64,000 nucleotides of DNA from a virus. Positions 1 through 64,000 of this stretch are shown in pieces (the stretch's first letter is position 1; the number at the start of each line of letters is the position of its first letter). The stretch is from the UHGV virus genome UHGV-0375936. One strand, given 5' to 3'. Both the position numbers and the translations under genes were made by a program. The notes beneath the pieces were generated by a model. The model made no database searches and was not told the DNA's origin. It saw nothing but the letters and a program-made list of their open reading frames with translations.

Positions 1-446
1 CGGATACGGGACATTGTTTCGTTGGTAAGAATATCGCTCCAACACGTTGTGTCTATTATATCCGTCGTTGAAGATTGTCGCTGCAGTATGGCGACATACA
101 CTTCGTCGAGGGTATCTGGAGCATTATTCTGTAAGTAATGCGCGGCATGTAGAAAGGCTTTCTCAAGAATCAGGTGAATATCCGTATCGGGATCAGTTAC
201 CCGCACTAAATGTGGGTATGTCATAGCCGAATGGATTTTTCGCTCTAACTGTTCAATGAGATTATTCACCATCGCTTCTGAATCCAGGATAGTAATTTCG
301 ACCCCACTGTGTTCTTCAGAAATCTTGTTCTCATGTACTGCTATCGCGTCGTGCAGTTCAAACGCAACGCGGCTACGCATCTCACTTAACAGTTTGTTTA
401 ATTTGCCCCGTGACTCGCTGAGTGAGAAATCGATAAGTATTTTCAT
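1..446 (-). CDS. hypothetical protein, partial (C-terminus beyond window start)
   Basis: Minus-strand frame open from ATG at 444-446 to the window edge; absent from ORF track because incomplete. Confidence 0.4.
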   Translation of the reverse strand, partial: MKILIDFSLSESRGKLNKLLSEMRSRVAFELHDAIAVHENKISEEHSGVEITILDSEAMVNNLIEQLERKIHSAMTYPHLVRVTDPDTDIHLILEKAFLHAAHYLQNNAPDTLDEVYVAILQRQSSTTDIIDTTCWSDILTNETMSRI

Positions 447-447
447 G

Positions 448-1185
448 TTAATAGCCCTGATAAATGATGTCGTCACGGTCTTTACGTAACTGGCAGTATG
501 TTACGTCAGCACCGTTAGGGATTTGTACGCCAGCGTCTTCAAGATAAATAACACCAGTCTGATTACAGAAATAAAAAGACCACAAGTACGGATTGCCTTG
601 ACAACTGTTTTCACGATGATCGAAGGGCCAATAGCCTCGATACAATTCGTCGTAATCACCGCGCTCGATACCAAAAGCAATCATTTCTTTTTCCCACAAT
701 CTGCTTTCGGCGTCGTAAATCGAAAACCAGAAACCGACGAGGTTCTTTGTCCGTTTAACGTTCATTAAGTCGTTATAAATGGGGAAGAGTGCTTTATTGA
801 AACTTTCTAACATCCCTGGAGAGAGTAGAAAGTTCACGTAATATTCTAGCCATTGATAAACGGCTTCCCAGACATCCTCAGAAGAGAAATGCTCGAATAC
901 GGCGTCATCACAATCGTAGTTATCGAAGACCCCTGAGAGATCTATTATGACGTCGCGAAGGTCAAAGTTTCGGTTGGTATTGACACCCTCAATAACTTCA
1001 GCGATGAGACGAGTAAAGACGTTTGTGCAGGCAGTCTGTGCGGTATAAAAGAATTCTCCTTGTACGGTTGACCACTTTGGGTCCTTCAAATGTTCATTGA
1101 AGTATTGTGGCCAAATTTTATAAAAGATTCCCTCGAACAACGAGGGATTGATACGTTGTAATTGAGGGACATAAACTTTTAGCAT
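448..1185 (-). CDS. hypothetical protein
   Basis: 245-aa ORF, GGAG RBS upstream of ATG, same strand as neighbours. Confidence 0.6.
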   Translation of the reverse strand: MLKVYVPQLQRINPSLFEGIFYKIWPQYFNEHLKDPKWSTVQGEFFYTAQTACTNVFTRLIAEVIEGVNTNRNFDLRDVIIDLSGVFDNYDCDDAVFEHFSSEDVWEAVYQWLEYYVNFLLSPGMLESFNKALFPIYNDLMNVKRTKNLVGFWFSIYDAESRLWEKEMIAFGIERGDYDELYRGYWPFDHRENSCQGNPYLWSFYFCNQTGVIYLEDAGVQIPNGADVTYCQLRKDRDDIIYQGY

Positions 1186-1221
1186 TTTAATAACTCCAAT
1201 GGTGTTACACCTGGATAATAT

Positions 1222-1890
1222 CTATCTAAGAATATTTTTAGCGAAAAAAGGATCGACTATAAACTCCTTCACCTGTGAGTCATAACCCGAATGTATTTGA
1301 TCGCTACTGAGCAAATACCCGTCTAAATCGTGTGGAAGAATCCAAGAATCCCCCTGTTTAAAAATACCATAATCTGTTGTTCCAGAGGAAAAAACGATTT
1401 CCTCTGGAGAGGGATAGATGTGGCGTAAGGCAAGATCAGACGGCTTTAGCACGATTAATCGAACGGGATGTTGACTGACTGCCTCTTTAATAAACTGTTC
1501 ACGATTAAACCAAATTATTTTTTCGGGGTAAGTTTCGAATTCAGCCCATGTCCGCGTGATAACTAATTTGGAAATCTTTCTCAATTCTTCAGAATGCTCT
1601 GCGTAGCCGATACACTCCTTGCGTACTTCATGATTTTCTACCGATGCTGTGAATTTTTGGAATAGGTGTTGTTGGAAAAAGCCGTTCTCCGGGATATCAC
1701 AACCCGCGTTGTATAGTGCAACGATCTCCCACAACAACGAAAGAGAAAACACAAATGCTAACTTTTCCACAACTTCCCAATCTTCGGAGTAAGGGGCTTT
1801 AAAGCCCCAATACTGCCGTGCGTTATACATAAAGTGAGTTTGTAAAAACCGAGGGGCTTTTGACAAGACCTCACTATAAACGATCAGCAT
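1222..1890 (-). CDS. hypothetical protein
   Basis: 222-aa ORF, 7-nt overlap with upstream gene (translational coupling). Confidence 0.6.
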   Translation of the reverse strand: MLIVYSEVLSKAPRFLQTHFMYNARQYWGFKAPYSEDWEVVEKLAFVFSLSLLWEIVALYNAGCDIPENGFFQQHLFQKFTASVENHEVRKECIGYAEHSEELRKISKLVITRTWAEFETYPEKIIWFNREQFIKEAVSQHPVRLIVLKPSDLALRHIYPSPEEIVFSSGTTDYGIFKQGDSWILPHDLDGYLLSSDQIHSGYDSQVKEFIVDPFFAKNILR

Positions 1891-3404
1891 TCAAGCTCCT
1901 TATCCGTCAATATTCGTTTGTTTGAATAATAGCCGCACCACAACCCATGATATTTTTCCCCGATATAAACCAACGCGTACTCGATATACTGCCGTTCTGG
2001 ACGCCGTACCGCCACGTAGAATCGTCCTTCTGGTTCTTTCATACGGTTGATTTCCGTACGCGTCGGTATGTCGATACCTCGAGTAAGGATGGTTTTAACC
2101 TTGTTTTTGCTACCTGGGATATGGATGGTTACGTCAAAACCTTTATCTACGTTACGATAAAAGTCTTTCTTCGGCTTACCTTTCTCATCGTAAAGCAGGT
2201 CAGTAATGTCGTTCATTACGACTGAGTTTTTCCCCTCCATGGCATCGCGTAACCAACCTGCAAGCTCATCACGAATCGTAATGCAGCGATAAGACAATAA
2301 CGCGGGACGAAGAATTCGTGTAATCGAAAGATCTTCAAACATCCACAGGTTTTTGTCTTCGCTAAAATGCATCCGTTCGATAGGAATACCGTTAGCTGCG
2401 GCTTCTGCGAACTTCTTACGTTTTACGAATAAGTTAAATACAACGGCGATGGGATCAAATTGACGTAAACGGGGCACCCCTTCCCACGCTTTCGCAGAGT
2501 GGGTATTTACCAACTCGTATACGTTATCCCACGGTTCTTTGGTAAACATTACGCAGAATTGTGCGTCTGGAATGTACTTACCAACGAAGACGATATCGTC
2601 CTTCTGTTTTGCATGGTTCCCACCGAACATGTAATAAAGTTTATTACCGTTAACCGTAACCGTGGGATGCGGTTCGTTCACCATCGGGTAACAGAACTTC
2701 GTAACACAGATATCAGGAAAGGCAGACAAATTGACACCCTCGCCAACAACTTCTGGTTGCTGTTCTTCCTCAGGCATCTCGTCTTTTGACCAATACGGTG
2801 TATAGTCTAACCCATCACCTCGAGCCGAAATACTTGAACCTTTCCGTGCTAACTCGTCGGCACGTTCGTTTCCATAACGTCCTGAATGCCCTTTAATTTT
2901 AAGGACACGAACACCTTTCCCTTCTTTCTTTAACCGCTGTTTAACCTCCCACATCCGTTGGATTAATTCCAAGTTCGCAATAGGTGTACCGTCTGCACGA
3001 CGCCAACCGCGTGCAGCCCAACCATCAATCCAATCGTTATACGTGTTGACAACGTAAGAGGCATCGATATAGATAACATAGTTTTTGGCAACGAAAGGTG
3101 CGTGTTCGAAGACGGTCAGGAAAGCCACGAGTTCTGCAACGTCAGAGTGTGACATTTTTGGTACAGGCACAACGCCGTCAATAAACTCCACAGTTTCTGG
3201 TAAAGGTGGAAGTTTTTCATCCTTGTTTATCTGGCGGTATCCTGACGACGTAATCCCCTCTGGAATAGAGGGATGGCGGTAAACCCGACCATCCTCAATC
3301 GCTTCACGATTAAATAAGTATCCATGAATCCCCGCTCCTGTACCGAGCGGGGAGGTCAAATGGCTACCATCCGTGTAAATTACTGCAACATCAACGTTCT
3401 TCAT
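1884..3404 (-). CDS. RNase H-domain protein with about 300-aa C-terminal extension
   Basis: N-terminus VAVIYTDGS ... KIKGHSGRYGNERADELARKG resembles RNase HI active-site and C-terminal motifs; remainder unassigned. Confidence 0.65.
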   Translation of the reverse strand: MKNVDVAVIYTDGSHLTSPLGTGAGIHGYLFNREAIEDGRVYRHPSIPEGITSSGYRQINKDEKLPPLPETVEFIDGVVPVPKMSHSDVAELVAFLTVFEHAPFVAKNYVIYIDASYVVNTYNDWIDGWAARGWRRADGTPIANLELIQRMWEVKQRLKKEGKGVRVLKIKGHSGRYGNERADELARKGSSISARGDGLDYTPYWSKDEMPEEEQQPEVVGEGVNLSAFPDICVTKFCYPMVNEPHPTVTVNGNKLYYMFGGNHAKQKDDIVFVGKYIPDAQFCVMFTKEPWDNVYELVNTHSAKAWEGVPRLRQFDPIAVVFNLFVKRKKFAEAAANGIPIERMHFSEDKNLWMFEDLSITRILRPALLSYRCITIRDELAGWLRDAMEGKNSVVMNDITDLLYDEKGKPKKDFYRNVDKGFDVTIHIPGSKNKVKTILTRGIDIPTRTEINRMKEPEGRFYVAVRRPERQYIEYALVYIGEKYHGLWCGYYSNKRILTDKELEC

Positions 3405-3406
3405 TC

Positions 3407-4141
3407 TTAATCCCTGGTTAATTGATCACGAATCTGTGGCGCAACATACTCGCCTGTTTTCAGTTCTTCGTGACAGGCTTTGGCGCGTTCAAACCCGTAT
3501 TGGCGTGTGACCAAAGCGAGGTGGTAAATACGTGCCGTGGTGTAGGCTTCTTTTGCTGCATCCCACATTGCGTGGTGCTCAAAAGCGGGCTTACCGCGTG
3601 TCCAGTAAATTTGCTCTACGGTTAAGTCAGGCTCGAAACCAAATGCAAAGGCTAAACGTTCTGCAGTACGATCGCTATCCAGTGCACTAAATTTACGGAA
3701 CTTCCCTGGCGGAATATCACATTGTGCGAACGCGTTCATGAAAATCGGTGCATCAAAGTCAGGACCACGCATGGTAATAACAAATTCATGTTTTGCGGTA
3801 ATCTCCCCGAGCCATTTTTGCATCGCCCACAGTGCGTCCGGCAATGCTGTCGTCCCACCCCATGCTTCCGCATAGGCTTCACGAGACGGTGCGTATTCGG
3901 GTTCGCCTTTACCTTCCCACCAACCAACAGTTTGTGGGTCTTCGTGGAAAATGGCTTTTGCTTTAGGATCGTTAGGATCAATACGGATGTATGAGGAACC
4001 GACCATTTTCAATGTAGGGACGTCAAAGGCCACTAAACCTGCACTTAACAGATAAGCATCGGGACGTAATGATTTGGTTTCAGCATCAGCGCCAATAACC
4101 AGCGTCGGTGTGTACGGGGTGACAATTTTTGGGTAGGTCAT
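3407..4141 (-). CDS. putative DEDDh-type 3'-5' exonuclease
   Basis: Candidate Exo I (GADAET), Exo II (GPDFDAPIF) and Exo III (HHAMWDAAKEAY) motifs; AGGAGAA RBS. Confidence 0.5.
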   Translation of the reverse strand: MTYPKIVTPYTPTLVIGADAETKSLRPDAYLLSAGLVAFDVPTLKMVGSSYIRIDPNDPKAKAIFHEDPQTVGWWEGKGEPEYAPSREAYAEAWGGTTALPDALWAMQKWLGEITAKHEFVITMRGPDFDAPIFMNAFAQCDIPPGKFRKFSALDSDRTAERLAFAFGFEPDLTVEQIYWTRGKPAFEHHAMWDAAKEAYTTARIYHLALVTRQYGFERAKACHEELKTGEYVAPQIRDQLTRD

Positions 4142-4232
4142 GTTGAATTCTCCTGTTAGTCTACATTAAAATAGTCGTAAACGTTAAAAAGAAAGACCCT
4201 CCTGTACCACGAAAGGGTACAGGAGGGGGGTG

Positions 4233-4691
4233 TCAGTACAAACACGATGTCAAGTATTGGTTATACGAATCGAGCAGTGTCTGACGGTCGGAACGGTAAT
4301 TCCACAACAAATTATTGAGTTTACGCGATAAGTCACGGCTAATCTCCTGGGGCGTTAAAGAGCTTTCATCAAGAGATAAGCGTTCAGGTACAACATGTAA
4401 CTTCGGTAACTCATAACGTTCACAAAGTGGAGCCAGCATTGGTGGGCTCCAGCCACGTTTAACGGCTTGTTGGTTTAAATTTCGGGTGTAGACATAAACG
4501 TAGTAAGCATAGGTGTTGACATCCGCAACATACTCACGCATTGCATTATTGTCAATTTTCCAATTCACCATTATTGGCGGTGTAGGAGGAAGTTCCAGTG
4601 GCCTATAAGCTGGACGTTTAACTTCGTCGCCGTAGCTATTACTCACCAACCCCACGAACACCATCATGATGAATAACAGCATTTTCATCAA
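4233..4691 (-). CDS. secreted Pro-rich protein
   Basis: N-terminal signal-peptide-like hydrophobic stretch MMKMLLFIMMVFVGLVSNSYG, Pro-rich region after it. Confidence 0.5.
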   Translation of the reverse strand: MMKMLLFIMMVFVGLVSNSYGDEVKRPAYRPLELPPTPPIMVNWKIDNNAMREYVADVNTYAYYVYVYTRNLNQQAVKRGWSPPMLAPLCERYELPKLHVVPERLSLDESSLTPQEISRDLSRKLNNLLWNYRSDRQTLLDSYNQYLTSCLY

Positions 4692-5195
4692 TCACTCCTT
4701 AGAAGACGTTAGCGTCTTTATGATCTCCTGTCGAAAACTGTTCGCATTTAAATTGCCAACAGGTCTCGCCGAAGCCTCTTTACGTTGTTCTGGTGTTGAA
4801 GCTGGATTAACAGGAGTTTCTGGTTTTGTCGAAGACAGATCCTTCGCCGTACCGCTCGCTTTCGATGAATTAAACGTGCTTTCATATGGCGGTTTCTGGC
4901 CGAGGCAAACGAAGAGCCTGTCGTATAACTTCCCATTATCTTCTTTTAGTTTATCTCGATCTTGTTTCATCTCTTGGTAAGACTGCGACATATACGTGTC
5001 ATGAGACTGCACTGCAACGAGCGCGTGAAACTGTTGTACATAGGCGTAGGAGACGAAGCCAGAATACGACAACAAGATCGTGATGATTAAAGTCATTATC
5101 TTGCTTGCTCTTGATACGTTTTCTCCTTCTCCTGGTTTAAATGCTTCCATTAACATCTGAAGGAAGAACGGAAGCACTTTAAAAAATGAACCCAT
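4692..5195 (-). CDS. membrane-anchored coiled-coil protein
   Basis: Internal hydrophobic helix IMTLIITILLSYSGFVSYAYV followed by charged helical region; abuts 4233..4691. Confidence 0.5.
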   Translation of the reverse strand: MGSFFKVLPFFLQMLMEAFKPGEGENVSRASKIMTLIITILLSYSGFVSYAYVQQFHALVAVQSHDTYMSQSYQEMKQDRDKLKEDNGKLYDRLFVCLGQKPPYESTFNSSKASGTAKDLSSTKPETPVNPASTPEQRKEASARPVGNLNANSFRQEIIKTLTSSKE

Positions 5196-5220
5196 TGCTC
5201 ACCTCGGAGTATTTTTAATT

Positions 5221-6594
5221 ATGTTAGACTTACAAGGTTTTATTCAGATACCGGCACTGTTTGACAATCAGGACGGCGTCACCGCTCCGGTGGGCGAGCT
5301 GTCGGATTTGACACTCTCGTACGCGAAGAGTAAACAGACGTTTACTAAAACCAATTTGCAAGTTCAATTGGTGACTTTTACGTCTAAACGAGAAAAACAG
5401 ACGGTTGTTGTACCAGCCGAATTTTCTGATCATATTCTAACCGTTTCTCAATGGATTTACCAGCAAGCCATCTTGGGGAATCTGAGAAATGACGAACTTG
5501 AATTCCAGCGCCTGTTACTAGGACAATTCCAATCAACCATTTCTGGCGTTCAGTCCGGTGCGATGATCCAGACGAACAGTAACTGGTTCCCACGCTGGGT
5601 GAGCTGGAAATATGAAGCAACAGCAGATCAAGTACAAGATGACACCGATGTAGATAATCAGATCATTGTTTGGTTCTCGGATGAAGACTTCGATCAAGAT
5701 TACACAGGGTTCGAAATCGAAGTGCAGATGCCGATTTCACCAATCGACACATTTTTGTCGACCAAGTCAGTCGTTGAAAAGGCGATGGAAGGGTTTAACC
5801 TTACCGAACACCATAAGAAAATCAATGAGTTAATGGCAGGGTTTCCTTACACCGCTATCCAAACCAACTACTATACTTGGCACGATAAAGAAAACTACGA
5901 GTCCACCCTAGTTGTCCCAATGTCGGTTATTATTTACGGCCGCGCGGGAAAAAACCCAACGAAAATAAAGCAAGCGTTGCGAGAACATATTCTCGCCAAT
6001 TCTAGCTTTACTGTCCCCGTCGGGGTAAAGGTATTTCCTGAAATTTTCACTACCACGAAATTTACAATTGTTCCTGGATGGAAAATTCGTGGAATACCTA
6101 ATGAGGAAGACGTAGCGGCGCTTTATTCCCCTATCCTTCCATATGATTTCTGGGTCAAAGCTATCAGTCGGTTTGGAGAATGGGCAGACCTGACGGTAGC
6201 AGAAAGAAATACTAAAACGATCAGTAAGCCTACGACAGATGTAACTGACTTACCAACCGTTTATAAATCATTAAACTGTGTTGTAATCAGTGGGCCAGAA
6301 AATGATACGCGGAAAGCGACCTTACACGAAACTATCCCGGATTATGCGTTAATTGCGACGACTAACCCTGATATTGCGCGTATGTCGAAAACAACGACCG
6401 AATGGTTGGCGTTATTTTTCCAGGCACTTATTGCTGCGGAAGAATACCACCCGTATCAAACCAGCTTGGATATTGTAAAACTGGTCGATGAGGCTGACCC
6501 TGATAACTACTTCTGGGTGTTTGAATACGACAACGTAGAATATCGTATCCTGTCTCGGAAAGCGAAATGGTACACCGAGTTAGACAAGGAGTAA
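5221..6594 (+). CDS. hypothetical protein
   Basis: 457-aa ORF on plus strand inside a minus-strand block. Confidence 0.6.
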   Translation: MLDLQGFIQIPALFDNQDGVTAPVGELSDLTLSYAKSKQTFTKTNLQVQLVTFTSKREKQTVVVPAEFSDHILTVSQWIYQQAILGNLRNDELEFQRLLLGQFQSTISGVQSGAMIQTNSNWFPRWVSWKYEATADQVQDDTDVDNQIIVWFSDEDFDQDYTGFEIEVQMPISPIDTFLSTKSVVEKAMEGFNLTEHHKKINELMAGFPYTAIQTNYYTWHDKENYESTLVVPMSVIIYGRAGKNPTKIKQALREHILANSSFTVPVGVKVFPEIFTTTKFTIVPGWKIRGIPNEEDVAALYSPILPYDFWVKAISRFGEWADLTVAERNTKTISKPTTDVTDLPTVYKSLNCVVISGPENDTRKATLHETIPDYALIATTNPDIARMSKTTTEWLALFFQALIAAEEYHPYQTSLDIVKLVDEADPDNYFWVFEYDNVEYRILSRKAKWYTELDKE

Positions 6595-6597
6595 TGA

Positions 6598-7221
6598 ATG
6601 GCTACGCGTTTACCACTCCAGGTACCAGTCAACACCACGGGACTGTTCAAAGTAAAAACACCATTTACTTTGGCCGAGACGGTCATTTATACGGTAGAAG
6701 CGTCACGTACCTTCCCAGATTTAGTACGTCAGAATATTGACGTTTATAACTCGTATTACCAGCCAGTAGGGCTAGGACGTGAAGAATATTTAGCAGATGC
6801 GAATGTTAGTGCGTCGATTTTAACATTTAAATCTCGGGACGGTCAAGTTGTATACATACCTGACACCTACCTGGAATCATACCCAGGTTTATCCGGGATC
6901 ACGTATCAACGAAATGTGTTAGTAGTAGATTTGGCACTGGTACCGGATTACGTGAAAGTGTCGTCTATAACAAAAGACGTTTCAGATATTCTCACGCATA
7001 CACTAGGGATTGAGCCGAAAGTTGAAATTACAACGCTCGAGTATGAGGGGAAGGTAACGGAGGAACAGCACTTGCAGATGGAAGCGGCACGAAAAAATAA
7101 AATTCGTGAATCTATTCCATTAGGTGAGAAAGTTGCTGCGTTGACAGAAGAGAACAAAAAATTAAAAGAGTTAAACAACCAAATGTTAGAGATTCTTAAA
7201 GCTAACGGGTTAGTTAACTAA
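6598..7221 (+). CDS. hypothetical protein with C-terminal coiled coil
   Basis: 207-aa ORF 3 nt after previous stop; C-terminus KVAALTEENKKLKELNNQMLEILKANG. Confidence 0.6.
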   Translation: MATRLPLQVPVNTTGLFKVKTPFTLAETVIYTVEASRTFPDLVRQNIDVYNSYYQPVGLGREEYLADANVSASILTFKSRDGQVVYIPDTYLESYPGLSGITYQRNVLVVDLALVPDYVKVSSITKDVSDILTHTLGIEPKVEITTLEYEGKVTEEQHLQMEAARKNKIRESIPLGEKVAALTEENKKLKELNNQMLEILKANGLVN

Positions 7222-7228
7222 AAAGATT

Positions 7229-7262
7229 ACCCTACTCCTTCGGGAGTAGGGTAGCTTTTATT
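7229..7262. terminator. bidirectional Rho-independent terminator
   Basis: Perfect hairpin ACCCTACTCC-TTCG-GGAGTAGGGT between convergent genes, T-run after it. Confidence 0.6.
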
Positions 7263-7814
7263 TTAAATGTCGACTTCTAGTTTACGGTAATCGATGACGC
7301 CTTGAGCAATCATAGCAGCAACATCGTTCCAGGTACGAAAAATGAAGTAAACTGTGTCTCCGTTTAAAAAGATGTTAGATTCTTTATCCGGGAAATCATC
7401 TTCACTGAGGTAGTAGTAAGGTTTGTCGAAAGGGAAGTCGCGCTCATCAGAGGAACCAAGTACCGCATAACGATTGCCACAATCAAACAGAATCTTCCAA
7501 CCAGACAATTCACTATTAGCGTCAATACGATCGTCGATTTCAACGGTAATAGGAGAATGATCAAGAAAGCTGATTGTAACCTCTCCGTTATGCTGTCGTT
7601 TAAATCGACGAATATCTGTAGGCACAATTTCAGATGCTGCTATAAGGGAATAAAGTTGTGTTACGGTGATCTTTTTGTAAACACTATCGCCATCCCACAA
7701 ACGATCAAATAAGAAATTAGCCAGGAAATTTATATCCTTTAAACGTGAACGGAAAACAGAACCACGACGAATACCGTAAGCCAGATGAGTTAAATATTCA
7801 GACGATGGAAACAT
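7263..7814 (-). CDS. hypothetical protein
   Basis: 183-aa ORF; conserved RBS context (AGGAGTATTAAAATG). Confidence 0.6.
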   Translation of the reverse strand: MFPSSEYLTHLAYGIRRGSVFRSRLKDINFLANFLFDRLWDGDSVYKKITVTQLYSLIAASEIVPTDIRRFKRQHNGEVTISFLDHSPITVEIDDRIDANSELSGWKILFDCGNRYAVLGSSDERDFPFDKPYYYLSEDDFPDKESNIFLNGDTVYFIFRTWNDVAAMIAQGVIDYRKLEVDI

Positions 7815-7835
7815 TTTAATACTCCTAAGGTGGGA

Positions 7836-7868
7836 AAAAGAATTAACCCTACTCCCGGAGGAGTAGGG
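7836..7868 (-). terminator. Rho-independent terminator
   Basis: Hairpin CCCTACTCC-CGGA-GGAGTAGGG with A-run on plus strand (U-run on minus transcript). Confidence 0.55.
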
Positions 7869-7876
7869 GATTTAAA

Positions 7877-8812
7877 TTACTTTTTGGTTTGACCCAGGTT
7901 TTCAAGAACCAGCTCACGAATATACTTCTGAGTTCGTTTCTTCGGCGGTAGAGCCATAAGAGTGTCAACGATTCCCTGGCCGCCGATAACCTTGCTGACG
8001 AGTTGTTGAACTTGGAAGAGTTCTGCTTCTTCGTCACTGATCTCATTAGCTTGGTCTTTCTGACACAACGCTTCTACCAGGTCAGCTACGGATATTTCAT
8101 TTTCGTCACCGGGGAAATCCAGGTTTAACGATTCGAAAACATCACGCTTAACGAGTACAGATTTCAGATCATCGTAGTCTTCACAAACGGCGACTTCTGT
8201 GCCAGGTACCGTTTCTTCTTCGTCATGATCTCCTTCCTCAGGGTTATGGTATTTTACCAACGGTGAGTTGAACAACGGTCCTTTTTTCATCAGCACAAAA
8301 CCTACATGTGACCAACTGCTCAGGATGAAATAGACAGCAGACCCACTTAATCCGATATTACCTTGACGTAGGTCAAACGCAATTTCTTGACGGCGATAAA
8401 TCTGCCCTAAATCAAAGAAAGCTTCGTCACGAGCTGCAACAACATCATACTGATTCGCACCTTGTTCTACCACAACGAACCAATTACCGTGATCCGTTGT
8501 ATGTTGGTAAGGCACGAAAGATGGGTCATCTCTCATGATGGGATTAATGGCGATGGTCGAATACAGCATTCCCATAGAGAAGTTGAACGTATTCCTTTCT
8601 TGAAACGCAGTGAAATTATCAATTGGAAGGATTAAGGAGGTACGTTCGATAGAGAAAACCGTTTCCTGTGTAATCGACGTTGGATTTCTGCCCAGGAAAT
8701 AACCACGTAAAAAGTCGGCGGTCGCACCCACATTGGTTTGCATCGTCTTGCTGCTATGGTAACGACGTAGCGTGTTAGCCAGTTCGTGAATTACTTCAGA
8801 TGGAAAAGTCAT
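7877..8812 (-). CDS. hypothetical protein
   Basis: 311-aa ORF with RBS. Confidence 0.6.
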   Translation of the reverse strand: MTFPSEVIHELANTLRRYHSSKTMQTNVGATADFLRGYFLGRNPTSITQETVFSIERTSLILPIDNFTAFQERNTFNFSMGMLYSTIAINPIMRDDPSFVPYQHTTDHGNWFVVVEQGANQYDVVAARDEAFFDLGQIYRRQEIAFDLRQGNIGLSGSAVYFILSSWSHVGFVLMKKGPLFNSPLVKYHNPEEGDHDEEETVPGTEVAVCEDYDDLKSVLVKRDVFESLNLDFPGDENEISVADLVEALCQKDQANEISDEEAELFQVQQLVSKVIGGQGIVDTLMALPPKKRTQKYIRELVLENLGQTKK

Positions 8813-8866
8813 TTTAATAGTCCTCTTTTAGGTTTGTTCAAATCAACTAAGGGTTATGTAAAAAAG

Positions 8867-9346
8867 TTAAAATAATGGCAAGTTACGCCATTGTCCTACC
8901 GAGTAAAAAGCTTTTGGATGTTTACGGATATACGCTTTCGCTTCTTCTGGCAACCAACGGTCACCCGCCAGTTTTTGTTGTGCAACAATTACCGCCATCA
9001 ACAAATACGGGTTTTTCGCACCGGGGAACTTTGCATTGGTTTCTAGCGCAATATCCAACATTGACGACCAGCCCAGTAATTTATGTTGCGCCGGTAAACG
9101 TTCTTCAATATACATCAGCCATTTCATGATTTGTTTAGGCTTATACGGACAGGTATAATTCGCCCAACACACCATGACGAACTTAATAGCCTTCGCAATC
9201 ACCCATACAGGGACAGTCACGAAAAGGCAGAAAATGGCCAACTGCGAGGCGGGCGCTTCGACAAAAGTAACCGCTACAAGAACCATACACAGTTCAAGTA
9301 CCACAAACCAAAAACGCGTTGGATAACGCCAAATGAATTTTATCAT
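8867..9346 (-). CDS. membrane protein
   Basis: Two long hydrophobic segments in N-terminal half. Confidence 0.5.
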   Translation of the reverse strand: MIKFIWRYPTRFWFVVLELCMVLVAVTFVEAPASQLAIFCLFVTVPVWVIAKAIKFVMVCWANYTCPYKPKQIMKWLMYIEERLPAQHKLLGWSSMLDIALETNAKFPGAKNPYLLMAVIVAQQKLAGDRWLPEEAKAYIRKHPKAFYSVGQWRNLPLF

Positions 9347-9412
9347 AACTCTGTTCCTTTAGGGAATGAAAATAAAAGTACCCCTTACTCCGTATAGGGT
9401 AAGGGGTAGAAG

Positions 9413-9922
9413 TTAGAAGAACGGCTGATTTGGAATGACAGCGTACTCTAAAATGAACATATGTTCCGGGGCGTCTTCTTTACGCCAGACTTTGTGTGTC
9501 GACACAAGTTTTTCCAGAATCGTTAAGAAACTACGTTGGCAGTATGTGTTTTCACCAAGCAGTAGATTTTGAAGTTCTACAGTAGCGTCCATATACGCCT
9601 GTTTAAAGACTAAACTACGGTTATACTGCCCGGTAAAATTCCAAAGCAAGACCTTCCCTTCTTCGGTTTCTTTTACCGTTGGCCGTAAACCACAAATCCA
9701 CAGTAAGGCAAGGTTGACGTTCCAGTCAAACTCTAAACCTTCTTCTTCGTCAACACCGAATGCTGTGGGTAAAGCATCGTAAAATTCGTGTTTCTCTGCG
9801 AATTCTTCATCCGACTTAATCTCGTCTTCGATACTGCTTCGGACAATACTGTAAACGTCTTTCGCGGTCAATTGTGCGGCTTTTGTAATGCCTTTATACC
9901 AATCGGTTACTACGATGCTCAA
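9413..9922 (-). CDS. hypothetical protein
   Basis: 169-aa ORF, 4-nt overlap with upstream gene. Confidence 0.55.
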   Translation of the reverse strand: MSIVVTDWYKGITKAAQLTAKDVYSIVRSSIEDEIKSDEEFAEKHEFYDALPTAFGVDEEEGLEFDWNVNLALLWICGLRPTVKETEEGKVLLWNFTGQYNRSLVFKQAYMDATVELQNLLLGENTYCQRSFLTILEKLVSTHKVWRKEDAPEHMFILEYAVIPNQPFF

Positions 9923-10644
9923 AGGGTAACTCCTCTATTGATTGGAAAACTCGTGTTTATCGTATCCCAAATTCTACTAACTTCCGCCAGTTGAATCTGA
10001 CGTGGTGTTTTCTTCGCAAACGCAAGCTGACGTGGGGCCGAGCCCACAACAACAGGCACATCGATTTTCGCGCTATAGAACGAGGCGTCTTTCATAAAGC
10101 CTGCCATTTCTCGTTGTGCTGCTCGAGATTTGCTTTTGATTCGCGTGTGAGCGCCACTTTCACCCCAGTGGTAAGCTAACGCAACTTCAGCCATGGTGGG
10201 CTTGCGTTTGAGTCGTTTGGTTAACCCCTTCTCAAGATGTTTAACATACGCGGTAGCCAGCAAAACAGCATTACGCGGATTATACAAATCGGCGTTCTGA
10301 CTAAGACCTAATTCTTTTCCATAAAGCTTTAGCAGATTACGCTTGGTACTTGGAAGCATTTGTACCAGGCTGTGTGCTCGTGAGCTTTTGTTGTAAGCCT
10401 TGGGATCAAAACGCGATTCACGATAAATCAGCGTAATCATCAGCTTGGGATCAACGCCCTGCTTTCGTGAGATTTCCACAATTAACGGGCTGACTTTTTC
10501 GAACCGATGTTGGATTTGTGCAAACTCTCGCTGATGCTTAGAATGTGGCGTTGACGTTGACGCCTGTGCGTTAAACGCGAAAAGTGTTACCAGTAAAAGA
10601 AAGAAGATACGAAACATTTTGTTTCTCCAGTTGGATTTATACAT
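9919..10644 (-). CDS. lytic transglycosylase (SLT domain) with signal peptide
   Basis: Signal-like MFRIFFLLLVTLFAFNAQAS; SLT catalytic region LIYRESRFDPKAY...SLVQMLPST. Confidence 0.75.
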   Translation of the reverse strand: MYKSNWRNKMFRIFFLLLVTLFAFNAQASTSTPHSKHQREFAQIQHRFEKVSPLIVEISRKQGVDPKLMITLIYRESRFDPKAYNKSSRAHSLVQMLPSTKRNLLKLYGKELGLSQNADLYNPRNAVLLATAYVKHLEKGLTKRLKRKPTMAEVALAYHWGESGAHTRIKSKSRAAQREMAGFMKDASFYSAKIDVPVVVGSAPRQLAFAKKTPRQIQLAEVSRIWDTINTSFPINRGVTL

Positions 10645-10717
10645 TTCCGTATTCCGTAAGACGAAATGACGGCGCGGACAGCTAATACTCCTTTGTTGTG
10701 TGCCCTAATGATAATAT

Positions 10718-11278
10718 CTATTTAAAAGAGTTTGGAATTAATGACTCTGCTTCTTGGTACAGCTTATCAGGTAAATATAACGTGTAGCGCTGCCTCCTCG
10801 GTTCAAGTTTTTTGTAAAGCCACAAAAAGATTTCTTGTCTTTCCCAGGAATCTAACCACCCATTTGCCATCCCCAGTGGAGGGATAGCAACGCTGGTATC
10901 CAGATCCTCAGCACAGTCTGCTAATGCGGTAATGCCCGCAGTAACATAAGAAACCTGGGATTTTAAACGCCAATGTGTTTTCGTGGGGAGCAAGATACAC
11001 TTTTCGTCAGAGTAAACGTAAACGCTTCCAATCTTAATTTCGTCTTCACGACACCGCTTACGATAATCCTGATAAAGGTTGGGGTAGCGTTCACGACACG
11101 CGAGTGCAATACCGCGACCCATCGCTCCTACGCAGTTAATGGTAACGACTTTATAGTCTTCGGGCGCATTAAAAAGATCGTTACCAATTTCAGATTCTTT
11201 ACGTACCGTTAACATAACGAAACGCCCGGAGTTGATGTGTAGTATTAAAACGTGTACCGCCGATTGATAGCTCGACAA
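10718..11278 (-). CDS. macro-domain-like protein (start codon uncertain: TTG 11278 or ATG 11215)
   Basis: VVTINCVGAMGRGIALA and VAIPPLGMANG segments resemble macro/ADP-ribose-binding fold motifs; weak RBS. Confidence 0.4.
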   Translation of the reverse strand: MSSYQSAVHVLILHINSGRFVMLTVRKESEIGNDLFNAPEDYKVVTINCVGAMGRGIALACRERYPNLYQDYRKRCREDEIKIGSVYVYSDEKCILLPTKTHWRLKSQVSYVTAGITALADCAEDLDTSVAIPPLGMANGWLDSWERQEIFLWLYKKLEPRRQRYTLYLPDKLYQEAESLIPNSFK

Positions 11279-11302
11279 GTATAGCGATATATGTTTTACC
11301 CA

Positions 11303-11671
11303 TTATCGATTTTTCGTAATCCATTGCTTGACCGCTGCTTCTAAACCTTCGTGTTGTAAGCCCAGGCGCTGCATAGTCAGTGACAAGTTAAGCGTGTGGA
11401 CGACCTGCTCACGGAACTGATGATCGTTCATACGGTCCCAGACCTTCTCTACTGAAATATTGTGTTTCCAGAGCAAATAAGCTTCACGACACGATGCGCG
11501 ACGAACTAAACTGGGTTTAACAAAAGGCAACTCGATTTCAGGCAAGTAACCTAAAAGCTTAACTAACGGCGTTACCTGCGTCTTACCGAAGTCACCACAT
11601 TGATAACAAATTTGCAGAATATCAATTTCATTCAACGGTATGCCGTAAATTGATGGGTTCTCTGTGAACAT
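11303..11671 (-). CDS. hypothetical protein
   Basis: 122-aa ORF, AGGAGAA RBS. Confidence 0.5.
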   Translation of the reverse strand: MFTENPSIYGIPLNEIDILQICYQCGDFGKTQVTPLVKLLGYLPEIELPFVKPSLVRRASCREAYLLWKHNISVEKVWDRMNDHQFREQVVHTLNLSLTMQRLGLQHEGLEAAVKQWITKNR

Positions 11672-11873
11672 TCATATTCTCCTCAGGCTCGAAATGTGAT
11701 TCGGGTGGCAACGTCCCTAAAGCCCCTTGGATACAAGCCGTCAGTGAAGGTTTGCCGAAACAGACCTTACCTATCGTCCCCACATTGGGATGCTGTAAGA
11801 ACGCTTTCGCACGTTCGTATTCTTTCCAACAAATACTCGTATCCAAACCACCCACTCCGTACGATTTTAACAT
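11628..11873 (-). CDS. hypothetical protein
   Basis: 81-aa ORF overlapping the start of the next gene. Confidence 0.4.
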   Translation of the reverse strand: MLKSYGVGGLDTSICWKEYERAKAFLQHPNVGTIGKVCFGKPSLTACIQGALGTLPPESHFEPEENMNVHREPINLRHTVE

Positions 11874-11939
11874 AATTAGCTCTCCTGACGTAAATTTCTC
11901 ACACTCATAGTGAGGTACGCCAAGAGAGCTTTATTGTTT

Positions 11940-12383
11940 TTAGAATGTTTTGCTAAAATCGACCCACTCACGATCGTGTGAGTAAACCGCTTGATAGCCG
12001 CGTCGGATGAAATACTCTTTTGCTTCTTTACATTTCGCATACATGCCAGTAACAATCTCGCCGAAAACTTCATCAGCTGCAATTGCTTTGAAAATCTCTT
12101 TCATTACACCCCGTTGACGATAGTCTGGGAGCACGTATACCGAACGTATCTTAAGTGAACCGTTACGATTCCGATAACTACAGTATCCTACCGCGACATC
12201 ATCCTGATACACCAGAACTATGCAGTTACCTTCGATCAGCTGTCGCGCATTTAACTTCGGCACCGACATTTTGATTTTCAGTAACGTGGCCTGGTGGTCT
12301 AAGTAACGGTAGTGTAGTTTGAGTAAATCGGCAGCTTGTCGCTCGCCAACTTTAGAAGATGCGTTCAACAAATAAATTTCCAT
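11940..12383 (-). CDS. GNAT-family acetyltransferase-like protein
   Basis: Translation matches the minus strand only; YRQRGVMKEIF resembles the GNAT acetyl-CoA-binding motif; ATG at 12381-12383. Confidence 0.5.
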   Translation of the reverse strand: MEIYLLNASSKVGERQAADLLKLHYRYLDHQATLLKIKMSVPKLNARQLIEGNCIVLVYQDDVAVGYCSYRNRNGSLKIRSVYVLPDYRQRGVMKEIFKAIAADEVFGEIVTGMYAKCKEAKEYFIRRGYQAVYSHDREWVDFSKTF

Positions 12384-12414
12384 TTGCAAACCTTAGAGAC
12401 GCAAAAAAGTAAAA

Positions 12415-12543
12415 TTAAAACCAACGCGCGATGACGAAAGCCGCAGCGGCTAATATGGCTGTGGTGATTATCAATCCACCCCATGAAAGTTCCGCGTCGT
12501 ATAGTGCGGATATCGCTACATTCGTAGCGTTTATCGTGGTCAT
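12415..12543 (-). CDS. small hydrophobic peptide (42 aa)
   Basis: ATG with AGGAG RBS 6 nt upstream; MTTINATNVAISALYDAELSWGGLIITTAILAAAAFVIARWF; below ORF-track cutoff. Confidence 0.35.
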   Translation of the reverse strand: MTTINATNVAISALYDAELSWGGLIITTAILAAAAFVIARWF

Positions 12544-12600
12544 TTTCTGCTCCTGTCAATACCCTCACACCGGAGGGTATCTTCTGGACTATTTGGGTGG

Positions 12601-12699
12601 TTAATCTTCGAACGCCCAACGGTGACGTTTAATCAGCCAGTTTAAACCTTTACCAATTAACCACAACGAGCCAAGTGTTAACAGAACCCCTACAACCAT
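12601..12699 (-). CDS. small hydrophobic peptide (32 aa)
   Basis: ATG with AGGAGAGGG RBS; MVVGVLLTLGSLWLIGKGLNWLIKRHRWAFED. Confidence 0.35.
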   Translation of the reverse strand: MVVGVLLTLGSLWLIGKGLNWLIKRHRWAFED

Positions 12700-12709
12700 A
12701 TTCCCTCTC

Positions 12710-12895
12710 CTAATTCCGCCATTCGCATTCGCGTTGACGCCAAATTGAACCCCACGATAGTTTAATCAGATAAGATGAAACTACCCATAAAATCATCACC
12801 ACACAAAACATGACATAAAGAACCGCTAGAATGGACATGAAGCCAAACCCTGCCGCATCCACAATACGACGGAACCAATCAGTTTGCATAAACAA
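12710..12895 (-). CDS. small membrane protein
   Basis: 61-aa ORF with long hydrophobic core; overlaps the stop of the ATPase gene. Confidence 0.4.
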   Translation of the reverse strand: MFMQTDWFRRIVDAAGFGFMSILAVLYVMFCVVMILWVVSSYLIKLSWGSIWRQRECEWRN

Positions 12896-15383
12896 TTTTT
12901 ACTCCTTCGTTATACACCGCAGGCAATGTCACCCCTTCCGGTTCGATGACACAGTACGATGCTTCATTAAGTTTAGAATGAACCTCGGCTTCGTGGGAGA
13001 CTACCAACAGTTGGGAAAATTCTCCCGAGTTTGCTAACGTTTTAATAAAACCGACCAGGTTGTTACGGTGCTCCTCATCCATGCCTTCCGAAGGCTCATC
13101 CAAAAGCAACGGAAACTGATGCAACTTCAGCGCTTTGTACGCAGTCAGCCTGAACATCAGATTAAATATCGCACGCTGCGCCTTAGACCCTTTACGCACG
13201 TCAGGAACAGGCTCAGGATGCGTTTTTAGCTGGACAGGAAAAGTATAATCCAAATCGCCGTCAGTGAGGTCACAAGGCATAACGCGCATGGGGTACGTCC
13301 AGACCTGTTCGATATAACGCGTCATTAACTCTGTGATTCTAACGATAGCGTTGTAAAAATACTTTCTAAGTACACCCTTTTCTGGCGAGAAGGCTTGAAT
13401 CATCAGTTTGTTATTGAACTGCTGGGCTTGTAAGTCAGCAAGTTCGCGTTCCAAACTGTTGAGCTGATTCAATTCATTTTCCATCTGACGATAACGTTCG
13501 CGTGCGGTTGTAAAAGCATCCAGCTTCCCTTCTCGAGCACGTAAGAGTTCCTCGACGACCGTATTTGTCAACGTAACCTTAACATCACTCTCTAACCGTT
13601 CGAATAACGCACTGAAATCATCTACAGCACGTTTAACATTCACCAGATAGGTAAGTGTCGTGTTAGCCAGTTCGTGCTCTCTACGACGCATTGAGAGCAT
13701 CTCTGTGGCTTTACCTAATCGTGACTGTTGAAAAGCAATTTTCTGTTGTAAAGCACCATCGACGTTACCAACGGCCGCTACGGCATCCTGCCATTCTTTT
13801 TCCGCCTTCACTAACCGTTGTCGGGTTTCATGGTACTCAATAGCAGAGTACAACTCACTGTCAAACGCTGCGCATAGACTACCGAACTGTTCACGTGATT
13901 CTGTGAAAACGTTACGTTCTTGCAAACGCTTAAAGAACATGCTCAATACCGGGTCCTTTGAATACGTCAGCACAATCTCACGAACCTGCCGCATATAAGT
14001 TACATCAGATTCTAACTCAACACGATCGCGTAATAGGGCCTCTAACTGCGTTTGCAGTTCCGTGCGCTGCTGCTGTTGTCCACGAATCGAAGACTCAAGT
14101 TCAGGTAAAGAACGTGTAACACCAGGCCGAAACTTAAACCGGCACTGCGGACAATCCACTTCCGCTGTTTCTAAGTAGTGATTACGTTCGTGATTTAAAT
14201 TCTGTAAAACGTTCTCCACTCGCTGGAGTCTATCCCGCAACCCTGCGGTTTTTTGATCCATCACCAGAAGCCGTTCTTCCAAAACATTGAGTTTTTCAGT
14301 TGAATGAATTGCGTCCAGTGTTGTTCCTAACCGTTGCCCCCAAACACGCGCATCGGTAGCCGCACGAAGTTGGTCTAAATTGACGTTGTCGTTAAATAGA
14401 CCCGGAAAGAGATGCTCGGTGTCCCATTTGGTAAGTAACTCACGTAAACGCGCCAATGTATTCTTGAGACCTTCGTGATTCCGCATCAGGTAGTCTTGTC
14501 GTGTTGACTCATCCATCAATAACGACAAGTCTTTATTCAACATCGATACCTCTGTTTCAGTAGACACGACAGCTTCGCGGGCCGTCGCTTCGTTTTGTCG
14601 CGCGACCAGTATCTGTTCATCGGTAGGCAGGCCACCACGATGTTGTAATATTGCGTCGATGGTTGGGCCCAAGCTGTTTAATAACGCTTGGATTGTTTCG
14701 ATGGTGACGGCACGATTTAATCCTGGCAACTGTTCGATTTCTCGGTTCAATTCACGTAAATCCGATTCCAAACCTTTTAATCTCGTCGCTAACTGCTGCC
14801 GTTCTTCCTCGTTCTCAATAACACGCGTCCGTAATTCGGCGATCTTGCGGCTGGTGATTTCAATACCCCCATTTAAGGCAGTAAGGTTTTTACGTAAACG
14901 TTGATAAAACCCTAACGCGTAAGTGAGGTCAGAGGTACTTAAACGGTAAAACCATTTGCGGCGTAATTCGGTTCCCGCATCGGTTAACAACACCTCACCA
15001 TTTAATAGTTCTTTAATCTCTTTCGTAATACCCGTGATTTCTTCAACACGGGAGTTGTAGACTTTCGCATTACCTTGCTCGACGATCTTTGTCCCCGTGG
15101 TCAGGTTCTCAATATCGCAAACCAAAGAGTTGCCTTTACGGGCAACTTTGAATCGATAGCGTTGATCGCCAACTAAACAGTAGTTCGTGTAAGAACCGCC
15201 GTCCCTGAATTCAGTTTTAGCTGGTGCTAAGGGTAAGAACACAGACAGTAGACTGGTTTTCCCGCAGCCGTTCCCACCCAGGATAATTGTTGTCGGAGAC
15301 TGGATAGTGAAATCGAAGGTTTCAATTTCATGTAACCCCATCCCCGTAAAACCTTTGAGTATAATGCGTTCAACTTTTAGCAT
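12879..15383 (-). CDS. SbcC/Rad50/SMC-like ABC-type ATPase with long coiled coil
   Basis: Walker A GGNGCGKTSLL; coiled-coil middle; C-terminal LLLDEPSEGMD...LLVVSHE (Walker B/D-loop/H-loop); start probably ATG 15383 after GGAGG. Confidence 0.7.
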   Translation of the reverse strand: MLKVERIILKGFTGMGLHEIETFDFTIQSPTTIILGGNGCGKTSLLSVFLPLAPAKTEFRDGGSYTNYCLVGDQRYRFKVARKGNSLVCDIENLTTGTKIVEQGNAKVYNSRVEEITGITKEIKELLNGEVLLTDAGTELRRKWFYRLSTSDLTYALGFYQRLRKNLTALNGGIEITSRKIAELRTRVIENEEERQQLATRLKGLESDLRELNREIEQLPGLNRAVTIETIQALLNSLGPTIDAILQHRGGLPTDEQILVARQNEATAREAVVSTETEVSMLNKDLSLLMDESTRQDYLMRNHEGLKNTLARLRELLTKWDTEHLFPGLFNDNVNLDQLRAATDARVWGQRLGTTLDAIHSTEKLNVLEERLLVMDQKTAGLRDRLQRVENVLQNLNHERNHYLETAEVDCPQCRFKFRPGVTRSLPELESSIRGQQQQRTELQTQLEALLRDRVELESDVTYMRQVREIVLTYSKDPVLSMFFKRLQERNVFTESREQFGSLCAAFDSELYSAIEYHETRQRLVKAEKEWQDAVAAVGNVDGALQQKIAFQQSRLGKATEMLSMRRREHELANTTLTYLVNVKRAVDDFSALFERLESDVKVTLTNTVVEELLRAREGKLDAFTTARERYRQMENELNQLNSLERELADLQAQQFNNKLMIQAFSPEKGVLRKYFYNAIVRITELMTRYIEQVWTYPMRVMPCDLTDGDLDYTFPVQLKTHPEPVPDVRKGSKAQRAIFNLMFRLTAYKALKLHQFPLLLDEPSEGMDEEHRNNLVGFIKTLANSGEFSQLLVVSHEAEVHSKLNEASYCVIEPEGVTLPAVYNEGVKIVYAN

Positions 15384-15461
15384 ACCCACCTCCATAAAGA
15401 CGGAGTGTGGTGTAAAAAGAAAAAAATAAAGAAAGGGAGAACCCGAAGGTTCTCCCTAACG

Positions 15462-16070
15462 TTATTTGGTATACAGCTGATAACCCATTGAAGCCCAATA
15501 ATCAATGTTCTTCGCGTTTTCTACCCAAACCTGTCCCGCCTTTGTGGCTAAGACTTCCATTGTCAATGTACAGATCAGATTTGTTACCTGGATACAATTT
15601 CCAGGTGTAACATCATCCAGATAAACCGGATATAAAAACGGCGATTTAATGGATTGGTACGGGTAAGAATAGTGGCTACCGACTTTCCACCCTTCTTCTA
15701 CAGGGCAGAGATTATAAGTGCGTGTTTCAGGAACTGCGTTTTCAGAGATCCAGTTAACAACATCGGCTTTAATTCGATCGTGGTCGATATAGTAGAACAC
15801 AACACGCTGTGGGATACTTGTGGTACCAGCCGGGTCTAAAGCCTCCAACGCCTTAAAAGGCGACGTTAACAATGTTGTACTGTTCTCAAGCGCGTAAACC
15901 AACTTTTCGTAAGCAGTCGGTGTTTTGCGTTTAAAATATTCCCGTAAGCGAGGGTAAGCCAGGAAGCCCTCTACTTCTTCTTCCATTAAGTCAATGAATA
16001 AAGGCGTATGCGAAAACCGCTCTGCATTTTGCATCGCTTCAAGAAAACGAACTAATGTAATTTCGTTCAT
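15462..16070 (-). CDS. hypothetical protein
   Basis: 202-aa ORF. Confidence 0.55.
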   Translation of the reverse strand: MNEITLVRFLEAMQNAERFSHTPLFIDLMEEEVEGFLAYPRLREYFKRKTPTAYEKLVYALENSTTLLTSPFKALEALDPAGTTSIPQRVVFYYIDHDRIKADVVNWISENAVPETRTYNLCPVEEGWKVGSHYSYPYQSIKSPFLYPVYLDDVTPGNCIQVTNLICTLTMEVLATKAGQVWVENAKNIDYWASMGYQLYTK

Positions 16071-16087
16071 CTGGTCTTTCCTTTTAG

Positions 16088-16118
16088 ATCAAAAAAAGAA
16101 GCCCCGAGTAAACGGGGC
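16088..16118 (-). terminator. Rho-independent terminator
   Basis: GCCCCG-AGTAAA-CGGGGC hairpin with adjacent A-run on plus strand. Confidence 0.5.
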
Positions 16119-16126
16119 CGGGCTAA

Positions 16127-16603
16127 TTACAGCCCTAAGTGCGTGAGTGATAAAATAGGTTGTGTTTCACCTTTAATCGTCGCGTAGGAACGATACATTT
16201 CTGCGTTACTTGAAAAAACTTCGTTAGCAACGATACATTCACCCGTCTCTAAAGAAAGGAGATAAATGTAGTCGCTCCATACGCTTTGTACCAATACCCA
16301 CTCAAGTGCGGTATCATTTTCGCGTGTTGTTCGCAGGTGATGAAAGTAAGGACGGATTGCATCAACCGCCGCATTAAAACGACGGTGATAGATTCGGGTT
16401 AAATCAAAGGTCCAGATTGTTTCCAGGTCGACTGGATGTAATGTGCGCACCGTTTCGATAATCGTCGACTGATCGTTAAGGCGCGAGGCTTCGGCGATAC
16501 GTAGCAGTTTCCAGGCTACCGTTAAGTTGTGGCGAATTTGTTCAGGTTTAGCCGACAGGTCATGATGAAATTGCGCAGCTTGGTAAACGTTAGATAATTG
16601 CAT
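16127..16603 (-). CDS. hypothetical protein
   Basis: 158-aa ORF; conserved initiation context CCTAAAGGAGTATTAAAATG. Confidence 0.55.
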   Translation of the reverse strand: MQLSNVYQAAQFHHDLSAKPEQIRHNLTVAWKLLRIAEASRLNDQSTIIETVRTLHPVDLETIWTFDLTRIYHRRFNAAVDAIRPYFHHLRTTRENDTALEWVLVQSVWSDYIYLLSLETGECIVANEVFSSNAEMYRSYATIKGETQPILSLTHLGL

Positions 16604-16631
16604 TTTAATACTCCTTTAGGTAAATATGTCG

Positions 16632-16658
16632 TAAAAAGGACCCCGGACGTACCGGGGC
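16632..16658 (-). terminator. Rho-independent terminator
   Basis: CCCCGG...CCGGGG hairpin with A-run on plus strand. Confidence 0.5.
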
Positions 16659-16669
16659 CAAGACTACAC

Positions 16670-17059
16670 TCAAAGATCTAATTCGATAGCACCAGCCATC
16701 TTGCCCCGTTCTTCTATAACGATCAGATAACGGTCGCGAGATTTGCTTTTAGCGAGAGTTAAGACAACGGTAGGGTCGCACGTTTTCGTGGTGATAGGAA
16801 GAACCTCTCTTGCGACGGAATCGAGCAGAAAGTAATAACCTGCGGGACACATTGTGCCGCCATCAGCTTTTACCAGAATATAGCGCCCGTCTGCGCCGAC
16901 TTCTTGGCAGATTGTTTCACCGACTTCGCAAACTTCAAACCCCGGAGGATTGTACTGGTAATCGGTATTGTTGTTTGGGGTTAGCAGTAAATCGTTAACT
17001 TGAGTAGATGCTGCTACACTCAGGGAGAAGAAGAATGCTAAAACGCAGACGAGACGCAT
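16670..17059 (-). CDS. small secreted protein
   Basis: N-terminal signal-like MRLVCVLAFFFSLSVAAS. Confidence 0.55.
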   Translation of the reverse strand: MRLVCVLAFFFSLSVAASTQVNDLLLTPNNNTDYQYNPPGFEVCEVGETICQEVGADGRYILVKADGGTMCPAGYYFLLDSVAREVLPITTKTCDPTVVLTLAKSKSRDRYLIVIEERGKMAGAIELDL

Positions 17060-17069
17060 GAGTTACTCC

Positions 17070-17480
17070 TTAAATTTTAAGTTTATCCATAGCTACAACG
17101 ATAGGTTTTTCCGAAGTGTCTAATATCCCTACCATTGGCACACCATCTACGACTTCGAAGAATGGTTTGTTATTACCAGAGCATAGACGTTTGTCGTTGT
17201 ATTCGAGACGCTGAGCCTTCCACGTTTCGAGGTTGAGTACGGACATTGGGCTGTCGTAGCACCAGGCACCACCTTGCTCAACGATGAATACGTATCTGCT
17301 ACCTTTGTATTTAAACAGGCTCTTTGCCTGGCAGTACAACCCGTCTATTTCCGTACAATAGAAATCATCGGTGCTATTGACGTACTTAATATTGTCTGGC
17401 AACTGTATTGTCTTTGCTGTAGCGTTGACAGAGAACAGAACAGCCATTGCAATGAGAAGAGTATTAATGATAGTTTTCAT
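17070..17480 (-). CDS. small secreted protein
   Basis: N-terminal signal-like MKTIINTLLIAMAVLFSVNATA. Confidence 0.55.
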   Translation of the reverse strand: MKTIINTLLIAMAVLFSVNATAKTIQLPDNIKYVNSTDDFYCTEIDGLYCQAKSLFKYKGSRYVFIVEQGGAWCYDSPMSVLNLETWKAQRLEYNDKRLCSGNNKPFFEVVDGVPMVGILDTSEKPIVVAMDKLKI

Positions 17481-17491
17481 GATAAAAGTCC

Positions 17492-17977
17492 TTAGTATTT
17501 AGATTGTTCTACGTACTTCTTAACCAGGTAAGCGAATTCGGCAACACCGATATCACCGAACCAAATCAGGTAACCGGGGTCGATGTTGTAGTAATAACCG
17601 ACGAGTTTCTTGGTGTGTGGGTTGTATAGCGTTACGATGTATTCCCAACCACAAGCGTTAGCTTTACAACCGCCACTTTCAATCCAGATTTTGTTGTTGA
17701 TGTTTACCGGATACATGTTACCGCCAGGGCCATCCATGTAACCTTTAGAGCCGAACATACCATCCAGTCCCACAGGGTCTAGTGTTTTATCAACAACGGC
17801 TTTAAACGACTTATCGGTATCGTACAAGTCGTTGATGTTTGGGCACGCATTTGGCTGGCCTTCCCAAGCGTTTCCATCACAGGTAAGCAATTCGTCTACG
17901 GAGGCCGCATCTACAGTTGGCGTGGCACCGATAAACAAGAAAACCAGAAAGAACATCAGTGTATGTAAACGTTTCAT
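17492..17977 (-). CDS. small secreted protein
   Basis: N-terminal signal-like MKRLHTLMFFLVFLFIGATPTVDAA. Confidence 0.55.
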   Translation of the reverse strand: MKRLHTLMFFLVFLFIGATPTVDAASVDELLTCDGNAWEGQPNACPNINDLYDTDKSFKAVVDKTLDPVGLDGMFGSKGYMDGPGGNMYPVNINNKIWIESGGCKANACGWEYIVTLYNPHTKKLVGYYYNIDPGYLIWFGDIGVAEFAYLVKKYVEQSKY

Positions 17978-17995
17978 TGTAACTACTCCTTTAGA

Positions 17996-18388
17996 TTATT
18001 CGGCAGGACGATTTAAGGTAACGCGTCCGATTAATTCAGCGTTGTGAAAGAAGTCCACAGCGGTATAGTTACCAACTGATAGCGGATGGATACTAACTGA
18101 CATTACTTTTGGTTGTTCGCAGGCGATATCCGTCAGGCGTTGGTAGACTTGTGCACGAGTGTCAGCAATGAGTAATCCCGTACACGTTTCACCACGCACT
18201 AAACGATAAACTTGCAGTTTACCGAAACTGCGCATTAACGTAGGCGTCTCATCCGGGTTGATAATCGGTGACTCAGGAGCCGGTTCGTAATAGCGGACAT
18301 CCGAATCACCGAAAGCATAAGTGCCAGTAATTCCGACCGCACAGAAAACAATGATAGTATAAAGTATAGTTCTGATATTCATTTTCAC
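17996..18388 (-). CDS. small secreted protein
   Basis: N-terminal signal-like MKMNIRTILYTIIVFCAVGITGTYA. Confidence 0.55.
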   Translation of the reverse strand: MKMNIRTILYTIIVFCAVGITGTYAFGDSDVRYYEPAPESPIINPDETPTLMRSFGKLQVYRLVRGETCTGLLIADTRAQVYQRLTDIACEQPKVMSVSIHPLSVGNYTAVDFFHNAELIGRVTLNRPAE

Positions 18389-18410
18389 GCACTCTAAAAA
18401 AGATTAATAC

Positions 18411-18872
18411 TTATTTGTTAGGACGGGTGTGTCCACAGTTCTGGAAGAAAGTTTCAGATAAACGATCGCCTTCTACGGTAAAGTTAGCGGCATCGTTACC
18501 ATTGATACTCACACTGAAAGTTTTGGCATTACCGATAGCATTAACGAAAGCAACCCAAGCGTGTTCTGCCTTGTCGCTACCGTCCACGGTAGGGATGTTA
18601 TAGGTTTTGCCGTTTACGACAATATCCATCATGTTATCTTCAGCGTTAGTTGCACCTACGGGTTCCCCGTAATACCAAACCATGCGACCGTAAAATTTGC
18701 GATTCACAGTTTCTGTGTCACAGTTGATAGACAGTCCGTTTCCGGCGGTGTCTTCGATTTCGTAAACTGCCTGGCCAGGGTTTTGTATTTGTTCCCAACT
18801 ATTGATTGCAGCGTATGCGCTATTGAGGCCGAAAGTTAAAATGGTTATTAAGAATGTGATAAAGGTTTTCAT
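18411..18872 (-). CDS. small secreted protein
   Basis: N-terminal signal-like MKTFITFLITILTFGLNSAYA. Confidence 0.55.
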   Translation of the reverse strand: MKTFITFLITILTFGLNSAYAAINSWEQIQNPGQAVYEIEDTAGNGLSINCDTETVNRKFYGRMVWYYGEPVGATNAEDNMMDIVVNGKTYNIPTVDGSDKAEHAWVAFVNAIGNAKTFSVSINGNDAANFTVEGDRLSETFFQNCGHTRPNK

Positions 18873-18918
18873 TGAAATGCTCCTTCGAGTTATGGGGAAG
18901 CTCCCACAAATTATGAAA

Positions 18919-19290
18919 TTAAATAACTGTGTTGGGTAATGCTTTAATCTGTGTATAACTATCTCCGATACCTCTTATCATTTCCAGACGCTCTTCTGTA
19001 GAAAGGCTTTGGTTAATGTCTTTGTCAAGATTGAACAGTGTCAAGAGTTTTGCAATTGCAACCGTCAAGTTGTCGGACAGCTCGTTGTTTTTACGCCATT
19101 CTTCGTTACGGAAAATAGAGATAAGGTCTTTCGCCTGGCCTTCAGCGTGCGGTTTGGCTAACTGCGCGTCACGCTGTTCGATAAGGTATGCTTCGTTAGT
19201 AAGTAAACGTTTCAGGTTTTCTGGGTTAGTGGCAGCGCGAGTAACGATCATTAATACAACAAACGGGTCTTTAAATAATTCGTTTTTCAT
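18919..19290 (-). CDS. hypothetical protein
   Basis: 123-aa ORF directly downstream of a conserved promoter-like element. Confidence 0.55.
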   Translation of the reverse strand: MKNELFKDPFVVLMIVTRAATNPENLKRLLTNEAYLIEQRDAQLAKPHAEGQAKDLISIFRNEEWRKNNELSDNLTVAIAKLLTLFNLDKDINQSLSTEERLEMIRGIGDSYTQIKALPNTVI

Positions 19291-19295
19291 CTTTA

Positions 19296-19373
19296 GTTCT
19301 CCTAAAATGGTTTTCGTTAAGTGAGAGCTTTTGTACTCTCACCTAAGTAATATATATCTGAAATTATTTTTAA
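19296..19373 (-). promoter_or_regulatory. conserved AT-rich box plus 5' hairpin element (copy 1)
   Basis: Near-identical to 55955..56027; minus strand reads TTTCAGATATATATTACTTAGG then hairpin GTGAGAG-TACAAAAGC-CTCTCAC then RBS and ATG. Confidence 0.45.
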
Positions 19374-19383
19374 TATTAACGAA

Positions 19384-19416
19384 CAAAAAAATAAAAGGTG
19401 GGGGTAAACCCCCCAC
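19384..19416 (-). terminator. Rho-independent terminator
   Basis: GGTGGGGG-TAAA-CCCCCACC hairpin with A-run on plus strand. Confidence 0.55.
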
Positions 19417-19421
19417 CGATG

Positions 19422-20000
19422 TTATACATCGAACCGATACTGCCGGGAGTTAATGAGGAATTCGGTATTCAGCTCAATCCATTCGAGTAAATCACCCAAC
19501 GGTAATCGGTTTGGGTTTTCTAACTCAATAGACGCTACCGGATAAGAGTTTACTAATTCCGTAATTGTATCAATACCCTCTTGCGTTCCATCGTCTTCTA
19601 AGGTGATTGTAAACGGCATATCGGTACGATCCGCATTAGGATTGTACAAACTGACTTTTGTTGCTTGGACAAACGCAGACAGGTCGTCACGTATAATGCG
19701 TGTATCAGGCGATAGAACTACCCAGAGATGCTGCCCTGGCTGGAGTTTACGTTTTGCGTAGTTTAAGAAAGGACTTGCCATCAAGTTTTCCAAACCACAA
19801 CAGATGCTACGTAACTGTATTCCGCGCGGATCTCGGTAATCCACATCGAAAATTCCCACAGGTTCATTCGCTGCCTGTTTTATCAGAAAGGCCAATACCG
19901 TGTCCGCTCTTTCTGGTAAGGAAAGCTCTATTCCCTCAAGCTCCCCATCGACGAGATTTTCTAACCAAACGTCTTTTCGCATTTCTATTAATCGGTACAC
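19422..20000 (-). CDS. hypothetical protein
   Basis: 192-aa ORF. Confidence 0.55.
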   Translation of the reverse strand: MYRLIEMRKDVWLENLVDGELEGIELSLPERADTVLAFLIKQAANEPVGIFDVDYRDPRGIQLRSICCGLENLMASPFLNYAKRKLQPGQHLWVVLSPDTRIIRDDLSAFVQATKVSLYNPNADRTDMPFTITLEDDGTQEGIDTITELVNSYPVASIELENPNRLPLGDLLEWIELNTEFLINSRQYRFDV

Positions 20001-20012
20001 GGTTCCACCTCA

Positions 20013-20786
20013 CTAATAATTAAGTTTTACATCGGCAATAAACAGCAATTGTTTACCATGTTGCTGCACTTCTTTCCAACCTAGTTTCATAGCAGCGTCA
20101 ACAACATCTAACATGCTGTAACGGGACATCAAAGATTCTGATTTTGTTCCTGACATTAAGTAAAGTGGCTCATTAGGGCTACGGTCACGTGCGTCAGGAA
20201 GTTCCCGAGAGACTGCTGATCCTTCGGGTACGGTAACAACATGAATCACGGTAAATGGTCTCTTGTGCGTCAGATAGATACGAAACCCAACGTGTTCAGA
20301 TTCATGAAAGACTTTCTTCACAACCACATCTTTTAGTGTCGTCTGAACATCAGCCCCAGGTAATATCGTGGTTTCACGTGAAACGAAACAACGGCTATTT
20401 TCAATCGTGGAGAAATAATTACGTATCGGCAAACTAGCGTTATGATCGCGCAGTTTTTTGCTCAGTAGATCGAAGTTCAGTTCTTTAACTTTCTCTAGCC
20501 ATTCTTTGGCTTGTTGAATGTAATAACTACCGACAGTGCGATAAGTTAATACCTTACCTGTGCTTACTTTCCAAAGTTTAACGCTTAGTGAATTTGGCTT
20601 ATAGCGACGATACTCACCCCGCGTATAGTTGATGCGCTCGTAACGCTCTACATCGTCAACGGGTGCAGATTCGATCGATTGTAATTGCAGCGTACGATCT
20701 AATCTATCGGCGAATAGTAGTGATGTTAGCGGACCTTCGATCAAATACGGTTCGGTTTTAAAGATATCATCTAGATGGATTTTCAT
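20013..20786 (-). CDS. hypothetical protein, tandem paralog family member
   Basis: C-terminus LGWKEVQQHGKQLLFIADV shared with three neighbours; N-terminal LDDIF. Confidence 0.6.
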   Translation of the reverse strand: MKIHLDDIFKTEPYLIEGPLTSLLFADRLDRTLQLQSIESAPVDDVERYERINYTRGEYRRYKPNSLSVKLWKVSTGKVLTYRTVGSYYIQQAKEWLEKVKELNFDLLSKKLRDHNASLPIRNYFSTIENSRCFVSRETTILPGADVQTTLKDVVVKKVFHESEHVGFRIYLTHKRPFTVIHVVTVPEGSAVSRELPDARDRSPNEPLYLMSGTKSESLMSRYSMLDVVDAAMKLGWKEVQQHGKQLLFIADVKLNY

Positions 20787-20853
20787 TTCTATTTCCTTCT
20801 TAACAAAAGCCGCGACTAAAGCGCGGCAGTTAGAGAAAGTCTATTTTTACTTA

Positions 20854-22005
20854 TTAGAGGTCAGCAACAAACAACAGCTGGCAGCCGTACTTTTGTACGT
20901 CCGCCCAACCGTAGTCTTTTCCGATTATAGGTAGATGTAAAATATCCAGCTTCTCGTCTTTCGCTTTTAGTTTCGCCATTAACGCATTGGACTCCTCAGC
21001 ACTGAGGAGTAATGCTGGCTCTTTTTCAGTACGTCCTTCTGCGGTTGGGAAGAAATTGTAATAGCTGCGAGTAGGTAAATCGACAGAAAAACTACGATTG
21101 CCTATTCTGGCGATGAACGCAACTCCTTCACAGTTAGCATCTACACTACACGACCATCCCGCCTCCGTTAAAAGGTCTTTTAACAGACACCACACTTTAA
21201 GTTGGTTCTTAGAAACTGTACGGTAAATAGCAAGATGTTCAGGAAGTAAATGTACGCCCATAACCACGTTTTCAGATTTCTCGTCAAGCAACTCTGGATG
21301 CTGTATCGGGAACAATAATTCACTGATACCCACGTTATCAATTTTGTTAACAAAATCAGTTAATTCATCTTTTAAGGTAGACACTTGATTTTCTCCTTTG
21401 TCTTCAATAATCAGGTGGGGTTCGCCGCTAATTAAAATGTGGTAAACGAGATCGTCAGTAGAACGGTAAGTGAGCTTGATTGCTTTATCACTTAATATTT
21501 CGTAGCGGAAGAAACTTTCGTACCAACTTGAGCCGAAATCGTTTTGTGTAAGCTCCTGCTCAACTTTGATGGTTTTTGCTTCAAAGCCGATTAACTCGCT
21601 TAATAACGCGAGTTCTTGTTTAGTTAAAATAGCTACACCGTGAAAGGGCACTTGTTCAAGCTGAAAACATAACTTAGTGACTTCACCATTTGGGAAGACC
21701 TTAAACATAATCTTCCGGTTGCTACTCTTTTCCCTAACAACGAGTTTACGGTAATTTAGTCCACAATTTGTGTAAGCCGCGAACTGGTAACCTTCAATTT
21801 CTTCATCGGAAGTACAGACATCGACAGGCGCGATAATCTCATCGTATTCACTAAGTACACAGCAGCCCAATTTATAACCAAACAACGTATGTTGTAAAAA
21901 ATAGTCGAGGGTTAAGCTTGGTAGTGGCCAAGCCCGATTATAGCATCTGTCCATCAGTTCTTTTAGGTACTTGGCATGTCTTGGTTTAGAAATAATATTT
22001 CGCAT
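20854..22005 (-). CDS. hypothetical protein, tandem paralog family member
   Basis: C-terminus FFPT...GWADVQKYGCQLLFVADL. Confidence 0.6.
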   Translation of the reverse strand: MRNIISKPRHAKYLKELMDRCYNRAWPLPSLTLDYFLQHTLFGYKLGCCVLSEYDEIIAPVDVCTSDEEIEGYQFAAYTNCGLNYRKLVVREKSSNRKIMFKVFPNGEVTKLCFQLEQVPFHGVAILTKQELALLSELIGFEAKTIKVEQELTQNDFGSSWYESFFRYEILSDKAIKLTYRSTDDLVYHILISGEPHLIIEDKGENQVSTLKDELTDFVNKIDNVGISELLFPIQHPELLDEKSENVVMGVHLLPEHLAIYRTVSKNQLKVWCLLKDLLTEAGWSCSVDANCEGVAFIARIGNRSFSVDLPTRSYYNFFPTAEGRTEKEPALLLSAEESNALMAKLKAKDEKLDILHLPIIGKDYGWADVQKYGCQLLFVADL

Positions 22006-22036
22006 TTTTACTCTCCTTTAGGGGTTTTTTCGTTAC

Positions 22037-22591
22037 TTAAGCAGGGCAAGCTAAGAACAACAACTGCTGACCGATTTTACGTACGGTATACCAACCGTGG
22101 GCTTTAGCGACCGCGATCAACGTTTCCCAGTCATCAACATCACATTGCTCGTTCCGAAGTTTTGTAAAGAGTGCTTCGGCTTCGTCTTGGTTTAATAACT
22201 TACCTGGATTATCAGGGGTGGTGCCAGAAGGGGTTGGAAAGAAATCGTATTGACGCGCTAAGAGAAAATCAACCAGATACTTGGTGTTCTCTTTATAAAC
22301 CAGTGTGGAAGTCTTCCCTTCGTGGAAGAAGCTGCCTGTTTTCCAAACGCTATCTTTCAGTAAGCTCTGAAGGTAATCTGTAAAGCCCGTTCTAAATGGG
22401 ATATGCGTTTTACGCGTGATGTTGCGACGCAGCGGGGTTTCCTCCACAGCTTGTACACTCACCCCTACTATCATCGCACCTGGCTGAATAATGGTATTGG
22501 TCAGTACGGTATAGGGACAGTTAAAGAAATGTTCACCTACACCTTTTTCAAGGGATTGGATAATTTCATTTTTCAGTTTAGTCAGATACAT
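22037..22591 (-). CDS. hypothetical protein, tandem paralog family member
   Basis: C-terminus FFPT...GWYTVRKIGQQLLFLA. Confidence 0.6.
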   Translation of the reverse strand: MYLTKLKNEIIQSLEKGVGEHFFNCPYTVLTNTIIQPGAMIVGVSVQAVEETPLRRNITRKTHIPFRTGFTDYLQSLLKDSVWKTGSFFHEGKTSTLVYKENTKYLVDFLLARQYDFFPTPSGTTPDNPGKLLNQDEAEALFTKLRNEQCDVDDWETLIAVAKAHGWYTVRKIGQQLLFLACPA

Positions 22592-22617
22592 GATATATTC
22601 TCCTTTTAGGTTTTTAC

Positions 22618-23352
22618 TTACGCGGTTTTAATTAGCAGCAGATAGCCCTTCGTAATCTCAGCACAACTCCACCCTTTTACGGCAGCGACACCACGAAGGT
22701 AATTTTCTGTGTGATACTGTAAAAACGGATCGTCTGGATTAATCTCAACTAGGTGAGTGGCTTTAGAAATCGTTTCCGCCTCTGGGATTTGTTTTGTTAA
22801 GCCTGATGCAATCAGTTCAATAACGCGGTATCCCTCTAACCAAGAAACATAGATACGTAAACCGTATAACTTACCGTTATCTTTTAAGGGATAAAGACTG
22901 ATGTCCCGGCCGAGCAACGTTAATTCTACATCAGTGGGAAGGTTTTCTACATGCTTGATTAACCCTACCCCATGTCTAAACAGTGGGAAGTAAGAGTATA
23001 GCGTCAGCATACTGCTTCCTCCAATAAACGTAACATCGGAAACGGTAGGCGTGCTGGCAATGAGGCGAACATGTTCCGCTACGACTTCAAGTTCGGCGTC
23101 ACTGATCAATTTATAGAATAAAATGACGCTGGTTTCGGTATTAAGAACAAAGAAGAACCGGTTGGCGTGACTGCTTATCGTGTATTCGTCAACCATGCTG
23201 TCGATAACGTCACTGTCTGGATAATCTTCGGGTTTAATTGTTTCAGCAGAGACTAACTTAGCAGGTTGGGATTGCCCTATTAGTTCATTAACCACCGTAG
23301 AAGAAAGTTCTAAACTGGTGTTAGTAAAGATATCGTCTAATAATTCTCTCAT
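22618..23352 (-). CDS. hypothetical protein, tandem paralog family member
   Basis: N-terminal LLDDIF and C-terminal KGWSCAEITKGYLLLI related to the three neighbours. Confidence 0.55.
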   Translation of the reverse strand: MRELLDDIFTNTSLELSSTVVNELIGQSQPAKLVSAETIKPEDYPDSDVIDSMVDEYTISSHANRFFFVLNTETSVILFYKLISDAELEVVAEHVRLIASTPTVSDVTFIGGSSMLTLYSYFPLFRHGVGLIKHVENLPTDVELTLLGRDISLYPLKDNGKLYGLRIYVSWLEGYRVIELIASGLTKQIPEAETISKATHLVEINPDDPFLQYHTENYLRGVAAVKGWSCAEITKGYLLLIKTA

Positions 23353-23558
23353 GATTTACTCGCTAATCTCAATAAAGGGGAGTCTATTATTATGGATTGT
23401 AAAAGAGGTATAAGGAAGTCACTACGTTCCTCTGGGAAGAGTATGTCGGTATACTACGTATACCTCCGCTATTTATATCCGTATACATAATGCCCCCTAC
23501 CCCCTACCGGTATCCCGAGTAGCAGAATAAAGGGACATAATGTAATTTTTAGTACCTG

Positions 23559-23639
23559 TTATCGGAAGGTACTAAATGGAGTGTAGTCTTTAAGCCGTTT
23601 GAGCAGCTCATTGAGACTTTCTTTCTTTTTAGTAGACAT
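23559..23639 (-). CDS. candidate 26-aa basic peptide
   Basis: ATG preceded by GGAGAG RBS and by the conserved AT-rich box/hairpin; MSTKKKESLNELLKRLKDYTPFSTFR; below track cutoff. Confidence 0.3.
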   Translation of the reverse strand: MSTKKKESLNELLKRLKDYTPFSTFR

Positions 23640-23691
23640 GATCTGTCTCTCCAAATGGTTTAATCAATCCGTTTCGAATGAAACGTGCTCG

Positions 23692-23747
23692 TAGGGACTG
23701 AACTGGTACTTCAGTCCCTATTCACTTAAGTAAAATATATCTGAAAT
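23692..23747 (-). promoter_or_regulatory. conserved AT-rich box plus hairpin element (variant copy)
   Basis: Minus strand ATTTCAGATATATTTTACTTAAG followed by 10-bp stem hairpin AGGGACTGAA/TTCAGTCCCT. Confidence 0.4.
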
Positions 23748-23772
23748 CAATTCCGATCTAAGGAACGTCCCG

Positions 23773-24738
23773 ATGGAGAAATCCAGTGTTGATTTTTTCT
23801 CAATTGGTATCGTCGCGGAAGACAAACCCCGTGGTACAGATCGGGTAAAAGTGATACCAATTGAAACCAACTTTGCTAACCCTACCGTGGTGCAATCTGT
23901 TTCTTCAGCAACTGAAAAGACGCATGAAACGTCCGGTGCAACAGATAACCTAACCATTAAGACGGGTAACACGATAACCGCAAAGTGGTGGAAGTTTAAC
24001 TCCAACCGAATTAATTCCCCTGACGTTAAACGAGAAGACTACGTTATCTTGTTGCGTTTGGGGAAAACCGATATTTATTTTTGGATTGATCTGAACTTCG
24101 CTAACGTTAAGCGATTAGAAGATGCGGTTTATGCGTGGTCGGCTGACCCTGAAAACCAAATGGCGGATGACTTGTCCAATGCGTATGTGTTGAACGTTTC
24201 GACGATTGACAAACATATCACGCTAAGAACGAGTATGGTGAATGGCGAGAAAGCGGCGTGGTTGTTTCAGTTTGATAATGCAAACGGTACGTGGCAGTGC
24301 GTTGACCATAAAGGAAACAAGTATTACATTAACTCGGTTGAAGATGATCTCGGGTTTGAGAATGCGATGCTTTCAAAAGTGAACATCAACAAAGAAGATG
24401 CGTTCATTTATTCAAAGCGTTCTATTAACCTGGAAACGAAAACGATTAATGAAAAATGTGAAGTCCGCAATACGGAAGCAGCGAATTCCGTTACGTTTAA
24501 AACACAAACCTGGTTAACAGAAGCGGGCAGTTCGACAACGTTTAAAACGCCGAACTTTAAACAAGAAGGGAAGGAAGCGATGTTCACCGGTAATTTGGAA
24601 ATCGCTAAGAACTTCAAATACGGTGGTACGGGTGAAGGCGTGGGTGTCTTTACGGTTAAAGATGCCATTATTTCCGGTATTACCTTTAGCGTTCACATTC
24701 ACCAAGGTAAACATGGCCCGACATCACCTCCACAGTAA
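23773..24738 (+). CDS. hypothetical protein (possibly virion-associated)
   Basis: 321-aa ORF, first gene of the plus-strand structural block. Confidence 0.55.
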   Translation: MEKSSVDFFSIGIVAEDKPRGTDRVKVIPIETNFANPTVVQSVSSATEKTHETSGATDNLTIKTGNTITAKWWKFNSNRINSPDVKREDYVILLRLGKTDIYFWIDLNFANVKRLEDAVYAWSADPENQMADDLSNAYVLNVSTIDKHITLRTSMVNGEKAAWLFQFDNANGTWQCVDHKGNKYYINSVEDDLGFENAMLSKVNINKEDAFIYSKRSINLETKTINEKCEVRNTEAANSVTFKTQTWLTEAGSSTTFKTPNFKQEGKEAMFTGNLEIAKNFKYGGTGEGVGVFTVKDAIISGITFSVHIHQGKHGPTSPPQ

Positions 24739-24945
24739 TTCCCCTTTTTCTTACGTTGTTTTTATATATTGTGACCTGACGTTGGTAAAACTTTTTATCA
24801 ACACTTTTCTTAAACCCATCGTTTAGTTAAGCAGGCCACTTTTTTTCGCGCACTCTACTCCTCCCTACGGGGAGGAGCTATCTTATGCTTCGGTTGTAAC
24901 ACACGTCGGTCTTAGACCACTAACCTTTTGAAATGGAGAGCTGTT

Positions 24946-25155
24946 ATGTCTATTAAAGAGTTCTCTTCTGCTGAGCATATTCCAGAAGAGTTTAAGAAAA
25001 TCGGTAACGTTAGCGCTTTCGGCGATACCGTTGATCATGTAACTGGTAAACTGGCTGCTGAAGCTGAAAAAATTGGCGGCGACGCATTCAAAGTTATCGG
25101 TATTTCCGGCAACAACAAACTGCACGGTAACGCGATTGTCTACAAAAAAGACTAA
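24946..25155 (+). CDS. small DUF1471-like (YdgH/BhsA/McbA-type) domain protein
   Basis: GGAGAG RBS then ATG; KIGNVSAFGDTVDHVTGKLAAEAEKIGGDAFKVIGISG...NAIVYK matches that small-domain pattern; no signal peptide. Confidence 0.45.
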   Translation: MSIKEFSSAEHIPEEFKKIGNVSAFGDTVDHVTGKLAAEAEKIGGDAFKVIGISGNNKLHGNAIVYKKD

Positions 25156-25156
25156 G

Positions 25157-25216
25157 CGAAAAAAAAAACGTGCTACTCCTACCCTCTAAGAGGGTAGGAG
25201 GTTACTTTATTTTTTT
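25157..25216. terminator. bidirectional Rho-independent terminator
   Basis: Hairpin TCCTACCCT-CTAAG-AGGGTAGGA flanked by A-run and T-run between convergent genes. Confidence 0.6.
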
Positions 25217-26469
25217 CGTGCTCTAAAGCGATGCATTTCTAAATACACTTTTTCCCAGGGACCGAATGGACCGACGATTGCTTGCGCGTCGTTAATCTTC
25301 TTCTGATTATACCACCGGGCTTCACGAAAGACGTAGTTTTGACTGTCGAACTCTGTGGTGTTAAATACCCACTCACCCTCCTCCCATGTAGGCCAATAGC
25401 CCACCGTCTTTCCGAAGCGGTTGTTTAAGTACCCTAACGGTTTTTCAGAATCAGGATCGTTAGGGTCCTTGAGATAACAACGTCCCCAAACTGCGTTATG
25501 CGATACACCCACAACCTCTTCTTCTAAATACGGATTATCTACCGTAAAGATAAACGAAGACTCGTGGAGTAAAAGCGCCTTTAATGTTTCGGGGTTGCGA
25601 ATACGTTGGACATTAGTAGGTGTTGATAAATCCCCCACACCGATGGCGTCCCAGTCGTAATAGCGACGGGTTTCCAGAACGGTCCGCGCAAGATCAAAAT
25701 TCGGTAAAGAAATCATGATCGCACGGTCGGAGAAATAACCGCCCGGAGGCAACCAACGTAACAGTCCACCGATGACGAAACCCACCGTTTTTCCCGTAAT
25801 AGATTCGGGTAGCGAAATCATTAACGTGGAGTAATAGTCACGTGTGGTGTCGAGCTTGTTTAGGGTAAGGTTGGCAATGGGGTAAGTTTTAACATTCCCT
25901 AACTGACCAAAAACCATACAGCCGATATCTGGCGTACAGGCCCTTCGTACAATTTTACCGGCCCCGGGTAATCGGACACCTACGGTATCTGTCTGATGCG
26001 CTACCCATTGACCGTTAATGTTGTACAGTACACTATTACGGTATTTGTCCTTCCACTTGTCCTCACAAACGATGACAACGTCATCAGCATCATCTAAGCT
26101 GAAATCTTGACTGTGGTGGTACCCCGGCGGACACAGGTACGTTTCAACGGGCACGTCAGCATTAATCGATTGGTAATGTGCCCAACTGAATTCGAGTTTC
26201 GGCAATCCGGCCTTTAGAGTGGGGATGACGTTTCCGGCTTTTTCATTTAACCAATCTTGTAAAGTGTCTGTTCGGTTTTGTAGTTCGGCAAGATGGTATT
26301 GGCTGACTAACGTATAGTCTTTACCAAGTGCACTTAAACCGATCTCAAAGGTGTGGTAGTCTGAACACAACGTATTTAAGGGTTGCGTGACATCGATGGC
26401 TCCCCAGGTACGGGACTCTCGAGAGAAGCCAAAAGCGCTGTCGGGCCGCACTTGATAAGCAGTAGTCAC
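25207..26469 (-). CDS. hypothetical protein
   Basis: 420-aa ORF, lone minus-strand gene diverging from the fibre genes. Confidence 0.55.
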   Translation of the reverse strand: MTTAYQVRPDSAFGFSRESRTWGAIDVTQPLNTLCSDYHTFEIGLSALGKDYTLVSQYHLAELQNRTDTLQDWLNEKAGNVIPTLKAGLPKLEFSWAHYQSINADVPVETYLCPPGYHHSQDFSLDDADDVVIVCEDKWKDKYRNSVLYNINGQWVAHQTDTVGVRLPGAGKIVRRACTPDIGCMVFGQLGNVKTYPIANLTLNKLDTTRDYYSTLMISLPESITGKTVGFVIGGLLRWLPPGGYFSDRAIMISLPNFDLARTVLETRRYYDWDAIGVGDLSTPTNVQRIRNPETLKALLLHESSFIFTVDNPYLEEEVVGVSHNAVWGRCYLKDPNDPDSEKPLGYLNNRFGKTVGYWPTWEEGEWVFNTTEFDSQNYVFREARWYNQKKINDAQAIVGPFGPWEKVYLEMHRFRARKK

Positions 26470-26537
26470 AGCTCTTTTCCTCTATAGATTCAAGTCATAG
26501 TATGAACTTCGACGCCCACGGACTATAGGAGTAGAGA

Positions 26538-29500
26538 ATGGCTGTCGTCCTAGACCCACACTTCAAAAAACCGGGGAATAAAATAACCGGTGAAGCGGTC
26601 GCCGTCATTGGTACGAAATACCGAATGTTGGTACCTGCCCACGCCCCTTTTTTCACCACATCCCTGGTGGTCAAGAGCGGCGGCAAAACACTGACCTTAG
26701 GCGACGATTACATTATTACACACCCGTACGAGACCGGTATGTTGCGCACAGCCTATCTCATTCACGGGATGATTTGGATTGTTAATGACAAATACAAATC
26801 GAATTTTACGGTAGATTACCACGCCGTTGGTTGTGGTCAGGCTACCCAACAACAGATTACCGCAGAACGCGAACTCAATAAAGATAAATACCCGACTACG
26901 TGTCAGTGGGACACCGTCATCGGGGACGTTTACTTTCCGCCGGTCGATATCCAGTTCGATTGGGAGAATTGGAAAGGTGAACTGGAATTAATGCAGGCTA
27001 TTGCTGGATTAGGCGATTCGTTAGGGGAAGTCGTGAGTCGACTTAACCCCATCGCACGCAATACCCTGGATTTAGAATACCGTGCTAACAGCAAGGTTAT
27101 CACTTCCGAGCAGTATGCCGCATACGACAATAAAGGTGGGTTCACCTACAACACTACCCGTCATCGTTATAGCTTGAGTTATAAAACTGCAACCTTTAAC
27201 GACTACGCCCTGTCAGTGAAACATAGAATTCCTGCTATTCTGCCAGACATGACGAAATTGAATCCAAACGAACAGATCGATTGGATGCTCTGTTATGCTA
27301 ACGGCGGGGCAAGTATTCTACGGCTGCAGCTAAAACAGCGCAAAATCTCACTGGTCTTAACGGTCGCTATTGGTAGCGGTTCAACAAACTACGATTATAC
27401 GTTAATCAACGGTTTAACTGACGATGAGTTAAAAAACGATATCGATTTTAGTGTAACCCGTCAACCCGGAAACGGTGTTTACGTCATCGTAGTAAAAACA
27501 AATAAACAGACCATGGATTACACATTCAACGTCGATACGCCGCCTGATGAGTTCTCGGCAGGGTATTCGAAAACGGATGTTGCTAAATGGTTGAAGTCTA
27601 AAACGAACATTAACCTGAACTGGTATGCTGGACAAAAAGATTATGTTCAAATTCGTTCTTTACCCGGCGCACCAGAACCTGACGTCGACAACGATGTTTA
27701 CCAGTTAATAGTTAAATACCATCAATTAGTTGAGCAGCTGTATCGTAACGCGCCTGCACACGAACACGTTACACGTAAGGACAACCCGCACACCGATACG
27801 TGGGGCCCGATCCGTGCGTTACAGCTGAATGGTATTGCGTCGGATGCCGCGTTAGCTTACGGGAAAACGAAACAACAGTTAACGGATTATGTTAATGCTA
27901 AGTACCCAACACAAGCAACGTTAACCGCACAGAAAAAACTGCTTCGTGAATCGGCGAACAAGAACGTTAACGGCACGATTACCACACTTCCGGGTTTTAC
28001 TTCGTTCACGACGGAAGTTGATCCGGTTTCGATGTCGAAATACGTGAGTCCTAGTTTTAGCGAAAGCTACGTTAGTAATGGTCACAGGTATCACGGTGCG
28101 CTTCGTTACACAGGAACGAAAAGCGGTTTCAGTGCTAACTTTAATGCGGTGCCTGCCAACCTGCAAGATATTGACTTTATTGTTACCGGACGTAAAACAG
28201 CGTCTGGTAACGAAGCTGTCGGTGCAGTTGGTTTGCGTTTCTACGAAAACCCCGGTAGTAACTCCGGTAAGTTTGTAGAGATTAACGGACAAATCTGGGC
28301 TGGTACCCTTACTATCAGTCTGACATTGAACGGTTACGGGAGTCCGTTACCGTCGGTGCGTTATATTTCTCAAGCCCCTAATCCGGCAATACCGGATGGA
28401 GATTTTACGCTACGTTTTCAACTGAAGCGTACAGGGAACGTGTTTGACGTCGTTATTACCGTAAACGGTAAAACGTATAGCGCCCGGATTAACTTCAATA
28501 ACATGGACGCTGCGTTAGAAGCATTAGAGAATCAGCACCACTTTAAATCGCTGATCAATAATGTTGCCGATGGCGTCAAAATTAGTTCGCAAAACAAAGG
28601 TAACACGGTTACCATTAAGAAAGCACCGGATGTCGTTGACGGAACTCGTTTAGGTGCCCAGTTTGTCGTTGATCCGAAATCCATTAAGTTTATTGGCCAA
28701 GGTTCAACTGATGTTAACGTAGGAAATAACCCCGTAACGTTCCAAGCAGGTACTAACCAGCTTATGTTGTATCCTGACGATCGTGGGTTACAGTGGCGTG
28801 GTAAAAAACTCTTAGACCCTACCACCGTGGCCCCGTATCTGCCAGGTAATACCGCAGGTGGTACCGGTTTATTCTACGCAAGCTCGACAACAACAGTTAC
28901 GATCACTGGTAGCGGGATAAAAGCTTCGCCGTTCGTAGCGACCTTTATTCTCCCTACCGCGACCGATACAACGGCTCTGGCAGCTTGGCAGTTGACCGAT
29001 GAGTTCGGTACTGCTGAAAACCTTGCAGCAACGCCAGCACTGATTGAAAAACTGGATGCGGAGTTCACCGGTAAGTTAGTTGCAGTTAAATCGTACATTA
29101 ACGACATGCAGCTTACCAGCTCGGTTACTATCGATAAGATTACCTTCGGTTTAGGTAATGTTGCGAATACGCCCGATGTCAATTTACCGATTTCTACAGC
29201 ACAGCGTGCGGAGTTAGATAAATACTCGCCTAAGGTTCACCAACACCCGTTTACCGCTTTTGGTACCGGGAACGCAACCACAGCGAAACGCGGTCTGATT
29301 AAATTTGGTCTGGATGTGGATGATGCGACTTTAGCACTCGATGGGAGTGTGGTAATGGCGCAGACTTCCCAGATTGAAAAATTGGAGAGTGCTGTCGGCG
29401 GCGTTGACTCGGAGGCACGTCTTGATATCATACGTTTTGGTGAGTCTGGTAACGACTTAATAGACGTTACGGTCAAAGACAAAATTCTGGTCACGCTTCC

Positions 29501-30860
29501 AGCTTCAACGTATTTTATCGGTGGCGAAACGTACACCGTACCGTTGATGACGATTAACGTTAGTGAACGTTTTCCGAAATTGAATACAGAGATCTACGCG
29601 GGGATTTTTGTTGATATTGTTGATAACAAAGCGAAGTATATTATCCACGACAGCTACAGTCAGGCCGAAACGGATACCATGACGCGTGTGGGGTTGATCG
29701 GCGTCAACGACCTTTCTGAGGTGTTCGTTACAGAGATGCGTAATGTCACACGGTTGGGTGATTTCCGTGAACTGAAAGATCATAAAGCCGATGACAACGC
29801 ACACATTCAGCGCTCCGCATCACGTGCAGCGCTTGGGTTAGCTAACTTAACCGTAGGTGCGCCTTGCTGGGCTTCTGGACTCCAGGCAGTAGTACGCGGT
29901 GAAGCAGATTGGCGTTATGTTGCCGGTGGACAGTATAAAGCTTTAGACGGGGTGAAATACGACCAGCTCGCATCCAAGTGGATTTTTGACGCGAAAGGGG
30001 TAAGCGATAACCTACACGGGTTTATCCACAACATGTTCCCAGCTTTTAAGAACGCAGGAATGCGGGTAAGTTGGGAAACAGAAAGCAACGCAAAAACCGG
30101 CACGGTGTTAGAAACTGTTTTAGGTTGTTGGAAAAACACCGACGGCGAGTTTATGCGGTTGTCGTTACTTATCACTCGTGGTTATCGTTTAACTGACAGC
30201 AACGGTGAGTATTGTTACGCAGGGTTCGGTTTGAACTTCGGTAGCGGGAAATCGGTAGTGTTAGGTTTCACACCAACGAAGCGTGTTACGCCTGCACCGT
30301 GGAATACGTTACAACCTGACGTAACGTTTACCCACACCCGTGCTGCAAATAACGCATTAACGTTTAACGCAACACTGACCTTAGCGGGCACTACGTATAC
30401 CGTCGTGGTGTTTTTATCTGCGACAGATAAATACGTAAGCTGCACGGCAGCAGGGGGAGCTACGCAGAAAATCCCTCTAACTGACCGTTTAACAGGGTTC
30501 AACCTCGCACCTATCGTTAACGATCCGTATACCCCTATTTACTACGGTTTAGGGGGACTTTATGAGGATGAGGTTCGTGCCAACATCCGTTCTACGGCAG
30601 ACAGCGCAACCGCGAATAAAGTCTACGGTACGTTGTTAGACTATATTAGCAACTATTCCTCATTAAATCGTGTGCGCGTTATGGAATTGAGCGGTGTCAG
30701 TTCAGACCCCGAAACGCTTAATGCGTTAGTGGCAACTGAATTTAATAACAACCTGGCGGATTACGCCGCGTTACCGATACCTTCTTATCTTAACAAGGAG
30801 CGCGTAATGTCGTTTATCGACACCAACAATAAAGTGCAGGCGGTAATCATTCGCGATTAA
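26538..30860 (+). CDS. tail-fibre-like protein (paralog 1 of 4)
   Basis: 1440 aa; N-terminal PFF...G..L.LG.DY domain shared with next three genes; T4 gp34/gp12-like repeat (NATTAKRGLIKFG). Confidence 0.65.
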   Translation: MAVVLDPHFKKPGNKITGEAVAVIGTKYRMLVPAHAPFFTTSLVVKSGGKTLTLGDDYIITHPYETGMLRTAYLIHGMIWIVNDKYKSNFTVDYHAVGCGQATQQQITAERELNKDKYPTTCQWDTVIGDVYFPPVDIQFDWENWKGELELMQAIAGLGDSLGEVVSRLNPIARNTLDLEYRANSKVITSEQYAAYDNKGGFTYNTTRHRYSLSYKTATFNDYALSVKHRIPAILPDMTKLNPNEQIDWMLCYANGGASILRLQLKQRKISLVLTVAIGSGSTNYDYTLINGLTDDELKNDIDFSVTRQPGNGVYVIVVKTNKQTMDYTFNVDTPPDEFSAGYSKTDVAKWLKSKTNINLNWYAGQKDYVQIRSLPGAPEPDVDNDVYQLIVKYHQLVEQLYRNAPAHEHVTRKDNPHTDTWGPIRALQLNGIASDAALAYGKTKQQLTDYVNAKYPTQATLTAQKKLLRESANKNVNGTITTLPGFTSFTTEVDPVSMSKYVSPSFSESYVSNGHRYHGALRYTGTKSGFSANFNAVPANLQDIDFIVTGRKTASGNEAVGAVGLRFYENPGSNSGKFVEINGQIWAGTLTISLTLNGYGSPLPSVRYISQAPNPAIPDGDFTLRFQLKRTGNVFDVVITVNGKTYSARINFNNMDAALEALENQHHFKSLINNVADGVKISSQNKGNTVTIKKAPDVVDGTRLGAQFVVDPKSIKFIGQGSTDVNVGNNPVTFQAGTNQLMLYPDDRGLQWRGKKLLDPTTVAPYLPGNTAGGTGLFYASSTTTVTITGSGIKASPFVATFILPTATDTTALAAWQLTDEFGTAENLAATPALIEKLDAEFTGKLVAVKSYINDMQLTSSVTIDKITFGLGNVANTPDVNLPISTAQRAELDKYSPKVHQHPFTAFGTGNATTAKRGLIKFGLDVDDATLALDGSVVMAQTSQIEKLESAVGGVDSEARLDIIRFGESGNDLIDVTVKDKILVTLPASTYFIGGETYTVPLMTINVSERFPKLNTEIYAGIFVDIVDNKAKYIIHDSYSQAETDTMTRVGLIGVNDLSEVFVTEMRNVTRLGDFRELKDHKADDNAHIQRSASRAALGLANLTVGAPCWASGLQAVVRGEADWRYVAGGQYKALDGVKYDQLASKWIFDAKGVSDNLHGFIHNMFPAFKNAGMRVSWETESNAKTGTVLETVLGCWKNTDGEFMRLSLLITRGYRLTDSNGEYCYAGFGLNFGSGKSVVLGFTPTKRVTPAPWNTLQPDVTFTHTRAANNALTFNATLTLAGTTYTVVVFLSATDKYVSCTAAGGATQKIPLTDRLTGFNLAPIVNDPYTPIYYGLGGLYEDEVRANIRSTADSATANKVYGTLLDYISNYSSLNRVRVMELSGVSSDPETLNALVATEFNNNLADYAALPIPSYLNKERVMSFIDTNNKVQAVIIRD

Positions 30861-30873
30861 GGAGAATTTTTTG

Positions 30874-33800
30874 ATGAAAGCGTATCCTTACGATCCTCGG
30901 GGGACGAAAGCCGAGAATCACTTCTTAGAGGAGCGTATCATCGGGTCAGAGAACAACAACGATCGGGTGGTGATTTTAGACCACCGCCCGTTCTTTGAAG
31001 ATTTGGTCGTCAGACAACCAGGTTCAACCACCCCACTGAGTCGTGGGGTGGACTACGAACTGCAATATCAGCTGACGGAACTGGATGACTCGGTAGCAGC
31101 CAACGTGTATTGTGGGGTACACCTTATCAACCCATCCATCAAAGGCATCGTAACCTTTGAAGGACAAATGCTCGGCGGTACGTTCTACGACCCGTTTGTT
31201 GATATTCTCGATGAACTGGTGAAATATTTGAATAACCCTGTCAGTGCTGACTGGTTGTTATTAGACGGTAGACCATCGTTATATCCAGCGACGCCAGCAG
31301 CAACGTCCTGGGCGGATTTGCTGAACAAAAAATATTTAGCGTCGGCAGTTCACGATATTGAATTGAAAACCGACGACGCTAACCAGTTAATTAAAGACAA
31401 ATTAGCTGAAGTTAAAGCGTTAGTGACTGCGTTGGGTAAAGAAATCGAAGCATTTAACTACCCGGCACATATCGCGGAAACCAACCCACACAAAACCACA
31501 TCCGCGCAGATTAACGCGCATCCTGTTAACTTGAAAACACCCGACACCTTTATGGCGTACGGGTTAAAGTTGAAAGCGCTGACGGATGAGCTGAAAGCGT
31601 TTCGTTTACCCCAGTCAGTTATCGACACGTATATCTCTCACTGGATTTCTTCGGAAGTACGTGGCGTGTTTAACTGTACGGTGTCAGGAAACCGCGCACA
31701 GTTCCGTTCGAAAAACGGTGAGTCAGAAATCATTTTTGCCAACGATGGTTTTACGTTAAAATCCAACGGTTCTGTGGTATTAGCGGTAGGGCATCTGGAA
31801 GGTACGGGTGCAGGACGTTACATTAATTGGCGTGCCGGTAAAAACACATTACGCATCGAGTCAACAGGCGATGCTTTAGGGATGAACAAACTCACCCTGA
31901 ACGGTAACCCGTTACTGACTACCACGGCGTTGATGGAATACCAACAAGATCCAGATGCGGGTTCTGGTGGCGGTGGCGACCCTGATGACTCGAAGGTGTA
32001 CATTGAAGGCCGTAATGGGATTAGCTTTACCGGTAAAGGTTCTCGCGCCGACCCTATCGTGGGGACTATCGACCCAACAAAAGCGACAACCGCCGAAAAA
32101 GGCGTCGCTAAACTTAAAACAGGTAAAGGTACAGAAACGACTGGGGTTGCTGCAACTCCGGCTTCGTTAGCACCATACTCGACTGACCTATCGGGGTATG
32201 TGGCTAAAACGACCATGATTAACGGTAAGCCGATGAACGACGGCTCCAGGACAATCACGAAAGCTGATCTGGGGTTAGGGCAAGCGAATAACACCGCAGA
32301 CGTTGACAAACCGTTGTCTACCGAGTTAAATGCGGCGCTTAGCGGCTTAGCGGATGCAGGCCACCACCACGATTGGTCGGAACTCGGCATTTATAAAGCC
32401 TCGCAATCCGTTTACGGTATCGGTCGTTACGCAACTAACCAGAACGGTTTGGTTGAAAACCGTGCGGTAGTACCGAACATCTTAAAAGAACTTTCGGCGC
32501 GTTTAGATGTGGTTGCTGCGGCGATTGCAAACGCGAAAGAAGGATCGGTAACGGATTTCGCTGCGGTAAAAGGCGCAGAGTGGCGCTTTAATAGTCAGGG
32601 TACGGCAATCTCCGTTCAAGATTTGAAGTATTTCTATTTGCTGAACGGTACGAAAGCTGATAGCACCGTTACAGGTTCGATTGACCTGCAAACTACGCCG
32701 ATGTTTAACTGGTTCTCACCGAACAACCAAATTGAGACGACTTGGCCTACGGGGAAAGTGAGCGCTGGTAAGGGTATTAACTGGACAGGTATTGAAGAAC
32801 CACCACTAATGGGTTTCCAATCTGTTCCGGTAGGTAAAACTGCCTCACAGATGGGTGACCAGTCAGTTGTTACTGTGTTGGCCAAAACGCGGGTAAGGGC
32901 ACACCAGTCGAAGCTTTGGGTTTATGCCGCAGGGGGTGGTCCGGTTACAGTTTACATTAACGGTATCCAGGCAGCCACAGGCCAGTCTCCACTCGTTGCA
33001 GTGCATGAAACATCAGCAGACGTTGAAAACTACACCGTAGCGGTTAAAGCTGAGTGTAGCGACACAGCTAAATCCGCAGCGGTGCAATTCGAAATTTACG
33101 ACGGTGACTACCCCGTTTATTTCAGTGGCCCTGAAACGCGCGTAGAGCTTCTCCAAGAGTTTGTTACAACACACGTAGGGATTCGTCATTATCTGTACGT
33201 TAACATGCTCACAAGCTCTCTGTATTCGCGTACTGAGCCAATTCAGAGTGTTGCAGTTGATCCTGAGCGCGGTTATATCGGCTACGTTGATATTGTTGCC
33301 GGTGAGTCTTACGCGAATAAGAGCGTGAGTTTTGAAACCACGTTTGATTTCGGGAAAAGTGCCGAGGTTAGTGAACACATTGACACACGCAAAGCACACG
33401 GACTCAGCTCTGTAGACTGGACGTTAACGGATAACCCACGTTTCCCGTTATTAAATCGTGCGATTGCAGAGCCGAGAACGTGTATTTTTAGAAAAACGTT
33501 AACGGCCGGTACTGGTGACGTTTTTCATCTCGTGAGTCGTGGTCTTTATACTTACGCACATAACCAAAACGTGAAGTCCAGTCTTCAATACGTTGTGATA
33601 CCTGAAGGTGCTACACCGTATTGCTGGTTTACGCCGTTTAACCCGAAAGAAAACAACGCACCGACGTTCGAAGGTTCGTTTGTGTTCGACGTTGACGACG
33701 TCGGTGGAACACAAGCGCTCACGGCTGCACCGGATTTGGTGCTGTGTACGTCAACACAAGGTAGCAGCGTTAAACGTCGTTACGTACGTATTGACCTAAC

Positions 33801-35055
33801 TGCCAAAGCGTGTAAGCTGGGGATTGGTTCTCGTTCAGATTCTGCGGTTACGGATATCCCGTTAGTGATGGAGGAATCTGGGGAAACGGCGGTGGCGGCA
33901 ACGTTTAAGGATGTGTTGTTCAACGGCGAGGAAACCAACGCAGCGATACTCGACTTGATAGGCTGGGGTCCAAATAAAGACAAAATCTCTGCAAACCACG
34001 CGCCACGAGGTATGATTCGTTATCGTTACAACGTAAACACTCGGGTATTACGTTTAGCACTATCGTTCTCACAGTTCGGAACGACAACAGTTAAGCACCG
34101 CCAGTTGGAAATTGAATTTCCGTTTGATTTGGTGGATTACTTCACCGGTGACGGTGTAGGATTGTCGTTTAAAGAACTGTCTGCGAAATGCCGTGTAACG
34201 ATTAGCCACGCACTGATTGATCCGGTTACGACTAAAATCGATATTGATAAGTATCATTACCTACGCTCGTTATTTGAGTCGTATTTGGATGCATCTGTTG
34301 GTTATTTGGCTGATACCAAAGACGCCGACTTTAACCAGTCTGTGATTGACCCTGCGACTTATGAGATTAATCAGAAATACCGCGTTACCGAAAGCATTGC
34401 GCTGCCGACCGGTCAGGGAAGTGTTGCTGTTTCCCATGACGGTCAGTTACCTGCACAGTTCTTTGACCGTAAGCTGTCTCGCGGTGCTTTGATGGCCAAG
34501 AAAGGTGAACTTCATACTTCCTGGAACAATGAGTGGAGTACATCCAAAGCTGCCGCAAACCGGTATCGACATAAACTCATTCTGCGCTTTGCACAAGGTG
34601 CTGATAAACAACAGTACCGTGTTGCAAAAGTGACAGGAACGGTGAAGTGTAACTGGCCGGGCAAGGTGATTATCGGTGATGCTGGGAAGGACGCGTATGT
34701 ATCAGCTATCGATAGCGTGCCGTTTGCGCTTTCGACCAGCGCGGACACAGGTAAAGCAGTTACCCTTACGCCAAAGGATCTACGTGTAGGGCAGGACATT
34801 TATATTGTCTTAGAACCACCAGGCAATAATCCAGAAGGCTACGAGCTTAACTTTACCTGTTCGTTAGATGTCACTGACGAGAAAGGTGTCCGTCAAGACC
34901 AGCTCAATGCGCAGAGTTTCGAACTCCGTAGCGGCGAAAGTCAGTTCTTAATGGAGAAACGCAATCCGTACCACATCACGAGTAAAGCGTGGAAGTGGAT
35001 TCTGGCTGTACTGAAACGAGAACTTAACGGGAAGCAGTTAGGGGATCGTACTTAG
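30874..35055 (+). CDS. tail-fibre-like protein (paralog 2 of 4)
   Basis: 1394 aa from ATG after AAGGAGAA; shared N-terminal domain; repeat ATTAEKGVAKLKTGKGTETTGVAATPASL. Confidence 0.65.
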   Translation: MKAYPYDPRGTKAENHFLEERIIGSENNNDRVVILDHRPFFEDLVVRQPGSTTPLSRGVDYELQYQLTELDDSVAANVYCGVHLINPSIKGIVTFEGQMLGGTFYDPFVDILDELVKYLNNPVSADWLLLDGRPSLYPATPAATSWADLLNKKYLASAVHDIELKTDDANQLIKDKLAEVKALVTALGKEIEAFNYPAHIAETNPHKTTSAQINAHPVNLKTPDTFMAYGLKLKALTDELKAFRLPQSVIDTYISHWISSEVRGVFNCTVSGNRAQFRSKNGESEIIFANDGFTLKSNGSVVLAVGHLEGTGAGRYINWRAGKNTLRIESTGDALGMNKLTLNGNPLLTTTALMEYQQDPDAGSGGGGDPDDSKVYIEGRNGISFTGKGSRADPIVGTIDPTKATTAEKGVAKLKTGKGTETTGVAATPASLAPYSTDLSGYVAKTTMINGKPMNDGSRTITKADLGLGQANNTADVDKPLSTELNAALSGLADAGHHHDWSELGIYKASQSVYGIGRYATNQNGLVENRAVVPNILKELSARLDVVAAAIANAKEGSVTDFAAVKGAEWRFNSQGTAISVQDLKYFYLLNGTKADSTVTGSIDLQTTPMFNWFSPNNQIETTWPTGKVSAGKGINWTGIEEPPLMGFQSVPVGKTASQMGDQSVVTVLAKTRVRAHQSKLWVYAAGGGPVTVYINGIQAATGQSPLVAVHETSADVENYTVAVKAECSDTAKSAAVQFEIYDGDYPVYFSGPETRVELLQEFVTTHVGIRHYLYVNMLTSSLYSRTEPIQSVAVDPERGYIGYVDIVAGESYANKSVSFETTFDFGKSAEVSEHIDTRKAHGLSSVDWTLTDNPRFPLLNRAIAEPRTCIFRKTLTAGTGDVFHLVSRGLYTYAHNQNVKSSLQYVVIPEGATPYCWFTPFNPKENNAPTFEGSFVFDVDDVGGTQALTAAPDLVLCTSTQGSSVKRRYVRIDLTAKACKLGIGSRSDSAVTDIPLVMEESGETAVAATFKDVLFNGEETNAAILDLIGWGPNKDKISANHAPRGMIRYRYNVNTRVLRLALSFSQFGTTTVKHRQLEIEFPFDLVDYFTGDGVGLSFKELSAKCRVTISHALIDPVTTKIDIDKYHYLRSLFESYLDASVGYLADTKDADFNQSVIDPATYEINQKYRVTESIALPTGQGSVAVSHDGQLPAQFFDRKLSRGALMAKKGELHTSWNNEWSTSKAAANRYRHKLILRFAQGADKQQYRVAKVTGTVKCNWPGKVIIGDAGKDAYVSAIDSVPFALSTSADTGKAVTLTPKDLRVGQDIYIVLEPPGNNPEGYELNFTCSLDVTDEKGVRQDQLNAQSFELRSGESQFLMEKRNPYHITSKAWKWILAVLKRELNGKQLGDRT

Positions 35056-35093
35056 GACAGACTGCCTGCGGGCAGTTGTGTGTCCGTAGGTAA

Positions 35094-35130
35094 CCCCTCC
35101 CTGTAATGGGGAGGGGTATCCATTTTATTT
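35094..35130 (+). terminator. intergenic hairpin / possible attenuator
   Basis: CCCCTCCC-TGTAAT-GGGAGGGG hairpin with T-rich tail between fibre genes 2 and 3. Confidence 0.45.
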
Positions 35131-35149
35131 AAAAGTAGGAGTCTTTACG

Positions 35150-38100
35150 ATGCCGAGAGAAGACGCGGCGCAGTTTAACGGTACGCTAAGCACAACGACG
35201 TACCCTAACCGATTTAACGTGGTCATTCCGCCTGAAGGACCTTTTTATCGTATCGGATTAAAACTCACAGTAGCCGACGATACCGCGCCTAACGGACGTC
35301 GTACTCTGATTGAGGGGTTGGACTACTATTTAGGCTATTACTTTAAAGAACTCGCAGAAGCTGAACAAGATCAGATTTATGGCGGGTTTATGTTGCTTAC
35401 TGCAACAGAAATCGAATATGAGATTTTAGGGGTAGCACGTCAATACCGTGTACCGCAATCTGAAATCGGGAAGTTCTTAGTTCGTACTGACCTGAAAGAC
35501 CCACGTAACGTGGACTGGTCAGAGTTAATGGCGTATGCGCCAGTTATTCAACCTATCGATCCCCCTGCTAACTTAGAAGAAGCTATCCTGAGGGATGAGG
35601 TTGTTAAAGCGTTAAACGATATCCGTAAGAAAATCATTCAACGTTCAACAGAGTTAGATGCAGCGTTTACCGAAGTCACTAACCTGATTTACGAGAACGG
35701 TAAAAAGATTTTCGATGAAGAACTATACCAACACCACCTTAATCCTAACGCTCACCAGTATACGACCACTGATGTTGGTGCTCTTCCGGTTTTGGGACGT
35801 GCTGTTGACGCGACAAAAGCGTTTGGACTGACGATTGACCAGCTGGCTACGCTGATGGGTTCGGCGGGTATTGAGCAATCAGACGTTGATCAGTTAATAG
35901 GTGAAGCCCTCGGCACTGTTTACGGTCGTTGGGGCAGCACGAACGGTAACGAACTGACGTTTAAAACCGCAGGCGGACACATCATCAGTATCCGTGGTGA
36001 TAAGTGGTTAATTACCTCACCGCAACCGTTGGTGATTAAAGCAGACCAGGACAACAACGAATCGGGTTTGGCGGTTGAATTTAGTGCGGGGCTGAATACG
36101 CTTTGGGTACACTCTGGGACAGAACAAGATGTATTAGCGCCGGTTTACAACTCTGTGTATTTGGTTACACCAGAAATGGTGAACATGTACCTTACGTCTG
36201 TAACGTTACTTGAAGCAAATGCCTATTTCAAACCATCAGACACCGTAAAACCATACGGTACAGCGAAGCAGTCTAATCCGCTAACGTTGAACGCGAATAT
36301 CCCCACAGCAACCGAGTCGGTTTATGGGGTGTTTTCGATTACGAATATCGCAACCTCCGTAGCACTAGGCACTGCTATTTCCCAAAAGGCGGTGACCGAA
36401 TTAAAAGACCGGTTAGACTTGTACGTTGACGATGACTACACGGTTAACGGTAAAGGGTTTGTTAAGACAGGCGATAAAATGGTGTTAACCTTAACGAAAA
36501 CCGATTTCGGTATCGATAAGATGGATAACACCACGCCGATCGCTAAACCGGTAACAAAAGCGTTAGCGAATGTGCTGAAAAATAAAAGTTTGAAGGTGCA
36601 TACGCACACTACCGCCGATTTGGATAATGTCCCGATTGGTAGTGCGACCGTGGATGGTATCTTACAGCTGTGGGATGCGATTGATACCACGAATGATAAA
36701 GCCGTCACATCACGCCAAGGGTGGTTGTTCGCAAAAGAGATTAAGAAGGTCTCTGATAAACTGAATACCCTCTTGCCCGCATGGACAACGTCCGGGAGCA
36801 AATACACCAATAATTCGATATTGCCGATCTTGTCGATGGGTAATTACGAAGGTTATGGTAAAAACATGGATGCGCTCCAGATGGTTATAGGGGTACAACA
36901 AGGTAAGCTTTATGCTTTAATTAGTTCTAAATCTGCCCTTCCGGGAACTGAGGGTATTTATTACGCTGTTGCTGGGTTAAAAAACGACAAAAGTCTCGGT
37001 GAAATTTACAAAACAACTTTCCGTTATAAGCCGAAAGGGTTAGAGACGAATTATCCGGGGGTGGAACTAAAAGAAATTACCGTTACTGGCACCGAAGCAT
37101 TTATAGCGAAGGGCAGCGACGATAATTATTATTTAGTTAAACTGAACGGTTCAATGGATTACACCAAACATACCGATGTCAGGTTGGTAACTTTCTCAGA
37201 ATTTGTTTCAGAAACAACATGGGAATTTGTGCCGAATATGTTCATGGATCGTGTGGTCATAGCCGATAACGGCGTCTATGTTTTGCGTACGATGCTAATG
37301 GCCGATCTGAAAAACAATAGTCTGGTGGACTACATTAAGGATACTCCGCAACCTATGTTCCGTGTTGGGTTATTGCGACTTAATAAAACCGATCGGTTTG
37401 AACAGGTTGATTTAAGCTCTACACGAAAAATCGGTAAGTGTGCCGATTTGGTTGAACCTGGCGCGTTCGATGTAGATAATCCGAATACGAAGCGTCTTGC
37501 CTACTTCACTGCGGAAGGCAAAGCGTTGTGGACAGTGAATTTACAATTAACTAGAGGGGTGTCAAGATGGATAACGCCCGTTGTTAAGGACGGTCACTTG
37601 TTAACCGTCGGCGTGTCTGGCGTTTGTCTTGGTTTTTCTTCAACGAAAGGTACCACATTCGGGCCATGGAATGGTGCTTATCGTCTCGACCTATTAACCG
37701 GGGAGGTTGGGTTAGAGACAACTAACATCTTCCCAATCAAAATCGATACTACAGGTTGCTACTTAAAAGACGGAACAAAAATAGAGCTGAAATGGAAATG
37801 GGCTACTCGAAGTTCTGGCTATATGGCCGACAATAGAATCTGTGTCGGTGATATGGTTTATTCTTGCTGCTGTTCGACAGAAAAACAACTTGCACCGTCT
37901 CTCCATTACCAGAAACTCCCAGAAGGAGTTAGTTATCTGGACTATGTTAAGTTGAGTGCGGGGTATGAGGGGCAATCTACGTTTGAAAATCGGATAAACC
38001 CTGTGGTGGGTTCGGTGTGGAAACCGTCTATGACCTTCCCATTGTTCTTCCCAGGAACAAACAAAGTATGGCTTAAACATCAAAAAACGGCTTATTTCAT

Positions 38101-40336
38101 TGAAGCCGAATATGATAAAGATACGACTTATGGTTATCCTGGATACGGCGGGTTTGGACCAACATCCCGCCGTGTTGAAAAAAAAGCGAACGAATACGGC
38201 GTATTGACAAATATACCGCTGGTTGTTACGCCAGACATACCGAAAGGTCTACTAGATGGGGCTTACTTTATCGGTGCTGAAAGTAAACCATGTAAAGTTG
38301 TTTACGGTACCACTACGGTGGCTAGTGATCGGTTGTCTATCGATGCGGCAGAATGGGCGAAGTTGACTAATATTGTTCAGTCCAGCCAGTTCTCTGGGGC
38401 TTCTAACGGCAACGCCTATGAGCGGATTAGCGTAGCTAAGACCAAAAAGAACAACTACAGTTTGTCCTTTTGGGTGCTTGGTCAAACGATGTCTGGTGGT
38501 CCGCTTTGTATCGCGATAGTGAGTCTTATCTATAAAGACACTGACGGGGTAAATAAGTTTGCTTTTTACTTCTTTCAGGTAAAACCGACTATAACCAACG
38601 GGGTCATAAGGTTCGTTAGTTCGGAAGCGAGAATGATGACGTTCAGGGAAAAAGTGGCCAGTAACGCCATTAATCTCTCACCCACAGCTTTTAATGGTGA
38701 ACTTAAACAACGCTCCGGTCAAGTTTTCCTTTATTCGCAAGACGGACAAAAGTTCAGATTCTCAATACATAACCTGGTTGGCGGGAATCTTGTAGGATCA
38801 GAGATTTCTTTTGCTTTTGGGATAAACTTGACTAAAAAAGGAGAATGGTTTACCGGCGAAATTCATCGGGCGTGGGGCTATACGTATACGCTGAATAATA
38901 CATCTGAAGTCTATATACCCGATCTCTCGGGCATCGCGCTATTGACTTGTAACTCGGAAGATTTAAACGAGTTGTATCTCGGTGGCGAACAGTATAGAAT
39001 CTCTGATTTGTTTAACAAAAAATATACTGTTATCGATAAGATTATTATTGGCGGCGTACAAACACAGAGCGGTTGGAATTTCTATCTGACGGAGGAAACC
39101 GAGTTAAGTTTTGGAAATAAAAGATATACCGTTCCAAGATGGTCCGTTGATTTAAGCGATGAATTCCCGACTAATCACGCTAACCAGACATTCTACGTTT
39201 ATGCTGAAGTGGTCGGTTCTACTGCCCAATACCGCATCGGTTTAGAGCAGTTAGCTGATACCTCGTCGAGACTGTTTGTTGGGACAGTAACCACTGATTC
39301 GAACCGTATTACGGATATCAGTATCGATAAAGTAAAACGGTTAGGTCGTGTAAAAGAGCTGGAAAATCATGCCTCGGTTGTTGATCAGCACGATGTGGCG
39401 CAGGCGTTCGACAGGAAAACTGGTCCACTATTAACAGTGGTTAATAAACCCGTTAAAGCCATTACAGCATCTGCGAGCAAGGGTGCTGGGTATGTCGATG
39501 GCCAGAAATGGAATACGTTGTCCGGGATTGCAACGCGGCCCAGGTTGCCGGTACAGGAAACCTATTCAGGTTATAAAAGTATCAGCAGGGTGGCGTATGA
39601 GAACTGCGCTGACCAGTTCTGGCAGAAAGCGGTTGCTGCGAACGTTGCAGCGGCTACTGCTTCTGAGAACAAACAAGCAGCAACCGCGAACATGAAGTGG
39701 TTGGGTGCGTATACGAAACCGACTACCGGCGAGTATGCATATCTGGCATTGAGTCTGCGTGTTAAAGTACCTGGCGATCCTGGTACTACTAATCGTCGAC
39801 TGAAAATCAGGCTTGCGGCCCCGACAGGTATAACTCAAGTTCGTTACGGGCTAAATCAGTCTGGCGGTACGATGACTGAACAGACAGTAACGCTAACTGC
39901 TAACAGTTACCTGGAAAAAGAACACGCGGGATTTAAGCCAGCCGCCGAAGTCCGCCTTCATGCTACGTTTGTCATTCCAAAAAATGAATACGATAGCTAC
40001 CGGACCAAATTTGGTGCTGTTCAGCTGATTGACGTTGAGACGAACACTGTCATTAAACAGACAGATATCGACACACCGTTTATCGTGTACACCGCCACAG
40101 AGCAAGCGGCACAATCTGGTTTGGTGTATAAAGCGGTTAAGAGTCAGTTTCGTCAACTCCCGGCTCAACCTGTCGTCATTGTAACTGATGGACAGACAGG
40201 GACTACACCACCGGTGAAAACCGCATATTCTGACGGCACGTTAACGGTCTACGTGGCAACCACGTACGATGCGGTTAACCCAGCACAAACTCGCGATATC
40301 GATAAGCTCCAGTTCAATCTTATGTTTACATCTTAA
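35150..40336 (+). CDS. tail-fibre-like protein (paralog 3 of 4)
   Basis: 1728 aa; AGGAG RBS; shared N-terminal domain (PPEGPFYRIGL...GLDYYLGYY). Confidence 0.65.
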   Translation: MPREDAAQFNGTLSTTTYPNRFNVVIPPEGPFYRIGLKLTVADDTAPNGRRTLIEGLDYYLGYYFKELAEAEQDQIYGGFMLLTATEIEYEILGVARQYRVPQSEIGKFLVRTDLKDPRNVDWSELMAYAPVIQPIDPPANLEEAILRDEVVKALNDIRKKIIQRSTELDAAFTEVTNLIYENGKKIFDEELYQHHLNPNAHQYTTTDVGALPVLGRAVDATKAFGLTIDQLATLMGSAGIEQSDVDQLIGEALGTVYGRWGSTNGNELTFKTAGGHIISIRGDKWLITSPQPLVIKADQDNNESGLAVEFSAGLNTLWVHSGTEQDVLAPVYNSVYLVTPEMVNMYLTSVTLLEANAYFKPSDTVKPYGTAKQSNPLTLNANIPTATESVYGVFSITNIATSVALGTAISQKAVTELKDRLDLYVDDDYTVNGKGFVKTGDKMVLTLTKTDFGIDKMDNTTPIAKPVTKALANVLKNKSLKVHTHTTADLDNVPIGSATVDGILQLWDAIDTTNDKAVTSRQGWLFAKEIKKVSDKLNTLLPAWTTSGSKYTNNSILPILSMGNYEGYGKNMDALQMVIGVQQGKLYALISSKSALPGTEGIYYAVAGLKNDKSLGEIYKTTFRYKPKGLETNYPGVELKEITVTGTEAFIAKGSDDNYYLVKLNGSMDYTKHTDVRLVTFSEFVSETTWEFVPNMFMDRVVIADNGVYVLRTMLMADLKNNSLVDYIKDTPQPMFRVGLLRLNKTDRFEQVDLSSTRKIGKCADLVEPGAFDVDNPNTKRLAYFTAEGKALWTVNLQLTRGVSRWITPVVKDGHLLTVGVSGVCLGFSSTKGTTFGPWNGAYRLDLLTGEVGLETTNIFPIKIDTTGCYLKDGTKIELKWKWATRSSGYMADNRICVGDMVYSCCCSTEKQLAPSLHYQKLPEGVSYLDYVKLSAGYEGQSTFENRINPVVGSVWKPSMTFPLFFPGTNKVWLKHQKTAYFIEAEYDKDTTYGYPGYGGFGPTSRRVEKKANEYGVLTNIPLVVTPDIPKGLLDGAYFIGAESKPCKVVYGTTTVASDRLSIDAAEWAKLTNIVQSSQFSGASNGNAYERISVAKTKKNNYSLSFWVLGQTMSGGPLCIAIVSLIYKDTDGVNKFAFYFFQVKPTITNGVIRFVSSEARMMTFREKVASNAINLSPTAFNGELKQRSGQVFLYSQDGQKFRFSIHNLVGGNLVGSEISFAFGINLTKKGEWFTGEIHRAWGYTYTLNNTSEVYIPDLSGIALLTCNSEDLNELYLGGEQYRISDLFNKKYTVIDKIIIGGVQTQSGWNFYLTEETELSFGNKRYTVPRWSVDLSDEFPTNHANQTFYVYAEVVGSTAQYRIGLEQLADTSSRLFVGTVTTDSNRITDISIDKVKRLGRVKELENHASVVDQHDVAQAFDRKTGPLLTVVNKPVKAITASASKGAGYVDGQKWNTLSGIATRPRLPVQETYSGYKSISRVAYENCADQFWQKAVAANVAAATASENKQAATANMKWLGAYTKPTTGEYAYLALSLRVKVPGDPGTTNRRLKIRLAAPTGITQVRYGLNQSGGTMTEQTVTLTANSYLEKEHAGFKPAAEVRLHATFVIPKNEYDSYRTKFGAVQLIDVETNTVIKQTDIDTPFIVYTATEQAAQSGLVYKAVKSQFRQLPAQPVVIVTDGQTGTTPPVKTAYSDGTLTVYVATTYDAVNPAQTRDIDKLQFNLMFTS

Positions 40337-40376
40337 CGCCACGAGACAAGGACGTCTCGGATTAAGGAGAGTGGCC

Positions 40377-41576
40377 ATGGCCTCCATTGTATACCAATAC
40401 CCTTTAGATTTAACGGGAACCCTAACCTCTAACGCCGTGGAGCGTCAGGTTACGTTAGGTACAGGTAAAGTTAACCGTGCGTTTGCTTTTCCTGACGGTC
40501 CGTTTTATGCTGATACGTTCCGCTTGCGGGTTGCTAACCGCCCAGATGCGACGTATGAGCGCGGAACGGACTATGAGTTGATTTTTGCACACCCGGCTTA
40601 CGAGAAATTGACGAAGAACCGGGAAGTGGTAATGGCGGTTGTTGTAACGAACACCGCGATTCCGACCGATATCACGGTATCGGCGCAAGTAGTCGGGGGC
40701 CCGCAGTCGGCAAACGTGACTGCGATAGAACAGGCGATTGCTGAGTTGAATCTCGATAATCGAACTGTTGGCTTTAAAGACTTGCGAAATGTTCCTGATA
40801 CATTTCCTTCGGCACCAACGTATAAAGACGTCGGCGATATTTACGGCTTCGAATACATCATTACAGTGCTCGCCGGTATTAAAGATGCGATAACTGCTGG
40901 CGATGCTGTACAGCTTGAGAACATCAAAGCGATTCTCGAAAGCCTGAAAAACGATTTCCTGGACGCGCTGAACGCGCACATTAACGCCACGGGTAACGTC
41001 CACCATCTGGATATTCACCAGGTTAACGGGTTAACAGAAACGGAGATCCGTGCACTGATCCGTGACGTACAGTCTGCCATCGATGCAACCATTACTGATA
41101 TTAATGCGTTGAAGAAAGCAGACGAAGCGTTAGGAAAACGTATTGATGCTGTTGTCAAATCTCTGGAAGCGTGGAACGACCAACTTAACGTCGTTGCACA
41201 AAACTACCAGAAAATGGCACTGGCAATGGCGAACCTAAACTCGTTAGTGTTACAGTTACAGAAAAATATCAACGATCTGAGCACCAAACTCAACCAAGCG
41301 ATTCAACGTATTGCTGCGTTAGAACAGCGGGGTAATGAGTCCGATCAGAAAATTGATAAACTGCAACAAAACCTGGATGCGCTTAAACAGCAGGTTAATA
41401 ATAACACGAACGCAATCAGTCAGGCGAATCAGAACCTACAAAACCATATTGCGGCAGACAACCCACACACAGGCTATCTCCACAAGAAATACGGTGGTGT
41501 GGTTCAGGCTCCAGTGCACGTTAACGCTAACTTGACGTCCCGTGATGACGTTCAGGCAGAAGCGGGTACGAAATAA
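40377..41576 (+). CDS. tail-fibre-like protein with coiled coil (paralog 4 of 4)
   Basis: ATG after AAGGAG; N-terminus FPDGPFYADTFRL...GTDYELIF shares the fibre N-domain; long heptad-like C-terminal region. Confidence 0.6.
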   Translation: MASIVYQYPLDLTGTLTSNAVERQVTLGTGKVNRAFAFPDGPFYADTFRLRVANRPDATYERGTDYELIFAHPAYEKLTKNREVVMAVVVTNTAIPTDITVSAQVVGGPQSANVTAIEQAIAELNLDNRTVGFKDLRNVPDTFPSAPTYKDVGDIYGFEYIITVLAGIKDAITAGDAVQLENIKAILESLKNDFLDALNAHINATGNVHHLDIHQVNGLTETEIRALIRDVQSAIDATITDINALKKADEALGKRIDAVVKSLEAWNDQLNVVAQNYQKMALAMANLNSLVLQLQKNINDLSTKLNQAIQRIAALEQRGNESDQKIDKLQQNLDALKQQVNNNTNAISQANQNLQNHIAADNPHTGYLHKKYGGVVQAPVHVNANLTSRDDVQAEAGTK

Positions 41577-41643
41577 CTTTATTACAGGAGGAACTATGCT
41601 TATGGGCGTAGTCCTCCATTCTTTTTTATTTTAAGGATACGTG

Positions 41644-42039
41644 ATGGCGATCAGTGTTAAAAATGTACGTGACCGAATCACCAACGTAGAGAACCAAATG
41701 GCAACTGGCCCACGTGTTGATCCGCAAGTTGCGTCGAAAGCACATAATGCCGCCGACACTTTTTCGGGTTGGACGCCAAGTCGGTTAGACTGCGGGGGAA
41801 GTTGCAGCTGGACGTGCTCAAACGGCTGTACGCACGGCTGTACGAGTTGTTCGGGCACCTGTACGTCAGTATGTGTAGGTAGCTGCTCCTCTGCGTGCGG
41901 TAACCAGTGTACTGGATGTAGTTCAACATGTTCCGGCGGCTGTTCAGGTTGCAGTGGGACCTGTGGTGGTGCTTGCTCGGGCCGTTGTTCTACGGGTTGT
42001 TCTGGTGCTTGCTCTGGTGGCTGTTCTGGCCCAACCTAA
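41644..42039 (+). CDS. Cys-rich peptide A, candidate RiPP precursor
   Basis: AAGGA RBS; about 50-aa leader then about 80-aa core with about 21 Cys, mostly C-x3-C (CGGSCSWTCSNGCTHGC...); track ORF starts 3 nt earlier at GTG. Confidence 0.6.
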   Translation: MAISVKNVRDRITNVENQMATGPRVDPQVASKAHNAADTFSGWTPSRLDCGGSCSWTCSNGCTHGCTSCSGTCTSVCVGSCSSACGNQCTGCSSTCSGGCSGCSGTCGGACSGRCSTGCSGACSGGCSGPT

Positions 42040-42049
42040 GAGGTGAAAA

Positions 42050-42448
42050 ATGGCAATTGGATTACCTGCGCTACAAGCGCGGCTAAATAACATTGACAAC
42101 ACTGCATTGAAGAATACGGGTGCAGTGCAAAACTATATTCGTGGGAAAGCGACGAACAACGCAGACTTATTCGGTGGACAAGCTCGCAACCATTACGACT
42201 GTGGTGGGAGCTGTAGCTGGACCTGTTCGAGCTGTTCTGGTGGTTGTACAGGGAACGCATCAGGCGGCTGTGGTTCTTCGTGTTCTGCAAACTGTGTATC
42301 AGGTTGCAGCGCAGGCTGTAGCGGATGTTCGAATACATGTTCTGGTGGCTGCTCAGGAAGCTGTACGGGGAGTTGTTCTAACTCGTGTGTGGGAAACTGT
42401 TCTTCAGGCTGCTCGGGCAGTTGTTCTGGTGGGTGTTCTGGGAGGTAA
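42050..42448 (+). CDS. Cys-rich peptide B, candidate RiPP precursor
   Basis: GAGGTG RBS, 10 nt after peptide A stop; core DCGGSCSWTCSSCSGGC... with about 20 Cys. Confidence 0.6.
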   Translation: MAIGLPALQARLNNIDNTALKNTGAVQNYIRGKATNNADLFGGQARNHYDCGGSCSWTCSSCSGGCTGNASGGCGSSCSANCVSGCSAGCSGCSNTCSGGCSGSCTGSCSNSCVGNCSSGCSGSCSGGCSGR

Positions 42449-42450
42449 TT

Positions 42451-42657
42451 GTGATTAGCCTTAAGAACCTTCGTGATCGATTAGTAACAGCGGAAGGGTA
42501 TATTACGACCGCTAACGCAAACAACTATATTGCAAACCAGGGCACCGTGTCTTCAACCAATAACCTTGCCGGTTTACCTTTAAGCCATTATAACTGTAAC
42601 GGCGGATGTAGCTGGTCGTGTAGCGGTAGCTGTAGTAAAGGCGCGGGGGGAAGGTAA
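42451..42657 (+). CDS. short Cys-rich peptide C, candidate RiPP precursor
   Basis: GTG start 5 nt after GGAGG, 2 nt after peptide B stop; leader VISLKNLRDRL resembles peptide A; core NCNGGCSWSCSGSCSKG. Confidence 0.5.
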   Translation: MISLKNLRDRLVTAEGYITTANANNYIANQGTVSSTNNLAGLPLSHYNCNGGCSWSCSGSCSKGAGGR

Positions 42658-42806
42658 CTAAGCCCTCCAGTGGTAGTATGTCTATTACGCAATAACCGAG
42701 TTAATCGTACGGGTTTACTACTGAGTTTCAAGTTACCGGTAGGCAATGGTGCGGTGGTTTCTATACCCTGAATGTCCGTTTGACCGTGAAATAATTGGAG
42801 CAATCA

Positions 42807-43694
42807 ATGAAGAATGATTTACATTTAGCATACAAAACAATTTTCAATCATCCACTTCACATTTCTTCCCCTGATTCCGTACGTGCACACTTAGCAGATG
42901 AAGTTCGTCTGCTGACTCAGTTGCCGGGCGAATGGCCTAAAGTACGCGGACGTTTCTTTACCGATCGTAAAAACTATCGTGTAGAAAATACGTTTAAGAT
43001 TCGTGATCTGACGGCAGAAAGTGTGGTGGTCTTTACCGGTGACTCCGAGTTGCGTGGTAAACTGGTTGCGGGTAAATATTTCTTTAGTGACGGGATTTTG
43101 AATAACTCCGTAGATATGGAATTGTTCTTTACCCCATTTGAAGAAATGGGCGCAAAACCGGTTGCCCGTCGTTGGTGGTCACCGGATTACTTAGGCTCGT
43201 TCCCGTATTTCTTTACCCTGGTAACACCAGAAACGAAGAACTATTTCGATACGGAATCGTATATCGAAATTGAAGGGTACGAAGCGTTAGGGATTAATTG
43301 CTTAGCGGATTTAATGGCGTATAGCTATAAGTTCGTGTGGGATCGTGAACGTTCCGTGTGGGTTGCCCTGACGGATGAACATGAAATCACAAAACGCATC
43401 CGTAAGCCTTGGATGCAGCATTTGATTCAAACGCGTATTGGCGAGCATCCGTCAACAGAAGCGGATCTGGCAAAACTCCTTAGTTTCTTAATGACGAAAG
43501 TCACGTTAACTGACGAAGAGAAAGCAGCAGTGTCGGCGGTGTTGGACCGTAACGTAACGTTAGCGGATTTAGAACGTTTAAATGTCCGTTATAAAGACCT
43601 TAACCGTATTTTGGAAGCGTATAACTCTCCATTCTTGTTAACCCCTGGTGCTAACGTAGACGACGATCCTTTGTTCGCCATTGATTATATTTAA
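42807..43694 (+). CDS. hypothetical protein, candidate RiPP accessory
   Basis: ATG at 42807 with GGAG RBS; 296 aa between precursors and radical SAM genes; no motif recognised. Confidence 0.55.
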   Translation: MKNDLHLAYKTIFNHPLHISSPDSVRAHLADEVRLLTQLPGEWPKVRGRFFTDRKNYRVENTFKIRDLTAESVVVFTGDSELRGKLVAGKYFFSDGILNNSVDMELFFTPFEEMGAKPVARRWWSPDYLGSFPYFFTLVTPETKNYFDTESYIEIEGYEALGINCLADLMAYSYKFVWDRERSVWVALTDEHEITKRIRKPWMQHLIQTRIGEHPSTEADLAKLLSFLMTKVTLTDEEKAAVSAVLDRNVTLADLERLNVRYKDLNRILEAYNSPFLLTPGANVDDDPLFAIDYI

Positions 43695-43715
43695 AAACGA
43701 CCGGAGTCACCTGCA

Positions 43716-44639
43716 ATGACAACCAATGCAGAACCAAGGTTATCGAATCGTTTATACGATAAACCCACCGTATTGTCCGTAGTCGCTACGTCCAAGTGTA
43801 ACCTGGATTGTAGCTTCTGCGGTGGAGCCTATTACATGAATCGTGAAGATTCTCCGCGAGAGTTTCAACGTGAGCGAATTTTGGAAGCGCTGGAAGCTAA
43901 TCCAACCATTACCGAAATTCAGTGGACGGGTGGTGAGCCATTACTGGCAACCCGTAAAATTGAGGCGTTTGTTGACGAATTAAAAGTGATTCGTCCAGAA
44001 CTCAAACACCAGTTGTATACCAATGGCTTAAAGATGCGTAAATCGCATCTCCCGTTGCTAAAACAGTTTGACAATGTCTACGTTAGCATCGATGGGTTTA
44101 AGTCGTCTGAGCGCCCGTTTATGCGCTTTATTGACGAAGGCTGTTACGAAGCACTGGAAACGATCTACGAGCTGGATAATGTCCAGACTTGGGGTGTCCT
44201 GACACGGGACCGTTTAGGGGACAAACGCTGGCACGAAGATATTATTCAGCTGCACAGCGCGATTTACCATTACGGTTTCCGTGCAATGACGTTACTCTTA
44301 GATGCGAAAATGCCAAAACCTTTATCGCCTGACCACGTCATGAACTTTATTTACGGCTACTATCAGGTTCAGGATAACATTGAACGACTGAATGTAGTAA
44401 ATAGTCGTGAATGCGGCTTTACAGTAAGTAAAGTGTTTGAAGAAGGGTGTAACGTTTGCAGCGAAAGTCTTTGGATTAATGCAGACGGCGGTGAGCACCA
44501 ACTCCAGAATGCACCTAACGTTCTGGAATCGGGATGTAACCAACTGGCCTTCTCTATCGGTGTAGAGGCGTACGAATATATTCGTCGCGTAGTGATGGCA
44601 GGGCGTAATAGAGGGGCGGCAAATGAGTCAAGTAAATGA
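43716..44639 (+). CDS. radical SAM enzyme
   Basis: CNLDCSFC (CxxxCxxC) near N-terminus, GGEPLL SAM-binding motif, four more Cys in the C-terminal third. Confidence 0.8.
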   Translation: MTTNAEPRLSNRLYDKPTVLSVVATSKCNLDCSFCGGAYYMNREDSPREFQRERILEALEANPTITEIQWTGGEPLLATRKIEAFVDELKVIRPELKHQLYTNGLKMRKSHLPLLKQFDNVYVSIDGFKSSERPFMRFIDEGCYEALETIYELDNVQTWGVLTRDRLGDKRWHEDIIQLHSAIYHYGFRAMTLLLDAKMPKPLSPDHVMNFIYGYYQVQDNIERLNVVNSRECGFTVSKVFEEGCNVCSESLWINADGGEHQLQNAPNVLESGCNQLAFSIGVEAYEYIRRVVMAGRNRGAANESSK

Positions 44640-45945
44640 ATTCCCTAAGCAGTTAACGTATCAGATCGTAACCAACCTTTCGTGTAACCTGGACTGCGAA
44701 TATTGTTACGAACGTAAGTACCCGCGTAACAACAAAGCGGCGGATATTGTTGATTTCTTACACGCCTGTTTTGAACGTGATAAAAACGAACCGAATGTTG
44801 AAGTTATTATCGACATTATCGGTGGTGAGCCGTTCATGCAGCCTAAACTGCTGCTGGCTGCGTTTGAAACCGCTGAGCAGTTGTGTAAAGAACACAACCG
44901 ACCGTTTATGTTTAGTATTTCCACGAACGGAACGCTGTTAGATCGTCCGTTGAACCGTGAGATCGTAGAACGTTGGAAAGATAAACTTTCGGTTGGGGTT
45001 TCGATTGACGGCTTACCTGAGTCCCATGACCGTTATCGTATCTTCACAACAACACGCCAGGGTTCTTACGAAGCCGCAGTACGTGGCTATAACTACTTAA
45101 AAGAGGTTGGCATTGCAGAGCTCGGCGTAAAAGCAACCTTTACGTTAGAAACGCTGCCGTTCTATGCTGCGGGGATGAAGTCATTAATTGACATTACTGG
45201 CGGTGGGACAATTTCTGGAAACGTAACTTTCGAAGACGTTATGCCGCGTAGCATGGCGACATCAATCGCTTTACAGATGATGGATGTGATCGATTATTGG
45301 GTTGAGAAAGGATTACACACCAACCCACGTAATATCTTATCGCACATCATTCCAGAAGGGTTGGATTTCGATACGATTTGGGAACCGAACTGGCGTGACC
45401 AGTTACTGTATAATGACACCGTACGGTTGAACCCAGAACGTTTACGTCCGTTCTGTGGGACGTTAACGCACATGACGTGCTTAGGATTTGACCGTAAGAT
45501 CTTTGGCTGTAACCGCTTTATGTCAACGGTAACGTCGCGTTCTGCGGTGTTTGAGTTGGTAGGTCGGGAATTCGTCAGTCTGGACAACGGTAAGCTGCTA
45601 GAAGAGATTCAAACGCAATATACCAACTACCCAGAGACCTGTTTAGGTTGTCCGATGAAACACGCTTGTGGTAGCTGTGCTGCGGCTTCTTACGAGAACG
45701 GGGAAGGAACGTTAGAAGACCGTAAGGCGTATCACGCTGAACGACGTCAGTGCGGCTGGACGACAGCGAAACTGATGGTGGCGGAATACTGGAAACAGAA
45801 GATGGGTACGACGTCAGCAAAAGCGTTCCATGACACGAGCATGTGTTATTGCCCACGCTGTGTTCGTGAACGTGCCCAAAAGGAAAAATTATTAAGAGAA
45901 GCCAAAGATGAAACCAATTCTGATCAACAATATTACGAAGCGTAG
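44623..45945 (+). CDS. radical SAM enzyme with SPASM-like domain
   Basis: CNLDCEYC, IGGEPF, STNGTLL, and C-terminal CLGCPMKHACGSCAA Cys cluster; 17-nt overlap with upstream radical SAM gene. Confidence 0.8.
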   Translation: MSQVNEFPKQLTYQIVTNLSCNLDCEYCYERKYPRNNKAADIVDFLHACFERDKNEPNVEVIIDIIGGEPFMQPKLLLAAFETAEQLCKEHNRPFMFSISTNGTLLDRPLNREIVERWKDKLSVGVSIDGLPESHDRYRIFTTTRQGSYEAAVRGYNYLKEVGIAELGVKATFTLETLPFYAAGMKSLIDITGGGTISGNVTFEDVMPRSMATSIALQMMDVIDYWVEKGLHTNPRNILSHIIPEGLDFDTIWEPNWRDQLLYNDTVRLNPERLRPFCGTLTHMTCLGFDRKIFGCNRFMSTVTSRSAVFELVGREFVSLDNGKLLEEIQTQYTNYPETCLGCPMKHACGSCAAASYENGEGTLEDRKAYHAERRQCGWTTAKLMVAEYWKQKMGTTSAKAFHDTSMCYCPRCVRERAQKEKLLREAKDETNSDQQYYEA

Positions 45946-46480
45946 AATTCGACTTCTGGATAAGTTTCTGGAAAACAGTAAGCTATTCGGTTGTTATGTG
46001 GTGATTAACGGTGAAGATTTTACCGATGACGTAAAACGCTTACTGATTCGTCACGGCGTGACTGTAATCATCCCAATGTACTGCACCGAACTTACTGACC
46101 TGTCGGTCGCGGAAATTGAAAAACGTAACCCAGGGTTTGAAGAACGGGTATTGGATTTCCCACGTCACAAAATTGCGTTTCTACGCCGCTCTTTAAGCGA
46201 ACCCAGCGCAGAATCTATCACTGTGTTGGCATTGTCCTTCCCAGGCATTACTATCTTCGCAACACGTAACCCGAACTCACCGATTGATGGGTTTTACGAT
46301 GAGCGGGAGAAATTTAATAGCGTGATTTTTCCTGAACTAACGCCAGAAGAATGTCAGGGTATCCGTATCGATTGGGAATCGGACTTCGACACAAGATTCC
46401 GTCATATCGATTTTGAACTGTTAATCGAATTAGGGTTGATTAAAGGAGACGATGAATGTCTGCTACTGGTGAAGGCTTAA
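45908..46480 (+). CDS. hypothetical protein
   Basis: 190-aa ORF overlapping the end of the radical SAM gene. Confidence 0.5.
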   Translation: MKPILINNITKRRIRLLDKFLENSKLFGCYVVINGEDFTDDVKRLLIRHGVTVIIPMYCTELTDLSVAEIEKRNPGFEERVLDFPRHKIAFLRRSLSEPSAESITVLALSFPGITIFATRNPNSPIDGFYDEREKFNSVIFPELTPEECQGIRIDWESDFDTRFRHIDFELLIELGLIKGDDECLLLVKA

Positions 46481-47127
46481 CGAAAGAAGAAATCCGTCGC
46501 CGTTATTTTGCGCACGATTTACCGATTGACCGTCATGGTAACTACATGGAGAAAATCGGTAGCGAAGATCACGGCCGTACAGGGTTTTGTGCATTACTGC
46601 ACTATAAGTTGATTGATGGGATGTCTGATCGCGAAGCATTGGAGCAAATGCGTAACTACGACATGTCTGAAATCGAAGCACGGTTTACGCTACAGAAAGC
46701 GAAAGACTTTGTTAACGACACGCTGGGAATTGACCTGGAAGAGATTCGTACGGGGTTACGTTCCACCGTACGGTACATCTTTACCGATGTTCAGAAAATT
46801 CTAAGCGCTTTGGAATTCCGTTATCAGGATGCGCGCTATGCTGAGATTCAGGTAGGTGATTTCACTTTCCAGGCAGATGAGAAGTCACAGGTAGCACTGA
46901 GTCGTTATATCCAGTCAGAAACTGCGCCAGCGTATTGGTTAACGGCTAACAACACCCGTATCGAACCGTTTACGTTAGAACAGTGCAAGACGTTGCTGGC
47001 AGCAATCGTTGAGCGTGATCAAAGACTACACCACGCAATGTCTGAGCAGAAAAGAGAAGTCAGGGCTTGGGCTGAAGCACGTGATTACGATTCGATAAAA
47101 GCGTTTGCGTTAGAGCAAGGGCTGTAA
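46456..47127 (+). CDS. hypothetical protein
   Basis: 223-aa ORF overlapping previous gene; last gene before bidirectional terminator. Confidence 0.5.
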   Translation: MSATGEGLTKEEIRRRYFAHDLPIDRHGNYMEKIGSEDHGRTGFCALLHYKLIDGMSDREALEQMRNYDMSEIEARFTLQKAKDFVNDTLGIDLEEIRTGLRSTVRYIFTDVQKILSALEFRYQDARYAEIQVGDFTFQADEKSQVALSRYIQSETAPAYWLTANNTRIEPFTLEQCKTLLAAIVERDQRLHHAMSEQKREVRAWAEARDYDSIKAFALEQGL

Positions 47128-47134
47128 TCGACAG

Positions 47135-47190
47135 CGAAAAAAACAGTATACCTACCTCCCGTAATAGGAGGTAGGTATTTTTATTTTTTC
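47135..47190. terminator. bidirectional Rho-independent terminator
   Basis: 12-bp perfect stem ATACCTACCTCC-CGTAATA-GGAGGTAGGTAT flanked by A-run and T-run. Confidence 0.7.
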
Positions 47191-47721
47191 TTAGGACGTA
47201 AAACCGTCCAGCTCACCGTTGGTGGTGGCCAGGTCAATACGATTATCAACAACCTTCGGCGTAATTACGAAAGTTGCCATTACACCTGGCTTATAACGGA
47301 GGTTCTTTTCAGTAACGGTACACGTTACCGTACGCAGAGTGACGCTATCGTGTTCGTCTTTCTGGTCTTCGGTGGTGTACTCAGCGTCACCAGGTGCGAT
47401 AGAGTCGTCAGGTTTTACTTTATTGATGTAAAACTGTAATCGGTCGCGTAGTTCGTTTTCTCCAGTCCAGAGAGCCAAATCGTCCGTTACCTCAATGCGT
47501 CCGACAACGCCAGGTTCCAGACGATCGTAATGCAGTTCGATTGCGCCTTTAAAATTTTCAGACTCTGTACGTGCGGTCATGGTAACTTTGGTATTTTTAT
47601 CGCCCTTTTCAAGAGCGACAGGTTGACCAAAAGTTACCTCTTTATCAGTGACCTGATGCGGTAGCTCTGTGTTAGCAGCATTATAAAGCGCAACTAACAT
47701 CATCTGGTTAGTAGCTGCCAT
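47191..47721 (-). CDS. putative virion protein, paralog family B
   Basis: Shares NTKVTMTARTESENFKG...HYDRL and NGELDGFT with 47787..48353. Confidence 0.5.
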   Translation of the reverse strand: MAATNQMMLVALYNAANTELPHQVTDKEVTFGQPVALEKGDKNTKVTMTARTESENFKGAIELHYDRLEPGVVGRIEVTDDLALWTGENELRDRLQFYINKVKPDDSIAPGDAEYTTEDQKDEHDSVTLRTVTCTVTEKNLRYKPGVMATFVITPKVVDNRIDLATTNGELDGFTS

Positions 47722-47786
47722 TATCTTAAATCCTTAAAATGAAAGTTAAAGAAATATCGGGGGAGGTTACCCCCCCCCCGAATCAA

Positions 47787-48353
47787 TTACTCTTTAGGCG
47801 CTGGTGCGGTGAAGCCATCCAGTTCACCTTCCAAACCGCTCAGTGCTACTTTCTCAAGAGCTGGAGGGGTAACTTTATACGTCGCAACAGTACCTGGCAG
47901 GAACTTCAAGTGGCCAGCCACAACCGTTACCACGTAAATGGTTTTGCCTTCTTCTTCACGAGAGATAGTTTGCAGGTCGTTTTCACCGAACTCGTCATCG
48001 GTGTACCCTTTCTCAGCCATGGCTGCGTTAACTTTCGCCAGGATTTTCGTCGGTGAATCGAAATCGGTAGTAGGTGCAGTTACTTCAACTTCACCAACGA
48101 TGTCGCAGGAAAGACGAGTATAGTGGAATTCTTTCTCGCCTTTGAAGTTCTGGCTTTCTGCCTTGGCGGTCAGAGTAATTTTAGTGTTGCGGCCAGCTTC
48201 TCCGGTGAACTCAGCGACAGCACTAAAATTAACATCATTTACAGTCAGCTTAGAAGCAGTTTGGTTGTTTTTAGCAATTACAATCTCGATAAGCTGCTGT
48301 TGAAAAGTTTTAGCCATTGTTTTTACCTCGTAAGTAGTATGGGTGGTTTGCAT
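47787..48353 (-). CDS. putative virion protein, paralog family B
   Basis: Paralog of 47191..47721. Confidence 0.5.
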   Translation of the reverse strand: MQTTHTTYEVKTMAKTFQQQLIEIVIAKNNQTASKLTVNDVNFSAVAEFTGEAGRNTKITLTAKAESQNFKGEKEFHYTRLSCDIVGEVEVTAPTTDFDSPTKILAKVNAAMAEKGYTDDEFGENDLQTISREEEGKTIYVVTVVAGHLKFLPGTVATYKVTPPALEKVALSGLEGELDGFTAPAPKE

Positions 48354-48457
48354 AGTATTGTTCGGATTATAGAAGTGTTGTTAATAGTTATGACAGACAG
48401 CAGTAAGGGTTGTCTGTAAAATTATTATTTTTTAACTTTTTATAGAAGGGTGAAAAC

Positions 48458-48940
48458 ATGCTAAAACGTTTTCTACTTGTTGTAACTGCAGCACTTTCGT
48501 TGGCAAGCTGTGCCCTACAACCCACCGCTAACGGTCAATTCTCGACTGTACCCGTAGAGCCACACGACATGGTTATTTACACCTGTATGGGTGTAGAGCA
48601 AGATTTTGTAAATTATAAACCTGTCGTCAATTCGACTAACCTAATGTTAGGCTCAGTAACTGTAATCGATACTGGTGCTAACTGGGTAGCCACCTGGCCA
48701 AATGGTAAGATTGAGTCACCCCAACTTTATAAAGATCTATTAGGTAAAGTTAATGGAAATATCGATCCTATCACGGGACAACGTTACTACCGTGTAAATG
48801 GGTTACTTTCAAAAACACCAACATTTGCGTATTCTACTTTAGAATATAAAACGGGTGATGGTAAAGGCATTACTTTCTTCCACTGTAAAGAAGGTGTAGC
48901 GTCTGACACTGGAACAATGCTCCATCCTGCGGAACAATAA
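48458..48940 (+). CDS. lipoprotein (moron-like)
   Basis: Signal peptide ending in lipobox-like LSLASC; lone plus-strand gene with its own terminator. Confidence 0.6.
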   Translation: MLKRFLLVVTAALSLASCALQPTANGQFSTVPVEPHDMVIYTCMGVEQDFVNYKPVVNSTNLMLGSVTVIDTGANWVATWPNGKIESPQLYKDLLGKVNGNIDPITGQRYYRVNGLLSKTPTFAYSTLEYKTGDGKGITFFHCKEGVASDTGTMLHPAEQ

Positions 48941-48944
48941 AAAC

Positions 48945-48980
48945 TACCCTACTCCTTAACGGGAGTAGGGTATAGTCATT
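48945..48980 (+). terminator. Rho-independent terminator
   Basis: TACCCTACTCC-TTAACG-GGAGTAGGGTA hairpin right after the lipoprotein stop. Confidence 0.6.
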
Positions 48981-49055
48981 TTAACCGCCAAATCGTGCGT
49001 AGAACGCATTCTAAGCGCCTTTATACAAAATAAGGTATAAACGCCTTAGAAATAA

Positions 49056-49571
49056 TTAAATCTCGACTAAGGCGCTCCAATCGATTGGTTTTTGCTTAAC
49101 AACCTTCACAGTACCTCGATTTGGTGACCAGAAAGTAATGTTAGGCTGGTTACGAACGTCAATGTGCAACCAACTGATGTCACATTCAATAAAGTGAATG
49201 AACGGAAACTCGTCAGGGTTAGCAGCGATATAGTCGTGAACCTGTTTTACGGTGCTATCCAACAACGTTGCGTCAATGGCGTTACCGAATTTGTGTTGAC
49301 TTCCTGAATCGGCGTAAAGCTGCAACGCACGTTGTTTATAACTACCGCCCTTAGGCTTTTCTTGATTAATAAAGAAATCTAAGGTTCTTAGTCCACGTTG
49401 TTGTGCGGCAGTTGAGTTAATCACCATTCTACCGAAACGGTTACGAATCTGTTGTAGGGAGATCATTAACAACGGATTCATAAACCGAATTGCAGAATCG
49501 CCGTATTTGGCAATATAGGACTGTGGTACTAACTCTCTGAGTTTAAAGTTACTCGGATTTGGATGAAACAT
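49056..49571 (-). CDS. peptidase M15-like (VanY/L-Ala-D-Glu peptidase type) protein
   Basis: SQHKFGNAIDA fits SxHxxGxAxD; later WLHID His motif. Confidence 0.55.
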   Translation of the reverse strand: MFHPNPSNFKLRELVPQSYIAKYGDSAIRFMNPLLMISLQQIRNRFGRMVINSTAAQQRGLRTLDFFINQEKPKGGSYKQRALQLYADSGSQHKFGNAIDATLLDSTVKQVHDYIAANPDEFPFIHFIECDISWLHIDVRNQPNITFWSPNRGTVKVVKQKPIDWSALVEI

Positions 49572-50223
49572 CTTCCCTCCCAGACAGAAATGCCCGTTTA
49601 ATGTTCAGGTATTTGACATTAACGGGACAATCTGTGGTGATATCAATACGTTCGTGGTCAGGGATTGCAGGTTCCTTAAACTCGCGAACGAATAAATAGT
49701 TTCGATTATAATCTAACGTACGAAACGCGTTAGTGTTGTAGGATGGCTTTGCATTAGGATCTACGTAGGCATCCCAGCCGAATTCAACAACGGCCTTATA
49801 AAATGTTTGGCAGATATAAGGCGAGATTTCCAACGACTGCATAATACGCAGGAAAGTTAAGTCAGAGAACTCTTTATCGATGAAACGCGAAACGTTACCA
49901 CCCGGTGTCATGGGATAGCTACGCTCCGTGTTGCATTTTTGATAGAGTAAGTCGTGAATACAGGCCGCAGGTGCCCACGGTCCGTCAGGATGGAAAATTC
50001 CCTGGAGGTGTTCAGGAATTGACGCTAAATCAGTAACGAACCCTTTCGGTGCTGTTAACCACAGTTGTGTGTCAGGCAATACACCGGTTAAATAAACCGC
50101 ACGGTCTAAGTGTACGTGGTCGTGATATATCTCACGTAACGTAAACGGATAATGGTAATCCTCCGTTAATACAAACCACTTATTGTCTAAACGTTTATAT
50201 TGAAGCTTCTCCATTACCCACAC
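49549..50223 (-). CDS. hypothetical protein
   Basis: 224-aa ORF overlapping start of the M15 gene. Confidence 0.5.
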   Translation of the reverse strand: MWVMEKLQYKRLDNKWFVLTEDYHYPFTLREIYHDHVHLDRAVYLTGVLPDTQLWLTAPKGFVTDLASIPEHLQGIFHPDGPWAPAACIHDLLYQKCNTERSYPMTPGGNVSRFIDKEFSDLTFLRIMQSLEISPYICQTFYKAVVEFGWDAYVDPNAKPSYNTNAFRTLDYNRNYLFVREFKEPAIPDHERIDITTDCPVNVKYLNIKRAFLSGREDVSSKSE

Positions 50224-50330
50224 CTTCCCTTATAGAAACCAGAAAAATTCGTATCCACGCTTTTCGTCTTTACGTTTCCGCCCAGACGTTAACGCTTTCC
50301 ACAATAGTGCTAAGAGTTTAGCAAACCAGT

Positions 50331-50921
50331 TCATTTTACTAACCCCGCCTTCACTACATAATCCGGCATTTCCCTGAACACACGTGCATACCAACCGTAA
50401 GCGAATTTTTCATTCTTCTTACGCTTTTCGGAGATTTCTGTGTAGTAAGTTACCTGGTGTGAGATTAACGCAAAGATTAAAATGCCTAATCCCTCGCCTT
50501 TACGGTAATTCAGATAAGCATTCAGAGCACCTAGCGTTTTAGGCCCCATACCGCCGTCGGTGTCAATATCTGCGTAAAGTTTCCCTTCGTTATTTAAAAC
50601 GTTGAGAATACGTTGTAACGATTTCACACAGTTAACACGGCCAGAGTTAATAGCAAAATCAAACATCCGGTCGGCGAGTATCGGCGAGATAGCGAAAATC
50701 TCATCGAGTTTAAGTTTCTTCCACCAACCACGATCGTAAATGTCAAACGCTTGCGCACGGGTCAGATCTTTCATTCTTCCTTTGTACCCGTATTCGCGTG
50801 CAGTTGTCAGTGTTACCCCGTGACAGGTTTCCCCACCTTTATCGTCAGGGTCGTTCACGTACCCACCCTCTAAATCTGTTTTTGATTCAATAATACCTTC
50901 TTTAGTCCAACGTTCGGCCAT
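50331..50921 (-). CDS. endolysin-like GH108 lysozyme with peptidoglycan-binding region
   Basis: N-terminal EGGYVNDPDDKGGETCHGVT typical of GH108; C-terminal region consistent with a PG-binding module. Confidence 0.7.
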   Translation of the reverse strand: MAERWTKEGIIESKTDLEGGYVNDPDDKGGETCHGVTLTTAREYGYKGRMKDLTRAQAFDIYDRGWWKKLKLDEIFAISPILADRMFDFAINSGRVNCVKSLQRILNVLNNEGKLYADIDTDGGMGPKTLGALNAYLNYRKGEGLGILIFALISHQVTYYTEISEKRKKNEKFAYGWYARVFREMPDYVVKAGLVK

Positions 50922-50943
50922 TTTGTTTAACTCCTCTTTTACA

Positions 50944-50978
50944 CAAAAAAAGAAAAGAGGGTGGGATTACCCCACCCT
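50944..50978 (-). terminator. Rho-independent terminator
   Basis: AGGGTGGG-ATTA-CCCACCCT hairpin with A-run on plus strand. Confidence 0.55.
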
Positions 50979-50992
50979 GTAGTTATTTCTTC

Positions 50993-51457
50993 TTAGCGAG
51001 ATGGCTTGGCTGGCGCTGCGGCGACAGACGGTTTACGCGCAACACGCACTGTAAAACCACCGACCCAGGTTAGACACTCAGGACGGAAGAAAATACCGTG
51101 TTCGATTGCACTGCCGTCCAGCGGTAACGCACCAACCTGCTCTACCCATACGTCGTCTTCGGTAAGGGTTAAGCCATATTGCTCGTTAATTACAGGCAGC
51201 AGATCCGCAGTTGTGGTAGCTGATTCAACTAACAGTTTCGGCAATACGTTGAGGAAATACAAGCCTGCATCGATGCGGTTATACTGGAACGTTTGCTTAT
51301 TAGCATAACCGAGATTCTTAACCGCCACAACCGTAATTTCGGTATTGTAAGTACCGGTACTTACGACGGGATCAGCCAATGTGACTTTGGCGGTGTCAAG
51401 CTCAGCGTCTGGGTTAGCCTTTTTAATAAGGTCGAAGATAGTTTCTTGACTGGTCAT
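50993..51457 (-). CDS. putative virion protein, paralog family B
   Basis: Shares ...Y.R..... and DLLPVINEQYGL motifs with 51471..52319. Confidence 0.45.
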   Translation of the reverse strand: MTSQETIFDLIKKANPDAELDTAKVTLADPVVSTGTYNTEITVVAVKNLGYANKQTFQYNRIDAGLYFLNVLPKLLVESATTTADLLPVINEQYGLTLTEDDVWVEQVGALPLDGSAIEHGIFFRPECLTWVGGFTVRVARKPSVAAAPAKPSR

Positions 51458-51470
51458 TACTGTAATCCTC

Positions 51471-52319
51471 TTAATCTAAGAATCCCGGTAAGACCGAATT
51501 AGTCTTGGCTAATTCAATCTTCGACTTCGGACGATCGGTTCCGTTAAAGTGGATTAACAGATTACCGGTCAGGTTAGCACACATACCGCTTAGGGCGAGT
51601 ACCAGCACACGTGTGTACTTCGCATTTGCACCTTCGAAACCTGCGGTAGGGCCATCGTAGATAACCTTAGCACCGTAGAGGTTATTAGCAACGTTCTTAG
51701 GTACGCTTACCCATTTCTCATCAACGACGTTGACCAGTTTAGTGGCTAACTCAGCCATGTCGACAGTGTCGTTGATGGTAATCGGATCGAGGTAATCTTT
51801 TTCTGCGGTGAAGTCAATTGGATAAGAATAAACCGCAGCATTACCTTTCTTAGTGGACGGATACTCTACCAGGTTTTCTAATTGAGTAACAGGTAACAGT
51901 TTAGCCAGATCAATAGGATCGCGTAGCGTGAGTGTCACCTCGCCACACCACTCGTAGGATTTCTCGTTAGCGGTAAGCTGATGGGATTCACCTTCAACTT
52001 TCGCATCAACGATATCCGACGGTAGAATATTTAAATCGTATTTTGCGTTAATCGCATTAAGCAAATCTGCGGCGGTTACAACACCGTCGTTACCGAATAC
52101 CAACTCACCTGTTAGGTATTCGGGCAAATTACGACGATGGTAAGTCACGGTTAAAGTAGTAGACTCATCGCCTTTGAGTTTAGAAGTCAGAACCACCTGG
52201 GTATCAACCCCAGTACCAGTAGGTTCGCCGATATCAACATCACTGAAAGTCAATGGCGGAACAATATTGTTTTCAGTGTTGATGAGTTTTAGCAGTTTCT
52301 GTTTTGACGTAAGAGACAT
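51471..52319 (-). CDS. putative virion protein, paralog family B
   Basis: LTVTYHRRNLPEYL and DLLNAINAKYDLN related to neighbours. Confidence 0.45.
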   Translation of the reverse strand: MSLTSKQKLLKLINTENNIVPPLTFSDVDIGEPTGTGVDTQVVLTSKLKGDESTTLTVTYHRRNLPEYLTGELVFGNDGVVTAADLLNAINAKYDLNILPSDIVDAKVEGESHQLTANEKSYEWCGEVTLTLRDPIDLAKLLPVTQLENLVEYPSTKKGNAAVYSYPIDFTAEKDYLDPITINDTVDMAELATKLVNVVDEKWVSVPKNVANNLYGAKVIYDGPTAGFEGANAKYTRVLVLALSGMCANLTGNLLIHFNGTDRPKSKIELAKTNSVLPGFLD

Positions 52320-52485
52320 CGCGTTAACTCACAATAAGTAAAAAGGTTTAAGAGGTCGTTTTACATCCCTCAGCCAGCATAGGAATAGTCGAGTAGAGAG
52401 TAAGCAAAGTGGTGTCAAAATAACAAAAAAGAAAAGGGAAAGAAAATTAATTCCGCTATAGACCGAAGCCTATAGCGGAGTGAGA

Positions 52486-52917
52486 TTAACGAACGTTGTG
52501 TGCTAAGTACATCAGAGAACGAGTGTCGGTGTCACGAGAAGTTTGTGACATCTGGCTCAGTAACTTGTTGGCGGTAGGATCGCTATAAAGACGTTTTAAC
52601 CATTCGTCAACCATTTCTGGTACAGTGTCGACCAGCAGTGGATAGTTAAGATTTTCCAGTGTGTATTCAACGAATTCGTGCATCAGATTCTGGTCACGAT
52701 GCATGGTGTCACCTAACTCACCTGCGGGATACTCTTCACGAGGACGTTTACCCCAGCTGCAAATCTCCATATAGGCCGTGTTTACAATCTCTTTGTATTC
52801 CTCTAACTTAAGTAAATCGAAGCCAGTATTCGGGCGGCAGAAACCTACTAAAACGCTCAGAGCAATAGGGTTGTTACGAACGTAGTTACGGATTTCATCA
52901 TTTAATACGAAAAACAT
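52486..52917 (-). CDS. hypothetical protein (paralog of 54197..54625)
   Basis: Shared N-terminal (NDEIRNYVRNNP / NSDLRDYIRQYP) and internal motifs. Confidence 0.5.
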   Translation of the reverse strand: MFFVLNDEIRNYVRNNPIALSVLVGFCRPNTGFDLLKLEEYKEIVNTAYMEICSWGKRPREEYPAGELGDTMHRDQNLMHEFVEYTLENLNYPLLVDTVPEMVDEWLKRLYSDPTANKLLSQMSQTSRDTDTRSLMYLAHNVR

Positions 52918-52986
52918 TTTAATACTCCTTTAGGTAAATACAATAATGGAGGGGTGGTAAACCACCCCTTGTACGATTTTAGTTAA

Positions 52987-54174
52987 TTAACGAAATTTTT
53001 GACAAGCAGGGCAATCGCAGCCTATACCAGATGATATTTCTCTAAAGATCGCGTCGATCGAGTGCTCATTATTCTTAAGAAAACGAGCTCCCGCCAAGTC
53101 ACGCAGATGAGTTTTTAACTTTCCGATAATACCGGGTTCATAGTTGAGTAGAATGGTAAGTGTATTGTCTGTGTAAGTCCACTGACGGACTTTCTCAGGA
53201 AACCAACTAGCGATATCACGCATAAACGTATCGGCATCTTCTTTCCCAATAGCAGTGATTGTCAGAAGACGTAGCCGATCGTTAACAATATCGTCAATGA
53301 GATCACGAATTTCATCTCCCAGAGAAAGGTCGTCTAACGGGAGTTTAATGGTGAGCTGTTCGCCCTCGAGTTTAGTTTCTACCCTGCTGGAGTAGAATCC
53401 TGACAAGGTGTCACTAACATCTTTGGCATCTGGGCCAGTATAATTAATGGCATCCTGTCTTTCGGCGCATTTACGTGAATTTTTCTTTATTAACTCATCC
53501 ATACGGGTGCGTAGCTGATTAATAACAACAGGGTCATTATCAACAAGTACGGCTAGAGTGTCGCGAACATAATTAGACTGGAGAATTTTCTCCTTGTGTT
53601 CGTGAACGGCCCCACGCATGAATTCGTCCGCTTCACCTTTTCCGATACCTCGAAACGAAATAAGTCGAACGGCGTCTTTGACGATCCGTGCAACGGTGAT
53701 GCGAATAGCTTTAATGAGCTTAGGTTCGAAAATGAGCCTATGATCGAAATCATTCAACCAGACAACTAACGTGTCGTATTGTTGACCGACGGTTAAATAA
53801 TCAGGATAGAGAGCTTCTAACGCTTCTTTAATTTTCTCGTTCGTTTCGGCATCATACCGATAGACGAGCGGATTGTCGTCGCTGGTTTCAGCCCACTGCT
53901 GCTCTTCGACTTTCGGTTGCTCTGTCTCGGCCGCTTTTGCCTTGGCGTTTGCGGCTACCGGGTTGAGCAACTCACCGATTTCCACCGCAATAGTGTCAGA
54001 AACGTACTCACTGCTGTCAGTCCAGTAGAATACGATGCTTTCATCGTTGACCTGCTCTACACGGAAATGTACACCTTTATCCAGGAATATGCGATAAAGT
54101 TGATCAAGTAACTGTGCTTCAGGAACCGGACGGATTTCAGTTTTAACGAGCGGGGTAATTTCGATATTAAACAT
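52987..54174 (-). CDS. hypothetical protein with internal duplication
   Basis: Two related segments containing IGKGEADEFMRG / IGKEDADTFMRD. Confidence 0.5.
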   Translation of the reverse strand: MFNIEITPLVKTEIRPVPEAQLLDQLYRIFLDKGVHFRVEQVNDESIVFYWTDSSEYVSDTIAVEIGELLNPVAANAKAKAAETEQPKVEEQQWAETSDDNPLVYRYDAETNEKIKEALEALYPDYLTVGQQYDTLVVWLNDFDHRLIFEPKLIKAIRITVARIVKDAVRLISFRGIGKGEADEFMRGAVHEHKEKILQSNYVRDTLAVLVDNDPVVINQLRTRMDELIKKNSRKCAERQDAINYTGPDAKDVSDTLSGFYSSRVETKLEGEQLTIKLPLDDLSLGDEIRDLIDDIVNDRLRLLTITAIGKEDADTFMRDIASWFPEKVRQWTYTDNTLTILLNYEPGIIGKLKTHLRDLAGARFLKNNEHSIDAIFREISSGIGCDCPACQKFR

Positions 54175-54196
54175 GTCATTTTTTCCTTTTGGTAAA

Positions 54197-54625
54197 TTAA
54201 CTGTAATTGTGCTTAAAGAACTCTAAAGCACGCTGGTCGTTTGTAATCGCCGTTGTGGACATTCGTTTTAACGCCTGTCGGCAGTAAGCGTCGCTCAGAA
54301 TACGTTGCTGCCAAGCGTTAACTATTTCCGTCACTGTTTCCCCTTCTACAGCAGTGTTAAGTTTATCGAGACAGTGTCGCCCTAACAGAAACGCAACTGC
54401 GTAATCGGTAAACATCTCGGTGCCGAAATCCCCGTCGGGATAATCGCAACGTTTACGTACCGACGTTGCGGTAATGGAGTTATAGGCGGTTTTTATTATC
54501 TCGTGGAACTGTTCCACCGTTAAGATGTTAACGTCAGTACCTGAAAGCGTAAGCGAAGCCAGTACAGGAATACTGGCTGGGTACTGACGGATGTAATCAC
54601 GCAAATCTGAATTGAGCGTTTTCAT
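54197..54625 (-). CDS. hypothetical protein (paralog of 52486..52917)
   Basis: See 52486..52917. Confidence 0.5.
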   Translation of the reverse strand: MKTLNSDLRDYIRQYPASIPVLASLTLSGTDVNILTVEQFHEIIKTAYNSITATSVRKRCDYPDGDFGTEMFTDYAVAFLLGRHCLDKLNTAVEGETVTEIVNAWQQRILSDAYCRQALKRMSTTAITNDQRALEFFKHNYS

Positions 54626-55373
54626 TCATGAACCCTTTTGTTTTTATCCAATATAAGCAATTTGCACCAACCTGAACTGGCTCGATCCTATCAAGTTCTT
54701 CCATCAGAGCCAGATAAGTTTGCCAAACGGTTTGACGTTCGAAGAAAAATGATGTTGTGCCATTAGACCTAAGACATGCACGTACTAAGTGCTCGGTTTG
54801 TGAAAACTGTATATTAACGTTGTTCAGGACACGTTGAATAGTATCAGAATCGTAATGCGCGAAACGATCTTTGTGTACCAGAACCAACTCTATAGGCGTG
54901 GAGTTATCAATGACTGAAAAAGGTTCGTCAATACGAATAAGGTTATTCCGGTGAGGTACCCCATCATAACCGAGCGTATAGACATCCATACCTTCCCCTG
55001 GGTTACAGTCGAAATACTCCAGAATTTTATCAGCGTTTTTCTCCGCCGAACGTTTAAAGTAAACAATATAAACGGTATGACTAATCTTCTCAACTTCGTA
55101 TACTTTTTCGGAGAACGATCTGAAAATTGCCATGACGTTTAATCTTCCTTTGTCTTTAGCAACGTAACTTGCAACTAAACACGTTGCTTCACCACGAAGA
55201 ACATCGTCAATGAACTCTTTTGCTCGTTTTAATTCATCCTCGTTAAAACCACCGATAGTGAGCTCATTCCCACAAATCTGATAAGCAAGATGTGGAGTAA
55301 CGTTTTTCAGGAAACTCGTAATGATGTGCGTGTATGCCCAAAGACTACTATTCTTAAACTCGATAGTTTTCAT
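54597..55373 (-). CDS. hypothetical protein
   Basis: 258-aa ORF overlapping the downstream gene start. Confidence 0.5.
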   Translation of the reverse strand: MKTIEFKNSSLWAYTHIITSFLKNVTPHLAYQICGNELTIGGFNEDELKRAKEFIDDVLRGEATCLVASYVAKDKGRLNVMAIFRSFSEKVYEVEKISHTVYIVYFKRSAEKNADKILEYFDCNPGEGMDVYTLGYDGVPHRNNLIRIDEPFSVIDNSTPIELVLVHKDRFAHYDSDTIQRVLNNVNIQFSQTEHLVRACLRSNGTTSFFFERQTVWQTYLALMEELDRIEPVQVGANCLYWIKTKGFMNENAQFRFA

Positions 55374-55440
55374 TTTATTTTCCTTTTGGTTTTACAAGTC
55401 GAAATAATAGGGTAAGGGAATCCCTTACCCTATAGCGTAA

Positions 55441-55947
55441 TTAAACGTTGAAGTTAAAACGTACGTCTAAGATATTGGATATAAGATTGAAAAGTTCAAC
55501 TTTGGTAGCTAAACCGGCTCTTAAGTAAACGTCAAAGCTATCCTTACGGAAACTAAATTTAACCGAACTACCTAGCTCCTTTCTGAACTCGTCATAAAGT
55601 TCGTACTTATCGACATCCGTTAAGTCTTTATCGAATTCTACCGTGAAGCGATATTTTTCTTTGGCTTCCATTCCTTTAGTGTAAACCGCACATTTAGCGG
55701 TGGTGGTACCGACGATTTCGCACACCATATTGAACATTTCCTCATCGGTACGTACTGCGGCGGTGTAACCAATATCGATGGAGTCTTTACGGAAACCCAT
55801 GAAGAACAGCGCACCGAAGTGTTTGCGGAAAGCTTTATATAGCGTATCTTTTTCATCTTCGGTTAATACGTAGTCCAGTTCAACAGTAAACTTGTAATCT
55901 TCTTTAGAAACGAATTCTTTAGCATAATCAACTTTAGTGAAGTTCAT
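55441..55947 (-). CDS. hypothetical protein with internal tandem duplication
   Basis: Two about 65-aa halves share KEDYKFTVELDY...FRKDSIDI / KEKYRFTVEFDK...FRKDSFDV. Confidence 0.5.
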   Translation of the reverse strand: MNFTKVDYAKEFVSKEDYKFTVELDYVLTEDEKDTLYKAFRKHFGALFFMGFRKDSIDIGYTAAVRTDEEMFNMVCEIVGTTTAKCAVYTKGMEAKEKYRFTVEFDKDLTDVDKYELYDEFRKELGSSVKFSFRKDSFDVYLRAGLATKVELFNLISNILDVRFNFNV

Positions 55948-55954
55948 GGTATAT

Positions 55955-56027
55955 TCTCCTAAAATGGTTCGTTAAGTGAGAGCTTTTGTACTCTCACCTA
56001 GGTAATATATATCTGAAATTATTTTTA
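55955..56027 (-). promoter_or_regulatory. conserved AT-rich box plus 5' hairpin element (copy 2)
   Basis: Near-identical to 19296..19373 over about 75 bp, including RBS, hairpin and TTTCAGATATATATTACCTAGG. Confidence 0.45.
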
Positions 56028-56309
56028 TTAAAAACCCGCAATAAAACTGCCTAGCGAGACACGCTGTAGGTATTTGGGCTTACGGGCCAGGTAACAGTTC
56101 TTAGGATTACCTATTGCCATCTGCGCAACTGCACGTTCTAAACGCGGTGCTTCTAAGATGGCACGATAGTTCCCTTCGTAATGCATTAACCAAGCACACT
56201 CTTCAACGAAACGTTTTGCTTCGCGATAATCTAACGTACGGATTAACTTCTTGCCCCGGTATTGTTTTACATCGCCGTTTTGACAAAATACAATAGTTTC
56301 ACGATTCAT
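56028..56309 (-). CDS. hypothetical protein
   Basis: ORF with ATG at 56309 after GGGAGA (track extends to GTG at 56330). Confidence 0.45.
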   Translation of the reverse strand: MNRETIVFCQNGDVKQYRGKKLIRTLDYREAKRFVEECAWLMHYEGNYRAILEAPRLERAVAQMAIGNPKNCYLARKPKYLQRVSLGSFIAGF

Positions 56310-56628
56310 TGATAATCTCCCAGAATTCACGTACTAAATTACTTTTATATCCTTCAACCTCGGCACGACAACCTTTTGAGATTTTCTCAAGCACTGTCAG
56401 CCCACCCTCTTTAGATAGCTTACCTTCGCAGATCAATTCAGATATTGCACAGAGCTTGTAATAAAGTTCCCATTGTTCGGCGATTGATTTCGACTGTACC
56501 TTGATCAGTTCATCTTGCGTAGCAATAAGTTTTTCGCTGATCTCACAGACATCGCATTTCTTACGTTTAAAGAATTCGATTAGTTTAAAAACCACTGTTA
56601 CCTCCTCTGGCAATCCAGGTCGCCACAC
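56299..56628 (-). CDS. hypothetical protein
   Basis: 109-aa ORF in overlapping operon arrangement. Confidence 0.45.
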   Translation of the reverse strand: MWRPGLPEEVTVVFKLIEFFKRKKCDVCEISEKLIATQDELIKVQSKSIAEQWELYYKLCAISELICEGKLSKEGGLTVLEKISKGCRAEVEGYKSNLVREFWEIINES

Positions 56629-56893
56629 GCATATGGGCGTCTTGAAAAGATGAGATCAGTAAGATCACACCGCCTAACGTACGAGGTACGCGTAAGGCTT
56701 CGAAACGTCGGCAGTAAGAGCGTACACAATACTCGGAACCTAAGATAACGATTTCGCAGTATTCTGAACGAATCGGTAGTAATTGAGAAACGAGTTTATC
56801 GCACGTTTCTTTGTTATCTTCTAACAACCCACCGCGGAGAATATAGTTGACAATGTTCTCAGGTGCCGATGTGTTCGCGATTTTATTTTCCAT
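56585..56893 (-). CDS. hypothetical protein
   Basis: 102-aa ORF, overlapping operon arrangement. Confidence 0.45.
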   Translation of the reverse strand: MENKIANTSAPENIVNYILRGGLLEDNKETCDKLVSQLLPIRSEYCEIVILGSEYCVRSYCRRFEALRVPRTLGGVILLISSFQDAHMRVATWIARGGNSGF

Positions 56894-56896
56894 CTT

Positions 56897-57271
56897 TTAA
56901 ATCTCCACCGTAGTTCGTTCAGCTTCTTTAATAAATCTATGGACTGTCTCACCTAATTTCTTTACACGATTACCAAGTTCAATAAGCGTGTCGAAATAGT
57001 GTTGTGCTGTACAGTCAAATAACATTGGTCCTGCTTTCAGTTCCAATGCGGAAACCAGATAGAGTTCGGGAAGAAAAATAGCACCGCCTTTACGACCTAT
57101 CCTGACGCTGATATTGCGAACCTGAACATTAATCAGTTGACCGTCAGGGAGTACCACAATTTCGGTATACCAGTCTGTTGCTTTAACGATCGTTCTGACG
57201 TTCTCACCGCAAGCCCACGTTTTAAACTTTCCACTCAGCCAGTATTTAGTTGTATACGACATAAAAGCCAT
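56897..57271 (-). CDS. hypothetical protein
   Basis: 124-aa ORF. Confidence 0.5.
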   Translation of the reverse strand: MAFMSYTTKYWLSGKFKTWACGENVRTIVKATDWYTEIVVLPDGQLINVQVRNISVRIGRKGGAIFLPELYLVSALELKAGPMLFDCTAQHYFDTLIELGNRVKKLGETVHRFIKEAERTTVEI

Positions 57272-57313
57272 AATGTTACTCCTCCCTCTCAGGATTTCCT
57301 GAGAGGGGCTATA

Positions 57314-57595
57314 TCACAGTTTCTCTTCTATTGTATCTAATCGAACTAACGCATCGTGACTGACTTTCCGTGCGTGTCCGATTGTCCCACCTAAAGCTTT
57401 TGTTGTTGGGTCTAAGGTATTCAGACGGTGATACTGATAATCGATATCACGTATACAACGCGCCTGTTGTTTTACCATCCGAATTAATTGTCGTTTGGTC
57501 TGACGATTGCTACTAAGCTCCTGCCGTAATCGTGTGTTTTCTTTATAAAGCTCCTGTTGACGTGAGTTAATTAAACCCAACAACCAATCTAACAT
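57314..57595 (-). CDS. hypothetical protein (coiled-coil)
   Basis: 93-aa ORF, charged helical sequence. Confidence 0.45.
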   Translation of the reverse strand: MLDWLLGLINSRQQELYKENTRLRQELSSNRQTKRQLIRMVKQQARCIRDIDYQYHRLNTLDPTTKALGGTIGHARKVSHDALVRLDTIEEKL

Positions 57596-57597
57596 TT

Positions 57598-58113
57598 TTA
57601 CCCCCGGTGCAAGAAAATACGGTTAGTGTTTTCGAATTTCGGTTCTGTCCACTCCAGTTCCCAGTAAGCCTGGTTAATATCGCGAGACGTAAGTTTCAAA
57701 TTCGAAACGCCGGGGATATCGATCTGCTGCAGTAAATTAATAATCGTCACCAGCTCTTTACGAGGACGGTTCCAGATAACTTCAAGATATTCCTTTAGGC
57801 GTTCTGGGTAAGCGACAGGACGAATATAAACTAACCCAGAAGGATACTCAATTGCTGAGGGCGTTCTTGGCACTAACCAAACCCAGTCTTTTAATAGCGG
57901 TCCTGAGTGGTAGTTAGAGAGTTGAGTAAGCGCGTTTGCGACCGAACAACAACGGAAGTAGGTGATATCCCAATCGTGTTCATGGCAATTTCGCGCAACG
58001 ATAACTTTTAAACGGTCAATAGGTTTACCGTCGATGGTCGTAACACCAGGTTGATTCGCCAGAATCTGACGTTCACGTTTAGTATAAAGATTCATGTTAA
58101 TATTTACTGACAT
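57598..58113 (-). CDS. hypothetical protein
   Basis: 171-aa ORF; conserved initiation context; G10 tract just upstream. Confidence 0.5.
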   Translation of the reverse strand: MSVNINMNLYTKRERQILANQPGVTTIDGKPIDRLKVIVARNCHEHDWDITYFRCCSVANALTQLSNYHSGPLLKDWVWLVPRTPSAIEYPSGLVYIRPVAYPERLKEYLEVIWNRPRKELVTIINLLQQIDIPGVSNLKLTSRDINQAYWELEWTEPKFENTNRIFLHRG

Positions 58114-58163
58114 TTAATGCTCCTTTAGGTAAATGGTGTGGGGGGGGGGTAGTTAATGCTTCG

Positions 58164-59006
58164 TTATTTAAGATTCTGAATTTCTCTCATCTCGTTACAA
58201 AACTTATCAAACAACTGGGCGTATTTGTCAATGTGATTTTCGAACTCCCCAAAAAGGTGGCGTGAAAGGCGTTCGCTGACTTCCTTTTCGTATTTCTCGA
58301 GAAGTTGTTTAAAATATTCACTGTCTCTCTTAATTTTCTTCACATGGGATTCCAAAACTTTAAGAATCCATGATTCGTTTCTGATCAAGAGATTCAAATT
58401 ACCTTCAAGATATTTGCTTTGATAAATCATAAATTCGCGGCCTTCGAGTTCATCTTTCACGCGTCGGATAAACTCGCCAGCATTGGCTTCGCTAATATCC
58501 TCAACTGTAAATACCAGAACATTTTCTCCCTCTATGTCTTCCAATAGTTGATTTAAAAGAACACGATAGCTAGTATATTCATAGTTCACCCTAAGTACGT
58601 TGTTTTCAACCAGATAAGTGAATTTGTCGCTGTAAAAAAGGTATAATATCGATCCAATTTTACCTGCTTGTTTGGGGGTAAGCGGAATCTCGTCTGTGAA
58701 GTAAGCGACGTCTTTTGCGGTGGGCTTGTCTTTTAGCCTACAAGTCATTTGATCGGGTATTTCTTGCCCTTTAGGCATCTCAACAGGCCGTACCAAAATA
58801 TCCATAACTGCACTAATGAGCTTGTTAGAGAAATCGACCTCGCCTTCTACCCAGAAAATATTAAATGTTTCCGATTTAACTTTATAGTAAAAGGTGTACG
58901 TTTTTTGTAACTCAGCGATTTCCTTAATTTGTTCTTCAGTGGGGATAGGGGAGATCTTAAACCTGCTGATGACTTTTTCTTCTTCGGTGAGTTCGAACTG
59001 TAACAT
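58164..59006 (-). CDS. hypothetical protein
   Basis: 280-aa ORF. Confidence 0.5.
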   Translation of the reverse strand: MLQFELTEEEKVISRFKISPIPTEEQIKEIAELQKTYTFYYKVKSETFNIFWVEGEVDFSNKLISAVMDILVRPVEMPKGQEIPDQMTCRLKDKPTAKDVAYFTDEIPLTPKQAGKIGSILYLFYSDKFTYLVENNVLRVNYEYTSYRVLLNQLLEDIEGENVLVFTVEDISEANAGEFIRRVKDELEGREFMIYQSKYLEGNLNLLIRNESWILKVLESHVKKIKRDSEYFKQLLEKYEKEVSERLSRHLFGEFENHIDKYAQLFDKFCNEMREIQNLK

Positions 59007-59017
59007 GTTATAGTTCC

Positions 59018-59461
59018 TTAAATCATACCTGGGAATTCGAAATCGATTTTATCTAAAAGTTTGTAGTCGTCTTTTAGTTGAAGCATTAGTGTATTCTTAA
59101 ACAGTTCAAGTGAACCGATAAAGTAAGCCGTATAGCAGCTACCACGAACAGAAGAGGAAAGACCCAAGTCTCTTAAACACTGTTTCAAGATTTCATGTTC
59201 TTCAGCGGTACCGAAAAGTTGGAAATTGATAACGGTAATCTGTTTATTAATGATTGCCGATAACCATTCTTTAATTCTTCTCGTGGTTATACGTTCTTTG
59301 AAATCACTAGCTTCTGGCAACCAGGTAATGTGAACAAATGGGGCAGCATAGTCGACGAGAACTTTTTGCTGCCAACGTACTTGCATCAAACCACGAATAC
59401 GGTTTGCTAACGTTTCAGAATCACAAAGTAGCATAATGCCATTAGTAGTATTTGGTTTCAT
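59018..59461 (-). CDS. hypothetical protein
   Basis: 147-aa ORF. Confidence 0.5.
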   Translation of the reverse strand: MKPNTTNGIMLLCDSETLANRIRGLMQVRWQQKVLVDYAAPFVHITWLPEASDFKERITTRRIKEWLSAIINKQITVINFQLFGTAEEHEILKQCLRDLGLSSSVRGSCYTAYFIGSLELFKNTLMLQLKDDYKLLDKIDFEFPGMI

Positions 59462-60309
59462 AATTGCCCTTCCTTCTTAATGTAATCTTCAACCAACTTA
59501 TCAAACACGATTTTTATCTTCTCGCGTTCTTCTTCACCCAAATCACCAGAACAGGTCAGCCCATTTATCTTCCCGTACCGTAATTCCAACACATATTTCA
59601 ACCGATGACGTAAGGCTTGTTCAAAATGTGTCGGGATATAGATCGGTTCGAAGTTGTGCAATAAAATAAAATCGTCTTCGGTGTGTTTAGGGGGTTCGAA
59701 TTTTACTCTATCTAAGATAGTAAGCCAGCGTTGTCTGTCGACTAGCCGATCGTCCCAATAAACAGGTTTTGTCTTAGAGGGAGTAAGTGTATTGTAGTTA
59801 CTGGAATCAGAGACACGGAAATTTGCCGTGACATAAGTCTTCGTGAGTAACGAGAGAAGACAAATCGTGCCTTCTTCAGAGTAACTTAAACCCTCGTCGA
59901 GTACGTCTTTAGCTTTCTTGAAGTAGTCTTCGATATAGTCTTCAGCAATCGGTTGAATTTCTACTTCCATACAGCTAATTTGGGGTCCGTCTATCCGTAG
60001 GGGAATTTTTAGTTCAGCAATATATTGCCTATCCGATGTATAAGCTCGCGTAATAATAGGATAAGTAACAGGCTTAGCCAAATGACGATATTCACCAACC
60101 CTAATGACTGCGGAACGTCCAAAGTCACCTTTATTCGATTTTGAAAAACCGTAAAGGTCTTTTAGATACTCCAGATACTGGTCATCAGTCATTTCGTCGG
60201 TATTAAATTCACGAATGTAAAGTTGATTAAAAGATCCCTTTGTTTGTTCGTAGTAATAACCAGGGTCCCTATTTGCTAGAATGTGCGGGAGATAATACGG
60301 GTGATACAT
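59458..60309 (-). CDS. hypothetical protein
   Basis: 283-aa ORF; conserved AT-rich box/hairpin variant upstream. Confidence 0.5.
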   Translation of the reverse strand: MYHPYYLPHILANRDPGYYYEQTKGSFNQLYIREFNTDEMTDDQYLEYLKDLYGFSKSNKGDFGRSAVIRVGEYRHLAKPVTYPIITRAYTSDRQYIAELKIPLRIDGPQISCMEVEIQPIAEDYIEDYFKKAKDVLDEGLSYSEEGTICLLSLLTKTYVTANFRVSDSSNYNTLTPSKTKPVYWDDRLVDRQRWLTILDRVKFEPPKHTEDDFILLHNFEPIYIPTHFEQALRHRLKYVLELRYGKINGLTCSGDLGEEEREKIKIVFDKLVEDYIKKEGQL

Positions 60310-60339
60310 CTAATCCTCCTTTAGGCTATAACTAATGGA

Positions 60340-60381
60340 GTGAACGTAAATTTCACTCTCTCCTAGGTAATATATATCTGA
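60340..60381 (-). promoter_or_regulatory. conserved AT-rich box plus hairpin element (variant copy)
   Basis: Minus strand TTCTCAGATATATATTACCTAGG followed by hairpin GAGTGAA/TTCACTC. Confidence 0.4.
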
Positions 60382-60427
60382 GAAAAAATATAAAAACCGT
60401 AGGATGGACTAAGTCCATCCTACGGTT
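60381..60427 (-). terminator. Rho-independent terminator
   Basis: Long stem CCGTAGGATGGACT / AGTCCATCCTACGG with A-rich run on plus strand. Confidence 0.55.
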
Positions 60428-60431
60428 TAAA

Positions 60432-62552
60432 TTAAATAACTACCCAGCTTTTACCATCGGAACCAATCTGCATTAGCGTAATACTTTCATTGGTCTCAAT
60501 GGGTTTGGCAAGACCTTCTGTCCCACTCTTTGGAGTGATGAGAACGTTTGAATTTTCCGGTTTAACGGTGATCTTACCAGCCTTATTTGCCACGATCTGT
60601 ATATTTCTACCCACACTATATTCTAGATCAGGAATAGTAAGTTGGCCGCCACGGTTGGTGGCTGGGAAATACACATAAGACGACACATCTTCCTCAGATA
60701 ACACTATACCACCAGAATCACGATTGACCGAGATCTCAAACTTAGAAATATCGATATCGTAGGCAGTAACTTTCGTAATATCCGTCAGAACCAATTCGTT
60801 CAAATCGGTATTAGCTGGACTGTTCGCCAGATCAAACGGAGTGCCATTCTTGCCGTCAAGCACAGGTGTGACTTTGATTTTATTGTCACCCGGATAAATG
60901 ATTTCAAGCGTATGCCAGTTATTATCGTACGCACCAAAAGTTCCTAATTGCGCATTCTGCTTTTTATGATGCATCAGATAAAGATTCGTAGCGTCGGTCT
61001 GTAAGAAAAAAGACATTAGGTACGGGTTCGTCTTAGCCACACCAGCGTCAGCAAGTGTAGTACCAGAAGGTAGGTCGGACGCGGAAATACGCCAATAAAG
61101 TCCTAATCCGAAACGATCTGCTGCTAAATCACCTTTTAGTCTAAAAGTAACGGTCAGACGTCCACCGTAACGTAGCATGTCCGCAGCAGATGTCATTGAC
61201 TTAGTTACATTCCAAGGTTTCATCGTTACAGCCTTTCTTAATTCGACGAAATGCCCGTTTCCATCCTCAGAATCTTGCACGGTTACGTTACAATCAACGA
61301 TATTGTTCCAACCTTGCTCTTTCAGGGAACCATCCCCACGACGTCCGTTATAACCCACAGACTCTACTAATGGGGTATAGCTTCTTACCACATTCATATT
61401 GTCTTTGGATCTCTTAGTGTCGTTCTTCGTCAGGAACATTGCACCAATCGCTGTTCTTGATAATATCTCGGCAGCTATTCTCTCTGAGATAATACCGCGT
61501 CGAGCCCAAGAACTGAAATGGCTATTCCTTTCTGCAGACGTCCAGTTTTTAGCACTACGGGAGGCAGCGCCGTAGTAGGTAGCACCGGTGATATCAGGAT
61601 CGTCAGTGGGATCATTAGTCGGTACACGTTGGCCATTATCGTCGTACATGAATGGGACAAAAAAGATATTTTTTTGTTCATTGTTACGATAATTACCGTA
61701 TATGGTTTCATATTGAGCAGGATATTTTTCCTTCCAATAATAGGTAGTGTCCCCGCAGATCCATGGTACTTCGGCGGTGTCGTACTCGGGCATCTGAGAG
61801 AGATGGTCAGAGAGATCAGTTCGGAAACGCTCTACCATTGCGTTAAATAACGCTGGTTGTTGTGCGTATTGTACTTTAGTCAGATCATACTCTCCCTGCA
61901 TCCACACTACAGCCAAGAGTTTATTTTTAGGATTAACTTCCAGAGCTTTTTTGGTCCGGCTAACTAAATCTTTATAAAGTGGTTTCTCCACCCCCCATAG
62001 CATTGACGACTCAGTGGCTCCTGTGGCTTCATCGAAGGTACCTTCTGCACCACCCGTGAAAGCAGAACCGCCGCGTGCGCAGGGTACTAGTAAGATACCG
62101 GCGTTCTTAGGAATATACGGGAGAAGACGCTTCGCGATATGTAGACCTTGACCCACACATCCGTATTCACCTTTGCTCAAATCGGCATTGGGATGCGAGT
62201 ATCTGGACATGTCTTGCACGTCGTGCAGACAATGATCCGCTGGAATGACGTCGTTATACTTACAATCAGCCCCGTTAGGCGTTACCTTCGCACGGCGCGC
62301 CATCTGTTTAATTCGCGGATCGGGAGCGTCCAACGTCGCCGGTAGAGGCAACCCTTCACCATAACTCATCGCATTAGATTGCCCGGCTATAGGAATCACG
62401 AAGTAATACTCCGGCTCCGTCGTGCCCTGAAGTTTTGCAATATCAATTTTATATTCTTTTTCTTCCTTAGAAAGAAGAACTAACGCACCTTTGAGATCGC
62501 CAGAGAAATTGTCGAGTTCATGGATACGTTTCTTTCCAATTGGCTGACTCAT
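60432..62552 (-). CDS. tailspike/fibre-like protein with SGNH/SASA-type esterase motif
   Basis: 706 aa; N-terminal FVIPIAGQSNAMSYGEG matches the GQSN block of SGNH/sialate-O-acetylesterase-like hydrolases. Confidence 0.5.
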   Translation of the reverse strand: MSQPIGKKRIHELDNFSGDLKGALVLLSKEEKEYKIDIAKLQGTTEPEYYFVIPIAGQSNAMSYGEGLPLPATLDAPDPRIKQMARRAKVTPNGADCKYNDVIPADHCLHDVQDMSRYSHPNADLSKGEYGCVGQGLHIAKRLLPYIPKNAGILLVPCARGGSAFTGGAEGTFDEATGATESSMLWGVEKPLYKDLVSRTKKALEVNPKNKLLAVVWMQGEYDLTKVQYAQQPALFNAMVERFRTDLSDHLSQMPEYDTAEVPWICGDTTYYWKEKYPAQYETIYGNYRNNEQKNIFFVPFMYDDNGQRVPTNDPTDDPDITGATYYGAASRSAKNWTSAERNSHFSSWARRGIISERIAAEILSRTAIGAMFLTKNDTKRSKDNMNVVRSYTPLVESVGYNGRRGDGSLKEQGWNNIVDCNVTVQDSEDGNGHFVELRKAVTMKPWNVTKSMTSAADMLRYGGRLTVTFRLKGDLAADRFGLGLYWRISASDLPSGTTLADAGVAKTNPYLMSFFLQTDATNLYLMHHKKQNAQLGTFGAYDNNWHTLEIIYPGDNKIKVTPVLDGKNGTPFDLANSPANTDLNELVLTDITKVTAYDIDISKFEISVNRDSGGIVLSEEDVSSYVYFPATNRGGQLTIPDLEYSVGRNIQIVANKAGKITVKPENSNVLITPKSGTEGLAKPIETNESITLMQIGSDGKSWVVI

Positions 62553-62555
62553 CTA

Positions 62556-63068
62556 CTACTCTCCAAAAGTTAAGATTTTATTGTCAAACGTCAACACGAC
62601 AGAATCATCACCGATGCCACACGGTGTTTCATCTGGGCCGAAAACCACCACGGAGAACTGTCCTTTATAAGCGATGGAATTCGGAGCGATGCTAAGCGTT
62701 ACCGCGTCTTTACCTACCGTGAACGACTGGTCGGTTAAATCGTCGGTTTGTAAGTTAGCACCACAAACAGCATTGACGGATTCGATAAGATCGTGTGCAT
62801 TAAACCCTTCACCTCTTACTTTTACCAGAATAGGTTGTTGGTTTAACCACCGCTCTGCGGTTAAACGGTTGTAGTAGATTTGCAACGTTCTGTTTCCAGG
62901 ACGTTTAATCTTTACAATGGCAGTGGAGTCACGATCCATTTCATCACTGGTTTTTACGTCACTGACTTCAACCTCGTTCTCTTGCAAGTCAAGTTGGAGG
63001 TCATGGTTAACCAGTGAAATAACCATGTTAAGTGAAGTTAGTGATAAATCTGGTGTGAATTTTTCCAC
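62556..63068 (-). CDS. putative virion protein, paralog family B
   Basis: RTLQIYYNRLTAER and DLIESVNAVCGANL resemble motifs of 47191/47787/50993/51471 proteins. Confidence 0.4.
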   Translation of the reverse strand: MEKFTPDLSLTSLNMVISLVNHDLQLDLQENEVEVSDVKTSDEMDRDSTAIVKIKRPGNRTLQIYYNRLTAERWLNQQPILVKVRGEGFNAHDLIESVNAVCGANLQTDDLTDQSFTVGKDAVTLSIAPNSIAYKGQFSVVVFGPDETPCGIGDDSVVLTFDNKILTFGE

Positions 63069-63122
63069 GTATGTTTACCTCCTACGGTTGGGGGTCATAA
63101 AATATTGACTAAAAAACATTCA

Positions 63123-63132
63123 CCCCCCCCCC
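63123..63132. repeat. C10 homopolymer tract next to a 12-bp inverted repeat
   Basis: Ten consecutive C upstream of the 62556..63068 start, followed by ATTATTTTCAAC-CGCTTTCA-GTTGAAAATAAT. Confidence 0.6.
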
Positions 63133-63166
63133 ACGATTATTTTCAACCGCTTTCAGTTGAAAATAA

Positions 63167-63670
63167 TTAGCTAATTCTCAAATCACGCAGTGCGCCTGTC
63201 GATTTCATCACGTTTTGGAACGCGCCACTGATGTTATTAGTCCAGTAATAATGCTGTCCGTTAATAACCTGCTGATAGGTCAGCGCGCAGGTGTTGCCAC
63301 CTAAATTTACGGTAATGTTAGAGGCTCTGCCTCCTTGTAAGTAAACCGCTAAAGTAGGCTTTGCGTTGGCAACTATCGTCGTTAACTGTAACTCAATACC
63401 TACTAAAGTTCCCACCCCGCAGTTACCCGCGTTTTGAATGGTTCCCTGATTTTTCTGGTTTAACGGCCAGCTTGGTCCTACCGCGCCCCATTTCTTACCT
63501 AAAGAATCGCTATATGCAGCGGTTGCAATTTTACAGCCCATAGATCTTCCCACCATTTGACTCATCATAAAAGGTCTACCCAATCCTAATTTACTACCAG
63601 CAGCGCTCATCCATTGTTCGCCCGTTTCGTTCTTAGCCGAAGAACCGACCCATCCAGATGCTACCCCCAT
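63167..63670 (-). CDS. hypothetical protein
   Basis: 167-aa ORF, Gly/Asn-rich. Confidence 0.5.
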   Translation of the reverse strand: MGVASGWVGSSAKNETGEQWMSAAGSKLGLGRPFMMSQMVGRSMGCKIATAAYSDSLGKKWGAVGPSWPLNQKNQGTIQNAGNCGVGTLVGIELQLTTIVANAKPTLAVYLQGGRASNITVNLGGNTCALTYQQVINGQHYYWTNNISGAFQNVMKSTGALRDLRIS

Positions 63671-63686
63671 CTACCTTCTCTTTTAA

Positions 63687-64000
63687 TTAAACACGTGAAC
63701 CGTATATTGCACCTACTGCGTCCCATCTTGGCGCATTACCAGTAACAGCTTTACCAGCTGCTCCGCCGTTATATTCTGTACCGTTACCATGAGTATTACA
63801 TCTTCCTCCAGCAGCACCGACATTACCACCCGAACCGCCTGTATATGCACTAAGAGACCCCTCACCAACAGATCCTTTACCAGGAGCGGAAATAGTACCA
63901 GCAGTTGCACCGGAACTCATATGAGAGGAAGACCCACCAGCACCGAATGGGCGACCACCGCCACCACCAAATATTAGTCTACCCCTGTTACCGCCGCCAC
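63687..64000 (-). CDS. Gly-rich protein, partial (N-terminus beyond window end)
   Basis: Minus-strand frame stays open upstream of the track Met to the window edge (…GGGNRGRLIFGGGGRPFGAGG…). Confidence 0.4.
   Translation of the reverse strand, partial: GGGNRGRLIFGGGGGRPFGAGGSSSHMSSGATAGTISAPGKGSVGEGSLSAYTGGSGGNVGAAGGRCNTHGNGTEYNGGAAGKAVTGNAPRWDAVGAIYGSRV

Follow-up and report, generated by a model that had tools for sequence, protein, structure and literature searches.

Kazlauskas and Venclovas noted in 2011 that phiKZ-like phages are puzzlingly without a detectable sliding clamp, and the matter was left as an open question (PMC3201878). The phiKZ protein gp155 (Nlp2) is an essential member of the chimallivirus core genome, and its knock-down stops both maturation of the phage nucleus and genome amplification (Gerovac et al., Nature 2025, PMC12571901). 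[quoted passage not shown]

According to the abstract of Basu et al. (bioRxiv, 1 October 2026, doi 10.64898/2026.09.30.755723, PMC13648687), the phiKZ DNA polymerase consists of two subunits in a 1:1 complex, and in cryo-EM structures a single subunit of a protein named Rhc, together with the polymerase thumb domain, holds the emerging duplex. The RNase H domain of Rhc is described there as flexibly linked and unresolved in the structures, and Rhc as strongly raising primer extension by the polymerase. No gene number is given for Rhc in that abstract. Because gp155 was the only RNase H homolog detected in phiKZ by tblastn, and because its architecture is exactly the same, we infer that gp155 (Nlp2) and Rhc are one protein.

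Gene and phage lineage

The DNA analysed here, referred to as the window, is a stretch of 64 000 nucleotides of the virus genome UHGV-0375936. It contains a single ATG-initiated frame of 506 codons which encodes an ortholog of these proteins, with the following features (coordinates of the gene including the stop codon):

1884..3404, minus strand: rhc-like gene, complete coding sequence, 506 aa with ATG start; stop codon at 1884-1886
2820..3404, minus strand: N-terminal type-1 RNase H domain, aa 1-195, from Pfam PF00075, PDB RNase HI matches, conserved columns and model
3189..3311, minus strand: family-specific insertion within the RNase H domain, aa 32-72, between beta2 and beta3, from D-to-E spacing, alignment and model
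2742..2819, minus strand: acidic flexible linker, aa 196-221, from low pLDDT, charge and variable alignment
1887..2741, minus strand: C-terminal sliding-clamp-derived domain, aa 222-506 (285 aa), a predicted processivity module binding DNA polymerase and duplex DNA

The length of the product, including the long extension, is genuine and not an artefact of gene calling, since the identical 506-aa protein was called on 17 independent metagenome contigs, the phage family phrog_3265 covers aa 1-504 of it in a PHROG profile search (E = 6.2e-170), and a profile of the C-terminal domain recovers clusters of similar proteins (see below). The protein exceeds canonical RNase HI by about 350 aa, and the preliminary description, which had found it far longer than such enzymes, is therefore confirmed. 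The same description had put the uncharacterised C-terminal region at roughly 300 aa; it measures 285 aa (aa 222-506), and matches in Pfam, NCBIfam and PDB sequences were lacking.

On sequence grounds, the window is assigned to an uncultivated phiKZ-like, nucleus-forming jumbo phage of the Chimalliviridae. A tblastn search with the protein matched 939 phage records; in 114 of these the match spanned 80% or more of the protein. By amino-acid identity the best relatives were gp226 of Erwinia phage Asesino (66%) and the homolog in Escherichia phage EC001 (64%), along with further phages from the SPN3US/Erskinevirus group; Erskinevirus is classified in the Chimalliviridae. The exact 506-aa sequence was met in metagenome assemblies only, and megablast of window positions 1000-5000 against GenBank phages returned zero nucleotide matches, by which the phage is no isolate already sequenced. 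Other genes of the window are in keeping with a phiKZ-like jumbo phage, namely those for an SbcC-like nuclease, giant paralogous virion proteins and a baseplate protein.

Elsewhere in the window, four consecutive plus-strand ORFs (26538-41576; 1440, 1394, 1728 and 435 aa) encode "virion structural proteins" that are paralogs of one another and have modules of phrog_2163, phrog_7449, phrog_7557 and phrog_8078 in common. Two adjacent, slightly overlapping radical-SAM ORFs on the plus strand (43716-44639 and 44623-45945; Pfam Radical_SAM/Fer4_12, phrog_1802) lie in the jumbo-phage structural region. On the minus strand, a 706-aa ORF (60432-62552) has both a SASA-type carbohydrate esterase domain and DUF6645, and matches phrog_143 together with several shorter PHROG families resembling fragments of one gene.

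The N-terminal RNase H domain

RNase HI hallmarks had been pointed out earlier in the first 200 or so residues, and profile searches bear this out: Pfam RNase_H (PF00075) matched aa 81-190 with 75.5 bits (E = 6.4e-21) over a gathering cutoff of 25.8. The motif IYTDGS occupies aa 9-14 and GHSGRYGNERADELARKG aa 172-189 of the 506-aa protein. The only significant PDB sequence matches of the whole protein were RNase HI and RNase H1 enzymes, including E. coli RNase HI and human RNase H1 (E about 1e-11), and all of them ended near residue 190-200. The NCBIfam equivalog models for RNase HI scored 51-69 bits against cutoffs of 160-280, which places the protein outside stand-alone RNase HI.

The catalytic set D12/E91/D114/H173/D183 is intact in the window protein, and in alignments of 46-47 homologs E91, D114, H173 and D183 were invariant and D12 nearly so. 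The AlphaFold2 model of the domain exceeds pLDDT 90 and consists of five strands and four helices; a W-rich basic protrusion is located at aa 125-139. The domain thus appears to be an active-type RNase HI, the predicted activity being backed by the conserved catalytic residues.

With bacterial RNase HI of the E. coli rnhA type, and with single-domain phage RNase H such as T5 rnh, the domain has in common the catalytic core, the DEDD + His residues and the basic protrusion. Those enzymes are, however, single-domain proteins of about 155 aa, to which the window protein adds the beta2-beta3 insertion and the 285-aa clamp-like domain. The distance from D10 to E48 in E. coli RNase HI is 38 residues; the corresponding D12-to-E91 distance is 79 residues here, against 68 in phiKZ gp155 (D10 to E78). 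The insertion (aa 32-72) was found in all aligned homologs, phiKZ gp155 included, and its model, at pLDDT 93-95, shows few elements of regular secondary structure. This segment of 30-40 aa could be an interaction or import surface.

Linker and C-terminal domain

The linker of 26 residues (aa 196-221) has a net charge of -7, and is variable in length and poorly conserved across homologs. In the full-length AlphaFold2 model, built with 46 homologs, mean pLDDT was 90.3 and pTM 0.56, with aa 209-221 below pLDDT 50, whereas aa 222-506 modelled alone formed a single compact domain with pLDDT 93.9 and pTM 0.91. Domain boundaries (1-195, 196-221 and 222-506) were set from the full-length and the C-terminal-only models. 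Because each of the two domains is confidently predicted, full-length pTM is low and the linker has low pLDDT, the protein is taken to consist of two rigid domains joined by a flexible tether.

The C-terminal domain was modelled on its own because a fold search with the full-length model was uninformative on the extension: among viral models the full-length matches were jumbo-phage "ribonuclease H" proteins, and the others covered the RNase H part only. With the separate model, the best matches among solved structures were clamps of five families, i.e. 9-1-1, T4-type gp45, ASFV/PCNA, beta-clamp, and herpesvirus UL44/PF-8/UL42; ATP-grasp proteins were interspersed among them, aligned over 70-90 residues only. 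PCNAs took the top eight places in Foldseek against the PDB, none of them significant (best E = 3.7e-3, TM at most 0.30). The predicted fold is clamp-related yet strongly diverged, and the TM values point to a geometry altered relative to clamps.

Sequence searches with the domain gave little. The sole Pfam match at E up to 10 was unrelated (E = 0.25), NCBIfam gave no match, and the C-terminal profile found no clamp among PDB sequences at E up to 10; in the Pfam and PDB profile searches no PCNA, gp45 or DnaN profile matched the domain. Comparison of its N- and C-terminal halves by hhalign showed no internal repeat, a weak test as clamp subdomains seldom retain sequence similarity. Conserved positions are G262, H264, D270, G275, K276, D280, P367, L370, R373, D399-T401, K410, P447, R449, Y476, Y492 and R497.

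The C-terminal profile alone reached 1071 clusters at 50% identity, 865 of them at E up to 1e-10. Nearly all of the 1071 are about 480-550 aa long with the domain at about aa 210-510, and the clamp-like domain accordingly appears nearly always to sit behind a fused RNase H.

Some relatives depart in length. Four proteins of 290-337 aa (P0071, P0082, P0124 and P0187) have the clamp-like domain with RNase H undetectable, and may represent either fragments cut off at contig ends or true stand-alone clamp-like proteins. Four others of 668-752 aa (P0073, P0089, P0179 and P0198) have a GIY-YIG catalytic and/or I-TevI-type DNA-binding domain ahead of the RNase H; here either rhc has a homing endonuclease fused to it, or gene calling has joined the two.

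Comparison with phiKZ gp155

By tblastn, phiKZ gp155 was a distant match of the window protein (24.6% identity, E = 9e-16), and in blastp aa 5-494 aligned to gp155 aa 3-476. The C-terminal profile aligned by hhalign to gp155 aa 203-477 with a probability of 99.2% (E = 6e-20, 252 columns), extending the homology to both domains. Residues D12, E91, D114, H173 and D183 correspond one to one to D10, E78, D102, H161 and D171 of gp155, and the published catalytic-dead site D102 is thereby D114 in the window. On its flanks the gene has homologs of gp157 (E = 7e-48) and gp161 (E = 3e-28), and a weak match to gp156, in microsynteny with phiKZ. As judged from these alignments and the gene neighbourhood, the two proteins are orthologs.

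They are alike in two-domain architecture, in length (482 aa in phiKZ, 506 here), in belonging to Chimalliviridae and in neighbourhood (homologs of gp157, gp156 and gp161), and differ in that identity is only about 24%. In the clade of the window both the RNase H insertion and the acidic linker are longer than in gp155, and directly upstream lies an exonuclease gene which phiKZ is without.

Neighbouring genes

The gene is flanked on the same strand by the following ORFs:

3407..4141, minus strand: DEDD-type 3'-5' exonuclease, 244 aa, upstream of rhc (Pfam PF16473, Rv2179c-like, E = 2.5e-11; phrog_255, E = 3.8e-44)
1222..1890, minus strand: downstream ORF of 222 aa (phrog_9472, function unknown, E = 2e-14)

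The stop codon of the exonuclease gene lies 2 nt before the rhc ATG. On the other side, the ATG of the 222-aa ORF overlaps the rhc stop codon (ATGCTGA), with an AAGGAG Shine-Dalgarno sequence within the end of rhc, and this arrangement is repeated on independent contigs. rhc and the 222-aa ORF are probably translationally coupled, and in the SPN3US/Erskinevirus clade rhc, with both neighbours, belongs to a densely packed cassette for which co-translation is probable.

The exonuclease was present in 66 phage records, which belong to the SPN3US/Erskinevirus/CR5/pVa-21 clade, and absent from all phiKZ-like ones; it adjoins rhc in at least four other genomes (EC001, Asesino, Kwan and Caitlin). It was considered as the exonuclease subunit of the split polymerase (DNAP-N) and rejected: the polymerase is a core gene, but this one is restricted to a single clade and missing from phiKZ-like records, and the protein is therefore not the core polymerase exonuclease subunit. 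Its labels in public records are inconsistent ("endodeoxyribonuclease", "exonuclease", "exoribonuclease").

The exonuclease and the 222-aa protein might be clade-specific extra replisome subunits working with Rhc, a variant module unseen in phiKZ, which we regard as a doubtful proposition. The exonuclease could in that case complete removal of RNA primers or flaps after RNase H cleavage, or add proofreading. Were this true, the SPN3US/Erskinevirus clade would have a replisome module differing from that of phiKZ.

Proposed function and alternatives

The window protein is very probably a replisome accessory subunit orthologous to Rhc, consisting of a diverged clamp domain that aids the polymerase and of a tethered RNase H. 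Made in the cytoplasm, it would be imported into the phage nucleus, where its C-terminal domain would dock in single copy on the split B-family DNA polymerase, as in phiKZ. The clamp-derived domain and the polymerase thumb would then enclose the duplex DNA leaving the active site, an enclosure expected to make the polymerase more active and more processive with neither ring nor clamp loader. The tethered RNase H would remove RNA, either primers or transcripts on the template, from RNA:DNA hybrids near the polymerase or the fork; being on a flexible linker, it would be able to sweep RNA near the polymerase. Genes for the split polymerase (DNAP-N and DNAP-C) were found nowhere among the window ORFs scanned.

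The window protein itself displays the two-domain architecture, the intact catalytic set, the disordered linker, the clamp-like fold, homology to gp155 in both domains, and microsynteny. RNase H activity, essentiality, a role that tolerates D102N, import by Imp1/PicA, and binding and stimulation of the polymerase have been described for phiKZ only, and their presumed transfer to the window protein spans an identity of about 24%.

The preliminary description had proposed that the extension might be a second nuclease or a host-targeting domain. In holding that the extension matters the description was right, and its interpretation is partly supported. A conserved polar cluster (H264, D270, K276 and D280) together with the very weak Pfam match (11.8 bits; cutoff 27), which is to an inactive restriction-endonuclease-like domain, would fit a nuclease. 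Such a second nuclease or anti-host domain is nevertheless scarcely credible: homology to gp155, which is essential though its catalysis is dispensable, argues that the extension is a polymerase processivity module, and neither nuclease nor host-targeting. A combined RNase H-clamp role, as far as it is given in the abstract of Basu et al., explains why gp155 is essential even with its RNase H destroyed (PMC13648687, PMC12571901).

There are two further readings of the extension. Ring clamps are typically acidic, unlike the near-neutral C-terminal domain (family median pI 7.2; its net charge, +4 here with a family median of 0, is not decisive). It is very improbable that this domain is a true ring-forming clamp, i.e. 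a PCNA- or gp45-like homotrimer with an RNase H on each subunit and loaded by a clamp loader: sequence profiles of PCNA, gp45 and DnaN did not match it, Foldseek TM values of at most 0.30 suggest altered geometry, a clamp-loader-like gene was absent among the window ORFs scanned, which are part of the genome, and phiKZ cryo-EM places one Rhc subunit on the polymerase, according to the abstract (PMC13648687). An improbable reading, too, is that the domain is mainly a platform on which PicA/Imp1 docks, serving import into the nucleus or maturation of the nucleus and not DNA synthesis. The requirement of Imp1 for gp155/Nlp2 import (bioRxiv 10.1101/2024.03.27.586873), and the single PicA-like punctum at the nuclear periphery and the immature nucleus upon knock-down (PMC12571901), speak for it, yet the immature nucleus may simply follow from blocked DNA amplification, the clamp fold suits a role on DNA or polymerase, and direct structural and biochemical evidence, as abstracted, ties the clamp-like domain to polymerase and DNA (PMC13648687). 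The import role and the polymerase role of the domain are mutually compatible.

As a polymerase accessory subunit, the window protein has mechanistic analogs outside its family. The herpesvirus proteins UL42, UL44 and PF-8 are an analogy of mechanism and not of family: they have no detectable sequence relationship to the window protein, are without a fused RNase H, and come from eukaryotic viruses. PCNA, 9-1-1 (Rad9-Hus1-Rad1), T4-type gp45 and beta-clamp are closed rings loaded by AAA+ proteins, whereas the phiKZ domain, on the abstract's account, acts as a single subunit. Ring clamps also recruit nucleases non-covalently through PIP-type peptides; in the window protein the nuclease is covalently fused.

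Implications for phiKZ-like phages

For phiKZ-like phages, the processivity factor found missing in 2011 (PMC3201878) has its published answer in the RNase H-clamp protein, going by the abstract of Basu et al. (PMC13648687). The architecture and the role of the family have thus already been published for phiKZ (2025-2026), and the window gene is an ordinary new ortholog. New biology at this locus is limited to the possible tie with the clade-specific exonuclease, and the gain is otherwise one of annotation. Public records name these proteins "putative ribonuclease H" or "hypothetical protein", by which their likely main role as a polymerase accessory subunit is missed; the C-terminal profile reaches over 1000 clusters (50% identity), so that an amended annotation would carry over to many other proteins.

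Follow-up and report, generated by a model that had tools for sequence, protein, structure and literature searches.

We found that a minus-strand gene of a jumbo phage, at 10718..11215 of the window, very probably encodes an AdfM, an orphan DarG2-type DNA ADP-ribosyl glycohydrolase countering DarTG2, and we put the probability of this reading at about 0.82. The window is the whole stretch of DNA analysed here (UHGV virus genome UHGV-0375936, 64,000 nucleotides), which represents 64 kb out of a genome of roughly 225 kb. The original prediction, made from the letters of the sequence, proposed a reversal of ADP-ribosylation directed against host defences; orthology to AdfM and a DarG2-type domain support this proposal and sharpen it. 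A first reading of raw sequence would here have picked out a genuine counter-defence gene, and an uncultured jumbo phage of the enterobacterial type would join the carriers of AdfM.

Gene boundaries and start codon

The open reading frame on the minus strand has 186 codons and runs from TTG 11278 to a stop at 10718. We aligned 29 sequences, among them homologs with as little as 34% identity. Nearly all proteins began at the column of ATG 11215 ('ML...'), and only one of them, P0010, carried an N-terminal extension beyond it (9 aa). A 165-aa product was called on four independent public contigs encoding the identical protein, and gp217 of Erwinia phage Asesino is annotated with a length of 166 aa. 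These results indicate that ATG 11215 is the best-supported start, giving a predicted coding sequence of 10718..11215, while the 21 codons that a start at TTG 11278 would add are not supported. The original prediction had considered both codons and had seen a strong ribosome-binding site at neither. No Shine-Dalgarno-like motif was found before TTG 11278 or ATG 11215, and the sequence upstream of the latter reads ...CAACTCCGGGCGTTTCGTT; the remark on the binding site thus held, and the choice between the two starts is settled in favour of ATG 11215. The gene and its leader are as follows.

10718..11215, minus strand: coding sequence, 165 aa plus stop, a stand-alone DarG2-type macrodomain and predicted AdfM ortholog (open reading frame, profiles, AlphaFold2 model and Foldseek, synteny)
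11216..11302, minus strand: 87-nt intergenic leader, from the stop of the upstream gene at 11303 to ATG 11215, holding the unsupported TTG 11278

A sigma-70 promoter scan around the macro gene showed no promoter-like site, and a terminator scan gave one weak terminator-like site, within the upstream gene. Because chimalliviruses transcribe with their own RNA polymerases, both scans are uninformative. The macro gene showed 100% DNA identity among the four contigs that encode the identical protein, so that a comparison of synonymous and nonsynonymous changes is uninformative on selection.

Macrodomain fold and nearest relatives

The protein had been described as macro-domain-like from Gly-rich and VAIPPLG segments. 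Both were located in the translation, as GAMGRG at residues 30-35 and VAIPPLGMANG at residues 109-119 (nt 10859-10891), numbered from ATG 11215. The Pfam Macro profile PF01661 matched residues 25-116 with 26.9 bits (gathering score 22, E=4.9e-6), and PHROG 335, which bears the label 'phosphatase', matched with E=1.3e-35. In a phmmer search of PDB sequences, DarG macrodomains came first (5m3i of M. tuberculosis, 2.5e-25; 5m31 of T. aquaticus, 2.8e-20), and a DarTG protein, 7omu of T. africanus, came next (2.1e-11); ADP-ribose-1''-phosphate phosphatase (6lft and relatives), as the following macro class, reached only E=0.018-0.047 over a 50-residue stretch. The DarG profiles were matched in their N-terminal parts only: NCBIfam antitoxin_DarG with 124 bits (equivalog cut-off 250) at profile positions 7-155 of 338, and the PADLOC DarG profile with E=9e-37 at positions 7-152 of 329. 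Taken together, these scores put the resemblance to macro domains far outside what chance would produce.

We built an AlphaFold2 model on the homolog alignment (mean pLDDT 92.9, pTM 0.89), and the predicted structure was a single alpha/beta/alpha domain over the whole chain. A Foldseek search of the PDB with this model returned the DarG macrodomains 5m3e, 5m31 and 5m3i at the top (E about 2e-13, TM 0.77-0.86, rmsd 1.8-2.3 A), followed by a DarTG complex and then, at about 2e-7, by human TARG1 and by SCO6735 of S. coelicolor. There were 153 PDB matches at E<=0.001, and the best 50 of these 153 were macrodomains or designed enzymes. Profile search and predicted fold both gave macro matches, the two places where the prediction could have failed for want of any macro hit, and the reading stands. 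These findings confirm that the window protein is a macrodomain, and its nearest macro class by both sequence and predicted fold is the DarG macrodomain, with the DarG2 antitoxin structures of T. aquaticus (5M31/5M3E) and M. tuberculosis (5M3I) as the best match.

Predicted active site

The following elements were located by alignment.

11135..11137, minus strand: codon of Asn27, equivalent to N22 of T. aquaticus DarG (TaqDarG) and N23 of PhiKZ AdfM by alignments; Asn in at least 90% of 29 homologs
11111..11128, minus strand: loop 1, GAMGRG, residues 30-35, predicted Gly-rich loop binding the phosphates of ADP-ribose (alignment to DarG)
10970..10984, minus strand: T78-K79-T80-H81-W82 (alignment to TaqDarG)
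10859..10882, minus strand: loop 2, PPLGMANG, residues 112-119 (alignments to DarG and PhiKZ)

In TaqDarG, ADP-ribose is contacted by N8, L9, T20, N22, V31, Q34, T79, G117, G119, N120 and G121; K80A is inactive, N22A has the next largest effect, K29E and G119E are impaired, and W83 was proposed to stack on thymine (Jankevicius et al. 2016, PMC5179494). The PDB chain is numbered with an offset of 10 from that paper, which we checked on T20, N22, K29, T79, K80, H82 and W83. The equivalents of K80, N22, H82, W83, G117, N120 and G121 are retained in the window protein. K79 occupies the position of the catalytic Lys in TaqDarG (K80), TARG1 (K84) and PhiKZ AdfM (K78); T78 corresponds to T79 of TaqDarG, H81 and W82 to its H82 and W83, R34 of loop 1 to its K29, and G115, N118 and G119 of loop 2 to its G117, N120 and G121. 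Mutation of the active-site Asn lowers activity in both TaqDarG (N22) and PhiKZ AdfM (N23) (PMC5179494, PMC13309987). Two positions depart from DarG: A117 replaces G119 of TaqDarG, the same Ala being present in the enzymatically active PhiKZ AdfM (GCANGG), and W120, which adjoins the active site, stands where DarG and PhiKZ have Gly.

Across the 29 homologs, T78 and K79 were invariant, as were G30, M32, G33 and G35 of loop 1 and P112, P113, L114, G115 and G119 of loop 2, while N27 was nearly invariant. To judge by this conservation, the window protein retains an intact catalytic apparatus of the DarG-type ADP-ribosyl glycohydrolases. One homolog, P0001 (96% identical; cluster of 157 members; from a 1.4-kb contig), has Tyr for Asn27, with TIYCVG against TINCVG, and could be either an inactive variant or a sequencing error.

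Genomic setting of the gene

A megablast search of window positions 10000-12000 against 50,697 phage records gave no match, so that this collection has no close sequenced isolate of the phage, which was therefore placed through its proteins. A neighbouring 838-aa SbcC/SMC-like protein shared 71% identity with its counterparts in Erwinia phages (Asesino, Stratton, phiEaH2) and 58-60% with those in Salmonella SPN3US-like phages, whose genomes, like those of the Erwinia phages, are about 240 kb. By window genes, the closest phage genera were Erskinevirus and Seoulvirus, both Chimalliviridae. In the region 5.2-20.8 kb, 17 of the 22 window ORFs tested had collinear matches in the Asesino locus, and the macro gene sits exactly at the gp217 slot in the Asesino order, flanked by the gp212-216 cluster on one side and the SLT-domain endolysin gp218 on the other. 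Downstream lie large paralogous virion proteins of a kind that such phages typically carry.

Window positions 4718..17215 (12.5 kb) were 100% identical to a metagenome scaffold of 225,403 bp (ENA ERZ28645711, TETT19-3_SAMN11265221 scaffold_3), indicating that the window comes from an uncultured jumbo phage. By its genes it is probably an SPN3US/Asesino-like member of the Chimalliviridae. Salmonella enterica assemblies contain homologs about 89% identical, on contigs that reach 226 kb, which suggests an uncultured chimallivirus lineage that infects Salmonella or other enterobacteria. Chimallin and PicA were not seen in the 64-kb window; from its relatedness to these phages, the window phage would be expected to form a nucleus.

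Two further genes lie beside this locus. A GNAT acetyltransferase (11940..12389, minus strand; phrog_3810; Pfam Acetyltransf_1/7/10) is encoded three genes upstream of the macro gene, and the SbcC/SMC-like ATPase (12879..15395, minus strand) follows just past it; both are conserved in Asesino.

Orthology to chimallivirus AdfM

The window protein was 62% identical to Asesino gp217 over 159 aa (E=8e-74) and 40% identical to PhiKZ gp104 (E=4e-30). On position and similarity together, the gene is best described as the positional ortholog of Asesino gp217 and a homolog of PhiKZ gp104. Both proteins were named AdfM in 2026 (Morgan et al., Cell Rep 2026, PMC13309987), as were PhiPA3 gp108 and Goslar gp83, and homologs occur in about half of chimalliviruses (PMC13309987). 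In vitro, PhiKZ AdfM strips the ADP-ribose placed by DarT2 from the second T of TNTC; its N23A mutation lowers this removal, K78 is its putative catalytic Lys, and the protein rescues E. coli from DarT2 toxicity (PMC13309987). Both PhiKZ and PhiPA3 need AdfM against DarTG2, their deletion mutants losing 3-6 log of titre, and GFP fusions placed the proteins of PhiKZ, PhiPA3 and Asesino inside the phage nucleus, nuclear localisation being the sole property reported for Asesino gp217 (PMC13309987). The nuclear-import signals are surface patches that co-evolve with PicA, and import is PicA-dependent.

Like the chimallivirus AdfM proteins, the window protein is a stand-alone macrodomain in the range of about 160-166 aa from a jumbo phage of probable Chimalliviridae type, with the active-site Asn and Lys and the Ala variant of loop 2 (G-x-A-N-G), and it shares with Asesino gp217 the genomic position upstream of the SLT endolysin. 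It differs from the known AdfM proteins in coming from an uncultured metagenomic phage, in W120, and in the motif THW, which is THF in Asesino and DNW in PhiKZ. By analogy with these orthologs, we infer that the window protein has enzymatic activity, specificity for thymidine, import into the nucleus and a protective effect against DarTG2.

Some features weigh against a simple transfer of function. Identity to the enzymatically tested PhiKZ protein is just 40%, the clade substitutions W120 and A117 flank the active site (TaqDarG G119E being impaired), and the 19-kDa window protein is roughly neutral (pI 6.6), whereas DarG has a positively charged surface near its active site (PMC5179494). The clade of SPN3US, Asesino and the window phage conserves the MANGW motif, a Trp (W120) next to the catalytic loop, and a C-terminal YLPxxLxxEA tail. 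The AdfM of this clade may differ from that of PhiKZ in substrate range, or exceed it, by acting on uracil or RNA, on protein, or on the products of DarT2 variants with other motifs, and the tail may be a nuclear-import surface specific to the clade; we regard this as an unlikely extension of the AdfM reading.

Comparison with DarTG modules and other phage enzymes

The macrodomain of DarG is by itself sufficient as an antitoxin (Jankevicius et al. 2016, PMC5179494). Unlike DarG, which has about 330-370 aa, the window protein ends at residue 165 and does not have the C-terminal DarT-binding domain; unlike DarG2, it is phage-encoded and its gene has no adjacent DarT gene. No Pfam domain of DarT or another ADP-ribosyltransferase (ART) was found in the ten flanking genes, and a tblastn search of the whole 64-kb window with P. 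aeruginosa 505 DarT2 (query from PMC13309987) gave a best E of 0.30, a search that remote ARTs could escape. Since the DarT-binding domain is absent and neither the flanking genes nor the tblastn search showed a DarT or ART, the window protein is not the DarG antitoxin of a toxin-antitoxin module. A phage-borne toxin-antitoxin cassette is likewise unsupported by the Pfam results for the ten neighbours and by the DarT2 search of the window. The same results gave no support to the second use that the original prediction had suggested for the protein, the resetting of modifications made by the phage itself.

A stand-alone macrodomain encoded by a phage and needed against DarTG2 is also known from T4, in which Tk.4, likewise named AdfM, is required for DarTG2 resistance (HIDEN-SEQ preprint, bioRxiv 10.1101/2025.11.20.689424). 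Similarity to the window protein was remote (BLASTP E=3e-4 over 43 residues). Tk.4 does not have a Lys aligned to K79 (MAFFT) and, unlike the window phage as placed here, T4 is not a nucleus-forming phage. We therefore rejected a grouping of the window protein with Tk.4, the remote similarity pointing to a different lineage. AdfN, a NADAR-domain protein of T4-like phages, follows the same strategy of an orphan antitoxin enzyme against DarTG, with an unrelated fold and with DarT1 guanine adducts as its substrate (PMC11825919).

Alternative functions

Human TARG1 has the macro subclass fold and the catalytic Lys in common with the window protein (Foldseek E=1.7e-7, TM 0.71-0.79). Because TARG1 is a protein de-ADP-ribosylase, the substrate class cannot be read from the sequence alone. 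Macrodomains as a class act on many substrates, and the window protein might thus be a TARG1-like mono-ADP-ribosyl hydrolase that clears proteins of phage or host, at Glu/Asp or other residues, of the ADP-ribose attached by host ADP-ribosyltransferase defences, or resets the marks of a phage-encoded transferase. TARG1, which acts on protein Glu-ADPr, is nevertheless far more distant (19% identity in Foldseek); DarG is much closer by structure, and phmmer did not detect TARG1. D125, which we take to be the second catalytic residue of TARG1, lies outside the DarG-type motif PPLGMANGW that the window protein keeps. The ten neighbouring genes encode no ART domain, the characterised orthologs act on DNA, and we judge a protein hydrolase to be very unlikely. 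The chance that the protein hydrolyses ADP-ribosylated RNA, in answer to RNA-targeting ART defences or toxins and not to DarT2, appears slimmer still. Recent papers (PMC11833690, PMC13036486) report that ADP-ribosylation of RNA bases is reversed by macrodomain and NADAR proteins, and the uracil-N3 and thymine-N3 linkages would be chemically similar. The orthologs, however, sit in the phage nucleus with the DNA, and DNA ADP-ribosylation explains their loss-of-function phenotype; the sequence itself holds nothing that separates RNA from DNA specificity.

A metabolite-processing macrodomain, acting as ADP-ribose-1''-phosphate phosphatase or O-acetyl-ADP-ribose deacetylase, might degrade immune signals derived from ADP-ribose. 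The 'phosphatase' label of PHROG 335, the 'Appr-1-p processing' annotation of homologs and the weak PDB matches to the phosphatase noted above all lean this way, but the labels are legacy transfers of the Pfam name A1pp, real phosphatases are marginal against DarG, their E-values lying more than 20 orders of magnitude apart, and the catalytic Lys that characterises DarG and TARG1 is invariant. This function, too, seems to us highly improbable. That the protein is a non-catalytic reader or sponge of ADP-ribose, or a decaying remnant without function, would agree with the Tyr at position 27 of P0001. The catalytic and ligand-binding residues are nonetheless intact and conserved in relatives down to 34% identity, the position beside the SLT transglycosylase is kept in Asesino, and dozens of records from jumbo phages of the SPN3US-like and Erwinia groups contain the gene, so that we give this explanation almost no weight.

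Proposed mechanism

If the window protein is AdfM, infection would release the host DarT2, which would use NAD+ to ADP-ribosylate thymidine within TNTC motifs of the phage DNA in its single-stranded form, a modification expected to block replication and packaging. By analogy with the orthologs, the phage nucleus would import AdfM after its synthesis in the cytoplasm. Its two Gly-rich loops would bind the ADP-ribose moiety, and Lys79, helped by Asn27, would cleave the bond between ribose and thymine, restoring the DNA. AdfM would in effect be an orphan DarG2 antitoxin cut down to its catalytic domain and, because it does not have the DarT-binding domain, would repair the damage instead of sequestering the toxin. 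A phage that hides its DNA in a protein nucleus would then still need an antitoxin mimic of the DNA-repair type against DarTG2.

The window contains 2264 TNTC motifs on both strands, compared with 2115 +/- 39 expected from first-order Markov simulations. The motif is abundant and not depleted, and loss of target motifs is not a route by which this phage avoids DarT2.

Wider family and annotation

A HMMER search of 1.84 billion representatives found 5,109 relatives at E<=1e-3; tightening the threshold to E<=1e-10 left 1,846, and only two representative clusters (clustered at 50% identity) reached 1e-30. Of the 148 others in the best 150, 65 were 290-399 aa long and 38 were stand-alone proteins of <190 aa. 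Ten of the long relatives were scanned, and all of them matched the DarG equivalog with 203-259 bits, one above its cut-off; one of the ten was a DarT-macro fusion. The nearest cellular relatives were full-length DarG or DarG-like proteins, and a derivation of the phage proteins from DarG2-type antitoxin macrodomains fits this picture.

A macro-domain or Appr-1-p processing label is carried by dozens of records from SPN3US-like and Erwinia jumbo phages. The biology of AdfM was already published in 2026 for direct orthologs, and no open question becomes newly testable here. The value lies in annotation, as homologs in jumbo phages of the SPN3US-like and Erwinia groups that now bear the names 'phosphatase', 'Appr-1-p processing protein' or 'hypothetical protein' are better read as AdfM-type DNA ADP-ribosyl glycohydrolases.

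Other genes in the window

A 706-aa ORF (60432..62552, minus strand) was considered as a chimallin and rejected, being a homolog of the NanS-p / SASA-family esterases of Stx prophages. It belongs to phrog_143, and its best phage matches (about 50-52% identity over 80%) were NanS-p / SASA family carbohydrate esterases, or yjhS 9-O-acetyl-sialate esterases, of Stx-converting lambdoid prophages (933W L0105 and others). Such a gene is unexpected in a jumbo phage, and just 4 records had 60-80% identity. At 26538..41576 on the plus strand, four consecutive large ORFs of 1440, 1394, 1728 and 435 aa cross-matched PHROGs 7557, 8078, 7449 and 2163 ('virion structural protein') and resemble a tandem array of paralogs, giant virion proteins with a common N-terminal module. 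A 506-aa protein encoded at 1884..3404 on the minus strand matched phrog_3265 'ribonuclease' and contains an RNase H-like segment (phrog_531).

Follow-up and report, generated by a model that had tools for sequence, protein, structure and literature searches.

The window, by which we mean the whole 64,000-nucleotide stretch of viral DNA analysed here (UHGV virus genome UHGV-0375936), contains a run of minus-strand genes that spans 7263..23352. Within this run three small ORFs, referred to below as A, B and C, sit between a gene for a large SbcC/Rad50/SMC-like ATPase and a gene for a GNAT acetyltransferase. The features of the locus, listed in the direction of the genes, are as follows:

15434..15457, minus strand: hairpin resembling a strong terminator, with a 10-bp stem and a T-run, immediately 5' of the ATPase gene
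12879..15383, minus strand: SbcC/Rad50/SMC-like ATPase, 834 aa (phrog_77, E=1e-91; Pfam SMC_N)
12902..12907, minus strand: Shine-Dalgarno sequence of ORF A, AAGGAG, 6 nt 5' of the TTG and inside the last codons of the SbcC-like gene
12710..12895, minus strand: ORF A, 61 aa from the TTG at 12895, or 59 aa from the ATG at 12889
12707..12711, minus strand: Shine-Dalgarno sequence of ORF B, AGGAG, 7 nt 5' of the ATG and overlapping the TAG stop of ORF A
12601..12699, minus strand: ORF B, 32 aa, ATG start
12559..12580, minus strand: intergenic RNA hairpin between B and C, ATACCCTC-CGGTGT-GAGGGTAT, with a perfect 8-bp stem
12550..12554, minus strand: Shine-Dalgarno sequence of ORF C, AGGAG, 6 nt 5' of the ATG
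12415..12543, minus strand: ORF C, 42 aa, ATG start
11940..12383, minus strand: GNAT acetyltransferase, which closes the small-gene cassette on its downstream side in all relatives

The ATPase gene probably begins at the ATG at 15383 (MLKVER...). Downstream of it, the start of ORF A overlaps the ATPase stop by 17 nt, ORF B starts 10 nt past the stop of ORF A, a spacer of 57 nt that contains the hairpin separates B from C, and the GNAT start at 12383 lies 31 nt past ORF C. The first-pass annotation had described three ORFs directly downstream of the ATPase, and the coordinates, lengths and AGGAG-type ribosome-binding sites that it gave are all correct. The 17-nt overlap, together with a Shine-Dalgarno sequence that lies inside the ATPase gene, suggests that ORF A is translationally coupled to the ATPase.

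A near-identity DNA search against deposited phages and E. coli genomes returned no match to the window, and relatives were drawn from protein searches, IMG/VR and metagenome look-ups. Its proteins place the window in a jumbo phage that has Erwinia phage Asesino and Salmonella phage SPN3US among its relatives: the ATPase shares 71% identity with the Asesino (Erskinevirus) protein and 58% with its SPN3US (Seoulvirus) counterpart. ATPase identity is higher in lineages L012 and L018 (99%) and in L013 and L014 (87%), and L029-L034 make up a further closely related lineage, in which peptide C is 83% identical.

The hairpin between B and C has a predicted dG of about -16 to -21 kcal/mol and is kept in three lineages with differing stems and loops; its loops are GUAA in L013 and L029, and a T-run follows only in L013/L014. 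It is possible that this hairpin acts as a weak terminator or as a transcript-stabilising element between an SbcC-A-B unit and a C-GNAT unit. Hairpins separate many genes in this region. The strong hairpin at 15434..15457 would mark the upstream limit of the SbcC-A-B unit. No promoter could be recognised directly upstream of the SbcC gene; the TATATTAC motif, which is present elsewhere, is absent from that position.

Coding status of the three ORFs

Across its six frames the window contains 426 ORFs of 30-100 aa, 20 of which encode a 19-residue hydrophobic stretch (Kyte-Doolittle mean of at least 1.9 over 19 residues). Just two of these 20, namely ORF A and ORF C, also have a strong Shine-Dalgarno sequence (AGGAG or GGAGG at -18..-4), and the A/B/C cluster exceeds chance expectation. 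All three ORFs are intact and in the same order between the ATPase and GNAT genes in L012, L018, L013, L014 and L029-L034, and overall we find intact ORFs in conserved gene order in 10 close relatives and in more than 12 distant ones.

Patterns of substitution point the same way. When A, B and C were pooled, pN/pS came to 0.20 (p=8e-12), 0.42 (p=2e-8) and 0.27 (p=5e-19) in three lineage pairs, with ranges for the individual ORFs of 0.29-0.47 (A), 0.13-0.51 (B) and 0.15-0.35 (C). In a six-frame control the proposed frame had the lowest pN/pS and contained no stops; the other frames gave values near or above 1, except for the expected antisense mirror frame. Nei-Gojobori estimates of dN/dS against L013 were 0.32 for A, 0.38 for B and 0.16 for C, next to 0.05 for the neighbouring GNAT gene.

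The Shine-Dalgarno sequences of A, B and C are likewise conserved among relatives. Since the ATG at 12889 reads ACG in L013/L014 while the TTG at 12895 and its Shine-Dalgarno sequence persist there, the TTG is probably the real start of ORF A. In the same two lineages the stop of ORF A and the start of ORF B overlap as ATGA. ORF B itself shows signs of relaxed or diversifying selection: it differs by six amino acids in L012, where the proteins of the flanking genes are 95-99% identical, its nucleotide identity to L012 is 87.5% as against 94-96% for the flanks, and in L034 it carries an in-frame deletion of 8 codons.

Could A, B and C nonetheless be untranslated, the product of the region being either an 84-aa ORF at 12365..12619 or a plus-strand 57-aa ORF at 12431..12604 that lies antisense to C? 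The three ORFs are, after all, very short, and in four lineages no stop interrupts the antisense frame opposite C, which shows pN/pS below 1. However, the 84-aa ORF, which the first-pass annotation had itself named as the competing product, is broken in relatives: only 67 aa are left of it in L012 and 32 aa in L013/L014. It is not conserved, and we reject it as the real product. The antisense signal, for its part, is weaker than that of the sense frame (pN/pS of 0.21-0.63 versus 0.15-0.35 for C), as is usual for a mirror of the sense frame, and we attribute it to this mirror effect; moreover, the antisense ORF opposes the orientation of all neighbouring genes. Even between genera too divergent for DNA alignment, the sense ORFs still have their starts and stops, their Shine-Dalgarno sequences and their protein motifs in place. 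We therefore regard the untranslated scenario as extremely unlikely, and the earlier proposal of genuine small hydrophobic peptide genes is borne out by ORFs that stay intact in relatives and by purifying selection in the proposed frames.

Predicted properties and relatives of the peptides

ORF A has an amphipathic N-terminus (residues 3-16), a hydrophobic core of ~29 residues (~16-44; nt 12764..12850) and a basic C-tail that ends in RECEWRN. AlphaFold2 models it as one continuous helix over residues 2-60, with pLDDT of 94-97 over residues 21-40, and the prediction of a single-pass membrane protein is a clear one. ORF C combines a conserved polar N-terminus (MTxxNxxNA...Y..W) with a predicted TM helix at residues 21-39 (nt 12427..12483), which extends to within three residues of the C-terminus (..ARWF). 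Acidic residues lie on the N side of this helix and one Arg lies at its end, a charge layout that, under the positive-inside rule, suggests an N-out/C-in topology, with a tail-anchored arrangement as the alternative. ORF B consists of a hydrophobic stretch (residues 1-16), conserved Lys/Arg and an amphipathic, basic, Trp-rich tail ending in WAFED, with a hydrophobic moment of 0.5-0.65 over residues 14-27. The first reading of the locus had assigned one TM helix to each of the three peptides. For A and C, where single helices are clear, this assignment stands; for B it is marginal, since some 16 hydrophobic residues are short for a bilayer span, and B may instead form a short anchor followed by an interfacial helix.

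Two further ideas about ORF C were considered and rejected. A double-glycine leader (..AELSWGG) is contradicted by the SPN3US, SPAsTU and pEa_SNUABM_29 homologues, from which the GG is missing, and also misfits the consensus spacing. A relationship to the Pf3 coat protein finds no local alignment, the layout alone being similar.

A, B and C have no meaningful match in Pfam (even at E<=10), in NCBIfam or among PDB chains. ORF A matches phrog_16515 (E=1.2e-4, residues 2-59) and ORF B matches phrog_13448 (E=6.6e-14, residues 1-31), two families to which PHROG assigns no function; ORF C has no PHROG match. By these profile matches A and B are new members of already catalogued PHROGs, and all three peptides belong to uncharacterised families.

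With a custom HMM the relatives of ORF A are recovered at E=6e-34 and in conserved synteny; they include SPN3US gp187, Asesino gp208 and phiEaH2 AFQ96656. These proteins resemble ORF A in their position overlapping the SbcC stop, their length class, a Y-x-x-F-C motif in the helix and a C-E-W-R tail, but their identity to it is only ~30%, and the window protein differs in starting at a TTG. The exact 59-aa form of ORF A occurs on 188 public contigs, some of them labelled E. coli or Shigella, and falls among 19 near-identical clusters. A literature search for expression or proteomic data on SPN3US gp187-190 returned only the remark on a TM domain in PMC5105663.

For ORF B, tblastn matched 14 phage records, all at the same locus and all confirmed by HMM. 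phiEaH2 AFQ96657, SPAsTU AWN09150 and Machina gp199 share with it the second place in the cassette and a GxLWLIGK..W.I.K...WAF-type pattern, although among the PHROG 13448 peptides the window version, at 32 aa, is the shortest. A search of 1.84 billion protein representatives added two real matches to ORF B and no informative relatives. ORF C is represented by two clusters among 5.8 billion proteins, one (P0001) at 93% identity and the other (P0002), which an E. coli assembly lists as a hypothetical protein, at 83%. Its homologue in SPN3US is gp189 (43 aa; HMM E=1.6e-22), with which it shares the MTxxNxxNA N-terminus, several conserved residues (Y, W and IT) and W(L)F at the end of a C-terminal helix. 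Simple tblastn failed to recover this relationship, which is thus visible only with a profile. As far as these searches reach, the A, B and C families are confined to the SPN3US-like clade.

A modular cassette between the SbcC and GNAT genes

We scanned the gap between the ATPase and GNAT genes in 30 relatives with family HMMs and found it to be filled by five families of small membrane proteins: A, B, F3, C and D. F3 is a 2-TM protein of ~70-86 aa, and D is a peptide of 35-39 aa that ends in ALTQGWF. Paralogy among the families, notably between C and D, which both end in W(L)F, was considered and rejected, hhalign giving a probability of at most 1.7% between any two of the five. The composition of the cassette varies by lineage:

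Window lineage: A-B-C
Asesino and phiEaH2 (Erskinevirus): A-B-F3-D
SPN3US and SPAsTU: A-B-F3-C-D
pEa_SNUABM_29: A-B-C-D
Machinavirus: a divergent A', then B-F3-D
Derbicusvirus: non-homologous TM peptides at the same spot

ORF B is the most widespread of the families. The cassette genes of SPN3US overlap one another in series, so that the gp189 gene is chained by overlaps to those of F3 and D, whereas the window lacks both of the latter, no homologue of D or F3 being found anywhere in its 64 kb. The overlap between the ATPase stop and the start of a small gene is kept in SPN3US, phiEaH2, pEa_SNUABM_29, SPAsTU, Machina and Phobos. Some members have escaped annotation: the homologue of B is unannotated in the SPN3US and Asesino records, and that of D is unannotated in SPN3US. 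Judged by gene order and profile matches, A, B and C are modules of a clade-specific, fast-evolving cassette between the SbcC-like ATPase and the GNAT gene.

Lysis, nuclease partnership or accessory function

What might such a cassette do? The first-pass annotation had suggested holin/antiholin-like proteins or modulators of membrane defence systems. To consider the first of these, two further genes have to be introduced:

9919..10644, minus strand: putative endolysin, an SLT protein of 241 aa, homologue of SPN3US gp198, with a signal peptide-like start (MFRIFFLLLVTLFAFNAQA)
8867..9346: protein of 159 aa that has two N-terminal TM segments and is encoded two genes away from the SLT gene

Imagine that at least one of A, B and C were a holin, pinholin or antiholin, which would depolarise the membrane and thereby activate the secreted SLT endolysin. 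In its gross features ORF A would fit, being small and having one TM helix and a charged (basic) C-tail; ORF C has a clear TM helix and ORF B a marginal one, and the combination of a TM domain and a charged tail is not specific to holins. A/B/C and the SLT gene also share one orientation, and the signal-peptide-like start of the SLT protein means that it could need only a depolarising peptide. Several observations argue against this scenario. We find no holin-family match for A, B or C in Pfam, NCBIfam or the lysis-category PHROGs. Nor do the three genes cluster with endolysin or spanin genes: the SLT gene lies ~1.8-2 kb beyond ORF C (~2-3.5 kb when its 2-TM neighbour is included), and five genes (GNAT, an 81-aa, a 122-aa and a 35-aa protein, and a Macro-domain protein) and several hairpins intervene. 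The 2-TM protein at 8867..9346, by contrast, lies two genes from the SLT gene and appears to be a better and more conventional holin candidate than A, B or C. Lastly, A/B/C are coupled to a replication/recombination gene, the SbcC-like ATPase.

phiKZ, the only phiKZ-like jumbo phage with dissected lysis genes, offers a point of comparison. It keeps its holin gp142, the regulator gp143, the spanins and the endolysin gp144 in one cassette, with gp142 about two genes from gp144 (PMC12894885). Like A and C, the class III holin gp142 is a single-TM protein; it comes from a related jumbo phage and acts with an SLT-type endolysin (PMC12894885). Yet it has a large cytoplasmic regulatory domain and a cytoplasmic partner, gp143, and is encoded inside the endolysin/spanin cassette, whereas A, B and C are much smaller proteins whose genes lie well away from the SLT gene and are linked to SbcC instead. 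The holin suggestion thus finds little to sustain it, and A, B and C are probably not the holin/antiholin pair. Since any depolarising peptide could in principle suffice to activate a secreted endolysin, we leave the scenario a small probability, and consider it quite unlikely.

The main rival to our preferred reading takes the position of the cassette at face value: ORF A, perhaps together with B, would serve the SbcC(D) nuclease as a membrane partner or tether specific to this clade and would hold part of the nuclease at the inner membrane. Coupled translation would supply A in proportion to SbcC, and SbcC-A-B is set off as a unit by terminator-like hairpins on either side. Every SPN3US-like genus has a small TM gene that overlaps the SbcC stop or directly adjoins it, including those genera where the peptides at this position are not homologous to A (A' in Machinavirus, gp182 in Derbicusvirus). 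PhiPA3, too, encodes two small proteins with N-terminal TM segments right after SbcC. In SPN3US, SbcC (gp186) is essential (Thomas et al. 2016, PMC5105663); the phiKZ counterpart of the ATPase, gp165, is an essential core gene. The idea of an SbcC partner has in fact been raised for SPN3US gp187, for which TMHMM predicts a TM domain (PMC5105663).

A similar arrangement exists in T4, where gp46/47 are membrane-associated, possibly via gp47.1 (cited in PMC5105663). T4 47.1, which encodes a predicted membrane protein of 46 aa, overlaps the start of gene 47 in the operon 47.1-47-46.2-46.1-46. It thus resembles ORF A in being a gene for a tiny hydrophobic protein that overlaps an SbcC/SbcD-type nuclease gene in one operon, but it precedes the SbcD gene, where ORF A follows the SbcC gene, it encodes two short hydrophobic segments, and its role as an anchor is itself a proposal. 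BLASTP of ORF A against T4 gp47.1 indicated no homology, the match being confined to 17 hydrophobic residues (E=0.044 in a single comparison).

Two observations argue against nuclease tethering. First, the association does not extend across jumbo phages. We surveyed 78 SbcC loci from IMG/VR, which come from diverse jumbo phages and collapse to 59 SbcC lineages at 60% identity, for a small TM ORF that starts within -40..+120 nt of the SbcC stop. Such an ORF is present in only 7 of the 59 lineages; three of these belong to the clade considered here and three are doubtful and possibly spurious, which leaves a convincing case in 4. A small TM gene overlapping SbcC or SbcD is therefore not a general trait of SbcC-encoding jumbo phages, and a family-wide link fails beyond the SPN3US-like clade, as it also does in phiKZ, RAY, Noxifer, RSF1 and phiKT1019, which are without such a gene. 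Second, these phages are reported to replicate their DNA in a protein-shelled nucleus, which a membrane-anchored partner would presumably be unable to reach. On balance we consider a membrane partnership with SbcC(D) unlikely.

More speculatively, A, B, F3, C and D might all be subunits of one membrane micro-complex tied to the SbcC nuclease. Such a complex could hold a pool of the nuclease at the inner membrane or at an early-infection vesicle, outside the phage nucleus, where it might serve in the destruction of host DNA or in genome hand-over, the A-B-C of the window representing a minimal version. Were this true, it would tie DNA-end processing to a membrane compartment in a way that is new for phiKZ-like jumbo phages, which form a nucleus, but we rate it as very unlikely.

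In our preferred reading, A, B and C are genuine translated inner-membrane proteins that belong to a modular cassette and are probably non-essential accessory factors rather than a holin/antiholin pair; we put the probability of this reading as a whole at roughly 55%. A, B and C would be expressed from the polycistronic mRNA of the ATPase, with C following a conserved hairpin and using a strong Shine-Dalgarno sequence of its own. Because the genes ride on a replication/recombination gene and not on lysis genes, production alongside SbcC in the replication phase is probable, and the peptides would then be inserted in the cytoplasmic membrane: A as a long single helix, C in an N-out/C-in or tail-anchored arrangement, and B as a short anchor with an interfacial amphipathic tail. 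There they may bind or perturb components of the host envelope and might, for instance, exclude superinfecting phages, inhibit a membrane protein or defence sensor of the host, or interfere with cell division. The modulation of membrane defence that was suggested for the locus at the outset is one possible form of such an accessory function.

Small membrane proteins that bind larger ones are known from bacteria (AcrZ, MgrB, MgtS) and from phages (HK97 gp15, T4 Imm, SPO1 gp56). Like these proteins, A, B and C are of roughly 30-80 aa, have a single helix, and would be accessory and lineage-restricted, but no sequence relationship is known, and the analogy is one of kind only. Most small genes of phiKZ tolerate transposon insertions (PMC12676376). 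Keeping in mind that a specific partnership with SbcC could instead lie behind the tight overlap with the SbcC stop throughout the clade, we favour accessory membrane proteins as the description of A, B and C.

These results are at the level of annotation and establish no new mechanism. They do, however, turn three doubtful micro-ORFs into well-supported genes and place them in a cassette that is fixed at one locus across a clade of enterobacterial jumbo phages and some of whose members are missing from the reference annotations of SPN3US and Asesino. With a genetic system available for SPN3US, whose SbcC is essential, the cassette offers a tractable setting in which to study the function of small phage membrane proteins, and it could show whether the idea of a membrane-anchored SbcCD in T4 has a counterpart in phiKZ-like jumbo phages.

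Divergence of peptide B and its homologues

Peptide B is one of three small hydrophobic peptides (A, B and C) encoded on the minus strand between the SbcC-like ATPase gene and the GNAT acetyltransferase gene. In the related L012 (6701..6796) its nucleotide identity to the window sequence is 87.5%, compared to 94-96% for the flanking genes, whose protein identity is 95-99%, and we count six amino-acid changes, one of which removes a conserved Trp. In a second relative, L034 (about 2866..2952), eight codons (GKGLNWLI) are deleted in frame. Taken together, these changes and the deletion suggest, at the level of sequence comparison, that peptide B is under relaxed or diversifying selection, or else dispensable.

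Homologues of B exist in SPN3US and Asesino, as does, in SPN3US, a 35-aa homologue of D, a further small membrane protein family of the cassette that is absent from the window; the reference records lack these annotations. The B and D homologues of phiEaH2, SPAsTU and Machina do carry annotations. In the distantly related PhiPA3, gp191 and gp192 likewise sit right behind SbcC, are small and each have an N-terminal TM helix; their sequences are unrelated to A, B or C.

About 171588..171692 and 171985..172092, SPN3US (JN641803.1): unannotated B and D homologues
173590..173700, Asesino (KX397364.2): unannotated B homologue
4025..4523, PhiPA3 locus L024: gp191 and gp192 (70 and 97 aa), first two genes after SbcC

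ATPase start, hairpins and a promoter-like motif

The mechanically called start of the ATPase ORF, ATG 15395 (MEVGMLKVER), is probably wrong: homologues in relatives begin MLKVER, and GGAGG lies 6 nt upstream of ATG 15383, from which the ATPase comprises 834 aa.

12559..12580, minus strand: intergenic hairpin between B and C (dG about -16 to -21 kcal/mol)
15434..15457, 16100..16119, 16639..16659 and other gaps in 7200..23400, between same-strand genes: GC-rich hairpins followed by T-runs
19347, 42499, 56002 and 60367, sense relative to downstream genes: intergenic TATATTAC

The hairpin between B and C is present in three lineages with differing stems and loops, the loop being a GUAA tetraloop in L013 and L029, and is followed by a T-run in L013/L014 only. 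It may separate the SbcC-A-B from the C-GNAT transcripts; alternatively, it may make the upstream mRNA more stable. A similar hairpin, ACCCTC...GAGGGT, occurs as a single copy at 25181..25195. Across 7200..23400, hairpin and T-run pairs sit between many successive same-strand genes, and transcription in this stretch appears to be punctuated between one gene and the next.

The motif TATATTAC, which we take to be the phiKZ early-promoter core, occurs four times in the window against 2.3 expected, a number not significant by itself. All four copies are intergenic, upstream of genes and in sense orientation; none lies immediately upstream of the SbcC gene.

Downstream genes and candidate lysis functions

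10718..12383, minus strand: GNAT acetyltransferase, overlapping 81-aa and 122-aa ORFs and Macro-domain protein, just downstream of A-B-C
11199..11303, minus strand: tiny conserved ORF of about 34 aa (MGKTYIAILVELSIGGTRFNTTHQLRAFRYVNGT), between the 122-aa and Macro-domain genes
9919..10644, minus strand: SLT transglycosylase, homologue of SPN3US gp198 'putative endolysin'
8867..9346, minus strand: 159-aa protein with two N-terminal TM segments, two genes downstream of the SLT gene

The genes of 10718..12383 resemble a neighbourhood for host takeover or counter-defence. The Macro domain binds or processes ADP-ribose, and the homologue of the 122-aa ORF is annotated as 'EF-Tu-like' in Machina and pSal-SNUABM-04. 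The tiny ORF, whose product is not hydrophobic, is well conserved in L029-L034, whose gene calls include it at 35 aa. Further downstream, the SLT transglycosylase begins with a signal-peptide-like sequence, MFRIFFLLLVTLFAFNAQA. Judging from sequence features, this enzyme and the 159-aa two-TM protein look like the real lysis module of the phage, with an endolysin that would be secreted or of SAR type.

Follow-up and report, generated by a model that had tools for sequence, protein, structure and literature searches.

The apparently orphan Rad50-like ATPase of a phiKZ-like jumbo phage is very probably the SbcC half of a split-encoded SbcCD pair

The minus-strand gene at positions 12879-15383 of the window (the whole 64,000-nucleotide stretch of phage DNA analysed here) very probably specifies the SbcC/Rad50 part of a phage-encoded Mre11-Rad50-type (SbcCD) complex for processing DNA ends, and its product is orthologous to SPN3US gp186 and phiKZ gp165. 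The ORF runs without interruption over 12879..15395, counting 838 codons from its first ATG. Use of this upstream ATG at 15395 would lengthen the protein by 4 residues. The second ATG (15383, also the end coordinate given in an earlier sequence-only reading) has a GGAGGT ribosome-binding site 5 nt upstream; since the closest homologues are moreover 834-836 aa long, translation likely starts there and yields a protein of 834 aa. An exact-sequence look-up of the 838-aa translation returned no record; the 834-aa form has a 99% relative, P0001, encoded on a Logan contig. The gene and the motifs of its product are as follows.

12879..15383, minus strand: SbcC/Rad50-like ATPase gene, 834 aa, from the ORF and the choice of start
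15255..15278, minus strand: Walker A (P-loop) GGNGCGKT, residues 36-43
14169..14933, minus strand: ascending coiled-coil arm, residues ~151-405, from DSSP on an AlphaFold2 model
14142..14153, minus strand: zinc-hook motif CPQC at the coil apex, residues 411-414
13392..14108, minus strand: descending coiled-coil arm, residues ~426-664, from the AlphaFold2 model
13176..13190, minus strand: ABC signature motif in the divergent form GSKAQ, residues 732-736
13077..13112, minus strand: Walker B PLLLDEP (residues 758-764) followed by the D-loop SEGMD (765-769)
12990..13001, minus strand: H-loop (switch) VSHE, residues 795-798

The Walker A motif, long coil and C-terminal Walker B/D-loop/H-loop on which the sequence-only reading had based its call of an SbcC/Rad50-like ATPase are all present. 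Alignment of 24 homologues showed G36, N38, G39, G41 and K42 of Walker A to be invariant, as are G732, S733, A735 and Q736 of the signature, D762, E763, P764 and D769 of Walker B and the D-loop, and S796 and H797 of the H-loop. The protein thus has the bipartite ABC ATPase head of SbcC/Rad50, with a divergent signature: GSKAQ aligns with the signature S-x-G-Q of the Rad50 structure 5da9, whereas cellular SbcC/Rad50 proteins have the canonical S-G-G-Q/E type. A long, helix-rich product whose gene lies in a stretch rich in virion genes might also be a coiled-coil structural protein, tape-measure-like for example, in which the ATPase motifs are fortuitous. However, all five ABC motifs are invariant in the 24 homologues, the head has a Rad50 fold, and Table 4 of PMC5105663 does not mark SPN3US gp186 as part of the virion, although it does so for its structural neighbours. 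A structural role is very improbable and was rejected on account of the invariant ATPase motifs.

Between the two halves of the head, the AlphaFold2 model (mean pLDDT 82.8) places two arms of ~250 residues each, predicting the long intramolecular antiparallel coiled coil expected of SbcC/Rad50. The helices of the ascending arm span residues 151-187, 192-217, 228-247, 255-318, 336-358 and 365-405, and those of the descending arm residues 426-474, 478-489, 497-537 and 545-664. The arms are joined by only a short non-helical turn of 20 residues (406-425), and no globular SMC hinge is seen in the model. In place of a hinge there is a CxxC motif at the coil midpoint, CPQC (411-414), a predicted zinc hook in which C411, P412 and C414 are invariant among the 24 homologues and which aligns with CPSC of phiKZ gp165. 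This motif had been overlooked in the sequence-only reading.

Sequence and fold comparisons placed the protein in the same family. It matches the PHROG 77 "SbcC-like subunit" with an E-value of 1.3e-91 over residues 3-837, its best NCBIfam match is Rad50 (NF002244, 1e-10), and its best PDB sequence matches are the Rad50 heads 5da9 and 3qkt. Foldseek returned as top PDB match the Rad50 chain of the C. thermophilum MRN complex (7zr1_C, E 2.4e-18, full-length alignment). The curated cut-offs were not reached, neither that of Pfam SMC_N (34.5 bits vs 40) nor that of NCBIfam Rad50 NF002244 (40.4 bits vs 847); these models were made for cellular proteins, from which SbcC, judged by its sequence, is too divergent. 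Precomputed Pfam annotation assigns PF02463 to most of the SbcC homologues returned. Smc5/6, condensin, MukB, Lamassu LmuB and JetC also gave fold matches with good E-values, and therefore the hook and the partner, rather than the fold, decide in favour of Rad50.

Among these proteins, LmuB raises the question of a defence or counter-defence ABC ATPase (LmuB, RloC-like or JetC-like) carried by the phage. The protein matches the PADLOC model PDLC03859 (E 2e-18, residues 2-803) and, by Foldseek, the Lamassu LmuACB structure 9hqx_B (E 2.5e-12). Lamassu reportedly derives from Rad50-type repair machinery (PMC12663957), so that such cross-matches are to be expected, and PHROG 77 gives a far better score than LmuB. 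Neither an LmuA effector nor LmuC nor an additional nuclease domain was seen in the protein or its neighbours; the upstream neighbour has no PADLOC match, and in the flanks no nuclease or defence domain is recognised by Pfam or NCBIfam, their PHROG matches being of unknown function. Furthermore, in lytic jumbo phages this is an essential core gene. A defence function is therefore very improbable. More generally, LmuB, SMC, MukB and JetC share with the window SbcC an SMC-like fold of head plus coiled coil; the latter differs in lacking a hinge and kleisin, LmuA or LmuC partners, and in having a zinc hook, co-occurrence with SbcD and the standing of an essential phage replication gene.

The nuclease partner is absent from the neighbourhood, as the sequence-only reading had stated. 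Its test for an SbcD gene nearby, or for phosphoesterase motifs in the flanking genes, gave a negative answer: at the thresholds used, Pfam Metallophos matched no ORF of 100 aa or more between 448 and 23352, nor either of two shorter ORFs in the flanks. In a tblastn search of the whole 64-kb window, SPN3US SbcD gave a best E of only 0.9, and an HMM of ten SbcD orthologues run against all 604 six-frame segments of the window reached 0.66 at best. Two IMG/VR genomes, both near-complete and with an SbcC that shares 99% identity with the window protein, do carry an intact SbcD orthologue, 87-131 kb from SbcC as measured from contig coordinates. One of them, IMGVR_UViG_3300029126_000001 (225 kb; DNA 97.4% identical to the window across the 4.5 kb compared), has SbcC at 53.7-56.2 kb and SbcD at 143.1-144.2 kb, ~87-90 kb apart; the other is IMGVR_UViG_3300045988_113438. 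Judging by these near-identical genomes, the window's own genome, of which the window covers 64 kb, probably encodes SbcD as well.

The SbcD orthologue matches PHROG 100 (1.2e-59) and has invariant metallophosphatase motifs (D22-x-H24, G57-D58, H101-D102, H180 and H212-D-H214), motif III reading GTPSHD and not GNHD/E. The family is very divergent: Pfam Metallophos scores below threshold on SPN3US gp27 (E 0.032), a profile of six orthologues found no meaningful match among PDB sequences, and an hhalign comparison of this profile with T4 gp47 had a probability of 0.8%, although the metallophosphatase motifs line up, an illustration and not a test. Thomas et al. (2016, PMC5105663) named SPN3US gp27 the SbcD subunit and described sbcC and sbcD of phiKZ-like phages as "drastically separated". 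Gp27 lies at 21 kb and gp186 at 169 kb in SPN3US; phiKZ likewise has SbcD (orf65) at 55 kb and SbcC (orf165) at 169 kb. In Asesino, too, SbcD is encoded at a great distance from SbcC. Such a split arrangement is already published for SPN3US and phiKZ (PMC5105663). In phiKZ-like genomes, genes with linked functions are generally scattered, and the separation mirrors this, not the loss of a partner.

These data also bear on the second option of the sequence-only reading, an SMC-like protein acting alone, without Mre11/SbcD, which might for instance organise or condense DNA inside the phage nucleus. The lack of an SbcD gene next to SbcC or anywhere inside the 64 kb would agree with it, as would the strong fold matches to Smc5/6, condensin and MukB and a coil that far exceeds the one in T4 gp46 in length (834 aa vs 560 aa for the proteins). 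Against it, the CxxC zinc hook is present and a globular hinge absent, no kleisin-like partner or neighbour was found, and both the best sequence match and the best fold match are to Rad50. Moreover, the two IMG/VR contigs with a near-identical SbcC also carry SbcD, and the phage collection holds 290 records matching the SbcC query and 290 matching the SbcD query, with near-identical genus counts. A stand-alone role is accordingly unlikely, and the other option offered at the outset, a nuclease partner encoded elsewhere, is the one borne out. Two genes ~9-11 kb off, encoding a Rv2179c-like exonuclease (3407-4141) and an RNase H protein (1884-3404), were rejected as surrogate nucleases, since the near-identical genomes contain a true SbcD orthologue and both are separately conserved genes, with counterparts in relatives (SPN3US gp206 "endodeoxyribonuclease" and phiKZ gp155 RNase H).

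The window phage is a jumbo phage, kin of Erwinia phages Asesino and phiEaH2 and Salmonella phage SPN3US. SbcC shows 71% identity with Asesino gp207 and 58% with SPN3US gp186 at a query coverage of 99-100%, and aligns end to end with phiKZ gp165 (22% identity, E 5e-62) with the hook conserved. The three proteins are of near-equal length (830-836 aa) and share the CPxC hook; the window protein differs from them only by sequence divergence. The flanking PHROGs and the gene order around SbcC match those of Asesino and SPN3US, including a small overlapping ORF for a transmembrane (TM) protein. A megablast search of deposited phages with positions 12000-16500 was negative, so that, judged by DNA, the phage has no closely related cultivated phage; the closest DNA belongs to uncultivated IMG/VR and Logan contigs (94.7-97.4% nucleotide identity). 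A tRNA scan of the 64-kb window found none. By these alignments, SbcC is the orthologue of SPN3US gp186 and phiKZ gp165 and a core gene of the phiKZ-like (Chimalliviridae) jumbo phages. The phiKZ-like phages with this core gene are mostly nucleus-forming. SPN3US gp186, named the SbcC subunit, is essential, amber mutants being lethal (Thomas et al. 2016, PMC5105663), and phiKZ orf165 proved necessary in an antisense screen and remained free of transposon insertions, which it did not tolerate (PMC12571901, PMC12676376). SbcCD is practically universal among jumbo phages (PMC7824862).

E. coli SbcCD and the archaeal and eukaryotic Mre11-Rad50 complexes likewise combine a bipartite ABC head with an antiparallel coiled coil and a CxxC zinc hook; they also have a metallophosphatase partner, as the window SbcC probably does. 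In phage T4, gp46 and gp47 are a phage-encoded Rad50-type ATPase and an Mre11-type nuclease, essential for recombination-dependent replication. The N-terminal head of gp46 aligns with that of the window SbcC (hhalign probability 79%, E 1.6e-5), a marginal similarity, and its coil is much shorter. T4 genes 46 and 47 are clustered, ~0.4 kb apart, unlike those of the window phage's group. In cells, sbcD and sbcC are likewise joined in an operon (PMC5105663), whereas in the group of the window phage the two lie ~90 kb apart.

Two elements adjoin the SbcC gene.

12710..12889, minus strand: 59-aa ORF with a single transmembrane helix (Kyte-Doolittle 19-residue maximum 2.8)
15434..15457, minus strand: terminator-like hairpin in the interval between the upstream ORF and SbcC, by consensus match only

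The hairpin, a putative terminator, has a 10-bp stem with 6 GC pairs, a TTCG loop and a T-rich tail. The 202-aa upstream ORF (15462-16070) was considered as an alternative nuclease or partner and discarded: it gave no Pfam, NCBIfam, PADLOC or PDB match, and hit only PHROG 9964, of unknown function. Downstream, the first 11 nt of the 59-aa ORF are also the last 11 nt of the SbcC gene, and the two are likely to be translationally coupled through this overlap. The small protein matches PHROG 16515 (9.4e-5) and corresponds in position to SPN3US gp187 and Asesino gp208. Members of the SPN3US/Asesino clade conserve the overlap; at this position phiKZ lacks an overlapping ORF on the same strand. Thomas et al. 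(PMC5105663) raised the small ORF next to SbcC as a possible membrane anchor, and the TM protein may be functionally linked to SbcC. Conceivably, the long-coil SbcC is tethered by this protein to the membrane, the early infection vesicle or the nuclear shell, an idea to which we give little credence; the one observation in its favour is the conserved gene overlap, and none speaks against it. If it were true, a tethered SbcC would do more than classical SbcCD end processing, for example anchor or organise genome ends, and tethering could also account for the uncoupling of sbcC from sbcD.

For the SbcC subunit of a split-encoded SbcCD, a mode of action can be proposed by analogy with Rad50/SbcC and T4 gp46/gp47. 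Two SbcC heads would engage upon ATP binding, SbcD would dock at the base of the coiled coil, and the complex would clamp DNA ends or hairpins and then resect or cleave them. Such end processing would feed recombination-dependent replication and the processing of concatemers of the 220-250 kb phage genome, a role that would explain why SbcC is essential. We found no biochemically reconstituted SbcC-SbcD complex of a phiKZ-like phage in the literature; that the two proteins form a complex and act as a nuclease in these phages is what we infer from the analogy. For SPN3US, the family, its essentiality and the separation from sbcD have been in print since 2016, and work on phiKZ confirmed them again in 2025. 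Thus, what looks like an orphan Rad50 in the window is very probably half of a split-encoded SbcCD pair, a core feature of the phiKZ-like jumbo phages.

The SbcC gene lies on the minus strand within a single ORF of 838 codons (window 12879..15395). Since a ribosome-binding-site-like GGAGGT sits 5 nt ahead of the second ATG (15383) and the closest database homologues of the protein are 834-836 aa long, the gene was taken as 12879-15383, encoding 834 aa. These are the coordinates given in a sequence-only reading, which described the product as an SbcC/Rad50-like ATPase; the feature is real and was correctly described. The ATPase motifs were all located in the protein:

Residues 36-43, Walker A, GGNGCGKT
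Residues 732-736, ABC signature, GSKAQ
Residues 758-764, Walker B, PLLLDEP
Residues 765-769, D-loop, SEGMD
Residues 795-798, H-loop, VSHE

The invariance of these motifs excludes a structural coiled-coil protein. In an AlphaFold2 model (alignment input, 24 homologues; mean pLDDT 82.8), residues 1-150 are predicted to form a beta-rich N-terminal head half, followed by long helices (~151-405), a short non-helical turn, further helices (426-664) and the C-terminal head half, in agreement with the long coiled coil claimed in the sequence-only reading. In the orthologue gp186 of phage SPN3US, more than 600 residues separate the head halves (Thomas et al. 2016, PMC5105663). Separately, a nearly invariant glutamate, E125 ('IKELL', about 15009-15011), falls opposite the ABC Q-loop glutamine of T4 gp46 ('FKQIV') in a weak hhalign alignment; this may reflect either a misalignment or a genuine Q-loop variant.

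The strongest indicator of family is a CPQC motif halfway along the helical region (residues 411-414); the earlier description did not include it. C411, P412 and C414 do not vary among 24 homologues with identities down to 37%, and phiKZ gp165, only 22% identical overall, has CPSC aligned with it. The motif is the predicted Rad50/SbcC zinc hook. The whole protein is covered by PHROG 77 (SbcC-like; 1.3e-91), the top NCBIfam match is Rad50 (NF002244, 1e-10), and single-sequence and profile searches of the PDB returned as top matches the Rad50 heads of Chaetomium, Pyrococcus and Methanocaldococcus. An hhalign comparison of the family profile with T4 gp46 gave a probability of 79% over the N-terminal 190 columns. 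Curated cellular models were not passed (Pfam SMC_N, 34.5 bits vs 40; NCBIfam Rad50, far under cut-off), and the protein is therefore a divergent family member; what places it in Rad50/SbcC is its architecture and hook, together with the phage-specific family model and the partner.

A Foldseek search of the PDB with the model placed first Rad50 of the C. thermophilum Mre11-Rad50-Nbs1 complex (7zr1_C, E 2.4e-18), followed by Smc5/6, condensin, MukB, Lamassu LmuB and JetC. The LmuB matches, together with a PADLOC match (2e-18), would fit an LmuB-type defence ATPase; however, they are accounted for by common descent from Rad50, the LmuA and LmuC neighbours are missing, and the phage requires the gene. 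Amber mutants of SPN3US showed gene 186 to be essential, its product being the SbcC subunit and homologue of phiKZ ORF165, and gp27 the SbcD subunit; the same study noted that the two genes lie far apart in phiKZ-like phages (Thomas et al. 2016, PMC5105663). phiKZ orf165 was required in an antisense-oligomer screen (PMC12571901) and tolerated zero transposon insertions (PMC12676376). SbcCD is reported to be nearly universal among jumbo phages (PMC7824862).

No deposited phage matched window 12000-16500 at the DNA level (megablast). At the protein level, tblastn with SbcC retrieved 290 phage records, all jumbo phages of the phiKZ/SPN3US kind, including Erwinia phages Asesino, Stratton and phiEaH2, whose proteins are 70-71% identical to it across 99% of its length, and Salmonella phage SPN3US and relatives (58%). 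The records annotate the homologues as 'putative SMC domain-containing protein' or 'SbcC-like subunit of palindrome specific endonuclease'. The genes surrounding SbcC follow the order of Asesino gp206-gp218 and SPN3US gp185-gp198, and the flanking ORFs fall in PHROGs mostly of unknown function (including 9964, 8115, 5248, 8968, 16515 and 3810, an acetyltransferase). Uncultivated relatives are far closer: one Logan contig and two IMG/VR genomes encode a 99% identical SbcC, their DNA being 94.7-97.4% identical to the window (97.4% over the 4.5 kb compared for IMGVR_UViG_3300029126_000001).

The reported lack of an adjacent SbcD, the Mre11-type nuclease partner, was borne out. Pfam revealed no metallophosphatase in window 448-23352, either among the ORFs that reach 100 aa or in two shorter flanking ones; tblastn with SPN3US SbcD (gp27) against the whole 64 kb found no match (best E 0.9); and an HMM of ten SbcD orthologues, which recovers its own members at 1e-240, detected nothing in 604 six-frame window segments (best E 0.66). 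An IMG/VR scan with both proteins found them on the same contigs, with SbcD far from the 99% identical SbcC:

IMGVR_UViG_3300029126_000001 (225,000 bp), SbcC at 53.7-56.2 kb, SbcD at 143.1-144.2 kb
IMGVR_UViG_3300045988_113438 (220,786 bp), SbcC at 150.9-153.4 kb, SbcD at 19.1-20.3 kb

Likewise, SPN3US carries gp27, annotated 'nuclease SbcCD D subunit', at 21.0-22.2 kb and gp186 at 168.9-171.4 kb, and phiKZ carries orf65 (SbcD) at about 55 kb and orf165 at 169.1-171.6 kb. By collinearity, the SbcD gene would be expected some 74 kb outside the window, past position 1, which would account for its absence from it. The first contig encodes an intact 382-aa orthologue, which matches PHROG 100 ('SbcD-like') at 1.2e-59; its best NCBIfam matches, sbcd and Mre11, are all sub-threshold. 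Invariant residues are D22-x-H24, G57-D58, H101-D102, H180 and H212-D-H214, with motif III reading GTPSHD rather than GNHD/E. This atypical motif (G-T-P-S-H-D-H) is invariant in 6 SbcD sequences of SPN3US-like phages. This SbcD family has diverged to the point that neither Pfam Metallophos nor profile searches of the PDB reach significance.

In the phage collection, SbcC and SbcD queries each retrieved 290 records, with near-identical genus counts. This matching distribution, the zinc hook, and the absence of a globular SMC hinge in the model and of a kleisin-like neighbour disfavour the other possibility raised earlier, a stand-alone SMC-like role; the finding of SbcD on the same contigs as SbcC in close relatives supports the distant-partner alternative.

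A strong terminator-like hairpin (15434-15457, minus strand; 10-bp stem, TTCG loop, T-rich tail to about 15420) separates SbcC, whose start is 50 nt away, from the upstream ORF (15462-16070), whose stop codon it directly follows. Its position between the two genes suggests that a separate transcription unit begins at SbcC. Upstream of SbcC there is no sigma-70-like promoter, as expected for a phage using its own RNA polymerases. At the other end, a 59-aa ORF (12710-12889, minus strand) overlaps with its start the final 11 nt of SbcC; it contains one strongly hydrophobic helix (Kyte-Doolittle 2.8) and matches PHROG 16515. Equivalent overlapping genes are SPN3US gp187, described as a small transmembrane protein encoded just downstream of gene 186 (Thomas et al. 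2016, PMC5105663), and Asesino gp208; in phiKZ, orf165 is not directly followed by such a gene on the same strand.

Other genes in the window include:

1884-3404, minus, RNase H-domain protein, 506 aa
3407-4141, minus, Rv2179c-like 3'-5' exonuclease, 244 aa
10718-11278, minus, Macro-domain (Appr-1-p processing) protein, auxiliary enzyme near SbcC
11940-12389, minus, GNAT acetyltransferase, auxiliary enzyme near SbcC
26538-30860, 30871-35055, 35150-40336 and 40269-41576, plus, four consecutive large ORFs (1440, 1394, 1728 and 435 aa)
44623-45945, plus, radical-SAM protein (PHROG 1802, 2e-114), farther from SbcC

Among the ORFs scanned, the first two, which adjoin, are the only nuclease-type genes detected up to about 11 kb from SbcC; neither is a metallophosphatase. 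The RNase H protein corresponds to phiKZ gp155, a strong scorer in a published antisense screen; the exonuclease is called 'endodeoxyribonuclease' in SPN3US and Asesino. The four large ORFs have a common N-terminal region, cross-match PHROGs 2163, 7449, 7557 and 8078 ('virion structural protein'), and look like the paralogous baseplate/fibre family of SPN3US (gp168 and relatives). A 395-aa ORF (52987-54174, minus) has no PHROG match at E 1e-5 in a genome otherwise well covered by PHROGs.

Established for SbcC are its domain architecture, its hook and a co-occurring nuclease gene. By analogy with Rad50/SbcC and T4 gp46/gp47, we infer that SbcC and SbcD form a complex with nuclease activity in phiKZ-like phages. 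The heads of an SbcC dimer would engage, driven by ATP, with SbcD bound at the coil base; DNA ends or hairpins would be clamped and then processed nucleolytically, and this end processing may feed recombination-dependent replication and concatemer maturation. The separation of the SbcC and SbcD genes is already known for the phiKZ/SPN3US-type phage family.
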